From the NCBI RefSeq assembly GCF_044704955.1, contig NC_091989.1, forward strand, positions 56,358,001 through 56,422,000: DNA of 64,000 bases. The letters run 5' to 3'. Under the pieces are notes generated by a model, which ran no database searches, was not told the origin of the DNA, and was given only the letters and a program-made list of their open reading frames with translations. Source of the DNA: Pristiophorus japonicus. Its lineage: Eukaryota. Below are positions 1-64,000 of this stretch, one piece after another; positions within the stretch are counted from its first letter, which is position 1, and each line of letters begins with the position of its first letter. The position numbers and the translations under genes were made by a program.

Positions 1-124
1 GCAGGTTTAACACTCAAGCGTGGATTAGAAGCAATTTTCGCGGAGCAGTATATCTTGTTCCCACCCACCCACTTCCACTGAAGGTGTGGAGAATGCTGGC
101 TGACACACAGCAACATCTTTCAGG

Positions 125-240
125 ATGGCGCAGGGATCGAGTGAGAGGGTTCACAGGTTCTTGGATGTGGCACTGACAGTCCTGGTGGTGGAGGTCCGGA
201 GGAGGAGGGATGTCCTGTACCTGCAGGGGGAAGGGTTCTC
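125..240 (+). pseudogene. Harbinger-type Myb/SANT-like DNA-binding protein remnant
   Basis: RFLDVALTVLVVEVRRRRDVLY resembles the N-terminal helix of Harbinger Myb/SANT partner proteins; a similar motif occurs at ~40.94 kb. Confidence 0.4.
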
Positions 241-540
241 CTCGCCCTCCTATCCCCCTCTCCTGAAGCAGCTGGTGCTGCTCTGCCTGCCCTCATCTCC
301 TTCTCCCATTCTTCCTGCAGACTAAGGGGGACCCCCTAACAATATGCCGATAATCAAGCACTTCCTTTCTACTGGTGACTCCTGCAAGGTGTCCAATAAG
401 ATAGAGTAGCACAGCACTTACTCTTTTTAGGTGAAGTCCTCATAAAATTTCCAGAATAAAGGTTGAGAGTATTGGTGAAGTCTTGACATGTATATCAATG
501 TATATTAATGCTTTATTCATCTGCTTTTTAATATACTACT

Positions 541-550
541 GTGTCAGCTA

Positions 551-585
<35 letters not shown>

Positions 586-985
586 GAGGTTGTGGGTACA
601 AGTCCCCTCCAGAGACTTGTGCACAAACTCAAAAAGGCTGATACCAACAGAGTGCTCCACTCTAGGAGGTGTGGTCTTTCGGATGAGACATTAAACCGAG
701 GCCCCATCTGCTCTCTCAGGTGGATGGAAATGATCCCATGAAACCATTTCGAAGAAGAGCAGGGGGGTTCTTCCCCGGAGTCCTGGACAATATTTATCCC
801 TCAACCAACATCACTAAAGCAGATGATCCAGTCATTAACACAATGCTGTTTGTGGGACCTTGCAGTGCACCAATTGACTGCTGCATTTCCCACATTACAA
901 CAGTTATAAAGTATCTCATTGGCTGTAAAACATTTTGGTATGTCCAGAGGTTGTAAAATATGCTATATAAATGCAAGTCTTTTTA
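541..985 (+). mobile_element. tRNA-derived Deu-domain SINE (SacSINE1/AmnSINE-like)
   Basis: tRNA-like head TGGCTCAGTGGGTAGCACTC; Deu-like body GATGAGACATTAAACCGAGG...TTTATCCCTCAACCAACATCAC; tail CTATATAAATGCAAGTC; related copies at 31.75/35.2, 37.9 and 59.6 kb. Confidence 0.75.
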
Positions 986-1944
986 TGTGATGGAATTACT
1001 ATTAGAATTTTTGCCCCTTTTTAATGCAATTGCACAATTGCCCAACTTTACTTTGTGCACTGCCTGGAAGAAATGGAGGGACAGTGGGGAAAGATAGGTT
1101 TACAGATGAAGACCTGCAGATCACAGTATGTGAGGGCAGAGCAAAGGGCTCTCAACAGATTGAAGAACAAGCAGGTTGTCAAAGTGGGGTCATGCAGCAG
1201 GAGAGTCTGAAAAAATATATGAAGACGTCAGATTTGTGAAGAAAAAACTCAAGTGAAAAATGAAAATGAGTGTGAATAAACATAGCCTTCCTATATGTAG
1301 ATTGCCACTAATTGCAGCCAAATAACAGGTGTCATAAAACTTTACTCGAGTACTTTAGTACCTTCACCTAACTTGATGACGTAACCTGTTGCAAACACAA
1401 AACAAAGGGAAGTGATTTACATAATTCAGGGCTCGCATGTCAGAATCAAAATGGTGAATCTAGAATGATGCAACTGAGAAAGACAAGAATGAATTAATTG
1501 TTCACACATACACAGTCAGTTGTCAAACATCAGCGGAGGAATGGTACTTACATTGTGATGAACCATGCATTTACATCAAGGTAAACAATTTACAGTCAGG
1601 TAAACCTTGCATATGCTATAAAACTGCTTTTTCCTAAAATATCCAGATCAAAATATTCACTCTGTGTATATATCAACACACAAACAACAACAACAACTTT
1701 TATTTATATAGCGTCTTTAACGTAGTAAAATGTCCCAAGACGCTTCACAGGCTAAACTTCAACAGAAGACACTGAGTGCAAACAGGTGGAGATACTCAAC
1801 AGGCCAATCGCCTCATTCCATTTGAAGATGCTATCATAGAGATCATATGGGAAGCTGTACGTAGCATGGATGACACATAAGCTGGAGGAGCAGAAGAACT
1901 CTTAGTATAATTACAATCACAAACCTTCTCTGTGCAAATTACAT

Positions 1945-3380
1945 ACGTAGAATTACATAGACTATATAGCACAGAAGCAGGCCATTTGCCCAACCAGTCC
2001 ATGCCGGTCTTTATACTCCACTCAAGCCTCCTCCCATCCTTCTTCATCTACCTCTATAAGCATAACCCTTCATTCCATCCTCCTTCATAGGCTTAACTAG
2101 CTTCCCCTTAAATGCATCTATAACTATTCACCTCAACTATTCCTTGTGGTAGCGAGTTCCATATTCTCAACACTCTTTGGGAAGTTTCTTCTGAATTCCC
2201 TATTTGATTTCTTGGTCACTCTCTATATTGATGGTCTCTAGTTTTGCTCTTCCCCACAAGTGGAAACTCTCTTGATCTATTCAATCAAAACCTTTCATAA
2301 TTTTAAAGACCTCTATTAAGTCACACCTCAGCCTTCTCTTTTCAAGAAAACAAAGTCCCAGCCTGTTCATCCTTTCCTGGTAGTTAAAAACTTGCAGTTC
2401 TTGTATCATCCTTATAAATCTTTTTTGCACCATCTCCAGTGCCTTTATATCCTTTTTATAATATGGTGACCAGAACTGCTCACAGTACTCCAAGTGTGGT
2501 TTAACCAAGTTTAGCAGAATCACTCTACTTTTCAATTTTATCCCTCTCGAAATAAACCCTAGTGCTTGGTTTGCTTTTCTATGGCCTTATTGACCTTCGT
2601 CACAACTTTTAGTGATTTATGTATTTGTACTCCCAGATCCCTTTGCTCCTCTACCATATTTAGATTCTTATTTTCGAAGTAATATGTGATCTCATTTTTT
2701 TTTTACCAAAATGTAATACCTAACACTTACACTTATCTACGTTGATATTCATTTGCCAATTGTATGCCCATTCTACAAGTTTATTACTGTCTTCTTGTAA
2801 TTTGTTAACTATCCCTCCCAATTTGATGTTGTCCACAAATTTATAAATTGTGCTTTGATTCCAAAGTCTAAATCGTTACTATAAATTGTGATCAACAGTG
2901 GCCCCAGCACTAATCCTTATAGGACCCCACTTCTCATCTTCTGCCACTTTGAATAGCTACTATTTACCTCTACTCTCTGCTTTCAGCTAGCTAGCTATCC
3001 ATTCTGCTAATTGTTCTCTGACTCTACATGCTCTGACTTTATTCATTAGTCTATTATGTGGTACCTTATCAAAGGATTTTTGGAAATCTAGATATATTAC
3101 ATCTACTGCATTATCCTTGTCTACTATCTCTTCAAAGAATTCAGCGAGGTTGGTCAAGCAAGATTTGCCCTTTTGGATTCCATGTTGACTACTCATTATT
3201 ATATTTTTGGTTTCTAAACGTTTTTCTATTTTCTCCCTTATTTTCCTTACTACCGATGTTAAGCTGACTGGTCTACAGTTCCCTGGACATGTTCTATCTC
3301 CCTTCTTAAATATAGGTATAACATTAGCTGTCCACCAGTACTCTGACACTACACCTTTTTCTAACAAATTATTAAATTGT
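1945..3380 (-). mobile_element. CR1 LINE fragment (decayed ORF2 RT and 3' end)
   Basis: Peptides WTANVIPIFKKGDR..NCRPVSLTSVV, YLDFQKSFDKVPH, LVKPHLEYCEQFWSPY, RRLRCDLIEVFKIMKG. Confidence 0.88.
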
Positions 3381-3924
3381 TCCAGCAAGTGCAAAGCAGT
3401 GGTTGTGCTGTGAAATATGACATGTACTGTTTGTGCGGCAACAATACCATGCTTAACTATGCTCACTGACTTACCTTGTGCCCTTTTCTTCTCGTCAGAC
3501 AAGTAAAGCATCATCACATTCAAGTATGCACCAACCCAGGGACATGTACTGGCCCAGATATTGTGGCCTCGCCGGGTCCGTATGAAATGCGCACGCACCC
3601 GGTGAGGCATTGCAAAAGCCAATTCTCGACGCGCAATGCGCATGTGGCAAGAACCAGCTTTTCCGATGTGTCAAGATTTCTCTGTACAGAATCTGTGCAC
3701 CCCCGGGAGAAGGACATCTGCGGGGGAGAGATTGGGCTATTTACGCTGGTAAAAGCAGGTGCATGGTCTACTTTTGCCAGTGTAACACTTTTAAAACCTA
3801 AAAATTAAATTTACACACTCATCTTTATATTTAAAACCCTGTGCATTAAGGTAAGTTTATTTTAAACCCTATTAAACCACATGGAAAAAAATTCCCCCAA
3901 ATATTTTTTTTCTAAAACATTTAA

Positions 3925-5268
3925 TTACAACAACTTTTATTTATAAAGCGCCTTTAATGTAATAAAATATCCCAAGGCGCTTCAAAGCAGCGTTAAAAGA
4001 CAAAATGAATAAATTTGACACTGAGCCACAAAAGAAGGAATTAAGGCACATGATCAAAAGCTTGGTTAAAGAGGTAAGTTTTAAGGAGAGTCTTAAAGGA
4101 GGAAAGAGAGATAGAGAGGCGGACAGGTTTAGGGAGGGAGTTCCAGAGGGTTCAAACAGCTGATGGCATGGCCACCGTTGGTTGAGTAGTTATAATGAGG
4201 AATGTTCAAAAGGGCATAATTTGAGGAGCGCAGACATCTTGTGGGATTGTGAGGCTGAACGTAGGATTCTGGTCTGAGGCCTAAATTCGCTGCACAGTGC
4301 ATGGGAGATGTCTATCTCGTACGTACGTACATACAAGCTGGAGTCACGTGGGCCTGGACCACCAATCAATATGCAGTATTCTCATTGATAAAAATGGGAG
4401 CTCTGTTTGTACGGGTTTCCATTACTAGGGACTCCATCCCTCTCCCTAGCATAAATTTGAGAGTGAACAAGACTGTTCATAACCTAGGTGTCATATTTGA
4501 CCCTGAAATGAGTTAATGACCACATATCCGCGGCATAACTAAAACCGCCTTTTTCCCACCTCCGTAACATTGCCAGCCTCCGCCCCTGCCTCAGCCCTTT
4601 TGCTGCTGAAACCCTCATTCATGTCTTTGTTACCTCTAGACTTGACTACTCCAACTCACTTCTGGCTGGTCTCCCACATTCTATACTACGTAAACTTGAG
4701 GTCATTCAAAACTCAGCAGCCAGTGGCCTAACTCGCACCAAGTCACGATCGGAAGGGGCAAGGCTATGGAATGATTTGTAAACAAGGATGAGAATTTTGA
4801 AATCGAGGCGTTGTTTAACCGGGAGCCAATGTAGGTCAGAAAACACAGGGATGATGGGTGATCGTGACTTGGGCAAGTTAGGACACTGGCTGCTGAGTTT
4901 TGGATGACCTCAAGTTTACGCAGTGTAGAATGTGGGAGACCAGCCAGAAGTGAGTTGGAGTAGTTGGAGCAGGCTGGCAATGTTACGGAGGTGAGAAAAG
5001 GCGGTTTTAGTTATGCCGCGGATATGTGGCCAGAAGCTCATTTCAGGGTCAAATATGACACCTAGGCTGCAGTCTTGTTCATTCTCAGATTGATGCAAGG
5101 GAGAGGGTTGGAGCCCGTACAAAGAGAGCTCCCATTTTTATCAATGAGAATACTGCATAATGATTGGTGGTCCAGGCCCACGTGACTCCAGCTTGTGCGT
5201 ATGTATGTATGAGATAGACATCTCCTGTGCGCTGTGCAGCGAATCTAGGCCTCAGACCAGAATCCTAC
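3925..5268 (-). mobile_element. L2-like LINE 3' fragment containing an inverted copy of its own 5' part (4257-4750)
   Basis: NLGVIFDPEMSF..HI, DYSNSLLAGLP, KLEVIQNSAA motifs; (CAA)n-TTTATTTATA tail as at 44.24 kb; 4257-4750 is the reverse complement of ~4860-5268. Confidence 0.72.
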
Positions 5269-5809
5269 TGTTGTGGAAAAATATTTCCAAGACTGTATAA
5301 TATATAAAGAGAGGTTTATTAAATCGGAGACAAAGCTTTGGGAGAAGTGTTAGAGACCCCTGTCTCTGAACCAGCTTCTCAATTTGGTATCTCCAGTGAG
5401 GTTCTTTTATCTTACAAATTACGTCACTTTACATCACATGCTTTAGCACTATTCCTTAAGTCTAATCATCGCATTACAAGATTTACAAAGCTTTTCATAC
5501 AATTACTATCCAAGGCTGAGCTCTTGATATAAACCAGCCTCGCATTGTGACAGGGCATTATAAACAAGTGCAGGCTTTTTGGCACCGGTATAGACAAACA
5601 TACCCACACTTATCTCTCCAGTCGTTCATTATCTCACTTTCCTATCTCCATAACTCAAGGCCAGCATACCTTGAAGTCTAACTGTGTTTTTTTATATAAA
5701 GCATAATGCATCAGTATTGTCCCTTACAAAATTCATTAAAGGGGAAAATAAAAACAAATGTTTGGTCCCGTATACTAGTCAAGTATATGTCCAAAAATCC
5801 GCTCCAACA
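5269..5809 (-). repeat. ERV-A 3' LTR (541 bp)
   Basis: Direct repeat of 16539-17078 (about 8 substitutions plus 1 indel by eye); preceded on the minus strand by the polypurine tract CCAAAAGGAGGAATAT; minus-strand AATAAA at 5315-5320. Confidence 0.95.
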
Positions 5810-5948
5810 ATATTCCTCCTTTTGGTCCTGGAAGATGTTCACAAAATCCAGATGACCACAATGATAGTAGCATGGTGTCATATATTCGTCCTTTGGGGTA
5901 TGTTACTTCCCTGATGTTCCGTATATCCACCTTGCCTGTAGCTCTAGG

Positions 5949-7318
5949 CTACCCTTCAAAAAGAGAGTGGTCGGTGTCAACGTCGTCTGTTTCTTCATCC
6001 TTGGTGTCTTCAGGTATTTCCATCAGGTGTGCTTCTTCTTCGGCGATTACACTGGCTACTGGCATCAGTCGGGCCATCATAACTTTACAGCAGATATTAA
6101 AACACCCGATAATCAGACAGCAAGTAATTATTATTACAACCAGAATAATTACTCCATGCATAAAATAGGACCCCCAGGATCTCCCTAACAGCCAGTCAAA
6201 CCAGCCAGATCCTCCTGCTGTCGTGGATAACTTCTTTACCTCCATTCTTATGTGATCAGTGAGGTTGGTTATGTTTTCTGAATTATCGGGAATGTAAGTA
6301 CAACATTCAGCTCCAATTAAGGCACATGTGCCCCCATTTTGTATATAATCTAGGGCCATTCGGTTCTGGAGTACCATTGTGCGTATTTCAGCCATTATGC
6401 CCTCTATTGCTTCAGTAGTGTCATTAACTATCTGTTCCATTACCCTCTCTAGGTTACGTAATTCATCCATGGTGCGTCCTATCCCGAATGGGAGCATCAT
6501 GACCCCAAATAGCCTCTCTACCGGGGTAAGATCTCGTCTTAGTCGACCTAGTGTCTGTACTTCTGCTAAAGTACGTACCCGTCTGACAAAAGGGACCACA
6601 TATCCCAAATAACAGGACCCCCTCCAGTCCTGAGGCAACCAGGGGTAGGCCTTATGCCCACACACAAAATAAGTGCCATTGTATGCTGTTCGATTCGATC
6701 CCAATCTCTCTTTCAGCCCCCGTCGCCACCTAATCTTAGGGTCCCAGTCCTGGCTACTTGTCTGATTCTTCAAACCCTCTATTTCAAAGAACCCCTGGTT
6801 TGTTGTTTCGCTGGCTATTATGTTCCACCTGGTGAGGTTAAAGTATCCTGCTACAAAACCTGTTTCCTCACCAGTCAGGTTTCTAGTGAAACAAATGTCA
6901 GCGGTGGGCCTTCCAACTCCTGAGGTGTTGGTCAAAACCAGAAACGGGGGTCGTACCGACCTATTGTATTCCGGCTGGTACCATCCGTCAATGCATCCAA
7001 AAGGTAACCCCCCGATCTCCACGTTTCTTTATCCCCACTCTGATTCCAAGTATCATTTACTTTCCCTGTACCGTTTTGTCGCATTACCCACTCCGCTACT
7101 TCCGAAATGTTAAGGGAGATTGACCTCAAAGGGATGCCTCCTTTGCTATGTATGGGGATGTGCGAACATACCCAGCAACTGGAAAAGTTCTCATTTTGCG
7201 CATAAACACAAGACATGTACAAAAAGGTATTCACATGTAACTCTCGTTTCGGTATAGCTAGCAGGCCGGACCTAACACGAACTATGATAATCGCACCGAT
7301 CGCAATATATAGTTTCAT
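5949..7318 (-). pseudogene. env: ERV-A envelope, gamma-type (one frameshift near 6990)
   Basis: Signal peptide MKLYIAIGAIIIV; CWVC (CXXC); furin site RLRR; ISD LQNRMALDY; CX6CC (CALIGAECC); hydrophobic TM; upstream acceptor TTGTTTGTCTATTTACAG near 7397. Confidence 0.93.
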
Positions 7319-7431
7319 CTTATTACTCTATAATTAACAAATAGTCAAAGGCAAAATGGCCGTATGGCTTGCTTGAAGAATCTCTCGCTGTCAATCTGTA
7401 AATAGACAAACAACAACAACTAATACATGTG

Positions 7432-10400
7432 CTAAACGGCTGGTTCAAAAACCTTATGCTGGGTCCAATGCTTCCATTTTCCGTTCCCTTTAACATCGAT
7501 GCAGGCACAAGTGTCCTTGCTGATTATAACCTCATACGGTCCTATCCATTTTTGGGGCAAACCCCGGTTTTCCCGGAAGGACCCTTACCATAACGCGACT
7601 TCCCGCCAACGGGACTTCAGGGAGCTTTGTAAGCTCTGCTTCCGCGTCTCTTTCTTCCTGATTGTCCCTAACTAATTTACGCATCCCTTTTAATTGAGTA
7701 CTTAGTTCCAAAACATACCGTTTTATTTTGTCTTTTAATGGGCCTACATCGGTCCCCCCTGTTATGATGATCTCTGGTAATTGCATCGCCCTTCCTGTCA
7801 TTAGTTCATAAGGGGTTAATCCGGTTGTCCGGTTTGTCGTGGCTCTTAACTTCATCAATATAATGGGTAATACTTCTGTCCACGTTTTTCCTGATGTTTT
7901 CATAGCCTTTGCCAGAGCGTTCTTAAGGGTATGGTTCATGCTCTCTACCATCCCAGAACTCTGCGGGTGATAGGGGTTGTGGAATTTTTGTTTTATGCCC
8001 ATCAGCTGGCATATTGTTTTTACAATTTTTCCGGTGAAGTGGGTGCCTTGGTCAGAATATCCTTGCCACTGTTGAGGCAGTGCAATCACGTGTGGGGAAA
8101 GCTTCCACCCACCGGGTAAATTGATCTATAATCACTAGGCAATATCTTTTTCCATGGGATGGGGGCAAAGGACCTGTGAAATCAATTTGTACATGTTCCC
8201 ATGGCCCCCGTGGACAGGGCTGGTGTCCCATTTTAATTTTAATGGGCCTGCCTGGATTATATTGTGCGCACGTAACGCATCGATGGCAATATTTGCCGAT
8301 ATCTCTCCCCATCCCTTTCCACCACCAATCTCTCCCAAGACTCCCGGTCATGGCCTCTCGTCCTGAATGAGACAGGCCATTATGCAACTCCAATAAGGTA
8401 TTCTGTATGCATTCAGGTGCCATTACCTTGTCGTTTCGTCTCCAAACGTTATCCTTCCCTTGCGTTGCGCCCTGCTTTGTCCACATACCTATTTCCTCCT
8501 CAGAAGTGTCCTGGTGTAGTTTCTCAATACTTATCTGTTCGACTCGGGTCCCAGCGGCACTGACTGAGGCTTCCTCACACTCTTCCTGTTCTAATGCCTT
8601 CTGTGCAGCTACGTCTGCAGCTTTATTTCCCTGGTGACTCAGCCAATCTGGACTGGTTCGGTCCGGCTCCCTCCTGTGGGCTTTAATTTTAATAACCGCT
8701 ACCTGTTTTGGTTTATTACTGGCTGCTAAAAGAGCTTCTGTTCTCAGCTGATGCTTTATGGGATGTCCGCTAGTTGTGATAAAACCCCTTCTCCCCCATG
8801 CTGTCATATAATCGTGTACTACCCCGAATGCATATCTACTGTCCGTATAGATATTAACAATCTTATTTTCCGATAATTCCAGTGCCCGGGTGAGGGCTAC
8901 CAGTTCTGCCACTTGAGCTGATGACCCCCCATTAATTCGCCCTGATTCCACTGACTCTAGATCTTGGTTAACTACGGCCCATCCGGTACGAGATAGTCCT
9001 CTATGTATTTTCGTGAGCCGTCCACAAACAAGGTTTGTTCTGCAGTTTGAAGGGGGGCGTCTTTTATTCTATCCTCTTCCATATCCTCACATACCTCTTC
9101 GCAAAAGTGGGGTTCCCCTTCACCCATCATACCTTCTGCGGGGTTGTTTCCTACATCCCTAATTATGGTTACCGCTTTGTTGGGTGTTAAGAGGACTGCT
9201 TCCCACTTTGCCCGTCTTATATTAGATACGGTTCTCAGTTTTCCTGTGTTTAACATTTCTACCAATGTGTGTTTAGTGTGGAGAATGATGTTTCCAGTCA
9301 TCACCACAGGCTCGTTTAATTTTTACCGCCCAAGCTGCGCAATCTAGCGCGGCTATACATCAGGATAACCCAGTCACCACCGAGCTTTCGGTGGTAGAGT
9401 AATAGGCTATTGGTCTCCTTTTATCCCCGTGATCTTGGGTGACCACGGCCATATAGAACCCACCTTCATTGTTACAGTGGATGTGGAAATCCTTACTCAT
9501 GTCAGGCAGTCCCAATCCAGGTGCGGAAACTAGTTCTGACTTGAGTTTATTATACGCCTGTTCTTGTTCAGGGCCCCACTCTATGAGGTCTAGGGCCGGT
9601 TTCCCCCCTTTCACTAATCTTTGTATTGGCTCAGCAATTTTTGCAAAATCAGGGATAAAGTTCTGGCTGTAATTAAAGAGGCCCAGTATCTTCCTCACCC
9701 CCCTTACCGTTACTGGTCTAGGCATGTCCTTGACAGCCTTTTTCCTATCCGAGGGCATTTCTTTCAGCCCCTTTGAGAGGCAGTACCCTAGGTACAGGAC
9801 CTGGGATTTCCCTACCTGGGCCTTTTTAGGGTTAACCTTAAGGCCCGCCGTTTCCAGAGCCCTTAATACTAAGTATAGGGTTGCCTGATGTCCTTCCTTG
9901 GTTTCTGAGGCTATTAATATGTCATCGACATATTGTAAAATACTATTTCCTGCCGATACCTATATTTGTTTTAGTATATCACTCATGACACGATGGAATA
10001 TGGCAGGACTATTATGGAATCCTTGTGGTAATTGGGTCCAAGTATATTGTTTATCCTCCATCGTGAAGGCAAATTTTTCTTGTGATTCTGGGTCGAGGGG
10101 AAAGGCCCAAAAACCATTGGCTATGTCCAGGACTGTAAAGATCTTATGTTCAGGGGATAATCCATCAAAAATTGTGGAGGGGCTGGCCACTATCGGGTGT
10201 AATTTGGGGGTGACCTTGTTAAGGGCAGTGTAGTCGATAGTGAGTCTATAACTCCATCTGGTTTCCCTACCGGCCATGTTGGGGAGTTAGTGGTGCTAAC
10301 TGTTTCTTTTAAGATACTCTTTTCCACTAGCCCTTTTACTATTTCTACAACCGCTGTTCTAGCTTCAGGTCTTATAGGGTATTGTCGGTGTGGTTTATGA

Positions 10401-10942
10401 GGTGGTCCAGGGACTTTAATAGGATCCATCTTCGCCTTTCCAGTATCCAATTTTGTCTGTGCCCAGACCCCGGGCACAGAGGCACATATGCCTCCATACC
10501 CTCCAGTCCCAATAAGCCAGTCAGTTTTTGTGGCTGTAGCTACACCTATACTTTCCACATGGTGGGCTATCTGTCCTAAATCTCCCTTACTGCCATCCGC
10601 CTTTGGCCATGTCAGTTTCCCCTTGCCGCAATCAATCAGGGCCTTAAATTCCTTCATTACATCATTCCCCAATATTGTTCCCTCACGATTCTTGTATACG
10701 TAAAATCTCATGGGTATATATAAGTTATCAATTTCCACCAATTGGATGGTGCTCAGGTAGGCCAGTGTGGGCCGTCCATCTATTTCGTTTATCAGAGCCT
10801 TCTTGTCGGTGACGGGAAGGGGCATATTGGTAATGGATATTGAGGCTCCCGTGTCCACTAGCATCTCATACTGTCGGCCCCCTACTAGTGCAGACACATA
10901 TATCCTTCCCTCCTTTTTACTTTGTATAGGGGCTGCCGGACA
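7432..10942 (-). pseudogene. pol: ERV-A pol (PR-RT-tether-RNaseH-IN), multiply frameshifted
   Basis: LVDTGAS protease; LDIANGFW..YTWTQLPQGFHNSP and QYVDD (9921-9932) RT; LFVDGS, SAQVAELVAL, IYTDSRY RNase H; HHCC, QIDFTGP, SDQGTHF, YHPQSSG integrase. Confidence 0.95.
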
Positions 10943-11321
10943 TCACCGGGTGGCTTTGTACGCCTGCTACTTCTGGTATTCCTGTTCTGACAGGGTCCTT
11001 GCCTTATTAGGATAGCCATTTTTACCATAGCATGTCGCTTCCAGATGCCCTTTCTTACCACAATACGTACATTGCTTTTCACTGCCTTTCCCTTTGCATT
11101 CCCTGGCAAAATGGCCCGGTTTTCCACAATTATGGCAAGTCCCCCTTTTCTGCCCTCCTCCTGTTCCCGTGGCAGAGACCTTTTCCTGCTTTATCTTTTT
11201 CTTTTCTAATCTGCTAAAGCTTACTGTTTTAGCCTTTTTCAAAAGTCTCTTTTACACCTTTGTTGTAGGTATTAGGCATCCTAGGGCAACGGCACCTGTA
11301 GGATAAGGGTAGAATTAAATA
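10943..11321 (-). pseudogene. gag: ERV-A gag C-terminal remnant (nucleocapsid, two CCHC knuckles)
   Basis: [14 protein letters not shown] and [14 protein letters not shown]; in frame with the protease across TAG (10967-10969) and TGA (10943-10945). Confidence 0.9.
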
Positions 11322-11883
11322 TGTAACTTGTACCATAAAATGGCTACCAGTGAAGCCTCAAGGGATTTATGTTAGCTGAAATAGACCGCATTCCTGGAGA
11401 CTGATACTTGTTGTTTCCCACACACAGGACCAGCAAGCAAGCTCTGCAGGTGTCTCTAATCAGCTAGGTCTCAGGACCAAATGTTCTAGTAACAATACGG
11501 CTCTGTAGCAGGATGGAGATAAGGAGGCTACCCAATGCCAGCATCCAAGGATAGTAAGATAAGAGAGGCCCAGGCCATGTTACAAGACACATGAGTCATC
11601 CCTAGCAACACACCCCTTAGCAACACATCTCTTGGCAACACATGAGCCACTTTACGTTTAGAGACTAACGCTATTGGTCTAATGTAACTGTAGTAAACTG
11701 TTGTATGTAACTGTAGTAAATTGTTGTAAAACATATAAAGATCCATGAAACCCTTTGTTCAGCGGAGAGAAGCCTGGACTCAGTCTTGTGATTTCCTCCC
11801 CGCTGGTGTGAATAAAGGCCGCACTGGCATTGGAACCGACTCTGAGTGTTGAGTGATTCTTCTGACAAACACTAACACTAACA
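11322..11883 (+). repeat. Element B 5' LTR (562 bp)
   Basis: TGTAAC...CTAACA termini; TATA-like CATATAAA near 11732; AATAAA at 11811; immediately followed by the PBS; 3' part repeated at 15397-15466. Confidence 0.88.
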
Positions 11884-11884
11884 G

Positions 11885-11902
11885 TGGCGTCACGAACAGG
11901 AT
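11885..11902 (+). promoter_or_regulatory. Primer binding site, tRNA-Ser(CGA)
   Basis: TGGCGTCACGAACAGGAT is complementary to the vertebrate tRNA-Ser(CGA) 3' end ATCCTGTTCGTGACGCCA. Confidence 0.85.
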
Positions 11903-12425
11903 TTCGGGGTCGCTGGGCGCCCTTGGAAAAACCCGGGTGAGTATACAAAACGATTTTTAATTATAAAGGGTGCGGAAGGTGGATGCTGGTTGATCGACAC
12001 GAGGAGATGGTCCAATATCTTAAACACCTAGCCTGAGCCTGAATTAAGAGGACTTTAGTCCCACGTGACGGCCAGGAATTAAGTAGGTGCCGGGAACACA
12101 CTTGGACCGTGGGATCGTGATACTGAAAGGCATCTTCCAGACCCAGCAGTGTAATTTGTAATATACCCCGGGGTAGAACAGCGGCTAACGGAATCCAAAC
12201 CTGCGAACAGGGTCGGACCAACGGGCAAGAGCGGTGGTAGGTAGTCGTTAAGGTTAACGTAAGCACTGCGGGAATTGCTTAAACGCGTTTTAAGAATTGT
12301 ATAAGTCTGTGTAACAGCAGAACTTGTGACCTGACAGTAGCTAGGAGACGGTTTACTACAAGTTACGCTAGGTAGAAAGCGGACCTCTGAGAGTAGATAC
12401 CTAATGGATCTAGTCCTACCCAGGA

Positions 12426-12642
12426 ATGGCCATGAAAGCAAGTAAACTCGAGTGGGGATCAGAAGGGTCCATTACCCGCCATCTGGCGGAAAAGCAAAAG
12501 AAACTAATCGAAAAAAATGATTAGAGCAGGGTGGAATCCTCAGGAACTACCAGCAAAGCAACGGGAATGGTGGGAGAAGGAACGGAAAGTCAAAAAGAAA
12601 AAAAAGGCTGTGGTCTTGATACTGCGAGCCCACGTAAATTAA
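12426..12642 (+). pseudogene. Basic matrix-like ORF remnant of element B (one frameshift)
   Basis: MAMKASKLEWGSEGSITRHLAEKQKKLIEK / MIRAGWNPQELPAKQREWWEKERKVKKKKKAVVLILR downstream of the PBS; Trp/Lys-rich like retroviral MA. Confidence 0.4.
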
Positions 12643-13979
12643 CATAGGAAGCTAAGATTTAAAAAAAACTGACGGTGATTGTCTTAAGTGAAGTGTGGAA
12701 GAGGAATAGAGCTGGCCAAAAAAAAAAGATTAATAGGAAAGAAGAGAGACTTTTGTGAACGTCTGTCTTAAATGAGAAGTGCCTGTGTGATTTTGTGACT
12801 GCGGAATGAATTTTTATGTTGTCATGTTTCTGAAAGCCTGGTTGGAAGAGGAATGCAAGTGTCTGTTTATTTTAGCTAACCCTTTGTAGTGTTGTCCTGT
12901 ATGTGGGAAGTTTTAAGACATTTTAAGTTAGAAACGCAGGTGTGGATTTATTCGGATGATTCGGATGATAAGTTACGGAGCTAGGAAATGTACAAAGGAT
13001 AGGTTTGTTGAGCAAAAGATAAAAAATACATGGTCCCGGTGGTTAAAAAAAAGAATTTACTTGTCGAAAGAAAACATGCAATGATTGATTGGGTTGAAAG
13101 ACATAAATTTAGTCTCGGAATGAGATAAGGAATGCTTTTAAAAAAAAAAAGAGCTTCTAGCAAAAAAAAAGGTTTTAAATAAAGATTGAAATTACAAAGT
13201 TTGAATTGGGATTTTGAGATATTCAGAGAAGGCACAGAAAATAAAGACGCCACTTTAAAAGTAAACAAAATGTGTTTGTGATGGAAAAGGACATAACTTA
13301 CTAAATACTAGTTGATGTTTGCTGTGAAAAAGATATTGGTTTAATTAGAAAAAGAAACAAAATTTGGAAGAGGTAAAAAAACACTTAACATTGATAATGA
13401 TTTTAAATTATGAGAAAGTTTCAATGCAGTTTGAAAAGATTTCCAAAATGGACAGTGTTTATCAAGAAAAGTCCCGAACAGTCTAAACAAGCAGGAGGGT
13501 TTTGAAGATCTAAGCTATGCGAACTCAGCACAGAGAAAAAAAAAAACTGGAAATTAGAGAATCTTACTGAATTCTTAAATTCTTATAGAAAATGGAACTG
13601 GCACAGAAGTTTAGATTTTGTGCTGAGAGAAATTAAAAAAAAACAAAATTGAATTTCAGTAAACAAAATTGCTATTAAAAATGTGTGGTCTCGTTTTATA
13701 TAAAAAAAAAATGTATTTGGCAAGTACTTGAATTAGAAGTTAAGAAAACATTGGAGTTTACTCTAAAATGCCGTCTTCCCTGATGAGAAGATTTTTATTA
13801 TTTATGCTGTTTAACGGATTCCTAATTTCTAAGCCAGTTTTGAAGGCACAAAGACTTTTTTTTACAGATGATTACGTGAAGTCACGTAATGACATCAGGT
13901 CTTCTTACAAACCTGGAAAGGAGTTAACCCTTTCCATTGACAGCCGTTTAAGCTGCTGAACATTATTAGTTTGGATTTC

Positions 13980-14210
13980 TTAATAGAAAAAAAACTCACC
14001 TAACAGAGGAAACAAAAATAAAAACAGAACTAGCTTATGTAATAATACTTGCCTGATACAATAAAGAAATAGATACTCAATAAAACAAATTGAAGAGTTA
14101 AAAGCTAAGATAAACAGGCTGGAAGAGATAACGGGACTAGACGGATAGTGCAGTGCGCAGCCATAGCACCATCACCTATGGCAATAGAGCCAATGTACCC
14201 CACGGTGGGT
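13980..14210 (+). pseudogene. Coiled-coil plus Pro-rich gag-like remnant of element B
   Basis: KQIEELKAKINRLEEITG heptads followed by APSPMAIEPMYP; interrupted by stops. Confidence 0.35.
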
Positions 14211-14253
14211 AGGTGTAGTCCACAAACCCAACCTAACGGTAAAGCAGACAACG

Positions 14254-14367
14254 ATGTTCGGAGGAATAGCTTTGGCCTTGGTCATTATAGGAGTTTGGGT
14301 AATATTTAAGTGGGTAAAGACACGGGCGCACGCCCCACAAATTCAACTCGAAATGGTTCGATTATAA
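14254..14367 (+). CDS. 37-aa single-pass membrane micro-ORF upstream of element B env
   Basis: MFGGIALALVIIGVWVIFKWVKTRAHAPQIQLEMVRL*; hydrophobic helix followed by basic residues; ends just before the acceptor TGCTTCTGATTTCGCAG (14388). Confidence 0.4.
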   Translation: MFGGIALALVIIGVWVIFKWVKTRAHAPQIQLEMVRL

Positions 14368-14473
14368 CCTGTGCTTCTGATTTCGCAGGGTGACAGGGAT
14401 ACTCGTAGCGCAAAACCTAACCCCTGGTGACGACCAGGCCGTCTGTTTAAAATTACAGATAATACCTACCAGA

Positions 14474-15396
14474 ATGGGAATACGAATGGCACTCCTCGTA
14501 ATATGGATAGCCCTGCGACATGCACGTACCCTGGACAACACCGACGGATTGCAGCGCACTCAGGAAATAAACAACTACATGAACTATGGAGTCTTGTTTA
14601 ATTTAACGGATGGAATGTGCATCCCAGCAGCCAAGGACTGGAGCAAGGACAGGACTTATTTTAATGCATAAGAGTATGTGTACAGTGCTCCACGGGTATA
14701 AGGAGCAGCTGCATTAAACAGAGGGATGTCAAGGGGCCTGATGAATGTACTTTCTGTACTTTCGGCATAATTTGCACGCCTCCGGGACAATCCCAGCAAT
14801 CAGTCATCCGCAAAAAGGGAGTGGGGCTGTGTGGGTATTACGAGGAGGTGGGGGCGGCTGCAATATCATTGTATGTATGCTTCTCACCCCCTCCGACACC
14901 GCACCCCATAAGAACCACAACATTGTCCGAGGAACTGCCTTGTCCCATAACTACTAAGGGACCAGAGAATGGGATTGTAATGTACAACGAAGGGGAATTA
15001 TTGTATGATAATGTTAAACATGAAATTGTGCCTGTCCTGATCAATATTTCAGGCATCCAGATGCCGGAATACTGTACGGAACAGTCAAGGAAAATGTACA
15101 ATGTATTAAGTAAAGTTGTAATGCAGCAGGCTGCCGATGCAATGGGTGCCAGTAGATTCCGAGGACAGGGGTCAGCCCTCAGGATAAAGAGGGAAATAGA
15201 CATACAAGGATTAAATGAGAAGGTGGAACAGCTTAGAGGGGTGATGAAAGGGTTATTAGAGAGGGTGGAGCAAAACCAGGAAGACCAGGCCAACTTAGGA
15301 AAGGAGGGTGCCAAAATCCAGTTGGATGACATCTCAGTCCTGGAAGCTCACGCCAAAACCATCAATCACCTCATACAGGAAAGCAAAGACAGGGGC
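14474..15396 (+). pseudogene. env: Element B envelope glycoprotein, lokiretrovirus/paramyxo-F-like, 3' truncated
   Basis: Signal peptide MGIRMALLVIWIAL; Pro/Thr linker; GPENGIVMYNEGELLYDNVKHEIVPVLINIS; furin-like RIKR; long heptad IDIQGLNEKVEQLRGVMKGLL; no CXXC motif in the part present. Confidence 0.62.
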
Positions 15397-15466
15397 AAAG
15401 GCCGCACTGGCGTTGTAACCGACTCTGAGTGTTGAGTGATTCTTCTGACAAACGCTAACACTAACA
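15397..15466 (+). repeat. 3' terminal remnant of the element B LTR
   Basis: AAAGGCCGCACTGGC..GACTCTGAGTGTTGAGTGATTCTTCTGACAAAC..CTAACA matches 11814-11883. Confidence 0.92.
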
Positions 15467-16517
15467 CGTTCACAGATAGCTCACCACTCGCCCAGGAGTT
15501 TGACCTGATCCCTGAAGGTATTTCTAAATTTAAAACTCTTTTTTTTTTTACTGAGCTAGAAGCTTTCGTGTCAAGGTTTTACACAAAGGAAAATGGGAGC
15601 GTTTTAAAAGGCATTCTTTATCTCATTCCTAGACTAAATTTATGTCTTTCAACCCAATTGCATGTTTTCTTTCGACAAGTAAGTGAGCGTGTCAAATAAA
15701 TTCTTTTTTTTTTTACTACCGGGACCATGTATTTTTTTATCTTTTACTCAACAAACCTATCCTTTGTGCATTTCCTAGCTCCGTAACTTATCATTCGAAT
15801 ATATCCACACCTTCGTTTCTAACTTAAAATGTAATACCATAAGGTTCAGTTTCTTAAACTTCCCACATACAGGACAACACTACGAAGGGTTAAAAAAACA
15901 TTCACTCTGTTTGGAAAAAGTGGATGGAGCTAAAACAGGCAGGCAACTCTACACCTTCCCAAACAGGCTTTCATTCATTCTGCAGTCAAAATCACTCAAG
16001 TACTCTCTTCATTCAAAATAGACACTCACAAAAGTCTCTCTTCATTCAACAAAGCTTATGTCTGGATCCATATGTCACTTAAGATAGTCACTATCAGCTT
16101 TTTTATGGCATTATGTAATTACCCAAGTTACAATTAATGATAGGAATTAATTAATGACCCGGGCAGCCCGCGTTTTACATTCCCTTCCTTACCTTACATG
16201 TTCGCCAGTCTTGGACGTTTCCCTTTGTTTCTGTAATACTCACGGCCACGACTACTCTGTGGAGACCCTTTGTCTTCGCAACAAAGCTAGCGTGTTTCCT
16301 TACCACCGGAGTTTTGGCTCTAGGTTGGAGTGATCAGTTCCCTTCCGCACCGACCTTATTTACTAAAGGGACAACTCAAACTGGTTAGTCAGCCTCTTCC
16401 CGCTATCTACTTACTTGTATCTTATACACTATCCCATCGTGCCCGTACACCTTTCTTTTCAGTCTCTAACACCAGATTCCAGATACTGTCTTAAGTGATC
16501 ACGTCTGATCGGACAGT

Positions 16518-16535
16518 ATCCTGTTCGTGACGCCA
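16518..16535 (-). promoter_or_regulatory. ERV-A primer binding site, tRNA-Ser(CGA)
   Basis: Plus-strand ATCCTGTTCGTGACGCCA, 3 nt inside the 5' LTR; the same 18-mer as the element B PBS. Confidence 0.88.
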
Positions 16536-16538
16536 TTT

Positions 16539-17078
16539 TGTTGTGGAAAAATATTTCCGAGACTGTATAATATATAAAGAGAGGTTTATTAAATCGGAGA
16601 CAAAGCTTTGGGAGAAGTGTTAGAGACCCCTATCTCTGAACCAGCTTCTCAATTTGGTATCTCCAGTGAGGTTCTTTTATCTTACAAATTACGTCACTTT
16701 ACATCACATGCTTTAGCAATATTCCTTAAGTCTAATCATCACATTACAAGGTTTACAAAGCTTTTCATACAATTACTATCCAAGGCTGAGCTCTTGATAT
16801 AAACCAGCCTCGCATTGTGACAGGGCATTATAAACAAGTGCAGGCTTTTTGGAACCGGTATAGACAAACATACCCCCACTTATCTCTCCAGTCGTTCATT
16901 ATCTCACTTTCCGATCTCCATAACTCAAGGCCAGCATACCTTGAAGTCTAACTGTGTTTTTTTATATAAAGCATAATGCATCAGTATTGTCCCTTACAAA
17001 ATTCATTAAAGGGGAAAATAAAAACAAATGTTTGGTCCCGTATACTAGTCAAGTATATGTCCAAAAATCCGCTCCACA
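16539..17078 (-). repeat. ERV-A 5' LTR (540 bp)
   Basis: Direct repeat of 5269-5809; flanked by the PBS and TSD CTAC. Confidence 0.95.
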
Positions 17079-17189
17079 CTACGTTCCTCTGGGACCACCA
17101 GGTACTTTCATAGATTTTTTTCGAGTCGTATGCAGGAAGCCTCTGACCACAATTTCTGGGCCCAGATAGAAATTTTAATGATCTAGAAA

Positions 17190-17300
17190 AGGAAACATAG
17201 GAACAGGAATAGGTCATTCAGCTCTTCAAGCCTGTTCCACCATACAATTCGATCATGGCTGATCTGTACCTCAACGCCATTTGCCCACTTTGTTCCATAT
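17190..17300 (-). mobile_element. CR1 3' end fragment
   Basis: CATAGGAACAGGAATAGGTCATTCAGCTCTTCAAGCCTG..GATCATGGCTGATCT is shared with the CR1 ends at 19.35 and 60.8 kb. Confidence 0.7.
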
Positions 17301-18559
17301 TAAATGCAAGTCTTTCTTTTTACAGAGAAAAATATTGTTCCACTTCTTTGTTAAAAGCGTAATTTCATCCCCGATATTATTTCCATTCTGTGTATTGAAA
17401 GAAGTAGCTTGCAAAGCAACAGGATCTGCTTTCTGCAACCTGATAGCATAGGAGTCAAGATGCTCATTTTGCAACCCACAAACCATAAGAGGTTTATGAC
17501 ACCTACATCCAGCAGCTGTACATGATGCCAGTAGTTGCAGCATCATGCGACAGCACAGTGTTGTTTGGCTATTTGAATCAACCTCCTGACAGATATCTGC
17601 AGTGCACAAAGACTAGAAATTATGGTGATGTTATTTCAAACTGGTAAAATAGCAGACAAAGGAAACACATACAAGTGCACAGAGTGTGAACCTGGTGTCA
17701 AGACGTGGTTCTGTGGGTTGAGGCTCGGGTCTGGTTTATTGGGGATATCGGATAGAAAGTTTTTTATATACCAATAGTGATCTGAACTGCAGTGTTGATT
17801 TTTTACTCTTGTTACTTCATCTTCAAGTTCCAACAATTCTTCATTCTCTTTGAAATATATATTAATATAAGTTGCTTTATAATCTACACTGTACTCACAC
17901 TAGCCTCCTTTTCTTTAGCCAAATACACGAAGCAAATTATCTGAAACACACAAATATTTATTTCATTATTAGTATGTTTTCTGTGTGTTTGGTATCAGCT
18001 GATAGATATGTTGATCCTGAAATTCCACGGGGCTACAACCAGATTCCTGTTTTATCTCCGGCTGGAGAGTGGCAGAAACACAAGACAAACAGTGTAAACA
18101 GCCAGTTTCCCCCAATATCCAGCCAGAGTTATGTCTGGTGGCATCCCTGCGGAATCTACAGGCCATTATATTTACTGAAACACTAACACAATTGTTGTGT
18201 ACACCACTATCGTTAGAGACTGAACATGTTTCATCGATAGTATTCCATCATTTTTTTGTATTAATAGCATTCCCTGACCAGTGGCACATTCATTACTGGG
18301 CTGCCCCATGGAACAGTAGAGTGTAGCACTGCATTTGTGATTCCCCATGTGTGGAGATTCCAATATCAGCTGGGGAAGGAGCTGAACAGGAGGAAAAACC
18401 AGAGTGAACCTGGGTCACTTTTGCACCCTTCCTGCTAGCTATTACAGAGATACATGCCAGATGGTGAAAGCATGGCTTGGATAAACAAACAAACAAAAAA
18501 TAATAAATAAATAGCTGCAATTCTCTAACCAAATTGCTTTTGAAATCCTGACATGAAGC

Positions 18560-18790
18560 AATTCATTCATTTGTAAATTTATTCGACTCTTTGTGCTCAA
18601 TTTTTACCTTTCAGTGCTTCATCTTTTTAAACTCTTTTCAAATAGTAGTAGTCTTGGTTGAAATAACGCAAATTACTTCCTCAGGCAAATTTGTCAATTT
18701 AGAAAAATCCACATATAACGTGGAAATGAGCAGCGTATTTCTTTTGACAGATCTGAAAGGTCTAATGCATCTTCTCCTTTCGGTATAATG
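18560..18790 (-). pseudogene. Possible hAT transposase dimerization-domain relic
   Basis: Minus-strand YVDFSKLTNLPEEVICVISTKTTTI*KEFKKMKH*KVKI resembles the hAT C-terminal 'STATxERSFSKMK' motif; heavily decayed. Confidence 0.3.
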
Positions 18791-19341
18791 AAGTCTTTGG
18801 GGAGCTTCAGAGAATGGAACTGATAAAAATCAATGCCAAAAATGCACTCAACATTCTGAAACTGCTGGCAAATGCTGCATTTTAGGAGGGTAATTGGCTC
18901 CCAAAGGTGAGTGCAGTACTTACACTTAAACGGAGATATAAAAGCTTTAATCAGTTTAATGCCTTGCTTCATTTGGCACTTTAGTCTACTTTGCACAGTG
19001 GGATCCCAGCTATCTCACTAACATTTTCCAAACTGTCTTGGCAACTACATTTATTTTATATGTTGAACTGAAATATTTCTTTAATTATGTTTATATGCTG
19101 AGGATTTTCATTTCCTGGTTAAATAAAATTGCTATTTAATAAGCACATAAATAGACTTAGAATCACTGATGTAGGGAAAGAAATCACAAGAATATATATA
19201 AAAAATTAGTGCATCTTCATCATACATGCAAAGTGGCAATCACGCAAAAAAATCCTCATCGCTTCAAATTTCCCTTAAACAGTCCTGATAGATTCCTGAA
19301 ACAATTGAGCCAATTGAAAAAAACACTTTTATCACTGATTT

Positions 19342-19850
19342 AAGAACATAAGAAATAGGAGCAGGAATAGGCCATTCGGCCCTTCAAGTCTGCTCCACCA
19401 TTTAATAAGATCATGGCTGATCTTTTACCTCAACTCTACCTTCCCACCCTATCCCCATACCTTGAGCCCCTTAGTATCAAAAAAGCTATCGATATCTGTC
19501 TTGAATATACTCAACAACTGAGCATCCACAGCTCTCTGAGGTAGAGAATTCCAAAGATTCACAACCCTTTGAGGGAAGAAATTTCTCCTCATCTTAGTCC
19601 GAAATGGCCGACCCCTTATTCTGAGACTGTGACCCCTAGTTCTAGAACTCCCCAGCCAGGGGAAACATCTTCCCAGCATCTACCCTGTCAAGCCCCTTAA
19701 GAATTTTATATGTTTCAATGAGAGCCCCTCGCATTCTTCTAAACTGTAAGGAATAACCCTAGTCTACTCAATCTCTCCTCATAGAACAATCCCCTCATCC
19801 CAGGAATCAGTCTAGTGACCTTTGTTGCACTCCCTCTCAGGCAAGTAGAT
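19342..19850 (-). mobile_element. CR1 LINE 3' fragment
   Basis: SRTRGHSLRIRGRPFRTKMRRNFFPQRVVNLWNSLP and CR1 3'UTR with TTCTTA-type tail. Confidence 0.88.
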
Positions 19851-20689
19851 CTTTTAGCACATCGTTCACATATTTTTTCCAAGTTCTTTCAGCAGCTATC
19901 TACTCTGCAAATAGAAATGATAACATAATAAGCACCTCAAATTTAAACAAATCTTAATCGTCATTAAATGTACTGTATCATCTTACAGATTCCTGCAACC
20001 ATTCCCCCTCTCCCGACAGGCCTTCTCCTTTGTCAGGGGCCTTGACTTTGCGTACTCATCTGTTCCAGGACCTTCAGATTTATGTACTCAAGCCTTCCTG
20101 CAATTGATTTCTCTCATCCATACATGCCTAAGGTTTCTACCCCACACTGCTTCTTTTGGGGCCTCTGAATGGCCTGCTGTCCATGCCCCTCACTACACGT
20201 TACCATATCTGTGAATGTCACCGGCACATCCCAAGAAGTGAAAGAGCCACCAGAATCCCAGCAGGCTGTCAACAACATTCTGAAACCAGCCAGCTCATTT
20301 ACTCCCTCCACCTGAATGTAAATGTAGGGTTTACCTGTATGTGTATTACACTGGACAACCCTGACCCATGATCTGAAAATTAATGCTGCATGATTGACTG
20401 ACAGATCTGAAAGTGATCATAATTCTGGACACAAAAAATGTCACCTTTGCATATTTACGTAATTAAATGGAATTGAGACTGATATTTTTGAAGGAAAATA
20501 ATAAAGATTGCTTTGTAGTTTGTTTTAAAAGTAAACAAAGCAAACTGTTGGGGTGTAACTTTCGAAGCAATCATACAAGCCAGATGCTCAAAATAGCATA
20601 AGATGTAACAAGCAGAATACCATTGTTGCTCATTTAGATTTAAAATCACCTCAATTATAATCTCAGAGTCAGATTGAATGTATACTAAA

Positions 20690-21195
20690 GTTAGTTATGT
20701 CCACCTGTTGTGTTCTGCCCCAGGGCAGGGCCAAACACAAGTCTCACATATGAAATTCTTGAGCTCTTACTAGGGAAGAGTAGCTGAGATGGTTTCCCAC
20801 TGCCTCTTCTCCTAGATGGGCTGAAATCAAGTGCAAAGAACCCCATATACCCCTTACGATGGAGTGTGAGGGGAGGGACACCTGCACTCAATGGATGCAA
20901 GTACACCTGCTGGATATCAATGGAGTATTCAGAGCTGGTGCTCCCATCTCCGCTTGCCAGGCTGTCTGGAGTGGAACCTGAACACAATCTTTTTAACTCA
21001 GAGGCGGGAATATTACCACTGAAATAGTGCACACTCCGTCCGAACTCAAGTACCCCACTGGATGTCAACCCAGTATTTAGGGACCATGTTCTAATCCCCA
21101 CTCAGCGGGACTGTCTGGAGCGGGGCCACGACCTGTCACCTTCTGACTCAGACGCAGGAATGCTGCTGCGAAGCCAAAGGCTGGCTCCAGTCAGT
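20690..21195 (-). mobile_element. Dimeric tRNA-derived SINE
   Basis: Two minus-strand tRNA-like heads (ATTCCTGCGTCTGAGTCAGAAGG..CTCCAGACAG and ATTCCCGCCTCTGAGTTAAAAAG..CTCCAGACAG). Confidence 0.5.
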
Positions 21196-21209
21196 TATGT
21201 AATAAATAA

Positions 21210-22052
21210 ACTTTATTTAACTTTAACTTCAACTTTATTAAAAAAAAACAAATGTAAACCATTCCTTTTCTAAGAAAGGAAGTTTCTATACAATTAATGG
21301 CCTTTTTTGGTGATACTATAAAAGTCTCCAAATAGCAGAAAAAGATTAAAGTCTCTTAAATGTGCATTTCTGTGCCTCCTGCCCTACTTTAAAAAAAAAT
21401 TCGTACAGTAATATTTTTCCTTAAAGTATACAATATATATTTATATATAAAGATGTATATATATATAAAGACTTGCAACAAAGGCAGTTGATATACCTTC
21501 AAGTTTGTAAAAGATGGTAACAGGTTCGGCACCCTCTTTATCCTCCAGCCTGCACGAGTTATAATTGGGACTTGAGTCTCTCCCTGACCCTGTATCCCTG
21601 GTTACTGCTTGATGAGCTGCCGTTAAATACTCCTTTTCCAGATTACAGCACTTGACTACCTGCTGAGCTGCTCGACAGAATCACTACTTTCGAGAGGAAA
21701 GAGAAGCATGAATGGTTTGTAATGGGGCTGTATTAAGTATAAAAGTCTGCTTCTTCTCCCTCCACATCAGAATTCTCACCAGACTTCTCTCTCAGAAAGC
21801 TCCACTCTTTTTTTGGGGGGCGGCGGGTGGGTTGCATTTTCTTGCTTTTGTATTGAACCACTCCCTGCTTTTCTAGAGTATATTTTCTGGTTGTGGTGCT
21901 TGCACTATAAACCGCTTCGTGCGTTTGGCTAAAATAGGAGCAGCTGACCCCCACCAAAGTGGAAGGAAGAAAAAGTGCCTGCAACTTTCCAAAAAGCAGC
22001 AGGCAAGGCTGCACGTGCTCAGAAAGTCAGACCTGCAGTGCGTGGTCCTGTT
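21210..22052 (-). other. Probable terminal exon (short coding end plus 3'UTR) of an unidentified host gene
   Basis: Acceptor TTCTTGTATTTGTTTTTGTACCCACAAG at 22053; reads (E)QDHALQV* with TGA at 22027-22029; repeat-free AU-rich downstream sequence; minus-strand AATAAA at ~21213 and 21234. Confidence 0.45.
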
Positions 22053-23339
22053 CTTGTGGGTACAAAAACAAATACAAGAAATCCAGAGGCTGGGGTTAGA
22101 GGAAAATCAATAGGAAACAGCAGAGCACAATATCAAACTACCGCAGAATTTTGAATTATAAATGTATATATTATTTATAATATATACATTAGAAAGTAAA
22201 TTCTCCAATCTCACTCTACTAGCAGGAAGCTCCATGAAAAGGGTATTTGGGTTGGAGGTAGTGCTCCAGCAATGTAACACTGCTGATTGTCTGACTCGCA
22301 GTCCCTTTGAGCAAATGTCCCCAGTAGGAGTGCAGGATTAGTGATTTTACCTTTACATTTAAAGTCACTGACAAGAATGGAGAACTTCAATGGCTGGGTC
22401 TGCTCCTATTGGAAGAGAGAGCAGAATATTCAATGTGAATATATGATAATGGTTCCCTTCTATGACAACTGCATCAATCAGGTCACATTAGAGCCTGTTG
22501 TCCAGCCAATTATAAAGTCAGCACATTGCGGGAAACAGATGGGAGCAACAATCTAAGGTCAAGACATAGGAGACTGGATTTTCCTTGTGGAATCTGTCCG
22601 GTTTCAGACAGTCTTGTTCAGATGTTCAATTGTTCAGAGGTTCACATCATCTGGCAATGCCTACTGCAAATCGCCACACCTAAAATAGGCTGCCAGCCTT
22701 TTCCACCTCATCGATATCAGCCACCCGCTCATCTCCTATCCCACCACATGTAAATAACAGAGGTTACAGGCCTCTGGAATACAGCCAAATTTTTTCCATT
22801 CCTGCCTCTACACCACCAATGGAGGTGAAGGCCAAGAGAAAGGAGATGGTGGGGGGACTGTGGCAGCTGGAGCCATGGGAATTAACTCTCCTTCTCCCCA
22901 ACCCTCCCAGCATCAGGTCATTATCGCATAGCTGTTTGTGGGACCTTGCTGTCCGGAAATTGGTTCACTGCCAGGCATTTCTGGTGCTGACTATGTCAGC
23001 GTATGTGGGTTACTTGTAGTGGTATGCTCGCTTACCCTCCCGACCTGCGGTGGTGTCCTCTCGCCTATGATGATGATGATGTGGGTTAGGAGACGTTTCC
23101 ATCATTAAATGTCATTCGGCATCCACACCACTATGGGTGCATCTTGGGAAACTACCAATTGGAGGAGGCCCACGATGTTGCAGGACCCGCACTCCAGCTC
23201 TGTTATCCTCCCGACCTGCGATGGTGTCCTCTCGCAGGTCGGGGTGACCCACGATGTTGCATGGCCCGTGAGCCGTTCCAGGTGTGCGACGACTTTGAGG
23301 TGGGTGACTGGGTGATGTCATCAAGGCCCAGGTCACCGT

Positions 23340-23868
23340 TTGGAGTGTGGGCAGGAACATCGGCGGGGCCCAGGTACAGCAGAGGAGTGGGAAGGTCGGG
23401 GCGGATGAGCGGCAAGAGATCGTGGCGGAGGTGTGGCGAATGTTTGGTGCGGAGGAGCAATGAGAGATCGTGGCAGAGGTGCGGCGAGTGTTTTGTGGCG
23501 GAGGAGTGGGCGAGAGATCGTGGGGGAGGTGTAGCAAATGAAGGTACGGGGCCCAGACGAGCCAAGGGCACCACAGACCAGCCCACACTGCGATATGTGT
23601 GCGTACTAGGACCGTGCAGCAGAGCAGGTCTCCAGTCGTCCTGGTTAACCTTTGCCAATGGATAAAGGCCGAGTTCTGTCAAGCCCATGTGGTGGCTGAT
23701 GTGCAACGGACACCACACGTTAAAAAATCCAAGCACAGACATCTTCCACCCCTGGAGTTCAGGACTGGAATATCGGGTCCTTCGTTAAAACATCTGTGAA
23801 CTCATCGCTTTTGGTGTGGAAGCAAGTCATCCTCATTCGAGGAACCGCCTATGATGATGATGATGATG
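23340..23868 (+). mobile_element. Non-autonomous RTE-derived SINE-like element
   Basis: Body CCCACACTGCGATATGTGTGCG..GGTCTCCAGTCGTC; 3' end GTGGAAGCAAGTCATCCTC..CCTATGATGATGAT shared with the RTE tails; copies at 41.15-42.17 and 63.29-63.81 kb. Confidence 0.75.
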
Positions 23869-24029
23869 TGGCTTAGGAGAAGTTAAATGTCATTAGGCAT
23901 CCACACCATTATGGGTGCATCTTTGGAAACTGCCACTTGGAGGAGGCCAGTAATTCCAGTAGAGGACATCCGTTTTGAGCTGGTGCTGTGCTTGAAAGTG
24001 CCCCAAACGTCTTAATGAAGCATCTCAGG

Positions 24030-24720
24030 ATGTTCAGCGGAACAGCCATGAGACTACTCCCCTCTCTCCTGTAAAATCTCTTCCTGAAGTGGGATGGAGG
24101 GCCACTTCATTGCCATCCTCTTCAACCTTGTGAAGTACAGGTAGTAATCCTTTCTGTAGAGCAACAGTATGCAGCACATGGTAAGGTACAATATCTGGAC
24201 ATTCTTGCTGGGCTGTACTACAGGACTCCACCAGATTTGTCCAGGGACTGAAAACGAGACTCCACAATCCCAATGGTTTGCTCCATCACACTTCTTGTAG
24301 TCCCATAGGCTAATTTCCTCCCCAATCTGTTTGCAAATGTCATACTGGAATTCATTAGTAAACGCATACCTGATCACAAATCATCTATCCTAATGCATGG
24401 TTTTGAGTCATCAGGTCTGGTCTGGCAGATTGTTGCATGATGAAAGCATCATGCCAGCTTCCTGGACAATCAGCATTAACATGCTGAATAAGATGAATGA
24501 CATCACACACTAGCTGGACATTGATAGAGCGAAACAAAGCAATTTCCTATTAATGAAATTGAGGGGATCATCATATGGAGCATTCAAGGTCACATGTGTT
24601 CCATCAATTCCCTGCATCTGTGGTAAACCTGCCAGAATTAAACTGCTCACACTCTTTGATTGGCAGGTTCCACTGAGAAGGTTATGAAATACGAGGATGG
24701 TCTGAATAGAGCATCTGCGG
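24030..24720 (-). pseudogene. Harbinger (HARBI1-like) DDE transposase remnant
   Basis: Minus-strand GIDGTHV, FINRK, SINVQLVCD, PGSWHDAFI, RSVMEQTIGI..SRFQSLDKSGG, with stops and frameshifts. Confidence 0.8.
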
Positions 24721-25491
24721 TGGTCACTTTTTGGGCGGGATTGTGGTGGTCAGCTACATTGTCCCATTTACTCTTTATACAATTCCAAAACTACTCCCAA
24801 AACAGGCAGTATTTCAAACCAAAGTACAGCCCTGTGTTCAAGGGCAGAAAGCTAAAGACACAGATTTCATACATAAGGGACATATTCCACTAATAGAAAC
24901 TGTTGTCAAGCTGTTTGAATAAGAAAGCTGTCAGAATTCTAAGAGTGCGAAACTGGAGCACCATTAGAAATCATTTCAATGCTTTCCTTGTATAACTTTT
25001 CAATTATTTGTATACCAGCTTTTTTTTTTGGATCTATGTTAAAGTGCAGAACACTGCATTTCAAAACGCAGTGTTGTTAATAGTGAACAGGTCTTCCTTT
25101 ATATTATTGAAAGAAAAAGCTTTTGAGCTTCTATAGTATGTGACTGATGTTTGATCCTTTAAGGTAGACTGTTATTGAGTTGTATTGCAAAATGTTTTAT
25201 TGTTTCTGCTTTATTATACAAACCATTTAATTACTTCCAGCTGAGAATTAGATATTTCGGCTTAATAGAAAGTAATATTACTTTAAAGTTAAAAGCATTT
25301 AAGTGCTAAGGAGACGTTCTGTCATTCTTATCTCTAGTTTATAGAAAGTAAGATATATTCAGTTTACGTCTATGTTAGGAGACAGAAATATCTAAGATAT
25401 CAAAGAGCTATCTTAGTTGAACTAACCAGTTCTATATCAATAATATCACAAAGGTTTTTCAAAATTGCTGATCAGAGTCCTGAAACGATTT

Positions 25492-26102
25492 GGGCTGGAT
25501 TTTCTGCTTTTCTGTTTTCGGGGCGATAAATGCGGTGGGGCGGGAAAGTTAGCGACCGGGAATAGTTTGCGCTTTAGTATGTAAGTTTGGTCATCTGGAC
25601 CCTGCGTCAGGGGGGCGCAGTGCTAAGGGAGGCATTGTATACCTCTCGTGGGGCAAGCATGGAAAACTCCCAAGCTAAAGAGCCGGGCCGTTAGTGCTCC
25701 GATAGAGGCCTGGGGCGGGGGAAACTTAAAAAACCCACAAAAACAATCCTAAAACATTGCCCATGCCACAACATAAATCGCACAAAAAATTAAAACAAAA
25801 AACACTGGCACTTACTTTTGTCGTACTTTACCTTCCTTTCCGTTGCCGGGATCGCTGGACCACTCTGATTTCCCAGGCGATCATTGCGGGCACACTTCCG
25901 GGCGGATGCGTCGGGCAGGAGCTGCAACGAGCGCCAGTGTCGCAACCAGGCCTGTTGCACACCCAGCGCAGCTCTTCCAAGCGGTGCTGATGCCACAAAA
26001 CCCGACCGGAAGATCGCGGCAGGGCGCTGGAGACCTCATCGCCGCCGATCACGCCACTCCGGGGCGAAACCCAGAGCACAAAGGACCGGAAAAATCCAGC
26101 CC
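25492..26102. mobile_element. Harbinger-type MITE
   Basis: Terminal inverted repeats GGGCTGGATTTT / AAAATCCAGCCC; GC-rich non-coding interior. Confidence 0.72.
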
Positions 26103-26509
26103 AAAGAATAGGGCTCACAAATATATTTTTTCACAAAAATAATCAACGAGGGTCAAAGAGACACACTACCACTTACTGCTTCCCAGTGGCAGGAAAGAAA
26201 ATAACCACAAGACAAAATGATCTGTTCACTGGTCTTCTAATACAAAAAAATACAAAATGTGTTCATTACTCAAAAATGGCATTTTGAGCAAGCAGCATTA
26301 TTTGTGCAGGCACAATTAACAGCCAGCCCATTATCACCCAACTTGAGCAATACTCAAGTATATTCTATATTCTGAGTTTTGATTTCAGTGTACTGGTTCT
26401 AAAATGACTGGAGTTGCCTGTATGTTTCCCAGGTGAACGTCCCTTCTGCAATTCCTTCCAGCACCTGGCATCGTCAAACTGCACCTGCCTTGTAAGAGAT
26501 GCAGGCTGG

Positions 26510-26862
26510 CTTTAAGAACTTTGCGGATGACAATACTGAGGAAGACTGAAACAAATTACAGGAGGACATTAATAAACTTGCAGAATGGGCATATAATTGG
26601 CAAATGAAGTTCAAATGTGAGGTATTACATTTTGGTAGAAAGAATAGGGAGATCACTTATTATTTGGAGGCTGCGAGTCCAGGTGAGGTAGGAACAAAGG
26701 GACCTTGGAATACAAATATACAAATCACTAAAAGTTGCGACACAGGTTAGCAACACCATAAAAAAAGCAAACCAAGCACTAGGGTTTATTTCTAGAAGTA
26801 TAGAATTGAAAAGTTGGGAAGTTATGCTAAACCTGTATTGAACTTTGTTTAGACCACACCAT
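26510..26862 (+). mobile_element. CR1 ORF2 fragment
   Basis: FADD..LQEDINKLAEWAYNWQMKF, KCEVLHFGRKN. Confidence 0.8.
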
Positions 26863-28172
26863 GGGTTCAATTTTTCCCGGTCATTTGCGCTGCTTTTTTG
26901 GCGTAAGTTTTTAAATTCAAATTTCCCCAAGGAATCTGCACCAGCGTAACTGAGTTAGTTACGATTTTTTAGGTTTGTTTTTTTTTTTGAGGTCATAGTG
27001 GGTGTTACCTCATGTCTGCGCCAGTTTTTATAATTTTTCAAAGTTTGCCCCCCAAAAATTATCCTAGGTCTTGGCCACTCCCGAAAAACTTTCTGGTGAG
27101 TTAAGAGAAAGCAGCGCACATTGAAAAATCGGTGCAGAAAGACACCATTGTTATTCATCAAAGTTTTGGAGGGAGATAAGAACATTTTAAATATGCATAA
27201 TAAAGATTAAATTGTTTTCCCTTACAACGGAATAGATGGAAGTTTGATGGAGTTCTGAACTTTTCTTTTTTTTTAAACTCACGCCACCACCGAACATCTT
27301 CAAACAGGGCTGGAGGATCAGAGCGTCAGTCGGCAGAAACTGGCCCCACGCCCGGTCACGGGCTCGGAGCTTGGCTGCAAAACAAGCTCGGGGGGGTTGG
27401 GGGGAGGTGGCGATCGGAAGACTGCACTAGGCATCAAATGAGCCCGGGGGGGTTTGGGGGTGGAAGGTGCTGTTCAACGCGATCGGAACAAGTCACAAGG
27501 CTGCAATGAGCGTGGGAGGGGTTGCGGGGGAGGGGGATGGGGTGGGGGGGGGGGGGTGTTCCCAATCACTGCGCTTGCTCAGACCTGGGTGTGGTCCATG
27601 CAGACCTTGGGGAGAGAGAACAAAGAACCTGTCCTGCCTTCCTACCTTTTTGAGCTTCTTGCAAAGGTAAAATGTAAGCATGGGGGCAATACTAACAATG
27701 CCATACCTTGTGCGCATCTTCTGCATGATGATGCTGAGGAGGAGACAATTGATTCAACGTCATCGCATGAGGAACTTCAGAGCCCGTAAGGTGCTGGGCA
27801 GGAGGCCTCACCCACCTCGGGTACATATGGAGACAGGCGGTTGTACCTGCATCTGAGTGATGCAGACTGTGTCAGAAGGCTGTGTTTCTGCAAAGAAGTT
27901 GGCACTGAGATCTGTGAGTTGGTGAAAGCAGACCTGCAACCTAGAAGCATCAGGAGGACTGCTTTGTCAGTTGAAGTGAAGGTTACAGCTGAACTTTCAT
28001 TCCATGCATCCGGATCCTTGCAAACTGGGGATGTGTGCACCATTTCTCAACATGCAACACATGCCTGCATTCAGCAGGTGACTGCTGCACTATATGCCCG
28101 GAGGAATGACTACATCAAATTTCCCATGACCGCCCAGGCTGCTGGCTTCCCAAATGTAGAGGGCTGCATTGG
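26863..28172 (+). mobile_element. Harbinger transposon left arm with N-terminal transposase remnant
   Basis: TIR-like GGGTTCAATTTTTCCC start; ORF 27841 LSDADCVRRLCF..ICELVKADLQP..ALSVEVKVT..FHASGS..GDVCTISQ..YIKFP..AGFPNVEGCI is HARBI1-like. Confidence 0.8.
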
Positions 28173-28428
28173 TTCACTCTGGAGCATCCACGATGCTGAG
28201 AATGACGTGAGTAGCACGTGTAGCGAGTTGGTCTTACTGCAGGAGAAGGGTCCACAGCCAGCTAGGGAATGGAAGACCAGCAGGAAGAGTAGTGCAAGAA
28301 AGATAGTGCAGGGGTCCCCTGTGGCCATCCCCCTGCAAAACAGATACACTGCTTTGAGTACTGTTGAGGGGGGTGACTCATCAGGGGAGGGCAGCAGCAG
28401 CCAAGTTCATGGCACCGTGGCTGGCTCT
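28173..28428 (+). mobile_element. CR1 ORF1 fragment
   Basis: QGSPVAIPLQNRYTALSTVEG is typical of CR1 ORF1. Confidence 0.65.
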
Positions 28429-28429
28429 T

Positions 28430-28610
28430 TCTTCACCTCCCCCTTCAGTGATCCTTAAGAATCTGTTCTTTTCGAACATTCGCCATTTCTGACGAAGGGT
28501 CATCGACCTGAAACGTTAACTCTGTTGTTCTCTCCACAGATTCTGCCTGACCCATTGAGCATTTTCTGTTTTTATGTCAGATTCCAGCATCCGCAATATT
28601 TTTCTTTTAT
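28430..28610 (+). mobile_element. Penelope-like terminal repeat with a minimal hammerhead ribozyme motif
   Basis: CTGACGA-AGGGTCATCGACCT-GAAAC-GTTAAC (28489-28520) followed by TTCTCTCCACAGA..CCAGCATCCGCA; related piece at 56440-56555. Confidence 0.6.
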
Positions 28611-31600
28611 ATAAGCATATGAGGGAAAAGGGAATAGAAGGTTATACTTACAGTTTTGGATGAGGAAAGACGGGAGGAGACTCAACTGGAGCATAAACGC
28701 TGGCATGGACTGGTTGAGCTGAATGACCTGTTTCTGTGTCGTATATCCTTTGTAATCCTATGTAAAACTGCAGGCTCGCTTTAATTGGTGCTGGCCTCGC
28801 ACCAACTTGGGACCCCTGCTGAGCATGCAACCACTCAGCAGTGCCTTTAGGGCTTGGCTGCATACCACTATCATTTAAATTAGCAGGCAGCACGAAGTTT
28901 ATGTCCTCGCTGCATTACTTTGAACAGGCACGGGTTAATCCACATTGCGATCCTCGCCTATTTTGGCGAGATATCAAATATTTAGCCTTACATGCTTTAA
29001 CTTCATTTTGATGTGTTCTGGGATTGTGGAGGAGAAGTAGGGATAACATTTGTGCACTCATAATGATCTCCTTACCTCTGATGATCCAGTGGTGAGTGCC
29101 TACATAACAGTGCTCTCCTACTGTCCATTGACCAAACACTCAAGGAGGGCCTGTTTCTCAAATAGACTTCATGGCTACTCTTGCTTTTCAACTCTTTTCT
29201 TCACCTATCACAACAGTTCATCATGAGCTACAGCCTCCTCCCAAATCATAATTACGCCCTTTAGGGCAAACCCCAAGATAGATTTTGAAGATACGGGGAC
29301 AGGATTTTGATTAATTGACATTGGCAATATATAAACTGAGGATATCATCACAATAAAGTTTTGCAAAAAAATTGAGCATCAATCTCATTGTGTTGAGGCA
29401 TTTACTACAATCATTTTAACATTCTGGTAGTAACATAAAAGCCACTCAGTATCCTGAGCACTTTTAATTGTGATTTAATTTCTTATAAGCCATTCTACAC
29501 TGACCTGTACTAATATGTAATTTATTGAGCAAGGCTCACTCAGTTCCTAGATCTGTTTTATTAAGTTACACTAAATACTACTGAGATTCTCTCTCTCTAA
29601 TGTTCAATAAGTTTAGCGGATTTGAAAATAAAAGCATTTTATTCTTTATTGGGCCAAAAATTGCGATTGAAGGCGTGCCTCTGGAGTACGCCACCGACCC
29701 GTGAAAGAATTACGCACCTACCTGTTGGCGGCGAGTCTGTGAAAACGGATCCCAGGGATGCAGGCATGTGGAAGTGTGCCTGGGATCGTGTGGGCCAGAT
29801 CCTCCAATCACAAGGCAGAATTCAATTTTAATCATTTCCAAAGAGAGTCCCATAATGAGATGTAATGGAAGCTTTATATCTGATCTAATTACCATCTACA
29901 TAATTTGAATTTAATTCATAATTAGCTTCATTCCACCAACCTCACTAAATATGTAATTTTTGATCATCATTTTCAACATCATTAAAACTCTAATCCAGGC
30001 CAATATTTGCAGAAATTAATTTGATAGTGTATGTGCATAATTTCCGATATTAACATGTTTCAATCATGCCTGAGGCATCCCCTTCCACTGATGCAAACAG
30101 GCCCTGCCCTGCATCTGTTTGCATCAACTGTAACATATCCATGTGCAATAGCTAGCCAGTCGGTGGGCAAACTGCCCAATTGCCGAGCATTTGCTTCTTT
30201 GTGGCCCACATGTAGGGCCTGTCGACACGTACGTTGACACACCACAAGTTCCAGTGGATTTCAAAGGATGTATGGCGGCATATTCTGAGAACACCACCAT
30301 ACCGACCACAAAATCCAGGCCAAAATGTTTCATAAACTGTTCAAAACTAAAGGGGTGCTATTTATTTATAGCTGGTGGCACCTGAGTATGTGCGGTCAGC
30401 AAGCGAGTACCTAATTTACTAAGACCACTCCGGGTGTATCTCCAATGCTCGATGCAGCTGAAAATTCCAGAGCCTGTCTCCCTGACATGGGAGAGGGAGA
30501 TCTGTTTCTGTGCTTGTAAATTCTATGTAACTGGGTCCCTGATTTTTTTCCAGGGAGTCCGCTAGAGTTACAGCAGCAAACCGGGAGAAACCGTGAGGAA
30601 ATTCGGGGCTAATGTGTAAACTTTCCTTTTTTCCTCCTACGTGAGCATTTGTGAAAGGAATACATTTCTCTGAATTTCTTTAGCATTCACCATAAAGGCA
30701 TTTTGTATACACTGACAGACATCAGTTCAGTTCATGTTCTGTTTCCAGTGCATGTATTTCCTCTCTTCCGATTTGCAGTTATATATCCCTCTTATTGCCA
30801 AAATATGAAACATGCAAAACACAGCCAAGTTTTTGCAAGCTAATTTTGTTTTAGTTGCCCCAGCTCATTAGGGACATGGATGTATCCAAAGCACGAGGAG
30901 TTCATTGATGAGATAATGGAGAGGGTTGGTGAGGGTATATGAACTTTCAAAAGACGTTTGATAAAGTACCACATAATAGACTTGTTAGCAAAGTCTCGTG
31001 ATACCTCTCAAATTTATTTAAAAAGCGATTAACATTAATGCTTCTACTTTCTGGGTACATTTGAGTGGCAGGTCTCACATATGTTGATTGAGCAGCAGGA
31101 TCTCAAAAACAGAATGGTTTTGGATATCAACGCTGATGAGTAAACGGGAGAAAAAAATTTTTTTTTTTGTATAGGATTAATTTTCTGGAGTGGCTGGGAA
31201 TTTGATATTTTCTAATTAATTAGGATGGGGAGGGACTTTAAAGGGCTTTGAACCAGAAAGTAAGTAAAATTCCATTAATTCCCATTAATAAATTATTTGC
31301 TGGTTTCAAATTGTATATCACGAACTGAGCCTTTAAAGGTATGACATTAAGCCACAAATTATTGTCCCTGATGTTATCGTATGATCACTTAAGACCCTTT
31401 TGCCAAATTCTTCTCTCCACTATTTTAATGGGGTCATTATATATTCATCAGATTAGCCTCTCTGTTAAAATAGAGGGGAAGTTGGTAAGAATGCATTATG
31501 CATTAATATATTGGCATATGCAATTATGTCTTCAATTGTACAGAATTACAACTTTCTGTGAAATAGAAATATTCAAGAACCAATAATAATATTTTGTAAA

Positions 31601-31886
31601 TTAAGATAAATTATGATTCCAATTGACAATGTAAAATTTGTATATTTTCATGGCTATATTATCATAATTTTGAAGAACTTTAACAATTTCCATGCTAACT
31701 AGTCCATATTACATCTTCAGAATACAAATTGCATCTTTAAGAGGTAAAGCCATCAGCTTGTCCCAGAAAGTTGTGGGTTCAAGACCCTCACCAGAGACTT
31801 TAGCATGTGATCTATGCTGACTGACACTTAAGTGCAGAACTGATTGAGTGCTGCACTGTTGGAGATGTCGTCTGCTCATTCAGGCG

Positions 31887-34800
31887 TGTTATGTATGTTA
31901 ATGTATGTACTGTAACACTAGACCACTGAATGTACCTTCACACTGTATACACCATACCTGTACTACCAGAGGATGCTACTGGTGGAGACCTAAGGGTCAC
32001 CTGCACACTGCAGGTAACCAAGTATAAAAGGGAACTCACCTCATTGTGTCCTCACTCAAGGAGCTGCAATAAATGGACTAAGGTCACGACAGTTCAAGTA
32101 CTATACCCTTACCTCGTGGAGTCATTATTAGAGTGCTTGCATATACTACAACTGGCGACGAGGTTATGAATTTCCACACACATGTCTAATCTAAACAACT
32201 TCCAACAATTCACTGATGGGGAAGATTGGGATGCCTTTGTGGAACGACTCGAACACTTTTTCATCGCGAACGACCTGGCTGGAGACACACCAATCTCGCT
32301 GGCTGATAAGTGCAGAGCCATCTTGCTCAGCAGTTGTGGGCCCACTATCCATGGCCTCGTCAGGGACCCGCTAGCCCCAGCGAAGATAACAACCAAGACT
32401 TATGCGGAGCTCGTAACTATAATACAAGAACAACTCAAACCTAAAGAGAGCATCCTCACAGCCAGACACCAGTTCTACACCCACCGGCGGCCCGGAGGCC
32501 AAGAAATTGCTAAATATGCTGCAGACCTGAGAAGATTGGCTGCACCATGTGATTTTGGCGACTACCTCACCGAAGCACTAAGGGATATCTTCGTTATTGG
32601 AATCAGCCACGAGGGTCTCCTCCATAAACTGCTCTCTGCAGACACTACGATTACCCTACAGAAGGCAATTAAAGCGAGCCAGGCATTCATGATTTCGGTC
32701 TGCGACTCCAAGAGGATGATGACTCACACCCAAGACTCTAACCCGACGAGTACATTGAACTGAATGGCGACTTTCGGAGGCAAGACTGCTGGCCCAAGTC
32801 CCGCAAACCTGAGTCCGCCACATGGGGCCAACCGGCTAGCCCCATGCTGGCGCTGTGGAGGAAACCACAGGGCCCACCAGTGCCGATACAAAGACTAAAC
32901 TTGCAAAGGCTGTAACACTAAAGGTCACCTTCAGAGAATGTGTAGAAAAAGCTTTACTCACCGCGTAGCTGAAGATTTGGCTGATCACCTGGGCTCCAGC
33001 GCTGGTGAAGACGAAGCGGCTCAGCCCCTGGAAGAGGAGTACGGAGTGTTTACCTGCTCCACTGAGAGTTCCCCGTGGAAAATGGAAGTAGAAATCAACG
33101 GTGTTCCAGTCTCGATAGAGATCGACACAGGGGCGAGCCAATCGCTGATGAATCAGACGGCCTTCGAGAAACTCTGGGACAATCCCGCCCAATTACCCAA
33201 AATGTTCCCAACCCAGAAGAAGCTGCTCACTTACACAAAAGACACTATCCCAGTCATTGGCAGCGTGGATGTCCAGGTATCCCATGGCGGCGCGATGCAC
33301 AAGCTTCCTTTGTGGATTGTTGCCGGTGATGGTCCAACGCTGCTGGGAAGAAGATGGATGAAGCAAATCCAAATCTGTTGGAGCAGGGAAAGCCTCCAGG
33401 CCCCGACGATCGACATCCCATGCAGTCCCAAACTTGGATCCATCGCAGCACCTAGAAATCCTACTGTCCAGCTCGACTGCGTGGCGACGACACAGACTGC
33501 ACAACTCAACGGCGAGGTGATCCAACCTGAACGACCAGACCTCACCTTCCGGGCTCCAGTGGCGGGACTCCGAGCGAAGAAGATCGGTGCAGAAAGTAGA
33601 TTCCCGGCTTCTGTGGCAGAACCTGGGTAGAAAAGGAACACCGCAGCCTACCTCGTGGAGAGAGAGAAGATGGCGGCTGCACCACGAGGTGAAGCGCCTG
33701 AAATCAAGATGGCCACAACCAGACCACGAGGGGCAGCGTTGAGGGAGCAACACGTGATGCTGAGCAGCGAACTGGATTGGGGTAAAGATTACAAGGCCCT
33801 CTTAAAGGAGACCGGCAACCCAAAACAATTAAAGGGACAGTTCCACTCTTGGTACAGCGATGCCGGTGACACTAATGATAAAGGTGTAATTAATGAATGC
33901 AAGTATATAAATGTACTGTTGAACGGTGATGCTGGTAATGCTAATGGGACAAATGTAACTAACAAAGGCAGGTATCCAAATGTAACCTTGCACAGAGATA
34001 CTGATAGTACACAGGGAAGTGCTATAATGGACAAATATGAAAGTGTAAAGACAAATAACTATGTCGAGTCGGCTGGTTGCGGTCGGAGCCAATGTATCAT
34101 GAATGCTAATGGTAAAATGAGAAATGATGCCGGGTCCTACATGTATGCCGACAATGCCAAAGGCAACCTCCCGTGGGAAACACCCAGGTCCAGCGGGCTA
34201 CCCAATCATGTAGCCTGTGCCTCCGGGACCAATGTGTTGCCCCAGGGAGGGTGGCCACACACAGTGAGAACATACCCACTACAAGGACAGCGATCAATGG
34301 ACGGCACAGGCACCACCACTGGCAACCTGCCCCAGATCAGCTCTACACCCCTGGCCACCAGAGCTAGCACCGGGAGCAAGAGGCCAGTACCCGCCAGCTT
34401 TCCTGACTGTACCTGGGATGACCAGATTTCCACCACCAATGAAGGGCAGCAAGTTGACCCTACAGCCCTCAATGGAGGGCAGGGAGGCCACACCACCCTG
34501 TGGTTCTGCCCACCACTAAATGACCTCACCCACCCAGACAATATAATGTATGTACCTTACCTATAACATGTACTTGCTCCACCACTGCTGAATTCAAAAA
34601 CAGTGACATAACCAACCTGATCCCTTACTCACTCTATATGTATGCCAATGCAGGTGTTGAGCCACACACACGGTCTATGTATGGGGGGGGAGGGGGGAAT
34701 GGATGTATGTAGCCATGTACACATGGATCACACCCAGAACCCACACAACTCTCACTACAACCTCCAACCGTCCACTGCCGACCACTTCCCAATGTCATGG

Positions 34801-35198
34801 CAATAAGGACTTGGGGGTCCACAGGGAGAGAGCCATTCCCAAGCAAAGACAAAGTGCAAGGGCTTTGGGCACTCAAGTCGAGGGCCAGAGAACACAGTGC
34901 AAATGCCTGTGGCACAAGACTTAGGGGGATGTGTTGTTACGTATGTTAATGTATGTACTGTAACACTAGACCACTGAATGTACCTTCACACTGTATACAC
35001 CATACCAGTACTACCAGAGGGTGCTACTGGTGGAGACCTAAGGGTCACCTGCACACTGCAGGTAACCAAGTATAAAAGGGAGCTCACCTCATTGTGTCCT
35101 CACTCAAGGAGCTGCAATAAACGGACTAAGGTCACTACAATTCAAGTACAATACCCTTACCTCATGGAGTCATTATTAGAGTGCTTGCCTATACTACA
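31887..35198 (+). mobile_element. Gypsy-1: non-autonomous Mag-like LTR retrotransposon (Gag-PR-X, no RT/RH/IN)
   Basis: 264-bp LTRs 31887-32150 and 34935-35198 (about 10 differences); TSD AGGCG/AGGTG; PBS TGGCGACGAGG (tRNA-Ser GCT) at 32153; PPT before the 3' LTR. Confidence 0.93.
32182..34566 (+). pseudogene. gag: Gag-protease-unknown tail polyprotein, one reading frame with three stops
   Basis: EDWDAFVERLEHFFIAN gag; CWRCGGNH..C and CKGCNTKGH..C knuckles; IDTGAS and TLLGR protease; ORFs 32182, 32938 and 33655 share a frame (stops at 32761, 32896, 33628). Confidence 0.85.
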
Positions 35199-35589
35199 AG
35201 GTGGATATAAACGATCCTATGACACTATTTGAAGAAGACCAGGAGAGTTTTCCCTAGTGTCCTGGTCAATATTCCACCCTCAACCAACATCACTAAAACA
35301 GATTATCTGGTCATTATCTCATTGTTGTTTGTGGGACCTTGTTGTGCGCAAATTTACCTACTTTACAATGGTGATTACACTTCAAAAATTAATAAATGTT
35401 TGTGAAGAGCTTTTTTGCAATGTTGAGAGCAAAAAGATGCTATACAAATGTTATTTTTTATTTTTCTTTCGCTTTCTCTCTAGATGATTATGACTGCCAT
35501 CAGTGCCTTTTACCTTTACTGCATAAGCTGATTCATTAAACATTGTGTGTGCACTGAAGCAAAAAAACTCCAGACATAAATAAACCAGA

Positions 35590-36648
35590 AAAAAAAATCA
35601 CAACTGAAGCAATGCTTAATGGTATATACTTCAGTGCAAGGAGTCTAGTGAATAAGGCAGGTGAGCTGAGGGCACAGATAGATATAGCTATTAGTGAAAC
35701 ATGGCTAAAAGGGTAGGAATGGCAACTAAACATGGTTTTCAGAAGAGATAGAGAGCGGGTCACAATGTTGGTTAAAGAAACAAATAAAGATGTAAGGAGG
35801 GATGATAAATTAGAAGGATTATCAAATGATGCCATATGGGTGGAACTGAAGAAAAAAAGGGGAGCAATTATACTGCTGGGAATGTACTATAGACTCACAA
35901 ATAGTGAGAGGGAGATAGAAGAGCAAATATGTAGGCATATTTCTGAGAAGTGCAAAAACAATAGAGCAGTAATAGTAGGGGATTTCAACTACCCTAATAT
36001 TAATTGGGATAGAATTAATGTGAAAGGTATAGAGGGCACAAAATTCTTAAAATGCAGCAGAATTTTTTTAGCCATTACATAACAAGTCCAACAACAGAGG
36101 GGGCAGTTCTGAACTTGGTTTTAAGGAATGAAGCTGGGCAGGTCGAAGGAGTCTCAGTGGGAGAGCCTTCTGGAAGTAATGATCATAATTCAGTTAGATT
36201 TAGCATAGTTATGGAAAAGGACAAAGATAGATCAGGAGTAAAAGTTTTTGATTGAGAAAGGCCAACTTTACTAAGCTGTGATGTGAAAAGTGGACTTCAA
36301 ACAGCTACTTGAAGGTAAATCAGTGTCAGAGCAGCTGGAGGCATTCACGGAAGAATAGTGAGGGTTCAGAGCAAATATATTCCCACAAAGAAAAAGGGTG
36401 GCACTTCCAACTCTAGAGGCCCCTGGATATCAAGGGGCAAACTGGTTGGGATAAGGCAAAAAAGGGAAGCTTATATCAGATAATGAGAGCTAAATACTGC
36501 AGAAAGACTAGAGGAGTATGGAAATAGAGTATTATAGAGTATAGAAATGCAGGGGTGAAATTTAAAATGAAATTAGGAAAGCAAAGAGAGGGAACATAAA
36601 AATATTGGCAAGTAACATCAAGGAAAGCCCAAAGATGTTTTATAAATA
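35590..36648 (+). mobile_element. CR1 ORF2 endonuclease-region fragment
   Basis: IAISETWL, IWVELK, VIVGDFNYPNINW, PTTEGAVLNLVL, SNDHNSVRF AP-endonuclease motifs. Confidence 0.85.
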
Positions 36649-36649
36649 C

Positions 36650-37515
36650 CAACCTGCCCCCGCCACATAGTATTGCCCTCTGATTGTCAATATCCATGAC
36701 GAGGCCTTGGACAACGTGGACCATTTTCCATACCTCGGGAGCCTACCATCAACAAGGGCAGACGTCAATGACGAAGTCCAACACTGCCTTCAGTGTGCCA
36801 GTGCAGCCTTCGGTCGCCTGAGGAAGAGAGTGTTTGAAGACCAGGACCTCAAACCCAGCACCAAGCTCATGGTCTACAGAGCAGTAGTGATACCCGCCCT
36901 CCTATATGCTTCGGAGACATGGACTATGTACAACAGGCACCACAAAGCACTGGAGAAATACCACTAACATTGCTTCCGCAAGATCCTGCAAATCCATTGG
37001 CAGGATAGGCGCACCATGTCAGTGTTCTCACTCAGGTCAACATCCTCCGCATCGAAGCATTGACCACGCTCGATCAGCTCCGCTGGACAGGTCACATTGT
37101 CCGCATGCCCAATACTAGACTTCCAAAACAAGCGCTCTACTCAGAGCTCCGACACGACAAGCGAGTCCCAGCTGTGCAGAGGAAACGCTTTAAGCACACC
37201 TTCAAAGCCTCCTTGAGAAAGTGCAACATCACATCGACACCTGGGAATCTCTGGCACAAGACTGCTCACAGTGGAGGAGAAGCATCCAAGTAGGCGCCGA
37301 ATACATTGAGTCTCTTCATTGGGAGAAAGCTAAGGCCAAGCACAAACAACAGAAGGAGCGCACGATAACCCAAGCACCTCACCCACCCATCCCTTCAACC
37401 ACTGTCTGCCCCACCTGTGACAGAGACTGTAGGTCTCGCATTGGACTCATCAGTCACCTGAGAACTCACATTAGTGTGGAAGCAAGTCATCCTCAATGGC
37501 CTAAGAAGAAGAAGG
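36650..37515 (+). mobile_element. RTE-clade LINE 3' fragment
   Basis: VDHFPYLGS..ASAAFGRLRKRVF..TKLMVYRAVVIPALLYASETW; QLRWTGHIVRMPNTRLPKQ; CPTCDRDCRSRIGLISHLRTH. Confidence 0.9.
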
Positions 37516-37879
37516 AGGCAAAAGCCTGTTAAATATCTCCATTAAAATAGCAAGCAGAGCACTGCCACACATATGCAATAAGTATTGGGATGCTAGCAAT
37601 TTCTAACTTTTTTTTAACCATCTCTTGTTATAATGCTGTAGTTTTAAAATTTAGACTTGGGTCTAAAATTTAACCCATTAGAGCCATTCTTAGCTAAAGT
37701 CAACATTAAGCAGAATTATGTTAAGCGAACTCTGCCACTCACACACTGGAATCTTGGGCAAGTCCAGGTGATCTTTATAAGCAGGTACGAGTGAGCCCAG
37801 GAATTGGATTAGGTGAAATGTTGCAATGATTATTATTATATAAGAATGGACAATAAAGAAAACTAAAATTACTTGAATG

Positions 37880-38320
37880 TCAGCTTAGTTCAATGATGGC
37901 ACTTTACGTGTGAGCCAGAAGAATCTTGTTTCAAGCCCCATTCCAGGACTTGAGCACAGAATCTGATGCTCCAGGGCAGTACTAAGGGAGTAATGCATTG
38001 TTGGGAGTGGTGTTTCTCAGATAAGAGGTTAAACCGAGGCTCATTCTGCCTGTTCAGGTAGATGTAAAAGATCCAATGGCACTTTTCAAAAAGAGCCAAC
38101 ATTCCTGCCTGAACCAACACCGCCTAAGTACAGACTACCTGGGAACTTACTGCTGTTAATTTACATATAAACGCAAGATGTCATTGTTTATGAGAATTGC
38201 TTTGTGCAAATTGGCTGCCATGTTTGCCTATGTAACAGTGACCCAAAAAAGGAATCCATTCATTGTAAAGTGTTTTGTGATGTCCTGAGGATGTGAAAGG
38301 TGCGATACAAATTATTTTTT
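37880..38320 (+). mobile_element. Deu-domain SINE (diverged)
   Basis: tRNA-like head and GTTAAACCGAGGC..GATGTAAAAGATCC body. Confidence 0.65.
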
Positions 38321-40373
38321 CTTTAATACCAAATAAAACAAAATGATTAATCTAAAACAAGGCAAGACAAATATAGAATGGGGAGCAGAAAGCAGCATGT
38401 CCATGTCCAAAAAGCAAAGTATACTATATGTGATTGCTGAGAAGAGTAACTTCAGTCTGTATAATTCACTGAGCAATATTGTTGTTTTTGATGCTCACAG
38501 ATCACACAATAAAAATGCTCCTCCATCTGATTTTTGCTGCCATAGATTGCTCAATTTGTTCTTTACGCCTGTGTTTTATTTCCTTCTTTTTATTGTGTGT
38601 GTCAAAAATAGCTATAACTTTAAAAGGATTTTCAGCTAATATACAATACTAAGTAATATACATTTGCTATTTAGCTTTGACATCATGCAGTGTCGGCAAA
38701 ATAATCACTTAATTTTCTCATTCCAATTCAACCCAGACTGAGCAACGGGCACAGAAGCTTCCCGAGGGTGTCACGCACAGTATGAAATGTTCAGACAATC
38801 TGAAATCACTTGCCAGTGTACATGTCTACAGCAGGAAACTGCTCCTAATTCGGCACTTACCTGACAATGTCAGTGACAGGGAGGATAGAAAGAGAAAGCA
38901 TGGGGAATTGAAATGTCTCATTGTTAAAGTGGGAGTTTAGAAGGCGGAGAGGGGCAAGCGATATAGATTGCTCCAGGCTGTACACACGAAGCTGTGAAAA
39001 CAAGCTGACAATAAAGGGGAAATCTGTTCAGAAGAGCAAAAAAGCAGAGAGGAACTTTATCAACTTTCTAAAATAATATGGTGAAGTGGAAGCTTGGTGA
39101 ATTATTTGGAATGAATCCAGAATGTTTGAGCAGAGGTCAAGGATTTTAAAAACTTTTTCTTTGACTTACGGAATAAGCCGCTACATGCTGCTTGTAATAT
39201 GTAGGTTTCTGCAAAAGCAAGAGGCACAGTTTTTTCCTGCATGAAGTTTTCTAAAAATATAAGCTTAAACCTAAAACAGGACTATTTTAGCTGGGGTAAT
39301 GTTTATAGTGGATTTAAAATTTAATGCTTAACAGGGTTGACTATAACAACAAATTCACAAGATTGATAAGCTTGATGTATTTGCTTATGCCTGTGCACTA
39401 TATTTGACAGATTCCATAACTAATTATAGAATGCCTGTTTCAGTCCCCTGTCTAAAAGATTCTGTTCTGCTGTACTGTCATCTTGATACATATGTATTGA
39501 AACAAACCGATACATAGCTCAGAATATTGAAATGGCTCGGTGAAAAGCACATGATCACTCTTACAGTTTTCACAGGAAATTCCTGTGCCTATTGTAGAGC
39601 CACGGATCTCGTTTTGTTGAAACACTTGCAAAAGAATGAATACAAATCCACTTTTTACAAAGCACTGGTGTACATTTGAAAATATTTCCCTACATTACAT
39701 TACAACAGTGACTACACTTCAAAAGTAATTAATTGGCTGTAAAACAATTTGGGACGTGCTGAGGTTGTGAATGGCACTATATAAATGTAAGTCTGTTCTT
39801 TAATTATGGACAACAGATGGGATGAAGTAATACATCCTTCTTATGGTTCATTAACAATAGCAGGAATGTTCATATTTCTCCTGTACTAATGCTGGTTAAT
39901 GGTTTAGCCAATTTTTAGTAAATAATGAAAGACTCGAGTGCAATAAAATCATTAGGGTATCTCCTTCCTGGCCTCCCTCTTGGACTGTAAGTTCATAAGA
40001 TGTGCAGTTCTGTCTCAAGCGGGGCCCTCCAGGCCTCTGCTTTCTTAACAAGAACGGTAGCCAATGAGTGAAGCATTTCTTCTTGACAGACCCCATCATC
40101 CATTTCTAATCAGCTCTGGCGAAGTTATTGTTCAGTCATCTATAAGGATAATTTTCCTACATAAAGCAGTGACTGCTTCAGAAAGTGCTTGAGATGATTC
40201 TATGTAACAAGGCATTGTAATTAATGGCTGTGTTCTATTTGGTTGAGTTAACTTACCATTGGCGATAGAATTAGCTGCACCCACAGTGTAACTTATGATT
40301 ATTGTCTGACCACTCAATGCCAGAATGCTGTCCAGAGGATTTCATTTCTGCAAATTTAGGTTTTAATATACAG

Positions 40374-41100
40374 TGGGCTGTATGGTTTCCAATCCCACTG
40401 TATAATAAAACCTAGATTAGTAACAAATATTACGGAGATGGTCACATCCATTATGTTTATTCCAAACTGTGGCTATAGTTTTACTTACCTCGGCGGGTCC
40501 ATGGCAGGCGATGTCGATGGTGCGTCCCGAACATGTTGCTGGCACCACCCCACTGTGTAAAATGACTTTCCATTGATTGGGCTTGTTAAACCAGTTCAAT
40601 GTGTTACCCAGCCCAATTAGAGGAAGAGGGTCTGGTGATGTCATTTTATGATGCGTCATCAGCCGGTTTTCTTAAAGGGACCATGGCCACATTTGTCTTG
40701 ACATTTGTGCTGCCTGTGTTCTACAGCATTTGACGGCACAAAGACACAGGGCTGCACCCGGGCTCTCCAATGACTCCCTCTATATGCTTACATCCCTCCA
40801 TCGTCTGCCACGGACCCGCCGAGGTAAATAAAATCATAGCCACAGTTTGGAATAAACATAATGGATGTGACCATCTCCATAATATATTTTACTAAGCTAG
40901 GTTTTAATATACAGTGGGATTGGAGACCACACAGCCCACAGCACGCAGGGAGGTCCTCTTTCCTTCCCATAGGCGGAAGAGAGTTCTCCAGGAGATCAAC
41001 ACAGTCTGGATACACATTGCAGAGGAGGGCACGAGCAGGGATGTGGTCAGGAGGACCTGGGTGCAGTGCCACAAATGTTTCAACAATCTCAGTAGATCAC
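40374..41100 (+). mobile_element. Harbinger-derived segment with a Myb/SANT remnant and an internal inverted duplication
   Basis: RREVLFPS..WIHIAEEG..RRTWVQCHKCFNNLSR Myb/SANT-like; 40790-40940 is the reverse complement of 40374-40520. Confidence 0.6.
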
Positions 41101-41149
41101 AAAACATTAGTACAAAGCCACATTCAACCTCATCCTGCTGTGCTGGATG

Positions 41150-42170
41150 CAGCGAGGAGCGGAGGTCAGAAGCGGCGTGGAGCGGTGGTCGGAATTGAGG
41201 AAGAACGGAGATCAGGACCGGCGAGGTCTGGAGAGGTCCAGAGGTCCAGAGAGGTCCGGAGGTTGGGACGGGTGAGGTCCGGAGGTCGGGACCGGCGAGG
41301 TCCGGAGAGGTCCGGAGGTCGGGACCGGCGAGGTCCGGAGGTCGGGACGGGTGAGGTCCGGAGGTCGGGACTGGCGAGGTCCAGGGAGGTCCGGAGGTCG
41401 GGATGGGTAAGGTCCGGAGGTCGGGACCGGCGAAGTCCAGGGGTTGGAACCGGTGAGGTCTGGAGGTTGGGACCGGCGAGGTCTAGAGATCAGGACCGGC
41501 GAGGTCCAGGGAGGTCCGGAGGTTGGGACGGGTGAAGTCTGGAGGTCGGGACCGGCGAGGTCCAGAGGTCAGGACCGGCGAGGTCCAGGGAGGTCCGGAG
41601 GTTGGGACGGGTGAGGTCTGGAGGTCGGGACGGGTGAGGTCCAGAGGTCAGGACTGGCGAGGTCTGGAGGTTGAGATCGGCATAGTCCGGAGGTCAGGAC
41701 CGGTGAGGTCTGGAGATCAGAAGCGGAGAGGAGAGGACGAATGAGGCATGGCAGAGCGATGAGGTCAGAGCACAGAGGTGGAGCAGCGTAGACAAAACCA
41801 AGGTAAGGCGCAGCATGGGCCAATTGCGAGGCTGTGAGGTCGTGAGGCTCACATTGCGTACTATGAATTCCACGTAGAGAGGTCCTGTGGGAAAGAGGAA
41901 GAAGGACAGTAGGAGTATGTTTGAATTTGTGTGTATGTATTGGCACATACGGCAGAGCCTGGTTTCCAGTCGTCTTTCATCCCCTTGCCACTGGACCAAG
42001 ACCTTGCTCTGTCAAGTCCGTGTGGTGGCAGGTGTGTAACGGCCACCCCATGTTAAAAGATTTCATGCACAGGCATCTTCCACCGTTTAAAATGAGTTCA
42101 TCAACCACCTGAGTACTCATTTTTAGTGCGGAAGCAAGTCATCCTCGAGAGATTGCCTATGATGATGATG
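41150..42170 (+). mobile_element. RTE-derived SINE-like element with an expanded GGAGGTCGGGACCGGCGAGGTCC tandem repeat (41200-41720)
   Basis: About 23-bp degenerate tandem units; 3' end GCGGAAGCAAGTCATCCTCG..CCTATGATGATGATG. Confidence 0.75.
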
Positions 42171-42667
42171 CTGTGCCTCTCATCACATCCCATTCACTCT
42201 GCTTTCCCAACCCTTCTCCTGCACATCCTTACTCACCTTGGACCTCCACCCATCACTCTCTATCTATATTATCACATCCCCATTTCACTAGCCACCCCTC
42301 ACACTCACCCTCATCCTCGTGCAATCATACCAACTAACAATGTTGGACAGTTTTCTTGCTTTTTTCGCTTTGTTGCTTTAAACGTCAGAATTATACACAC
42401 ACTCAGCTGTAGTAATGGCAGGATCAGGTCTTTTATTTAAACATTCCTACTATACAAACCCAGTATGAATGGTACTGAGATACAAATACTTCACAAGCCA
42501 GCTCTCTGCTTGTTCCGATTTCCAGTGTCTGCTTGTGAGGCACACACCTTCCGAATTTCCAGTGTCTATCAGTGGTATAAGAGATTTTCAGTCTCTCATC
42601 TCTTATACCAAGAAAGAATTTGAACTCTCGTTTCCTTGCATAGTAACAATGGTACATACAAATAATT

Positions 42668-43500
42668 CATCATCATCATAGGCAGTCCCTCGAAATCGAG
42701 GAAGACTTGCTTTCATCTAAAAGTGAGTTCTCAGGTGACTTTACAGTCCAATGCAGGAATTACAGTCTCTGTCATAGGTGGAACAGACAATGGTTGAAGG
42801 AAAGGGTGGGTGAGGAGTCTGGTTTTCTGCACGCTCCTTCCGCTGTCTGCGTTTGGTTTCTGCATGCTCTCGGCGACGAGACGCGAGGTGCTCAGCCTCT
42901 TCCTCCATTTAGGGCAGTCTTGGGCCAGGGATTCCCAGGTGTCAGTGGGGATGTTGCACTTTATCAAGGCTGCTTTGACGGTGTCCTTGAAACGTTTCCT
43001 CTGCCCACCAGGGGCTCGCTTGCTGTGTAGGAGCTCCGAGTAGAGCGCTTGCTTTGAGAATCTCGTGTCGGGCATGCGGACGATGTGGCCCGTCCAATGG
43101 ATGTGGCCTGCCTCCCATATTGCCCCCCAATCATCAAAATCCACGGCGCGGCCTTGGACAACGTGGACCATTTTCCATACCTCGAGAGCCTACTATCAGC
43201 AAGGGCAGACATCGACGACAAAGTCCAACACTGCCTCCAGCGTGCCAGCGCAGTCTTCAGTTGCCTGAGGAAGAGAGTGTTTGAAGACAAGGACTCAAAT
43301 CTGGCACCAAGCTTATGGTCTACAGGGCCCTCCTATATGGCTCAGAGACGTGGACCATATATAGTAGACACCACAAAGCACTGGAGAAGTACCACCAGCG
43401 CTGCCTCCGTAAGATCCTGCAAATCCACTGGGAGGATAGATGCACCAACGTCAGTTTCTCGATCAAACCAACATCCCATGCATCAACTGACCACACTCGA
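42668..43500 (-). mobile_element. 5'-inverted (twin-primed) RTE insertion
   Basis: (CAT)n tail and 3' RTE part on minus (42668-43104); the adjacent upstream RTE part on plus (43105-43500); TSD ACAAATAATT (42658-42667 and 43500-43509). Confidence 0.85.
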
Positions 43501-44672
43501 CAAATAATTAACATACAGATAAATGACCAGCTACCCATTATCCTGAAATCGTCTCACTGTCACAAATCGACCCCCACCATGAAGTACTGTAAACACACAG
43601 GTGATCAGATAGACACATTTGAATGGCTAAATGGCTCCATATCGTCTAGCAGCCCGTTTTGTGAAACATCCTCTGTTTTGATCCAAACTTGAATCAGAAA
43701 GCTGCTTCAACCTTTAACCCTTTCGGCCCAGTCTCCAGACTGCGCCGAATCGAAGCGTTTCAGAAATATGGGCTTTCGTTCCCACAAACAACACACAAGA
43801 GTAGACACTTGGGCGTTTATGCAAAGTTCATGTATCCCCTGAGCCCCTGAAAAATTCCGACTTAAGTTTTAATATAAAATGGGTTTAGCGTCTACAAAGC
43901 AAATACAATCTTTATTATTGAAACAATTTTAGATGAACAGACATGCATCTGCTGTTCATACATTCTGCTCATTCCTCCCAAGCAGTCTTAAAATAGCTGC
44001 TGAGTAATGTAGTGCAAGTACACGTATGATTGATTGAAAGACTGGCATTCTACTATATACACTTGTGGAACTGCTGGCTTCTCAGCTTTATTTTGTCGCT
44101 GTGTTGGGTCAGTTTTCAATGCATTACCACCCCCTGTCTGGGAGACAAACATCGGCCCCTATGTGTCATCCACGATTCATTTGAAAGTTGTTCCAAGCAA
44201 CATCTGCTAACATGACTGATCTCAGCTGGTGCCCCAATTAAACAACAACAACAACTTCTATTTATATAGTGCCTTTAACATAGTAAAATGCCCCAAAGCG
44301 CTTCACAGCAGTGTTATAAGACGAAACAAATAAATTTGACACCGAGCCACATAAGAAGAAATTACAGCAGATGACCAAAAGCTTGGTGAAAGAGGTAGGT
44401 TTTAAGGAGCGACTTAAAGGAGGAAAGAGAGTAGAGAGGCGGATAGGTTTAGGGAAGGAGTTTGGGGCCTAGGCAGCTGAAGGCACGGCCACCAATCGTT
44501 GAGTAGTTATAATCAGGGAAGCTCAAGAGGGCAGAATTTGAGGAGTGCAGATATCTTGTTGGGGGGTTGTGAGGCTGAAGGAGATTACAGAGATAGGAAG
44601 GGATGAAGCCATGGTGGGATTTGTAAACAAGGATGAGAGTTTTGAAATCGAGGCGTTGATTAACCGGGAGCC

Positions 44673-44919
44673 TAATATGTCCTTACTCTACAATATAAAT
44701 GCACACGAGGCCCATACTTGAGAAAAGATCATTCTGTGACCAGTTACCTTTATTACCAAGACCTCAAGAGGCAGAGGTTGGGTGGAGCTTCCACTTTTAT
44801 ACCGGAAAGTCCAGGTTAGGAGTGTCTCCCACAAGTTCACCCTCTGTGGTCAGTGTTCTCAAGGTATACAACTTAGGTCAGCTTATACATGGGTTACAAT
44901 GACAATTGAATACATGACA
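44673..44919 (-). mobile_element. Solo LTR (247 bp)
   Basis: 5-bp TSD GAGCC (44668-44672 and 44920-44924); ends ...CATGACA; minus-strand TATA and AATAAA. Confidence 0.82.
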
Positions 44920-45923
44920 GAGCCAATGTAGGTCAGCGAGCTCGGCCATGGGCTGGCGAGATTTGGATGACCTCAAGTTTACATAGGATAGAATGTGGGA
45001 GGTCAGCCATGTGTTCATGTCTAGAGGTAACAAAGACACGGATGAGGGTTTCAGCTGCTGATGAGCTGAGGGAGGTGCAGAGACGGGCGATGTTATGGAG
45101 GTGGAAATAGGTGGTTTTAGTTATTGTTATGTTCAGAATAACTCCACAAGACTGTATATCTTAAGCTCAAACTGTTGTGACCTTAGTCTCTTTAATGTGA
45201 CTCCAGAGGAGGCAGCATGGTAGATTACCTTTTATACCTGCTTGCCCAGGGTGCACAGGTGACCCTTGGGTCTCCCACAGCTGTGCCCCCTGGTGGCAAG
45301 TCTTACATATTGGTGAGATTTACATACATACATAACATCACTCCCCACCAAAGTCTTATGTACAAGTTATTTACAAGTTGAAGCGATCTGGCGCTCTGCT
45401 TTCCCGGGTCGATCGCCTGAGTTGAAGTCCTGGTGTGGGTGAGTTGGTCGGATCATTGCTGCATGGTCGCACGGCTGGTCTGATCGGACTGTCGGGCATG
45501 GTGGGTTCATCCTCGTGGTTGACAGCGAGGTCGATTTTGTTAGTGGGTCGTTGGGGCTAGGTCTTTTCACAGTGGTTCCTGGTTATCTGTAGTTCACAGT
45601 TTGGTCTGGTCCAAATGCTTTCTGCATTTGCCCAGTACATGGTTTCACAACAAACACTCCATTTTCATCACAAACACTCCATTCCCCTCTTTGGCTAATA
45701 CAGTGCTAGCAGCCTATCTGGGGCCATGAACATGGCCTACATCATTTATTCTGATGTCGCGTGGAGGAACCGTGCGATCATGGTACATTCTCTGCTGATA
45801 GCATAAGCAAGGCTCGGTTCTGAGTGATTCTGTCTGGTGACTGTGTTGCACCCGGGATAGCCAGGTCTGTAGGGAGTCTACCGTGACACGTGTGGTGCTT
45901 GGCTTTATGATTTGCGCTGCTTG

Positions 45924-46513
45924 CTCCAGACTATTGTCGCTCTCCCTAAGGTCTGGCAAGCCAAGGATGGACGATATGGCCTTGAGACTTTCAGTAGTGA
46001 CGGAATACTCTTTAGTTCCGTTGGCTGGATGCACTCTTGTCCGTGTCTGTGATGTCAACTGCCGCGATCTTCCTCCCTCCCCAGAGATTTTGCCTCTGGC
46101 ATTGGGAAGACGCATTCGGATTGTTTTGGCTGGAGTCCCACTCTGCTTGGTCGACTTGGAGCCTCTTCCATCATTGTGAAGAGGTCGTCGGCTTTGGGTG
46201 GTGGGTACCGCGCCTGTACCGCTGCTCGGTTGATCTTCATCTCCTCGTGGTCGATGAGCGGTCTGTGCCTCGTGAATCTGCAAATGGATCTGCACTTTGA
46301 TGCCTGGTTCAGCTGAAGGTGGAGGCTTGCACAGCCTTTGAGCAAGCGAGACGTCATTCGCCGGAGAAGTACGCAGAGGTCTTCCAGTTCCATCAAATCT
46401 TCCCCATCCACCTTCTATCAAGCAGCATTGGCCCATCACCTGAAACAATCCAGTGGTAAATCGTGCATCGCTCCCTCATGGGATACTCTTATGTCCGCAC
46501 TACCAATAACTGG
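45924..46513. repeat. 590-bp direct duplication of Gypsy-2 sequence (second copy 53043-53634) flanking ERV-C
   Basis: Both copies begin CTCCAGACTATTGTCGC and end ACCAATAACTGG; their paired ORF translations are near-identical. Confidence 0.95.
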
Positions 46514-46814
46514 ATGTTTCAGGGGAAGAGGGAGAGGAGGTGCAGGGCGGGAACAATATGATGCCTGTCACAATTGTGGTCAGATTGGACACTGGGCTAG
46601 AACTTGCCGGGCAAAACAGCAACAACCAAATTATGATTGGACTCAACAGGCAGGTAATAGAGCACACCCTCCCCCTTCAGGACCCAACCCGTATGCGACC
46701 CAAATCCAGGTACATGCTAGACCTCAGACTAATTTCTCTGTGCAAGATCCATTTGGATCACAGAATCAAAAGCAATTCAGCCAACCACCAAATTGCCCGT
46801 ATAATGATCAATGA
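46514..46814 (+). pseudogene. gag: ERV-C gag C-terminal remnant (one CCHC knuckle)
   Basis: RGRGRGG..CHNCGQIGHWARTC; ends in TGA-C in frame with pol. Confidence 0.88.
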
Positions 46815-49800
46815 CGCCCAATCCCAGACCCGAGTGCTGCGAACAAACAGCTACCCGTCGTTTCATTAAATGCCATAGGAGAACCTGAAGTAAAAATACG
46901 AATACAAGGGAAGGATATCCCATTCCTGGTGGATACTGGTGCCACCTATTCGGTCCTTTCAAGGGAAGATACGAGGGGAATTCCCACTTCCACTAATCAA
47001 ACCTCAGTGATTGGACTATCTGGACACGCACAGCAAATGTTTTTCTCCAACCCTATCAATGTACAATTAGAGGATTACGAAGATAATCATTCATTCCTAC
47101 GTGACCTGTTATGTAAAATGAGTGCCACAATCCTCTGTTCCCCAGCTGGTCTGGAGGTTCGGGTCCCCATAGATAAATGTGGCGCATACCCACTACTTCA
47201 ACCCACAACTCCCATATTGTATGCCTGGAAAAATTTGGATCCCACACTAAGCAAAACCCTATCCTATTTGGTTGGTTCATATTGGTGTGTAACAAGGTTA
47301 ATCACAGACTACCTCAAATCTCAAACCTTGGGCAAGTGGTACGAAACATTACACTGCACAGCATATTGTGACAACACGGGATCAGATGCTACAGCACAAA
47401 TCTTTTATCAACCATTCCTGCACCAGAAACATCAATTGATGATCGAACAAATCTTTATCAGACCCGAAGGGATAGCGGCAAGGGTTGAATTACCCTCCCA
47501 CAGTCAGAGCTTGTTTAGGGTTGAAGAGAGCGTTCCACACTGCACCCTTGCGGTTGCAGGCACACATAAGCCCCAGGATTTGGGACGAATGGTTAAAAGA
47601 ATGCAAGGATCCCCAGTACAAGAGGAATGGCACACACGTAATGGAACTTTGGGGCAACATGAAAGGGGGGGAGGCTATTCTGTCAAGTTGAATGGGAAAA
47701 TATACTTCGATGTTGTCTTAGAAGAAAGGATGCTTTCAGCCACTAGCTTCCCAGTACAACAAAGCACAGCAGAGCTTCTTGCTAAAGTTCCAGAACAACT
47801 ATGGTCTACACACGCTAATGAAGTAGGAAAGATGCTCACCGCACAACCATATAAGGTAGCGATCAATTCAACCGCCCCACTCCCCAAGAAGCCCCAATAC
47901 CCCTTGTCCCCAGCCGCAGAACAAGGTATCGAGCCAGTCATCAAGTCCCTGCTGGCCCAGGGAGTAATCGTTCCAACTAGAAGTCCATGTAACACTCCGA
48001 TCTTTCCGGTGCAGAAGCCCAATAGTGACAAATGGAGATTTGTCCAAGACCTACGAGCCGTGAATCATTCGGTATTCCCAACTTATCCGGTGGTACCCAA
48101 CCCGGCAATTATACTTGCCAGTATTCCGGCATCATCAACCTATTACACAGTAATTGATCTGTGTTCAGCATTTTTCTCAATACCCATTCACCCAGAGTCC
48201 CAATTCCTGTTTGCCTTCACGTATAAAGGACGCCAATATACGTGGACAAGACTCCCGCAGGGATTTACCGAGAGCCCTACCATATTCTCACAATGCCTAA
48301 AGAGGGATCTGGAAGATGTAATTTTACCAGCAGGTTCTACACTTGTGCAGTATGTTGACGACTTATTGCTCGCCTCACCCTCCAAATTGGCCTGCGAAAC
48401 GGACTCCCTTGTGTTATTAAAAGCTCTGGCCTCGAAAGGACACAAGGTGTCAAAGGCAAAGTTACAATTTGTCTCACAAAAGTTTTGGTATCTAGGGCAC
48501 GAATTGGTCAGAGATACGAGACAATTGACACAAGACCGAGTAAAAGCAATCTGCTCTGCCCCACTACCAGTAACCAAGAGAGAAATGAAACACTTCCTCG
48601 GCATGACAGGATACTGCCGGCAATGGGTTATGAGTTATTCCGAGATCGTTAGACCACTGTTAGACATGTCCATGCCTGCACGACCAGAGAAGTTGATTTG
48701 GAATGAGGTATCCCGGAATGCTTTTCAGAACCTTAAACAGTCCCTCACTTCAGCACCCGCCTTGGGATTACCAGATTACACTAAGCTATTCAACTTATTT
48801 GTGCATCACAAGTCGGGTTTTGCACAATCTGTTTTGACTCAGTTACATGGGGACAGGCAGCGACCGGTAGCATATTTCAGTACCCAACTAGACCCAGTGG
48901 CACGCGGACTACCAGGATGTCTTCCTTCATTGGCAGCAGCTTATTATGCTATGCAACAGGCTCAGACAATAACTCTAAATCATCAGACCATTTTGTATAT
49001 CCCACACTCTGTCGAGATTTTACTTACTACGTGTGCCACCCAACACCTAACCTCCGCAAGAACCACTAAATACGAGGTCGAACGGTTATCAAATCCGAAC
49101 CTTATCATCAAAAGATGCACTACCTTAAATCCAGCCACTCTACTCTCCACGGAAGACGACGGTGAACCCCATTCATGTGAAATGGTAACCGAATTAGTGA
49201 CTAAACCACGTATCAATCTAACAGATGTACCAATGTGTAACCCTGATCTAGTGTACTATGTTGACGGATCAGCCCTACGAAATGATAGGGGCCAACCTAG
49301 AGCGGCTTATGCAATTGTAACTCAGTTTAATGTTGTCGAAACAGCCTCTCTTCCAGACTCCTTTTCAGCCCAACAAGCCGAATTGTTTGCGTTAACTCGA
49401 GCCTGTATTCTGGCTGAAGGACACACAGTTAATATCTACACTGACTCCAGGTATGCTTTTGGTGTATCACATGACTATGGACAAATTTGGAAGATTCGCG
49501 GGTACCTGACTTCTTCAGGAACCCCTATCAAAAATGCAGAACAAGTGGAAAATCTCCTGCGAGCCATTCAATGCCCCTTGAAACTTGCCATTATCAAATG
49601 CCAAGCACATACAGGCCAGTCGAATGAGGTGGCACTTGGGAATGCCAGAGCTGATAATGCAGCTAAGTCAGCAGCTCTGTCAAAAGGGGGGATGCAGGTG
49701 TCATTGTTCCCACTAAGGAAAAATAATTGCTCAGACCCGCCACCCACTATTAATGACGTGCTGGCCTTTCAGACACAGGCCAGTACGGAGGAGGTGGTGA

Positions 49801-50924
49801 CCTGGACGAAGGATCAATGTTATAAAAATCCAGAAGGAATATGGGTTCACCACGACGGCTGCGTGGTGGCCCCCAGATCCTTACTTCCATGGATTGCCCG
49901 ATGTGTTCATACATTCACACATGCGGGCAAAGGGGGATTGGCAGATTATATTTTGGCAACTTGGTATGCACCAGGTATTTCAGCAATTGCAAAACAAATC
50001 TGTGAAAATTGTGTTACCTGTCAGACAATGAATCCGGGTAAGACGGAAAAAGTAGAATCTGCCTCCCACCCAAATCCAGTCGGGCCTTTTGTACATTTAC
50101 AAATGGATTTTATTGAATTACCTATGTGTATGGGATTCAAGTATGTATTAGTTATTGTAGATGTGTTCTCTAGATGGATTGAAGCCTTTCCATGTAAAAA
50201 GGCCGATGCCACTACTGTTGCTAAATGTTTGTTAAAAGAAATTGTACCGCGCTTCGGAATCCCTGCTAAGCTTTCTAGTGATAACGGGTCACATTTCACG
50301 GGAACTGTTATAAGAGAAATGTGTAAAGCTTTGCAGATTAACCAACGTTTTCATTGCAGTTATCATCCACAATCAGCTGGACTTGTTGAAAGATATAATG
50401 GAATGCTTAAAAATAAGCTGGCAAAACTATGCAATGACACTGGACTGAAATGGACAGAACTGCTGCCCTTAGCTTTGATGGTAATGCGATCTGCAACCAA
50501 CAGAACAACAGGCCTGTCACCGCATGAGATAGTTATGGGACGTCCCCAACGACTACCTTTTACAGCACCATTTACTGCAAAACAGATGGACATCCACAAA
50601 ATGGAGGAAAATATGTTGAATTATTGTATTGCACTAACCAAATGTATTTCCAGCTTTCATTCACAGGTAAAGGAAGCCCAAGTCAAGCCAGCGGAAGGGA
50701 AGTGTCATAACCTGGAGCCAGGGGAATTCGTTTACATCAAGATTTTTAAAAGAAAAAGCAGTCTACAGCCAAGATTCGAAGGACCATACCAGGTCTTGCT
50801 GGTGACCAATACTGCAATCAAGGTAAAGGAAAGACCAACATGGATCCACACATCCCATTGCAAACGGGCACCCGACCAGGAGGAAGGGAAGAAGGAATCA
50901 GAGGAACAGAAAAAGGAAGACTGA
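46815..50924 (+). CDS. pol: ERV-C pol: PR - 2H phosphoesterase - RT - tether - RNaseH - IN, uninterrupted frame
   Basis: LVDTGA; LHCTA/PHCTL; IDLCSAFFS, LPQGFTESP, QYVDD; YVDGS, SAQQAELFAL, YTDSRY; HHCC, QMDF, SDNGSHF, YHPQSAG, GPY; protease appears to lack its LLG-RD motif (small in-frame deletion). Confidence 0.95.
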   Translation, partial: RPIPDPSAANKQLPVVSLNAIGEPEVKIRIQGKDIPFLVDTGATYSVLSREDTRGIPTSTNQTSVIGLSGHAQQMFFSNPINVQLEDYEDNHSFLRDLLCKMSATILCSPAGLEVRVPIDKCGAYPLLQPTTPILYAWKNLDPTLSKTLSYLVGSYWCVTRLITDYLKSQTLGKWYETLHCTAYCDNTGSDATAQIFYQPFLHQKHQLMIEQIFIRPEGIAARVELPSHSQSLFRVEESVPHCTLAVAGTHKPQDLGRMVKRMQGSPVQEEWHTRNGTLGQHERGGGYSVKLNGKIYFDVVLEERMLSATSFPVQQSTAELLAKVPEQLWSTHANEVGKMLTAQPYKVAINSTAPLPKKPQYPLSPAAEQGIEPVIKSLLAQGVIVPTRSPCNTPIFPVQKPNSDKWRFVQDLRAVNHSVFPTYPVVPNPAIILASIPASSTYYTVIDLCSAFFSIPIHPESQFLFAFTYKGRQYTWTRLPQGFTESPTIFSQCLKRDLEDVILPAGSTLVQYVDDLLLASPSKLACETDSLVLLKALASKGHKVSKAKLQFVSQKFWYLGHELVRDTRQLTQDRVKAICSAPLPVTKREMKHFLGMTGYCRQWVMSYSEIVRPLLDMSMPARPEKLIWNEVSRNAFQNLKQSLTSAPALGLPDYTKLFNLFVHHKSGFAQSVLTQLHGDRQRPVAYFSTQLDPVARGLPGCLPSLAAAYYAMQQAQTITLNHQTILYIPHSVEILLTTCATQHLTSARTTKYEVERLSNPNLIIKRCTTLNPATLLSTEDDGEPHSCEMVTELVTKPRINLTDVPMCNPDLVYYVDGSALRNDRGQPRAAYAIVTQFNVVETASLPDSFSAQQAELFALTRACILAEGHTVNIYTDSRYAFGVSHDYGQIWKIRGYLTSSGTPIKNAEQVENLLRAIQCPLKLAIIKCQAHTGQSNEVALGNARADNAAKSAALSKGGMQVSLFPLRKNNCSDPPPTINDVLAFQTQASTEEVVTWTKDQCYKNPEGIWVHHDGCVVAPRSLLPWIARCVHTFTHAGKGGLADYILATWYAPGISAIAKQICENCVTCQTMNPGKTEKVESASHPNPVGPFVHLQMDFIELPMCMGFKYVLVIVDVFSRWIEAFPCKKADATTVAKCLLKEIVPRFGIPAKLSSDNGSHFTGTVIREMCKALQINQRFHCSYHPQSAGLVERYNGMLKNKLAKLCNDTGLKWTELLPLALMVMRSATNRTTGLSPHEIVMGRPQRLPFTAPFTAKQMDIHKMEENMLNYCIALTKCISSFHSQVKEAQVKPAEGKCHNLEPGEFVYIKIFKRKSSLQPRFEGPYQVLLVTNTAIKVKERPTWIHTSHCKRAPDQEEGKKESEEQKKED

Positions 50925-52319
50925 ATAAGGAACTGTATGGACTATGGGGACTGATGGTGCTGGGCTTGACAGGGTTTTACTTCGCATTATTGATTACACC
51001 AGGGGTACAGACCCGCCACCGAAGGGAATTGCACGTAAACGTATTTATGGCGCTGAGTCATAGATATGTTCACGAAAGAAACTTGTCAAGTTGTTGGGTG
51101 TGTTCCCATGTGCCTGTCCACTCCAGGGGGGGTATTCCCCTGAGATCTGTCCCCTTTAACGAATCAGAAATAGTCGAATGGTTGACAGTGCAAAATAGGA
51201 CAAAACTAACTAAGGGGCCAGAAACGAAGGAGCAAATAGAATAGAGGTCGGCAGGGTATAAACTTACAGCCTTCCAGGGATGGTACCAACCCAATTATGA
51301 TAATAACCATCAGCCTCCCTTCCTAAGCATTACTCCCAGAATAGAAAATCCCGAAGGTATAATATGCCTAGTGAGTAATGAGACTAAAGGACCAGAAATG
51401 GGACGCAGCAAGTGTTCCCAAATGATTAAATGGCAAGCCACAACTAATTCCACTGAGAGAAAGATAGCAACCCGTTGGCTGGACAACGGTCCATAACAAA
51501 GCCCCAGGTAAAGGGTGGGAAGGTGAGACCACTCGAGTAGGGACAGTGCGAAAGGACCAGGAGCTGACGTCCTATAATTGCACCTACTTTATTTGTGGCC
51601 ATAAAGCCTACCCATGGTTACCAGCCAACTGGACAGGGTCCTGTTACTTAGGATATGTGGTACCCCTTATCAGATCAGTAAAGACTCTAAGGGAGGCCTA
51701 TGGAAGTCACAGATTTAAACGGGATTTGACGTGGCTAAACGGAATATTCAAGGTAATGGTGCCACCCTATAGAATAGCATCAACCGAATGGCAGTTACGG
51801 GAACTGGCTAACTTAGTCGAATCAGTAGCCAACGCAACTTCCCAAGCCTTTGAAGGGATAAATGACGAAATGGTAGCTATTCGAACAGTGGCTCTCCAAA
51901 ATCGTATGGCCTTAGATTATCTCCTAGCCAAGGAGGGAGGAACATGCGCATTAATAGGTGAAGAATGCTGTACATATATCCCAGATAAATCAGAAGATAT
52001 CGGCAGTCTAGCTGAAAACATCAGGAAAAAGGTAATAGAGTATAAACAGACAGTTGGCCAGGACGGTATCACCTTGTGGGGTTGGGCATCAGGATGGTTG
52101 GGAGCCCTGGGGAAATCTGTGGTACAGGGTTTGATCATATTCCTGCTGATAGTCTTCGCCCTGTATCTATTATTTGTCGTCGTTAAGTGTTGCTGTGCCA
52201 GGGTGGGAGAAACTATGTTACCTACCGAGACCACGGCTAGAGTTATGGTAGCAACAACTGCTGAAGGCTCTTGTGTGGAAATGGAAATGGAGAGACTGTA
52301 CAAGATCAGAATGGATTAA
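50921..52319 (+). pseudogene. env: ERV-C envelope, gamma-type (stop at 51242, frameshift ~51.5 kb)
   Basis: Hydrophobic signal; CWVC; furin site RFKR; ISD LQNRMALDYLLA; CALIGEECC; TM LIIFLLIVFALYLLFVVV. Confidence 0.93.
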
Positions 52320-52349
52320 GTTGTCCTTGTGAAGGACAAAATGGGGGAA

Positions 52350-53042
52350 TGTGGAAATGTATTTTTATCTAAGCTGATACCATACGGTATTTGTGTGCCC
52401 TTTGCAATATATATATATCAAAATGGAGTCCTGGCCCTTCCAGAACTTTCTGCATTTTAGCAGTCAGCTTGCATAAACAGCTAAACCTGGTTTGAGATGG
52501 CTGATGGCCATCAGACAGCTAGGAGACAAGTCATGCTGAGACAAGTACCTCCCCCCCCCCATGGTGCTCTCCTATTGTCTACACAACAAGAGTTCCATGT
52601 CACCCCACCCTTATCTTCTAGCCATTATCTCTTGCAGAGACCTCATCCATTTGATGCAAACAGATAAACTGACCAGGAAATTGAACTATCCTGACACAAT
52701 ACAAGACAGGTGATAGCCCATTACCTATGACTCATGGAGTAATGGCCGGCTGGTCAACTGATAACCCTGACAAAAGGAAATATCTGGATACCATGTCAGG
52801 ACCAGGATATAGTAATTAACTCTTTATCTGCATTCACTGACTGTGAGACAGAGCAATACACAGGGAGAGGCCATAACTTGGGTTTTACTGTATAAATATC
52901 TTGTTAAACTGAACCATTTCGGTGGTGTTCGCTTAGCCCTTGACTGAGTGTAACCTGCCCCTTGCTAGCAAGCGAATTAAAGAAACTTCTACCGGAGCTG
53001 TAAGTGTCGGAGTCATTCGTTTCAGAGGTCGAGATTTCGACA
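52350..53042 (+). repeat. ERV-C 3' LTR (693 bp)
   Basis: TGTGGAAAT...ATTTCGACA inverted termini after the PPT; TATAAA ~52891; ATTAAA ~52976. Confidence 0.88.
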
Positions 53043-56025
53043 CTCCAGACTATTGTCGCTCTCCCTAAGGTCTGGCAAGCCAAGGATGGATGATATGGCC
53101 TTGAGACTTTCAGTAGTGACGGGATACTCTTTAGTTCCGTTGGCTGGACGCACTCTCGTCCGTGTCTGTGATGTCGACTGCCGCGATCTTCCTCCCTCCC
53201 CAGAGATTTTGCCTCTGGCATTGGGAAGACGCATTCGGATTGTTTTGGCTGGAGTCACACTCTGCTTGGTCGACTTGGAGCCTCTTCCATCATTGTGAAG
53301 AGGTCGTCGGCTTTGGGTGGTGGGTACCGCGCCTGTACCGCTGCTCGGTTGATCTTCACCTCCTCGTGGTCGATGAGCGGTCTGTGCCTCGTGAATCTGC
53401 AAATGGATCTGCACTTCGATGCCTGGTTCAGCTGAAGGTGGAGGCTTGCACAGCCTTTGAGCAAGCGAGACGTCATTCGCCGGAGAAGTACGCAGAGGTC
53501 TTCCAGTTCCATCAAATCTTCCCCATCCACCTTCTATCAAGTAGCATTGGCCCATCACCTGAAACAATTCACAGTGGTAAATCGTGCATCGTTCCCTCAT
53601 GGGATACTCTTATGTCCGCACTACCAATAACTGGTATCGGGTTCCTTGTTGTAGATGCGCAGCTTTGCCTGAATCAGGATCAGCTTGGGTCATTGTGCTC
53701 TGTTGCCCCACAGCCTCTCGAATGCCTTCTGGCTCATTATTGATTGACTCGCCCCCGTGTTCAATTCCATGGAGACTGGAGTGCCGTTGAGTTTGACTTT
53801 TAACATTATCGGAGGGCTTTTGGTGGTGAAGATGTGTATTCCATATACTTCCTCTTCATCCTCAGGTTGAATTGCCTCTCCTGCTCATTCAGCGTGATCC
53901 TCGCTGGATCGGTCGTCCTCTCCTGACTCTGCCACGTGGTGAGTCACAGGTCTTTTGCACATTTGCTGGAGGTGCCCCATTGTTCCACAGCCCTTGCACA
54001 CATAGTGCTTGAATCTACATTGATGGGCTCTATGACTGCCCCTGCAGCGCCAACATGGTGTTAATGGATACGCATTCACGCCCTATGGCAGACTCAGTCA
54101 CCCTAGGTCTGGCCTCTGCGATCATGTAGGCCCTGCCATGTACAGTTCTGCCTGCTGAAGGCATTATTTTATGCACAGTACTTTCCGGTGAGCTTCGATT
54201 CTGTGAAGATATATTTCGTGTTGTCGCTCGTGGATATGAAAGCCTGGGCTATCGTGATGGCCTTGCTCAGATCTAGGGATTCGGCAGACAGCAGTTTGCG
54301 AAGAATGACCTCGTGGCCGATTCCAAGCACGAAAAAGTCCCATAACATTTCCCCCAAAGATCTGGCAAATTCGCACTGTCCCGCAGGGCATCTTAGGTCG
54401 GCGACAAAGCTCGCCATGTTCTGGCCCTCGGAGCGATGGTGCATATAAAAGCGATACCTGGCCATTAAGATGCTCTCCTTCAGTTTGAGGTGTTCCTGAA
54501 CCAGCATGCACAGCTCTGTGTAGGCCTTGTCCGTTGGTTTGTCCAGTGCCAGCAGATTTTTGAGGAGGCCATATATCGAAGACCCACATACGGTGAGGAG
54601 AATCGCCCTGCGTTTGACCGCCGTCTCAGCCTTGTCCAGTTCATTGACCACGAAGTACTGGTCGAGACACTCAATGAAGGCTTCCCAATCATCACCCTCA
54701 ACAAAACTTTCCAGAATACCAACGGCAGCCATTACCATGTGAAAGTTTGTGATCCGTTATTCGTTGCCAATTGTTATGTTCAGAATAACTCCACAAGACT
54801 GTATTGTAAGCTCAAACTGTTGTGACCTTGGTCTCTTTAATGTAACTCCAGAGTGAGGAAGCAGCATGGTAGATTACCTTTTATACCTGCTTGCCCAGGG
54901 TGCAGAGGTGACCTTTAGGTCTCCCACAGGTGTGCCCCCTGGTGGCAAGTCTTACATATTGGTGAGGTTTACATACATACATGACAAGTTATGCCACGGA
55001 TAAGTGGCCAGAAGCTCATTTCCGGGTCAAATATGACACCTCGGTTGCGAACTGTCTGGTTCGGTCTCAATTTGGCATGCGCACGCTCCAGTGCAAAAGA
55101 GTTTGGTTCAGAATATTGCATCCAACATACTCTGATCCTAAGATGGTAGTTGATTATCAGATCCATTTGAGCCTTTTGAATAGGGGAACAGAAATGGAGC
55201 TTGGAACCTGTCATGACCTTCTAGACGAATCCCATTTGACAAGCTCCATGCCCAGCTTGCATCTACCATTCACTGGAAATCATATTTCAAATCATGATTC
55301 TATTATTTGAAACATTCGAAACCACAATAAGAATTGATGGATATTGTTCACCGATAAAAGTAAAGGCCGCGTCCTGTTTTAGTCCTCTGGCCAGTGACAA
55401 ACAATTCAGTCTATCTTAACCAAAGTCAGTGCTTAATATGGTCATTTAAAGAAACAGAATGCATTATATTCAGAGCTGAACTAAGACTGTCCTAGAAGTA
55501 TAGAAGGTTCGAGGAGAATTAATAGCCATAGCCCTTGTGCAAGTACATAGCCAAGAACCACTCCTTGTTCAGTCATTTTTCTTCTAACAATTTGTTATCT
55601 TGTGTGCAATGAATTGCTTTTACAGTAAAACTGTGTTCAGCGCAGCAAAATGTCACCATGACGGGAGCCAGCAGATTCAGCGTTACTAACTGACAGTTTA
55701 ACAAAATGGGAAAGACAGCAAGTTCAAGTCCAGACACAGTAAATACTCGGCTCAGCTTGAAACTGATGCATCTTTGACACTGATTTCTAAGACTCTCTAA
55801 TCTTTCTGCTGCAGAATGCAGCTCCAGTAATGAGGAAACTATAGTGAGAACATACTGAACCCTGATCTTAAACTGATTACACACTTCGCAAAATAAATGT
55901 AAATACTATGTAATTATGAGATTCAGTCAGTGCACAAAGATTAAACACTTCCAACTGGGAACACTGATTAATCTGTAATATGGAATGCATAATACATTTT
56001 AAGAGCATTATAAATTGTAATAACT

Positions 56026-56178
56026 GGGGGCAATTTTAACCTAAGACGCTCGGTGGGATATTGACAGGATCGGATTGGCCGTCTGTTTTACACTCCGCCC
56101 GATTTTATTTTCAAAATCGGGCAGCCGATCCGATCCCATCAGTTTCTTGCTGGGTGGGTTAGTTTAAAATGACCCCCC
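56026..56178. mobile_element. Short Harbinger-type MITE
   Basis: GGGGGCAATTTTAA / TTTAAAATGACCCCC inverted termini. Confidence 0.55.
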
Positions 56179-56559
56179 ATCAGTCCTGATCAATCAGGAG
56201 CAGTGACAGCAGATGTCGCAAACCCAAATTACAAATTCAGATCCATATTTTCAGCGAAGAAAATGTATGACTTCATTGAACATTCTGTTACTTAGCAACC
56301 TTAGGTATTGTCACAGGATTGCTGGGTTGAAAGTGATTTCTGAGGGTTTCTGGGCAGCAAATGTACAGGGTTGTCATTTACTAAGAGGATAATTAGTAGA
56401 AGATAGTTTTGCTTGAAGCTAGATCATTGTACCACGGTACGTCAGGCAGTATCTGTGGAGAGAGAAACAGACACTGCCTGACCTGCTGAGTAGATCCAGC
56501 ATTTTCTGTTTTTATTTCAGATGTCCAGCATCCGCAGTATTTTGCTTTTCCATTATATC

Positions 56560-56972
56560 CATCATCATCGTCATAGGCAGTCCCTCGGAATCGAGGAAGA
56601 CTTGCTTCCACTCCTGAAGTGAGTTCTTTGGTGGCTGAACAGTCCAATACGAGAGCCACAGACTCTTGTCACAGGTGCTTGATTTTTGCATGCTCTCGGC
56701 GTTGAGACTCGAGGTGCTCAGCGCCCTTTCGGATGCACTTCCTCCACTTAAGGCGGTCTTGGGCCAGGGACTCCCAGGTGTCGGTGGGGATGTCGCACTT
56801 TATCAGGGAGGCATTGAGGGTGTCCTTGCAGCGTTTCTGCTGCCCACCTTTGGCTTGTTCGCCATGAAGGAGCTCCGAGTAGAGCATTTGCTTTGGGAGT
56901 CTCGTGTCTGGCATGCGAACTATGTGGCCTGCCCAGCGGAGCTGATCGAGGGTGGTCAGTGCTTCAATGCTG
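56560..56972 (-). mobile_element. RTE LINE 3' fragment
   Basis: MPDTRLPKQMLYSEL..DTWESLAQDR and the (CAT)n-AGGCAGTCCCTCG tail. Confidence 0.85.
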
Positions 56973-57348
56973 TTATATCCACGGTGTTAGTGAAGGCATG
57001 TACAAAACCTGGGAATCCACACTGCCGGTAAAGTGAGTTAAAAAAGATGACCACTTATCTATAGTGACTGCTACACTGCAGGACAATATGTTCTCCAGCT
57101 GCTATGTCTAACATAAGTGTAATTTGCTCAGTATGTAGGAGTCGGGCATGGGGAAGCCAATGCTCAAGGATAATCCCACTGGAAAGATATTGTAATGTTA
57201 TATCATCACTGCTGTTTCCCTACTCACAGTCCTTATGGATTCTACGTGGGCCATTATTATTGTGATAGATGGAGATATTACAAAGATATCCCTGCTTTTG
57301 AAATGGAGCTAGATTATTCACTGAATGCAAATGGATATAATATCACTA

Positions 57349-59529
57349 CAGGTTGAGCGTCCGAAATCCAGAGTTCTGAAATTCGGAATGTTCCGGAATC
57401 CTGACATTGGGCCGATCCGTGGCTTGGTCGTCCGGAAACCAGAAAATGTTCCGAAATCCAGACTCCCCCGCCTCGGCTGCCCGACCTCCCCACCCGCCTC
57501 AGCCCCCCGGTCTTGGCCCGGCCTCACCCCGGCCCTCGGTGGCCCGACCTCCCCCTCTTTACCTCGGCGGCCTGACCTCCCCTTCCTTACCTCGGCGGCC
57601 CGACCTCCCCTTCTTTACCTCGGCAGCCCGACCTCCCCCAGCCCTCGGCGGCCCGACCTCCCCCTCTTTACCTCGGCGGCCCGACCTCCCCCTCTTTACC
57701 TCGGTGGCCCGACCTCCCCCAGCCCTCGGCGGCCCGACCTCCCCCTCTTTACCTCGGCGGCCTGACCTCCCCTTCCTTACCTCGGCGGCCCGACCTCCCC
57801 CCCCTTACCTCGGTGGCCCGACCTCGCCTCGGCGGCCTGACCTCCCCCCCCCTTACCTCGGCGGCCCGACCTCCCCCCCCTTACCTCGGCAGCCCGACCT
57901 CCCCCCCCCTAACCTCGGCGGCCTGACCTCCCCCCCCTTACCTCGGCGGCCTGACCCCCCCCCCCCTTACCTCGGTGGCCCGACCTCCCCCCCCCGGCCC
58001 TCGGTGGCCCGACCTCCCCCCCCTTACCTCGGCGGCCTGACCTCCCCCCCCTTACCTTGGCGGCCTGACCTCCCCCCCTTACCTCGGTGGCCCGACCTCG
58101 CCTCGGCGGCCTGACCTCCCCCCCCCTTACCTCGGCGGCCCGACCTCCCCCCCCTTACCTCGGCGGCCCGACCTCCCCCCCCCTTACCTCGGTGGCCCGA
58201 CCTCGCCTCGGCGGCCTGACCTCCCCCCCCCTTACCTCGGCGGCCCGACCTCCCCCCCTTACCTCGGCGGCCCGACCTCCCCCCCCTTACCTCGGTGGCC
58301 TGACCTCCCCCCCCCTAACCTCGGCGGCCTGACCTCCCCCCCCTTACCTCGGCGGCCTGACCCCCCCCCCCCTTACCTCGGCGGCCCGACCTCCCCCCCC
58401 CTTACCTCGGCGGCCCGACCTCCCCCCCCTTACCTCGGCAGCCTGACCTCCCCCCCCTTACCTTGGCGGCCCGACCTCCCCCCCCTTACCTCGGCAGCCT
58501 GACCTCCCCCCCCTTACCTTGGCGGCCTGACCTCCCCCCCCTTACCTCGGTGGCCCGACCTCCCCCCCCGGCCCTCGGTGGCCCGACCTCCCCCCCCTTA
58601 CCTCGGCGGCCTGACCTCCCCCCCCTTACCTCGGCGGCCTGACCTCCCCCCCTTACCTCGGTGGCCCGACCTCCCCCCCCTTACCTCGGTGGCCCGACCT
58701 CGCCTCGGCGGCCTGACCTCCCCCCCCTTACCTCGGCGGCCCGACCTCCCCCCCCTTACCTCGGCGGCCTGACCTCCCCCCCCTTACCTTGGCGGCCTGA
58801 CCTCCCCCCCCCTTACCTCGGTGGCCCGACCTCGCCTCGGCGGCCTGACCTCCCCCCCCTTACCTCGGCGGCCCGACCTCCCCCCCCTTACCTCGGCGGC
58901 CTGGCCTCCCCCACCTTACCTCGGCGGCCTGACCTCCCCCCCCTTACCTCGGCGGCCTGACCTCCCCCCCCTTACCTCGGCGGCCCGACCTCCCCCCCCT
59001 TACCTCGGCGGCCTGACCTCCCCCCCTTACCTCGGTGGCCTGACCTCCCCCCCCTTACCTCGGTGGCCCGACCTCCCCCCCCTTACTTCGGTGGCCCGAC
59101 CTCGCCTCGGCGGCCTGACCTCCCCCCCCTTACCTCGGCGGCCCGACCTCCCCCCCCTTACCTCGGCGGCCTGACCTCCCCCCCCTTACCTCGGCGGCCT
59201 GACCTCCCCCCCCCTTACCTCGGCGGCCTGACCTTCCCCCCCCCTTACCTCGGCGGCCTGGCCTCCCCCCCCTTACCTCGGTGGCCTGACTTTCCCCCCC
59301 CCTTACCTCGGCGGCCTGACCTTCCCCCCCCCTTACCTCGGTGGCCCGACCTCCCCCCCTTACCTCGGTGGCCCGACCTCGCCCCGGCCCTCGGCGACCC
59401 TACCCCACTTACCACGGCTTCCCTCCCCTCCCCACCCCTACCTCTCTCAGCCCAGGGAAAGACATTCCAAAATCCGGAAATATCCAGAATCCGGAACAGC
59501 CTCAGTCCCGCAGTTTCTGGATTTCGGAC
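57349..59529. mobile_element. Tigger/pogo-like MITE with an internal minisatellite
   Basis: TA|CAGGTTGAGCGTCCGAAATCCAGA left end; TCTGGATTTCGGAC right subterminal inverted repeat; repeated TCCGGA motifs; outermost right TIR missing. Confidence 0.6.
57463..59400. repeat. GC-rich minisatellite, ~28-bp unit CTTACCTCGGCGGCCCGACCTCCCCCCC
   Basis: Directly visible tandem array, roughly 65-70 units (length/unit), with variable C-run length. Confidence 0.97.
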
Positions 59530-59599
59530 ATTACATCACTAAAGAGCTATCCAATTAGTCCCACTCCCCTGCTCTTTCTCCATAGACTTGCAATTTCCA

Positions 59600-60005
59600 C
59601 TGAGTCAGAAGATTGTGGGTTCAGGGACTTGAACACAAAAAAAATCGAGACTGACACTCCAGTGCAATGCTGAGGGAGCACTAGCACTGCACTGTCGGAG
59701 GTGCCATCTTTCGGATGTGACATTAAATATCTGCTCTCTCAAATGGACGTAAAAGATCCCTTGGCATTATTTTGAAGGTGAGCAGGGAAGTTATCCCCGG
59801 TGTCCTGGTCAATATTTATCCCTCAATCAACATAACAAAAAAACAGATTATCTGGTCATTATCACATTGCTATTTGTGGGAGCTGGCTTATGCGCAAATT
59901 CTCTGCCGCATTTCCTACACTCCAAAAGTACTTTATTGGCTGTAAAGTGCTTTAAGAAGTCCGGTGGTCGTGAAAGGTGCTATATAAATCCAAGTCTTTC
60001 TTTCT
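59600..60005 (+). mobile_element. Deu-domain SINE
   Basis: CTGAGTCAGAAGATTGTGGGTTCA head; TTTATCCCTCAATCAACAT body; CTATATAAATCCAAGTCTTTC tail. Confidence 0.78.
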
Positions 60006-60799
60006 TTTCATTCTTTCTTTTAAAAAGGACCATTCAATGCATTTGCATTTGCGCCACCCTGGGGGCGCTAATGTGATGCAAATGCATTACCGCCTGGGCA
60101 CGGAGCTGACAACAACTCCCGCCAAATTGGGCGGGTAGTTAGCGGCGGCACTACGGCTTTGCACCCTGATCTCCTGCTCCCGGAGATTGTGAAGTCATAG
60201 CCACGTGCATCTCCCCATTAGCACCACGACCCCGACATTCACTTTCACCCCCTGCAGCAGCTCCGGGCAAAAACACTGGCCTGGCGCTAAGTTTCTCGCC
60301 CCTCCCCCCCAAAAGGGGCGATAATGAATTCTCCCCCCATATTACGACTACAAGCAGAGCAGGCCTGCAGCCAAGTATTCTCAGCTCCTCCTTCTTCCTC
60401 CCAACATTAAATACAAAAAAGGCTCTGGCTTGGTCAAACAATCTGTATGCTGCACACGAGGCGAGCCAAGACTGAAATGCCTGTTGAATAGTATAAAGTC
60501 TGCTTGTGGATATTTACAGGTTTAAATGTAAATGATAGGCAAATAAAGCTAAATTAGGGGAGTAGGTTTACCCTGTCATGTCACTAAAAATCTCTACCAT
60601 GCTTTGACATAAAAATCTAGCTTATGGTCACTAAGCAATCAGATGTGCACAATTCCCATGATGTGCAATGGAATCTTCTTATTGGCTTCTACAAATTGAA
60701 TACTAAAGATTATGATTTGATTTGTTGAAGTTAGATAGACATCTAGAACGTTCTGTGGAGTATTTTATAGTGTTTCGTTTTCATTTTGCATGCACATCT

Positions 60800-62660
60800 A
60801 TAAGAACATAAGAAATAGGAACAGGAGTAGGCAATACGGCTCCTCGAGCCTGCTCCGCCATTCAATAAGATCATGGCTGATCTGATCATGGACTCAGCTC
60901 CACTTCACTGCCCACTCCCCATAACCCCTTATCCCCTTATCGCTTAAAAAACTATCTATTTCTGTCTTAAAGTTATTCAATGTCCCAGCTTCCACAGTTC
61001 TCTGAGTCAGCGAATTCCACAAATTTACAACCCTCTGAGAAGAAATTTCTCCTCATCTCAGTTTTAGATGGGCAGCCCCTTATTCTAAGATCATGCCCTC
61101 TAGTTCTAGTCTCCCCCATCAGTGGAAACATTCTCTCTGCATCCACCTTGTCAAGCCCCCTCATAATCTTATACGTTTCAATAACATCACTCATTCTTCT
61201 AAATTCCAATGAGTAGAGGCCCAACATACTCAGCCTTTCCTCATAAGTCAACCCATCCCCAGAATCAACCTTGTGAATTTCTCTGAACTGCCTCCAAAGC
61301 AAGTATATCCTTTCGTATATATGGAAACCAAACTGGACGCAGTATTCCAGGTGTGGCCTCACCAATACCCTGTATAGCTGTAGCAAGACTTCCCTGCTTT
61401 TATACTCCATCCCCTTTGCAATAAAGGCCAAGTTTCCATTGCCCTTCCTGATCACTTGCTGTACCTGCATACTATCCTTTTGTGTTTCATGCACAAGTAC
61501 CCCCAGGTCCTGCTGTACTGCAGCACTTTGCAATCTTTCTCCATTTAAATAATAACTTGCTCCTTGATTTTTTTTGCCAAAGTGCATGACCTCACACTTT
61601 CCAACATTATACTCCATCTGCCAAATTTTTGCCCACTCACTTAGCCTGTCTATGTCCTTTTGCAGATTTTTTGTGTCCTCCTCACACATTGCTTTTCTTC
61701 CCATCTTTGTACCGTCAGCAAACCTGGCTATGTTACACTCAGTCCCTTCTTTCAAGTTGTTAATATAGATTGTAAATAGTTGGGGTCCCAGCGCTGATCC
61801 CTGCGGCATCCCACTAGTTACTGGTTGCCAACCAGATAATGAACCATTTATCCCGATTCTCTGTTTTCTGTTAGTTAGCCAATCCTCTATCCATGCTAAT
61901 ATATTACCCCCAAACCCGTAAACTTTTATCTTGTGCAGTAACCTTTTATGTGGCACCTTGTCAAATGCCTTCTGGAAGTCCAAATGCACCACATTCACTG
62001 GTTCCCCTTTATCCACCCTGTTCGTTACATCCTCAAAGAATTCCAGTAAATTTGTCAAACATGACTTCCCCTTCATAAATCCATGGTGACTCTCCCTGAC
62101 CGAATTTTTCTTTTCCAAATGTCCTGCTACTGCTTCTTTAATAATGGACTCCAACATTTTCCCAACCACAGATGTTAGATGAACTGGTCTATAGTTTCCT
62201 GCTTTTTGTCTGCCTCATTTTTTAAATAGGGGCATTACATTTGCAGTTTTCCAATATGCTGGACCTCCCCAGAATCCAGGGAATGTTGGTAAATTACAAC
62301 CAATGCATCCACAATCTCTGCCGCTACTTCTCAAGACCTTAGGATGTAAGCCATCAGGTCCAGGGAATTTATCTGCCTTTAGTCCCATTATCTTACTGAG
62401 TACCACCTCCTTAATGATTGTGATTGTGTTAAGTTCCTCCCCCCCTATAGCCCCTTGACTATCCACTGTTGAGATATTGTTAGTGTCCTCTACCGTAAAG
62501 ACTGATACAAAATATTTGTTCAGAGTTTCTGTCATCTCCATGTTCCCCATTACTAATTCCCCAGTCTCGTCGTCTAAGGGACCAACATTTACTTTAGCCT
62601 ATGTCCGGGTCCTTATATACCTATAGAAACTCTTGCTATCTGTTTTTATATTTTGTTCCT
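60800..62660 (-). mobile_element. CR1 LINE (RT and 3' end), relatively well preserved
   Basis: 398-aa ORF: HGFMKGKSCLTNLLEFFE, LDFQKAFDKVPH, GMPQGSALGP, FADG, LVRPHLEYCVQF; upstream ORF PGPDGLHP. Confidence 0.93.
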
Positions 62661-62680
62661 TCTCCTTTCTAAAATAATTA

Positions 62681-64000
62681 GGGGGCGAAATTTCCCTCTG
62701 CCCCAAACGGGCCGGTTAATTCAAATTAAATGAATATTCTCCGTCGGAATCCTTGGAGCAGGGAATAGAGGGATTTTGGCCTCTTAAACTTTAGAAATTA
62801 ACTGTGGCGGTGTTTGGGGCGGCTGAGGGGTGGAAGTGCATCGGGAGCGGAGAGGAAGGTGGGCGGTATCATCAGCGCCGTGCTGATCACGTCAGTGCTA
62901 CGTGGATGTGCCACGTCGTGCTGATGTGTAGCAACGTCCCTCCCCTTCAGTTAAAGGGGAAGGTCACTGCGAGCTCAACAGCCACTTTAGTGGCACCCAC
63001 TGGGGGTACCGAGCTGCCTATTGGCGGCCCGGCTGAACCCGTGGCCACCATTGTCGAGCCTACTTCAGAGTCAGCCAACAATTAAAATAAAATGACGGCC
63101 GTGGCCGAGAGCCCTCCCCTTTAAGAGCGAACGCGCCGCCCAACCACTGGCAGCTTCCCGCTGCTGTTGTTGTTCTTCTTATTCCATGCTGCCGCTTGGT
63201 GCTCCCTCTAATGGCCCCGGCCTGCAAGAAATCGACCCGGACATCGGCGTGGAAATCGGCACGGTCCCGGCTTGCAAAACCATCAGCAGGTCGGAGCCAT
63301 TAGAGGGAGCAATGTGCGGCACCATCCCACTTCAGGGAGCAGCGCGTGCTGCTGCAGGATGGCAACGGCTGAATGCAGTGCGGGCAGGTACAGCAGGAGC
63401 GGCAAGATTGAGGCGAAGTAGTGGCAAGAGTTTGTAGAGGGATGTGATCGAGGCCCAGGAGAGGCGTGAGTTCGGGGCCCAGAAGAGGCGAGGGTCCAGG
63501 GGCAGCACGGGCCAGCCTACACTGCGATATGTGTGCACACTAGGTCCTTGCAGCAGAGCTGGTCTCCAGTCGTCTTTGTTAATCCTTGCCACTGGACTAA
63601 GACCAAGCTCTGTCAAGCCCCTGTGCAACGGGTGTGCAACGGCTACCACATGTTAAAAAAAATCTACGCACAGGCATCTTCCACCCATTAACATGTATTT
63701 CGGGATCTGGAATATTCGGTCCTTCATTGAAACACCTGTGAACTCATCCCTTTTCGGAGTGGAAGCCAGTCATCCTTGATTCGAGGGAATGCCTATGATG
63801 ATGATGATGTTATTATTATTGTTACTGTTGTAACTGGTCTCAAATTAAAAGATTTTTGTAAGTTATGTAAATTTACAAGTTTAAAAGTTTGTAAGTGATC
63901 TTAACTGAAAACTTTAAAGTTTGATACAAGAATATTTTTATTAAAGTTAAGTTTAGTACAAACAAGTGTTAAACTTTTGAATAAAATATATTTTAAATTA
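62681..64000. mobile_element. Harbinger-type non-autonomous element (runs off the window) with an RTE-SINE insertion at 63290-63810
   Basis: TTA|GGGGGCGAAATT left end; the insertion matches 23340-23868 and ends CCTATGATGATGATG. Confidence 0.6.

Follow-up and report, generated by a model that had tools for sequence, protein, structure and literature searches.

The retroviral element at positions 5269-17078 of the DNA analyzed here (ERV-A) raises the question of which lineage its pol belongs to and how that pol came to be joined to its env. The window, i.e., the whole stretch that we examined, comprises 64,000 nucleotides from the shark Pristiophorus japonicus (contig NC_091989.1, positions 56,358,001 to 56,422,000). 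An earlier note on it had described a lokiretrovirus-like or spuma-like pol paired with a gamma-type env, and had proposed a Loki-like backbone whose F-like env was replaced. The reading that we favor, and consider probable, is that ERV-A, a defective provirus without capsid, belongs to a clade of fish retroviruses that is canonical rather than Loki, and that it likely had an F-env ancestor and gained its gamma-type env through a recombination event where integrase (IN) ends.

ERV-A lies on the minus strand, and its span (5269-17078) was confirmed by matching LTRs and by a CTAC target duplication (5265-5268 and 17079-17082) that flanks them both. Aligned over 540 columns, the 5′ LTR (16539..17078) and the 3′ LTR (5269..5811) show 8 substitutions and one single-base indel at the end, corresponding to 1.5% divergence, in keeping with the ~1.6% previously claimed. 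Whether the insertion is "fairly recent", as was also claimed, depends on the rate: the same divergence translates into ~3 My at a mammalian rate and into ~34 My if the rate used for sharks in PMC4422223 is applied.

All other parts of ERV-A are likewise on the minus strand. The primer-binding site (16518..16535) was correctly assigned to a serine tRNA, as it matches the 3′ end of a host tRNA-Ser(CGA) gene. In place of matrix and capsid there is a leader with AT-rich non-coding filler of ~1 kb (15467..16517), in part homologous (78-82%) to a nested element described below, and gag is reduced to its nucleocapsid (NC) end, with two CCHC knuckles (10946..11260), in frame with pro-pol. Pro-pol (7430..10942) encodes PR, RT, tether, RNase H and IN. 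Pfam detected RT, tether, RNase H, integrase, protease, zf-CCHC and TLV_coat, bearing out the tether plus RNase H and the two knuckles of the original description; the RT motifs LDIANGFWAFPL, LPQGFHNSP and YVDD were also found as stated. The env gene (5949..7318) has the attributes of a gamma-type env, namely a CXXC in SU (CWVC), a furin site, an ISD (LQNRMALD), a CX6CC (CALIGAECC) and a TM, so that the three env motifs reported before are all present.

The claim that gag is in frame with pol across a stop was right about the frame, but gag consists of NC only and the window copy has two stops, compared to one in the family; the extra stop is absent from 34/35 copies. Pol is further damaged: an in-frame stop lies near 9960, and the frame shifts near 10250, 9320, 9000, 8056 and 7530. 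Env has one frameshift, near 6990. The window copy is a dead, capsid-less provirus.

The pol-env pairing is family-wide. We searched the 5.9 Gb genome with a query spanning the pol-env junction and scored 40 places among 1604 candidates; the 39 copies other than the window all cross the junction, at 96-98% identity. Because this query is biased toward copies having the junction, we examined a second sample of 20 copies picked by NC alone, ignoring env. More than half of env was present in 18 of them, a third in one and none in another, and an F-like env was found in 0/20. Thus, the pairing does recur, as the earlier note had proposed to check, and copies of the family keep their env. One contig from a second organism's run (X8) also bridges env to IN. 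A locus-specific chimera or an assembly artefact might be suspected given the nested insertion at the locus, but with matching LTRs, a target duplication, and a junction crossed by 39 other copies and by the contig of the second organism, we attach practically no credence to it.

A search with NC yielded at least 150 places of the ERV-A family at ≥93% identity, and LTR divergence in 16 other copies ranged from 0.7 to 3.1% (median 1.7%). In 35/35 copies checked, capsid was absent and the leader joined NC directly, and a complete RT was found in only 4 of the 20 NC-chosen copies; for these reasons, the family is non-autonomous and was likely copied in trans, in which case a helper would supply Gag and often RT. 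No capsid-bearing ERV-A parent was found among the 35 loci and 20 gag hits.

For the placement of pol, reference genomes were taken from IMG/VR contigs by an alignment scan. Those labeled MLV, REV, BaEV and foamy are presumably these viruses, judging from lengths and motifs. SnRV (snakehead retrovirus, L013), WDSV (L025) and Xen-1 (L026) were recognized by comparing the motifs of their RTs with those in the supplement of PMC7947760, while the Loki rows P0021, P0022, P0066 and P0072 were identified by eye or motif against the available part of the same supplement, and by tree position. RT trees contained 49 rows under LG+G4 or 24 rows under a mixture model; the searches behind the AU tests (sets of 34, 28, 24 and 21 rows) were short, the Loki tests being run under LG+G4 with 2-3 Loki rows.

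In both RT trees the lokiretroviruses fell outside the retrovirus clade holding ERV-A (support 100/99 with 49 rows, 99/96 with 24 rows under the mixture model). ERV-A itself groups with shark, eel-cluster and unnamed proteins; the nearest labeled RT relatives are shark proteins, from Mustelus (77%) and Heterodontus (56%). Joining this ERV-A clade to Loki was rejected by the AU test on RT (p = 0.010), RNase H (p = 0.0014) and IN (p = 0.019). The key motif in the proposal of a Loki-like backbone was LDxxNGFW, described as a foamy-virus-like signature, and ERV-A does resemble lokiretroviruses in its DIxNGFW (DIANGFW, shared with P0021/P0022), in having a tether plus RNase H and, through its sibling families, in an env that is predicted to be F-like, the type found in lokiretroviruses (available text of PMC7947760). 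However, the snakehead retrovirus RT reads LDISNGFW, so the motif is diagnostic for neither Loki nor foamy viruses; the tether with a second RNase H is common to all retroviruses; F-like env also occurs outside Loki; and Loki RT lacks LPQG, reading CPFG instead. Moreover, the env of ERV-A itself is gamma-type and hence not the Mononegavirales F-related Env that characterizes Loki. With all three pol domains rejecting the grouping (p 0.001-0.019), a lokiretrovirus backbone that swapped its F-like env for a gamma-type one appears very improbable, and ERV-A does not extend the host range of Loki, for which the relevant supplement row of PMC7947760 gives 0 of 3 genomes in Chondrichthyes.

The spuma-like label did not survive either. 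Grouping with foamy viruses was rejected on IN (p = 0.019) and RNase H (p = 0.008), RT alone being permissive (p = 0.65), and ERV-A has two knuckles and an in-frame pol where Spumaretrovirinae have no CCHC knuckles and a separate pol frame.

Instead, the ERV-A clade was sister to class I (gamma plus epsilon) in the IN tree (97/96 and 98/98) and in the RNase H tree (98/97), and this arrangement was the best tree for both domains. On RT, the AU test rejected none of the candidate sisters, namely class I (0.35), the SnRV group (0.48) and foamy (0.65). ERV-A is not nested within class I: the class I RT clade (100/100, mixture model) excludes it, and nesting with ERV-C, an epsilon-type provirus of the same window, was rejected on RT and IN. 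The earlier note had suggested RT and IN trees as a check, with a position inside epsilon- or gammaretroviruses speaking against it; the ERV-A RT does not fall inside epsilon. Against solved structures the match scores were 205 bits for MLV RT, 142 for foamy and 120 for Ty3. In the simplest reading of these comparisons, the ERV-A pol would represent a separate basal lineage adjoining class I.

Alternatively, ERV-A could be an ordinary SnRV-like virus (class III, clade Huo) that carries an env of class I and that obtained RNase H and IN resembling class I by a separate recombination within pol. SnRV is indeed the closest named RT reference (41% identity); a grouping of the clade with SnRV is allowed by RT (AU 0.48) and RNase H (0.25), and precedents exist, as far as the available descriptions go, in CmiERV lineage I (PMC4422223) and ERV-SA.a-Ppe (10.1101/2021.11.23.469661). 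Yet the grouping (clade + SnRV + P0019) is rejected on IN (0.02), and the SnRV group of the mixture RT tree (87/90) leaves the clade out. Furthermore, RT does not reject sisterhood with class I, so that a conflict within pol is not apparent. As a virus, SnRV shares with ERV-A a gag and pol in frame over a stop (one in SnRV); its IN is distant, it has no gamma-type env motifs, and its primer site is another. We deem this alternative rather unlikely; it bears on the label given to ERV-A, not on the env swap. A crossover within pol (SnRV-like RT, class I RNase H and IN) was set aside, RT being compatible with class I sisterhood.

A scan of viral contigs with the single ERV-A RT gave no matches, and a metagenome scan for ERV-A relatives returned 3 distant loci, which were set aside.

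Turning to env, ERV-C (45924..53342, plus strand) and ERV-A have envs that belong to one family. The RNase H and IN of ERV-C belong to a clade neighboring that of ERV-A, while its RT lies inside class I. The two envs are 50-59% identical in their best in-frame blocks, compared to 34% for the RTs, a difference that vertical descent explains poorly. The env TM tree that had been proposed as a further check grouped ERV-A with ERV-C and with the L079 family, a member of the same pol clade as ERV-A (98/99), with a three-way fork among them.

Using a capsid query from the clade, we took the best 20 of 150 scored loci (5365 candidates) as a sample of gag-bearing relatives. Nine had a gamma-type env, five an env predicted to be F-like, two a third type (full in L093, truncated in L078), and in four none was seen; ten further loci were selected through the second, predicted F-like env. 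The RT of the gamma-env locus L091 is 77% identical to that of the F-env locus L118 and 75% to that of L084. When the DNA of gamma-env and F-env families was compared, homology ran through pol and stopped ~30 nt past the last IN motif in 4/4 pairs. These data show that closely related pols of one shark genome carry two unrelated env types, and it is likely that the same Gag/Pol backbone could function with entry proteins of two unrelated kinds.

The second env has, in order, a furin site, a stretch resembling a fusion peptide, heptad repeats and a TM, and it also contains cysteine-rich domains. In the ESM Atlas it fell with Fusion_gly clusters (0.95-0.96), at a recognition value of 1701, below the threshold of 2300. 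For a structure model of pLDDT 52.7 (38 in a first fold), the top Foldseek match was RSV F (E = 5.6e-5), with TM-scores <0.2, followed by other F-type, toro- and foamy proteins and by WDSV Env (E = 0.014). VIA placed foamy Env first (Z = 7.8, rmsd 17.7, 156 aligned) and NDV F next (Z = 6.0, rmsd 3.7, 118 aligned), all Z values being <8. A Foldseek search of the PDB gave nothing at E ≤0.001, its top nine rows being F or foamy Env, and Pfam and PDB profile searches gave no match. Of two homolog searches, one found none and the other a single protein, from Pristiophorus, with 94% identity to one of the sibling envs. When a profile of the F-like env was applied to other viruses, WDSV, SnRV and one foamy Env exceeded every one of 100 shuffles (MLV nearly did), at scores of only 1-7 bits, and we left these scores out of the evidence. 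Because the Pfam and PDB profile searches yield nothing and the structural signals, though concordant, are weak, the second env of the sibling families is called F-like as a prediction. By the same ESM criterion the SnRV env is also predicted to be F-like (0.95), resembling in this the siblings of ERV-A. F-like env is described in the available text for lokiretroviruses (PMC7947760), and foamy Env has been shown to be F-like (PMC11468914, available part).

Both DNA trees of the clade need two changes of env type. Placing the two gamma-env families in one clade was rejected on RT (p = 1e-4) and compatible with IN (p = 0.31), so either one or two gains of gamma-type env could have occurred. The root within the pol clade is weak, with a single long outgroup, and a protein tree of the G000 families (31 of 37 rows) was mostly unresolved.

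It may be argued that class I and its sister clade both inherited a gamma-type env from their ancestor, that ERV-A simply kept it, and that the F-env families are the recombinants. RNase H and IN do place the clade beside class I, where gamma-type env dominates; IN is compatible with a single gamma-env clade, as just noted; and, according to PMC9967133, gamma-type Env was already present in the ancestor of the epsilon lineage. On the other hand, the envs of ERV-A and ERV-C resemble each other more than the RTs do, and more than descent from the common ancestor of the two clades would allow; the F-env families outnumber the gamma-env ones, and their envs are deeply diverged (23-61% identical to L113); and scaffold 2 of CmiERV, in the SnRV group, has the same env family (by eye), meaning that lateral movement of gamma-type env is needed anyway. 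We regard gamma-type ancestry as unlikely.

We instead favor the opposite direction, because F-like envs are spread more widely (Loki, foamy, SnRV) and gamma-type envs are close across distant pols. An F-env ancestor of ERV-A would have acquired the gamma-type env through recombination just where integrase ends, possibly by template switching between co-packaged RNAs, with an epsilon-like ERV of cartilaginous fish as the putative donor. The earlier proposal that an F-like env was replaced by a gamma-type one thus likely holds, within canonical retroviruses; its Loki context does not.

A bolder version is conceivable, and we offer it tentatively: the clade may be a stem sister of gamma- and epsilonretroviruses, and one shark genome may have kept the transition, by repeated exchange at the IN end, from an ancestral F-like env (common to Loki, foamy and SnRV) to the gamma-type. 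If this were true, retroviruses would have started out with F-like Env, and gamma-type Env would have replaced it by lateral spread. This would contradict independent gains of Env by Loki and canonical retroviruses, which Wang and Han favor because the two Envs lack similarity (available text of PMC9040795).

The combination of a basal pol with a gamma-type env in cartilaginous fish has already been published. CmiERV lineage I, the SnRV-like lineage of the elephant shark (Han 2015, available part of PMC4422223), resembles ERV-A, according to its supplement translated by eye, in the cartilaginous host, a Ser-type primer site, LDISNGFW and LPQGFHNSP, and, in env, in YFVCGxKAYPWLP, LQNRMALD and CX6CC. 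It differs, again by eye, in an RNase H that looks of the P0052/P0054 (SnRV-group) type, in the one knuckle seen and in a full gag; no F-env siblings are described for it in the available text.

ERV-SA.a-Ppe has, like ERV-A, a gamma-type (class I) Env, and its Pol is stated to be SnRV-related and of class III; compared by description only, it could belong to the clade of ERV-A. The same source (10.1101/2021.11.23.469661, available part) reports that pol/env incongruence is frequent in fish and amphibians, and there F-like siblings would not appear, since only gamma- and beta-type env were screened. In XtERV-S of Xenopus, too, a gamma-type env of class I accompanies a gag-pol, here of class III; unlike ERV-A, this virus is intact and has a frog host (PMC10536682, available part).

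In the literature that we searched, no single pol clade is described as carrying both env types, although the same clade could be shown in the supplements of Chen et al. What the present analysis adds is the likely exchange, within a clade next to the class I root, of two unrelated fusogen types, one of them predicted. With RTs 75-77% identical joined to a fusogen of either superfamily, such a clade would allow the order in which envelopes were gained and replaced to be tested from genome data alone.

A further element, not mentioned in the earlier note, is nested within ERV-A on the opposite (plus) strand (11261..15466). It is a 4.2 kb non-autonomous sibling (family N) that separates the ERV-A leader from NC and has its own 5′ LTR (11261..11883), the same tRNA-Ser primer site as ERV-A (11885-11902) and a 4-bp target duplication (CCTT/CGTT). 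It contains a remnant of the Gag N-terminus (12435..12585), resembling the Gag start of P0004, and a truncated env (14381..15396), predicted to be F-like and devoid of the fusion peptide, to which a U5 remnant (15397-15466) is joined by deletion. The insertion is specific to this locus: among 20 ERV-A copies compared, two were too short to reach the place, and it was missing from the other 18.

In the genome, 40 places of family N were scored among 2692 candidates. Its members are ~5.5-6 kb long, without pol and capsid, and carry an env predicted to be F-like. In 6/6 aligned copies ~21 residues of this env are gone directly after the furin site, and the deletion junction was seen by motif in 9/12 family N stretches; the window copy additionally lacks the env C-terminus and most of the 3′ LTR. 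Finally, a 140-nt piece of family N type is found within the RNase H region of 7/20 ERV-A copies, which fits co-packaging.

Family N, the non-autonomous sibling element nested in the ERV-A provirus, is present in multiple copies that carry no pol and retain a predicted F-like env (window 14381-15396; L059-L063, L123-L134). In all six of the copies aligned, about 21 fusion-peptide residues are missing immediately C-terminal of the furin site; an env that is likely fusion-dead has therefore been amplified.

Among the ERV-A copies (L205-L224), PR/RT was frequently deleted, a complete RT being found in only 4 of 20, and IN and env were retained in 18 of 20. A third env type occurs within the pol clade of ERV-A (L093:6500-8400; L078:2996-3484); it contains a glycine-rich, fusion-peptide-like stretch, and its comparison with the other envs gave no significant match. 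The Env of snakehead retrovirus (L013:7631-9190) scored as F-like in the ESM Atlas (0.95, with low recognition), and that of WDSV (L025:5962-9648) appeared among the Foldseek matches of the predicted F-like env model (E 0.014).

Three distinct defective families have in common an AT-rich, non-coding block that replaces the capsid (window 15602-16047; window 12737-13143; L122:3018-3758). Elsewhere, we detected just 35-55-nt matches to it, in 4 of the 29 other loci tested. The block might act in cis as a signal that allows mobilisation in trans.

The window also holds ERV-C, an epsilon-type provirus (45924-53342) whose pro-pol frame is open over 1369 codons but whose gag is short and env broken; a Gmr1/Gypsy-like LTR element bearing a pair of 265-nt repeats, along with a second gag fragment (31887-35199 and 54169-54756); several CR1-like LINE pieces (e.g., 60973-62214); and minisatellites (41167-41732 and 57500-59350).

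Follow-up and report, generated by a model that had tools for sequence, protein, structure and literature searches.

A pol-less endogenous retrovirus family in Pristiophorus japonicus, probably spread by a complete parent with a predicted F-fold envelope

ETn and MusD are defective: ends taken from an active retrovirus flank a foreign middle, and their spread is attributed to the proteins of the parent. Likewise, recKoRV carries active retrovirus ends around a foreign middle and is thought to be spread by its parent's proteins (PMC9388103). As far as the accessible portions of the cited papers go, lokiretroviruses possess an Env related to the F protein of paramyxoviruses and pneumoviruses, comprising a signal peptide, an RXKR site, a fusion peptide, a coiled coil and an anchor, and Wang and Han 2021 did not decide which class of retroviral envelope, F-like or gamma-like, is the older (PMC7947760). 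Foamy virus Env is also F-like, and orthoretrovirus Env was grouped in a subclass separate from it (Fernandez 2024, PMC11468914). The locus described here lies in a window of 64,000 nucleotides (contig NC_091989.1), to which all positions refer. In this window a defective element, B, interrupts a provirus of another lineage, ERV-A. In B, unlike in recKoRV, ETn and MusD, the middle recurs in defective members of two lineages whose envelopes differ, and most of env is retained.

The initial annotation had placed B at 11322..15466; the element proved real, but its start had been set too far downstream (Table 1). As annotated, B has an LTR of its own and gag-like remnants in the form of a gag stub, and pol is absent. 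The 18-nt primer-binding site (PBS) is indeed that of ERV-A, the letters at 11885-11902 being identical to 16535-16518. It is complementary to a tRNA-Ser(CGA) gene in the genome; a second PBS variant, presumably corresponding to another serine tRNA, is present in other B copies and in copies of ERV-F, the complete provirus family described below. Taken as a whole, the annotated observation was partly confirmed: a leader of ~0.5 kb had been thought common to B and ERV-A, and the leader was found to match ERV-F instead, while the DNA shared with ERV-A amounts to 75 + 267 nt (78-82%) behind the gag stub. The leader would likely hold the packaging signal. In total, the ERV-F parent matched the window copy at 11683-12655 and 14255-15398 (84-89%). 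Because a deletion of ~1.8 kb fuses env (15396) to the LTR, only a remnant of the 3' LTR is left, its U3 and the purine tract being lost. The AG of the putative splice acceptor lies at 14387-14388. A pre-insertion site, seen in 13/16 ERV-A copies without the interruption, reveals a 4-bp duplication around B.

Table 1. Positions of element B, its parts and its host element in the window.
Feature	Position	Strand	Remark
5' LTR of B, TG...CA	11261..11883	+	identical start in other copies and their 3' LTRs
Left target-site duplication copy, 4 bp	11257..11260		empty site in uninterrupted ERV-A copies
Right target-site duplication copy, one mismatch	15467..15470		empty site in uninterrupted ERV-A copies
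tRNA-Ser(CGA) PBS of B, same letters as that of ERV-A	11885..11902	+	
Leader of B, ERV-F-derived	11903..12425	+	85-89% to ERV-F copies; ERV-A unmatched
ERV-F gag stub in B, frameshifted, first ~70 of ~470 codons	12426..12655	+	tblastn
AT-rich filler of B in place of gag-pol	12656..14253	+	
Small hydrophobic ORF in B, 37-codon 3' part	14254..14367	+	~66 codons in the parent, between pol and env
Putative env splice acceptor of B	14370..14388	+	sequence match only; motif also in the parent
F-fold env of B (predicted), broken 5' half	14474..15396	+	
3' LTR remnant of B, 70-nt R/U5	15397..15466	+	96% to 11814-11883
Host element ERV-A	5269..17078	-	capsid-less, pol broken, gamma-type env; B inside, antisense

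The window copy is one member of a ~6-kb, two-LTR family without pol. This layout was found in 56/60 fetched relatives, so that a one-off deletion within a family otherwise carrying a full pol, which the initial annotation had named as a refutation, does not apply. It was seen in 19/20 copies picked by env DNA (the 20th, L040, retains only its 3' part), in 17/20 picked by env protein and in 20/20 picked by the filler, the filler search having yielded 3318 first-look candidates, 40 of which were scored. Family members have two LTRs, a PBS and a purine tract, and gag-pol coding capacity is absent. Exact target duplications of their own flank 28 of the 57 pol-less copies (20 had ends that were not found, 9 lacked an exact match); thus, the pol-less structure recurs as independent insertions.

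The source of the LTR end, leader, gag stub and env of B is ERV-F, not ERV-A. ERV-F is a family of complete proviruses in the same genome. When copies were picked by gag, 19 of 20 carried pol followed by the B-type env, and all three frames were open in 6 of the 20; LTR pairs were identical in 3/18. The gene order is gag-pol-env, and pol includes RNase H and a retroviral tether, as would be expected of an SnRV-like ERV (SnRV, snakehead retrovirus). Two CCHC knuckles are present in Gag, and gag and pol share one frame, separated by a single stop. Sharing LTR and leader with B, ERV-F thus qualifies as its autonomous partner. Target duplications of 5 bp were found in 19/28 B, 8/11 ERV-F and 3/13 ERV-A copies, and the 4-bp length typical of ERV-A in 9/28 B copies, that of the window included. 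Duplication lengths therefore follow ERV-F rather than ERV-A and, together with leader and gag stub, point to ERV-F as the natural helper, and not to ERV-A-type Gag-Pol as initially proposed, although some cross-mobilisation by ERV-A-type proteins may have taken place. With a probability of roughly 0.75, we regard B as a deletion-bearing member of a multi-copy family that arose by recombination from ERV-F (for which an F-fold Env is predicted) and is protein-less, and that likely relied on ERV-F proteins for packaging, reverse transcription and integration while carrying a dead env as passenger. Judging by structure and duplication lengths, ERV-F proteins would have mobilised B in trans, and the AT-rich filler may stem from a template switch onto an RNA packaged alongside.

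The filler is the DNA that B does share with ERV-A. Two pieces (12737-12811 and 12877-13143) occur in all B-type copies and in 16/16 capsid-less ERV-A copies, and a further piece (13272-13411) lies inside the RNase H of 5/16 ERV-A copies. No match to the filler was obtained in 20 ERV-A copies picked by RT, in 20 ERV-F copies or in the Gag and Pol of either parent. The shared segment is consequently the filler of the defective forms of both families, absent from both complete parents. An initial view that ERV-A is wholly without capsid (16/16 copies) was overturned by the RT-picked copies, which have full-length gag matches. The sharing of the filler with capsid-less ERV-A, together with the 4-bp duplications of B, fits occasional co-packaging. 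A tentative extension would have both ERV-F and ERV-A as helpers, their RNAs co-packaged, and the filler as a cis-acting module (for export, packaging or stability) that moves between defective families because it favours spread. The distribution of the filler just described agrees with this, as do the occurrence of both 4- and 5-bp duplications in B, ERV-F and ERV-A alike and similar LTR ages (medians 1.75%, 1.87% and 2.1%). However, one or two chance recombinations could explain the sharing of the filler, and each integrase may give both lengths, the minority length being present in 3/11 ERV-F and 3/13 ERV-A copies.

The env elements noted initially in the window copy were all found: a signal-peptide-like start (14474), the motifs GPENGIV..LLYDNV..IVPVLINIS, RIKR (15181-15192) and heptads. 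The window env contains the signal peptide, a Cys-rich N-terminal part, an F2-like strand, RIKR and the beginning of HR1; the fusion-peptide segment, the domains after HR1, HR2 and the anchor are missing. Its lesions comprise a stop, frameshifts and the in-frame loss of 18 codons immediately after the cleavage site. Frameshifting indels are present in the env of 20/20 copies picked by the filler, blind to env, and often at common sites (codon 74-75 in 17 of 20; one stop common to 7), and a 13-nt insertion is common to 22/40 other copies. The supposition that B supplies a second envelope is thus not borne out, because env had been disrupted by the time the family expanded. The 18-codon loss recurs in 19/20 nearest copies, a set chosen by likeness to the window copy; as a family-wide trait it was rejected, being clear in only 1/20 filler-picked copies (several unscorable).

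Pairwise env dN/dS lay at 0.43-0.54 in 5/6 pol-less subgroups, compared with 0.21 among 13 young ERV-F parents, by an estimator without transition-bias correction. The contrast is not clean, because the remaining subgroup, of four copies, gave 0.26 and the pool of all 19 long copies picked by the filler gave 0.33, pairs between subgroups containing inherited selected change. A B-type satellite might early on have had a working env, complementing env-less or same-family genomes for a time and losing it only in later subfamilies. The 0.26 subgroup would suit such a course, as would a 6.8-kb pol-less subfamily in which seven copies have long open env frames without frameshift, 6/7 also without a stop (in the mapped part, the copies having been chosen for long frames). 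We consider it improbable, since both 6.8-kb copies inspected (2/2) have a stop close to the likely start codon, and dN/dS in this subfamily is 0.43, equal to that of clearly dead clades.

The fold of the envelope was predicted for an ectodomain stretch of the natural parent, ERV-F (alignment of 46 sequences; pLDDT 72, pTM 0.50); an earlier fold on 12 sequences had given pLDDT 29. As anticipated in the initial annotation, Foldseek comparison returned an F-like structure, with postfusion RSV F (E 3e-12) and hPIV3 F as top PDB matches; superposition on 6apb_B gave Z 11.4 and rmsd 4.5 over 282 aligned residues. The env profile matched foamy Env (8ozh, E 1.8e-4; also 8rm1 and 8rm0), while PDB searches with a single env sequence or a shallow profile gave no match. 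Pfam returned no viral family for the window env or the full-length env, PF00523 included, and one distant env relative matched Baculo_F (E 0.001). ESM Atlas pointed to Baculo_F, Fusion_gly and Gypsy env clusters (0.91-0.93, low recognition), which serves as a lead only. On the model, ERV-F Env is predicted to have the core fold of paramyxovirus and pneumovirus F and to be a class I fusogen. ERV-F env, like that of other sharks, has the full set of furin site, fusion peptide, HR1, HR2 and anchor, and relatives of this env family occur in other sharks and in four frog genera. The predicted fusion segment, which follows the cleavage site, shows mild hydrophobicity (mean hydropathy 0.4-0.9). It is much less hydrophobic than that of lokiretroviral Env, and ERV-F Env has an additional Cys-rich N-terminal part (PMC7947760). 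With foamy virus Env it shares the F core; in contrast, it has 707 residues rather than 988 and accompanies a gag-pol layout that is orthoretrovirus-like (PMC11468914). High-ranking viral matches also included the predicted Env structures of walleye WDSV and WEHV-1 (E 1e-8 and 8e-11); these viruses have an epsilon-type pol and Env proteins of 1159-1317 residues, which a review calls distinct from the gamma type (PMC9967133).

The initial description of the Env as F-like and lokiretroviral holds for the predicted fold and apparently not for the backbone, as judged by RT and RNase H features. ERV-F RT has the motifs LPQGFHxSP and WPVxKPDxSxRLTIDY, as in snakehead retrovirus (SnRV), whereas Loki RT has RCPFG (by eye, on the published RT alignment). 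RT and RNase H scored best against MLV/XMRV (RNase H E 1e-33, in a PDB ranking rather than a tree), no foamy RT-RNase H chain was among the best 60 PDB matches listed for RNase H, and the best match of the integrase is foamy integrase. By their motifs ERV-F and ERV-A would be placed near SnRV (clade Huo, class III), this likeness being a by-eye comparison, as the RT trees had no SnRV row. A small ORF near env and an aquatic host recur in SnRV and its class III relatives, among them CmiERV lineage I of the elephant shark, and the RT and RNase H motifs of ERV-F and ERV-A resemble those of SnRV in the published alignments (PMC6001957, PMC4422223, PMC12193657); no description of an F-fold Env in clade Huo or class III ERVs was found in the accessible parts of the literature searched, and SnRV Env was absent among the matches listed in the env searches. 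XtERV-S can be set beside ERV-A as a class III ERV with a serine PBS, a gamma-like TM subunit, TGT...ACA ends and a 5-bp duplication; it has no zinc knuckles, a dUTPase row in the published table and ERV-L-like affinity, and the accessible part of that account describes no F-type sister (PMC8278194). An IMG/VR scan with RT gave no relative. It is very unlikely that ERV-F is itself a lokiretrovirus or a foamy virus of cartilaginous fish, in which an F-like env would be expected: the order of env motifs (by eye, as in published Loki Env), the foamy profile match and the integrase speak for it, but the RT motifs, the MLV/XMRV affinity, the two Gag knuckles and the in-frame gag-pol with one stop do not, and Loki was found in 0/3 chondrichthyan genomes, in line with its being unreported from cartilaginous fish in the accessible part of its description (PMC7947760).

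The initial interpretation as a whole is partly supported, in that env is F-like, the pol-less structure recurs as separate insertions and two related lineages have unrelated fusogens. Its satellite model, B as an env supplier drawing Gag-Pol from ERV-A and adding a second, F-type envelope, has in its favour the identical PBS, the AT-rich DNA in common with ERV-A copies, the existence of gag-complete ERV-A copies and the 4-bp duplications in 9/28 B. It is highly unlikely and largely refuted for the subfamily of the window, since LTR, leader and gag stub, PBS aside, are those of ERV-F, which has open gag and pol frames of its own, all filler-picked copies have a broken env, with lesions at shared sites, and the shared DNA is missing from gag-complete ERV-A.

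The two unrelated fusogens belong to two related lineages: the RTs of ERV-F and ERV-A are ~60% identical, and ERV-A has a gamma-type env whereas ERV-F has the F-type. At least one env replacement, in one direction or the other, has therefore occurred; a four-lineage clade has support 83/84 in one tree. Speculatively, an undescribed, SnRV-related, orthoretrovirus-like branch may exist in sharks and frogs that enters cells via an F-fold Env and is young in this shark; four closely related lineages would alternate between F and gamma envelopes, and a transferable AT-rich module, common to defective derivatives of two of these lineages, would favour their spread as parasites. Searches of the open literature found no account of an SnRV-like ERV in sharks or frogs whose Env has the F fold. 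B itself, as a deleted derivative of ERV-F, is an ordinary defective rider, and its filler, present in two families, hints that viruses with different envelopes were co-packaged. With the predicted Env, the F fold would no longer be confined to foamy and Loki viruses and would also accompany an orthoretrovirus-like backbone. With either env class, young copies, and relatives in sharks and four frog genera, the ERV-A/ERV-F clade offers material to time and orient envelope swaps.

B, a pol-less LTR element, lies antisense within ERV-A, an endogenous retrovirus carrying a gamma-type env (TLV_coat, E 2e-12), whose protease, RT, tether (a retroviral pol domain), RNase H and integrase are all broken in the window. 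Every sequence motif claimed for B by the initial annotation is present, and the primer-binding sites of B and ERV-A are, as proposed, identical; the complement of this site together with the T-arm motif has a single exact genome match, a tRNA-Ser(CGA) gene. The leader thought to be common to both elements has no match in ERV-A. The empty site of B is present in 13 of 16 other ERV-A copies, showing that the target duplication is 4 bp with one mismatch and that no ERV-A sequence was lost upon insertion. In the window copy, a deletion fuses env to the final 70 nt of the 3' LTR; other copies have ~1.3 kb extra env and a complete 3' LTR.

Features in the window
Feature	Position	Strand	Remarks
ERV-A	17078 to 5269	minus	LTR pair 97.8% alike
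B	11261-15466		5' LTR starts at 11261
ERV-F-matching part of B (LTR 3' part, leader, gag start)	11683-12655
AT-rich filler of B	12656-14253
Counterpart of ~66-codon ORF	14254-14367
Second ERV-F-matching part of B	14255 onward
Nested inverted repeats	4261-5268		arms 155, 92, 71 nt; MITE-like; adjoin ERV-A 3' LTR; relatives at 44936-45124 and 54987-55073
Direct-repeat element	31887-35199		3.3 kb; 265-nt direct repeats (96%); several 200-310-codon ORFs
Third ERV	45924-53743	plus	pol open over 1369 codons (MLVIN_C; a tree places it as epsilon-like); env of gamma type; gag region strongly shortened; same gag-remnant text after both 5' and 3' repeats
GC-rich minisatellites	57450-59350 and 41167-41732		units 28-29 nt and 23/33 nt

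The vertebrate assembly (5.9 Gb), for which the nearest named proteins come from sharks, was searched with env DNA and with the filler, yielding 2558 and 3318 first-look candidates (40 scored in each case), which are not copy numbers. Twenty env-DNA matches, 20 of 95 env-protein matches (picked for long open frames) and 20 filler matches were fetched. Recurrence had been set beforehand as the test against a one-off deletion, and the pol-less structure recurs in 19/20, 17/20 and 20/20 of these, respectively. In the 57 B-type rows (including L040, which keeps the 3' part only), target duplications were exact in 28, 9 had no exact match, and the ends were not located in 20. Thus, B is not a one-off deletion. 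The median LTR-pair divergence is 1.75% (15/20 scorable). At L089 (G000:C7:121289163-121313103), head-to-tail B-type copies with 5653-bp spacing and identical env matches represent either a tandem array or an assembly artefact. Gypsy-like pol adjoins or encloses several copies (L038, L040, L042, L043, L045, L049), an association that may be accidental given how rich in repeats this genome is.

Three env-protein-picked copies contained pol and provided the gag of ERV-F, the complete parent (473 codons, two CCHC knuckles). A genome search with this gag gave 90 scored matches, many without a stop. Gag, pol and F-like env were found together in 19 of 20 fetched copies (three rows with common flanks being duplicates), with all three frames open in 6; since one open pol includes a locally shifted stretch, open frames are not proof of function. 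LTR pairs were identical in 3/18 copies. B resembles ERV-F (84-89%) in two parts separated by the 1.6-kb filler. In one ERV-F copy with pol and env (L091), the capsid part of gag is gone, a defect of the kind also seen in the window ERV-A. Between pol and env, ERV-F parents keep a ~66-codon ORF with one hydrophobic segment (L119, 6442-6642), a candidate accessory membrane protein; a 6.8-kb pol-less subfamily has a variant form.

Full-length Env, found in the parent and in other sharks, comprises ~707 residues: signal peptide, Cys-rich part, F2-like strand, RxKR, Gly/Thr-rich segment and long HR1, followed by a Cys-rich beta region, HR2, a Trp-rich stretch and an anchor. By eye, this is the motif order of lokiretroviral (Loki) Env. 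A profile search identified 60 relatives; the ten looked up by host came from Chiloscyllium, Heterodontus, Mantella, Pelodytes, Bombina and Xenopus tropicalis, Mantella having 16 near-identical members. The ectodomain stretch of a natural Env was modelled from a 46-row alignment (pLDDT 72, pTM 0.50). Every PDB match listed was an F protein of a paramyxo- or pneumovirus (lowest E 3e-12), so the predicted structure supports the F-like assignment made initially. A second structural comparison gave Z up to 11.9 (e.g. Z 11.4, rmsd 4.5, 282 aligned). Viral predicted structures added lispi- and baculovirus F, feline foamy Env and Env of the walleye epsilonretroviruses WEHV-1 and WDSV (BFVD Q9WHI8, A4GTG3); our literature search found no paper describing the latter two as F-like. 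The profile also matched foamy Env in sequence (E 1.8e-4), which Fernandez et al. (PMC11468914) demonstrated to be F-like. In distant relatives from bamboo shark and frogs (P0171, P0183, P0189, P0192, P0214), an Ig-like or other N-terminal domain (V-set at E 0.045 in P0192) replaces the Cys-rich part; receptor-binding modules seem to have been swapped on a common F core.

The idea that B supplies a second envelope is contradicted by its env. The 20 filler-picked copies, whose selection ignored env, all carry frameshifting indels, including an insertion at codon 74-75 (17/20) and a common 4-nt deletion (9), and 7 have a common stop; a 13-nt insertion is common to 22 of 40 other copies. These common lesions indicate that B multiplied after env death. 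Loss of 18 codons after the cleavage site, in window B and 18 others among the 20 nearest copies, is a sub-lineage trait, not a family-wide one. Pairwise dN/dS of env was 0.21 in 13 young ERV-F parents and 0.08-0.14 when older parent copies were compared with young ones. Five pol-less subgroups gave 0.43, 0.44, 0.44, 0.43 and 0.54, and a sixth 0.26. However, seven 6.8-kb pol-less copies retain long open env frames, which counts against a dead env; both copies inspected have a stop close to the likely start.

Mobilisation of B had been tentatively ascribed to ERV-A-type Gag-Pol. Among exact target duplications, the 5-bp share was 8/11 for ERV-F, 19/28 for B and 3/13 for ERV-A (23, 57 and 36 copies examined). 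Together with the common leader and LTR, these lengths point to ERV-F proteins as the helper. The 4-bp minority, and the primer-binding site and filler common to B and ERV-A, leave room for some mobilisation via ERV-A proteins.

The filler has no match to Gag or Pol of ERV-A or ERV-F. Parts of it occupy the site of the lost capsid gene in 16/16 ERV-A copies of the window type, and a different part lies inside RNase H in 5 of them. It is absent from 20 ERV-A relatives picked by RT, many of which match gag over a long stretch, and from 20 ERV-F copies; hence the filler characterises the defective members of each family. It would likely have been acquired via recombination of co-packaged RNAs.

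RTs of ERV-A and ERV-F are 60-62% identical over 284 residues, in line with the proposal of two unrelated fusogens in one lineage. They form sister clades in one tree (95/92); a second tree unites them with two outer elements in a four-way group without resolved internal order (83/84), one with a distant F-type env downstream of RT (30%, E 5e-58), the other with a gamma-type env. Env has therefore been replaced at least once. Four copies with ERV-A-like RT and a different LTR (L161, L162, L170, L171) have an env alike in the TM half only (40-71%), pointing to one more exchange inside the gamma type. A lokiretroviral backbone was not borne out: by eye, RT and RNase H motifs resemble rows of snakehead retrovirus (SnRV), not Loki rows, in the alignments of the PMC7947760 supplement, and PDB ranking placed MLV/XMRV ahead of foamy and Ty3. 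Loki are reported from 0/3 chondrichthyan genomes; SnRV-related ERVs occur in elephant shark (PMC4422223) and make up clade Huo (PMC6001957). On these sequence comparisons, ERV-F and ERV-A likely belong near SnRV.

F-like Env is already known in Loki and foamy viruses and in errantiviruses (bioRxiv 2023.10.26.564294). Likewise, precedents exist for defective riders with a foreign middle (recKoRV, PMC9388103), non-autonomous Loki elements (Bhikhari) and env exchange (XtERV-S, PMC8278194). We found no published description of F-fold Env in any SnRV-like ERV from sharks or frogs, including in the accessible portions of PMC12583693, PMC11521997, PMC9967133, PMC12440569, PMC8227577, PMC12193657 and bioRxiv 2024.03.17.585361; closed journals, Repbase or bioRxiv supplements may contain one. 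The main interest lies in the parent ERV-F and the envelope swap, more than in B.

Follow-up and report, generated by a model that had tools for sequence, protein, structure and literature searches.

Two endogenous retroviruses in a 64,000-nucleotide stretch of the Pristiophorus japonicus genome (contig NC_091989.1, positions 56,358,001 to 56,422,000; hereafter the window) raise the question of how elements with very different pol genes came to carry related env genes. A sequence-only reading of the window had described the envelopes of ERV-A and ERV-C as close homologues, had named the ERV-C lineage as a plausible donor of the ERV-A env and had supposed that both might use one receptor. Our analysis indicated that the pol of ERV-A is SnRV-related whereas its env is gamma-type and belongs to a family spread across sharks; this env was probably acquired from another retrovirus, through ancient recombination where pol meets env. 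ERV-C is a class I provirus whose env is a remote relative within that family, and it likely represents a cousin of the donor rather than the donor itself (Table 1).

Table 1. Positions of ERV-A, the nested element D and ERV-C in the window
Feature	Position	Strand	Remarks
ERV-A provirus	pol in pieces 10942..7432, env 7318..5949	-	between two LTRs
ERV-A 5' LTR	16539..17078	-	4-base target duplication flanks provirus
ERV-A primer-binding site (PBS) and leader/degraded 5' region	15467..16535 (PBS 16535-16518)	-	partly common to element D
ERV-A gag 3' remnant	10950..11296	-	two zinc knuckles
ERV-A PR-RT-RH-IN	7432..10942	-	several broken pieces; SnRV-related clade
ERV-A pol-env gap	7319..7431	-	113 nt, pol stop to env ATG; splice-acceptor-like pyrimidine tract; putative switch site
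ERV-A env, gamma-type	5949..7318	-	two pieces, frame change near 7000; TLV_coat E 2e-12
ERV-A 3' LTR	5269..5809	-	8 differences from 5' LTR in 536 nt
Element D	11297..15466	+	inside ERV-A, opposite strand; no pol
Element D parts	LTR 11297-11883, primer site 11885-11902, LTR remnant 15397-15466	+	
Element D env fragment, non-gamma	14381..15396	+	RIKR site; CWVC absent, CX6CC not seen; broken and truncated
ERV-C remnant overall		+	gag end, open pol, env, polypurine tract, one LTR
ERV-C gag remnant	46514..46814	+	zinc knuckle; 5' LTR and most of gag missing
ERV-C PR-RT-RH-IN	46815..50924	+	single open frame, 1369 aa, class I
ERV-C extra domain	47145-47780	+	between PR and RT; two HxT motifs
ERV-C env, gamma-type	50954..52319	+	CWVC in SU, RFKR cleavage site, LQNRMALD, CX6CC; TLV_coat E 7e-17
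ERV-C polypurine tract and single 3' LTR	52339..53042 (LTR 52350-53042)	+	LTR TG...CA

All motif pairs quoted in the earlier reading were present in the sequence, and the ERV-A pol stop (ending at 7432) and env ATG (7318) lay where it had placed them. Comparison of ERV-A with ERV-C by tblastn recovered env in three segments (49% over 77 aa, E 3e-23; 38% over 52 aa, 6e-7; 44% over 250 aa, 5e-61) and pol in five pieces at 30-37%. In alignments, the env core was 50.0% identical (216 columns), RT 36.2% (304 columns) and integrase 34% (111/326), so that pol identity fell short of env identity in both regions. Homology of the envelopes despite divergent pol genes was thus borne out, but the word "close" was not, since 40-50% is an ordinary distance in this env family. 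Both envelopes bear gamma-type traits, namely CWVC in SU and, in TM, CX6CC after an immunosuppressive-domain motif, together with a basic cleavage site, heptads, a membrane anchor and a TLV_coat match; the immunosuppressive motif of ERV-A is shortened by a small gap.

The two pol genes were assigned to different branches. In RT trees containing no foamy, ERV-L or lokiretrovirus rows, ERV-A grouped with P0166/P0168, L007, P0030, P0029 and L020 (SnRV), with UFBoot 100 in one tree and 98/97 in a second; its RT was 78% identical to P0166/P0168, of which P0166 is a Mustelus protein, and 37% identical to L020. Mustelus-type pol proteins (P0166, P0168, P0028) were 66-85% identical to the ERV-A pol. 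In an RT check for lokiretrovirus, likewise with no lokiretrovirus row, the ERV-A relative P0168 scored 340 bits against MLV, 167 against Ty3 and 148 against foamy virus, and its grouping with L020 argues against a lokiretrovirus identity for ERV-A. The RT of ERV-C fell among class I rows, 42-46% identical to L021, L025 and L035 versus 34% to L020, and its pol scored 508 bits with MLV versus 193 with foamy virus. Judged by its sequence, the ERV-C pol is class I and epsilon-like, its exact place among class I being unsupported, as no supported sister emerged. A constraint uniting ERV-A, P0168 and ERV-C was rejected for RT (p-AU 4.4e-5), and one uniting ERV-A with its pol neighbor L007 was rejected for env (p-AU 0.023), where ERV-A and ERV-C came out as sisters (99/98) in a tree limited to the 11 elements whose pol is known; the pol and env trees are therefore incongruent. 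In the integrase tree, ERV-A stayed with P0029/L007 (99/97) and L020 left the clade on a long branch, and integrase windows displayed no rise toward ERV-C at the 3' end. A breakpoint inside integrase was ruled out by this tree and these windows. Integrase keeps ERV-A with P0029/L007 to its end, and the switch therefore falls in the gap between 7432 and 7318, the very interval proposed for breakpoint mapping. Higher env than pol identity, incongruent trees and a switch in the pol-env gap all uphold the env swap itself.

Env swaps between retroviral classes are already known, and fish and frogs provide cases in which a gamma-type env accompanies a pol that is SnRV-related or class III; ERV-A provides a shark example with a mapped boundary. 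One such published element is ERV-SA.a-Ppe, whose host code Ppe, at our guess, may stand for a sawfish. In the available parts of their text, Chen et al. (bioRxiv 10.1101/2021.11.23.469661) report frequent pol/env conflict among fish and amphibian ERVs, six cartilaginous fish included, describe an SnRV-related pol group, and assign to ERV-SA.a-Ppe a pol of class III together with an env of class I. ERV-A resembles this element in joining a class III/SnRV-related pol to a class I gamma-type env, but the parts of the source describing the latter mention no paired relative with a non-gamma env, unlike the ERV-A/element D pair. XtERV-S of Xenopus (PMC8278194; the frog case is reviewed in PMC10536682) likewise has, according to the accessible text, a class III gag-pol, a class I env and a serine primer site; the primer site of ERV-A looks like one for tRNA-Ser. 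It is described there as ERV-L-like, with a 5-bp duplication, encoding a dUTPase but lacking a zinc finger, whereas ERV-A has two zinc knuckles and a 4-base duplication, yielded no dUTPase in a domain scan and groups with SnRV. SnRV itself, placed in clade Huo in the sections available (PMC12193657, PMC6001957), belongs to the same RT clade as ERV-A despite the modest RT identity given above, but carries a non-gamma env (no match to the gamma-type profile, E 0.27) and an extra domain between RH and IN that is missing in ERV-A. In the elephant shark, SnRV-like (CmiERV lineage I) and epsilon-like ERVs occur within one cartilaginous fish, as the available text of PMC4422223 relates, and further context is provided by the accessible parts of PMC4977317, PMC8672886 and PMC10435555.

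The direction of the swap is where element D becomes relevant. Its 5' segments are 78% and 82% identical to the 5' region of ERV-A, and its primer site consists of the same 18 nt, which we take to be tRNA-Ser-like. Contigs of two sequencing runs join 13274 to position 8784 in the ERV-A RNase H, the shorter flanks measuring 40 and 30 letters, and these joints would weakly tie a D-type 5' end to an A-type pol; among the 15 of 82 joints listed, none connected an A-type integrase to a D-type env. At E<=0.001, 18 relatives of the D env were found, and all 10 that were looked up came from sharks or a ray. No meaningful Pfam match was found in the 14 scanned of these 18, a word-index search with the D env found no match among longer proteins, single-protein scans of viral contigs yielded no match, and none of the listed sequencing runs was an RNA run.

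Similarity to other non-gamma envelopes emerged through these relatives. P0149 reached Z 7.8 against the L020 (SnRV) env and 8.3 against the L035 env (<=0.9 against 10 controls), and P0164 reached 4.0 and 8.1, respectively (controls to 2.4); the D fragment alone gave -0.6 and 1.3, and P0151 likewise gave no signal. We take L035 to be WDSV-like; it is class I by pol, yet its env is of the non-gamma type found in the D family. With a long TM ectodomain that lacks CX6CC, P0149 and P0164 resemble the SnRV and WDSV envelopes, which P0151 and the D fragment alone did not. Support from hhalign was weak, at 24% and 16%, the profile missed the L020 env, and BLASTP of P0164 against the L020 env found no match. 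The P0164 fold model was too poor (mean pLDDT 44), with no match at E<=0.001 in the structure search. The Atlas places P0164 near clusters of baculovirus F, gypsy env and paramyxovirus F (0.91-0.92; Fusion_gly 0.91). For lokiretroviruses, considered as kin of ERV-A and element D, the available text of PMC7947760 reports an env with similarity to Fusion_gly, a Pfam domain that drew no match in the 14 scanned D relatives. P0164 (739 aa, from Chiloscyllium punctatum) is unbroken, with a cleavage site and a membrane anchor, and could be a young or host-kept env.

Element D thus likely carries an SnRV/WDSV-type envelope, the link being transitive via its relatives, and this favors ERV-A as the recipient of the swap without proving it. 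Element D may display the pre-swap envelope, and if its env is native to the ERV-A lineage, the swap's direction follows from it. By the accepted route, genomes co-packaged in a co-infected host would have recombined by template switching, and a gamma-type env would have entered the ERV-A lineage in place of an earlier non-gamma env like that of element D. We tentatively entertain, at somewhat less than an even chance, the broader idea that the window holds both states of one swap: element D would belong to the SnRV-related shark lineage of ERV-A and retain that lineage's original, F-like envelope, of a family that occurs in sharks and rays and has no Pfam match, and ERV-A would be the recombinant, having taken its gamma-type env from a pool common to class I and SnRV-like viruses. 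If true, sharks would offer a dated, paired system for the effect of a change in fusion machinery on a retroviral lineage. The D env family would point to little-described non-gamma envelopes linking shark ERVs, SnRV and WDSV; no paper on it was found in the literature searched, most subscription papers lying outside that search.

The swap may also be read differently, with the ERV-C line as an additional or even the sole recipient and the env family as a shared shark pool, native to neither line or to the SnRV-related side. Non-gamma envelopes occur in both L020 and the class I record L035, and epsilon-like ERVs with gamma-type env are read as recombinants in the accessible parts of Chen et al.; by that analogy, the ERV-C line may have been a recipient too. 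In L007 (585-5816) and L008, which are pol neighbors of ERV-A, the pol is SnRV-related and the gamma-type env belongs to another subgroup (29% identical to that of ERV-A). They likely represent a second swap on the same pol branch, so that more than one swap is needed. However, the other class I records with both pol and env (L004, L011, L021, L032 and the gammaretrovirus-like set) carry a gamma-type env, L035 being the exception, and in element D a non-gamma env is linked with a 5' end resembling that of ERV-A. We consider this reading unlikely and retain entry of a gamma-type env into the ERV-A lineage as the preferred one.

A direct transfer of env from the ERV-C lineage to ERV-A, together with one common receptor, is very unlikely. 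Sisterhood of the two envelopes among elements with known pol speaks for it; only ERV-A and ERV-C have a known pol among the 23 rows of their env clade (96/96), which comprises 14 shark-named rows, 2 from ray-finned fish, 5 unnamed and the 2 window genes. The env homologues numbered 27 (17 shark-named, 4 from other vertebrates, 6 without a name), and 12 short env pieces were left out before one env-family tree was built. ERV-A env was sister to P0001/P0002/P0006 (100/99; 68-71% identical) and ERV-C env to P0184/P0009, P0184 being an intact relative whose identity to the ERV-C env pieces is 94-98%. Eight envelopes outside the ERV-C family were closer to ERV-A (up to 71%) than is ERV-C (50%), and the env DNA of ERV-A and ERV-C was 62% identical over the best 463 nt. 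The backbone of the env tree was unsupported, with the ingroup at only 40/87 in a 22-row tree. A single clade of both families was not rejected (p-AU 0.315), and ERV-A with the ERV-C family alone was borderline (p-AU 0.055). The donorship ascribed to the ERV-C lineage is thus unsupported, and ERV-C may be at most a distant cousin of the donor.

The regional profile of the envelopes bears on the receptor. Identity between ERV-A and ERV-C was 35/59 in the CWVC block, 32/46 at the SU C-terminus, 59/113 in the TM ectodomain and 15/64 in anchor and tail, and dropped to 22/95 (23%) in the middle of SU, with P0184 as the ruler for the ERV-C family. The remark that even SU aligns by eye accordingly holds for the CWVC block and the SU C-terminus, but not for the middle of SU, where ERV-A was more like 14 of 23 other envelopes than like P0184. 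The WYQP block is common to many members of the env family; the blocks that align by eye are a conserved family scaffold and therefore lend no support to a shared receptor. CWVC lies about 30 residues into SU, which leaves no room for an N-terminal receptor domain. Both envelopes lack the N-terminal extension of P0003, P0007, P0015 and P0018, a point in favor of the earlier reading, but the short N-terminus is also found in P0011, P0016, P0019, P0021 and P0023. Syncytin-2 was the best match both in the env profile search and for the P0184 SU model (mean pLDDT 64; E 5e-5, the sole match at E<=0.001), with 12% identity and a TM-score of 0.30 on the target, and this fold match implies no shared receptor with syncytin-2. 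The syncytin-2-type SU resembles the ERV-A and ERV-C envelopes in having CXXC near its N-terminus and no N-terminal receptor domain, and the available text of the same source places receptor contact in loops C-terminal to CXXC (bioRxiv 10.1101/2024.03.17.585361). Both env genes are broken in the window; their products are predicted from sequence to have been disulfide-linked gamma-type fusogens, binding via mid-SU loops as syncytin-2 does. Because the likely contact loops form the divergent middle of SU, the receptors of ERV-A and ERV-C likely differ, and the notion of one receptor finds no backing here.

A descent without any swap, in which both lines inherited the env of a common ancestor that evolved more slowly than pol, would agree with the presence of gamma-type env in both pol branches (L007/L008 as well as the class I records). 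Both topology tests oppose it, as do RT and env identities for all 171 pairs of 19 elements carrying both genes. Env minus RT identity had a median of -14.5 points, and env exceeded RT in 28 of the 171 pairs, 23 of which involve two records with class II pol, L056 and L064. We take these two to be type D betaretrovirus-like, known recombinants. They acted as a positive control, with env identity to gamma-type donors far above RT identity, as their mixed ancestry in the available text of PMC3758190 would have it; their excess was +33 to +50 points versus +14 for ERV-A/ERV-C, the type D swaps having a nearer donor. Among the 136 pairs without class II pol, which are not independent owing to shared ancestry, env exceeded RT in 5, ERV-A/ERV-C being the largest (+13.8; next +4.7), and env was the faster gene in the other 131. 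Moreover, L007 is nearer to ERV-A in pol (RT 43.5%) but farther in env (28.6%). Slow env evolution is hardly tenable on these figures.

The LTR pair of ERV-A (K2P 0.015, 98.5% match) corresponds to an age of about 34 million years under the shark rate assumed in the available text of PMC4422223, or about 3 million years under the mammalian rate quoted there, the rate being uncertain. A contig from a run with another organism code and another study than the window (record 19 of run X6) covers 7200-8024 with 19 differing letters; it spans the pol-env join, which is therefore not an assembly product. That ERV-A is a chimeric assembly product, or two neighboring elements joined by chance, as the repeat-rich region and the nested insertion might suggest, is extremely unlikely given this contig and the matching LTRs and 4-base duplication that enclose both pol and env. 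Contigs from three sequencing runs join 11258 directly to 15469, and other ERV-A copies therefore exist without element D. The ERV-A family itself may lack most of gag, its spread being helped in trans; no gag domain was detected by Pfam in the degraded 5' regions of ERV-A and element D, so that the name "gag" for their shared segment is unproven.

ERV-C is a remnant whose env lies in three pieces, with an in-frame stop at 51242-51244 and a frame change near 51480. A direct repeat of 590 bp with 11 differences (45924-46513 and 53043-53634) flanks it. This repeat was ruled out as the ERV-C LTR pair, being Gypsy-type DNA; the true 3' LTR has no second copy in the 64-kb window, and ERV-C therefore cannot be dated by its LTRs. 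The repeat and the loss of the 5' LTR and most of gag suggest that a filled copy and an empty one underwent rearrangement with each other. Further LTRs of Gypsy type were observed at 45123-45337 and 54770-54986. The extra domain of the ERV-C pol, presumably resembling a 2H phosphoesterase, had no Pfam or PDB match. It matched the L020 pol between RH and IN (33% over 95 aa, E 2e-8), the corresponding linker of L032 and of L011, and the end of the env frame in L035, with 11 of 522 targets matched, itself included, and by sequence it looks like a domain that moved within retroviral genomes.

Elsewhere in the window, an LTR element at 31887-35199 (+), with 265-bp LTRs (96%) and gag-like and protease frames, was Gypsy-type and not retroviral. 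Long GC-rich tandem repeat arrays occupy 57466-59444 and 41150-41731, and LINE-type reverse transcriptase fragments (RVT_1) were found at 60973-62214 (-) and 2987-3670 (-).
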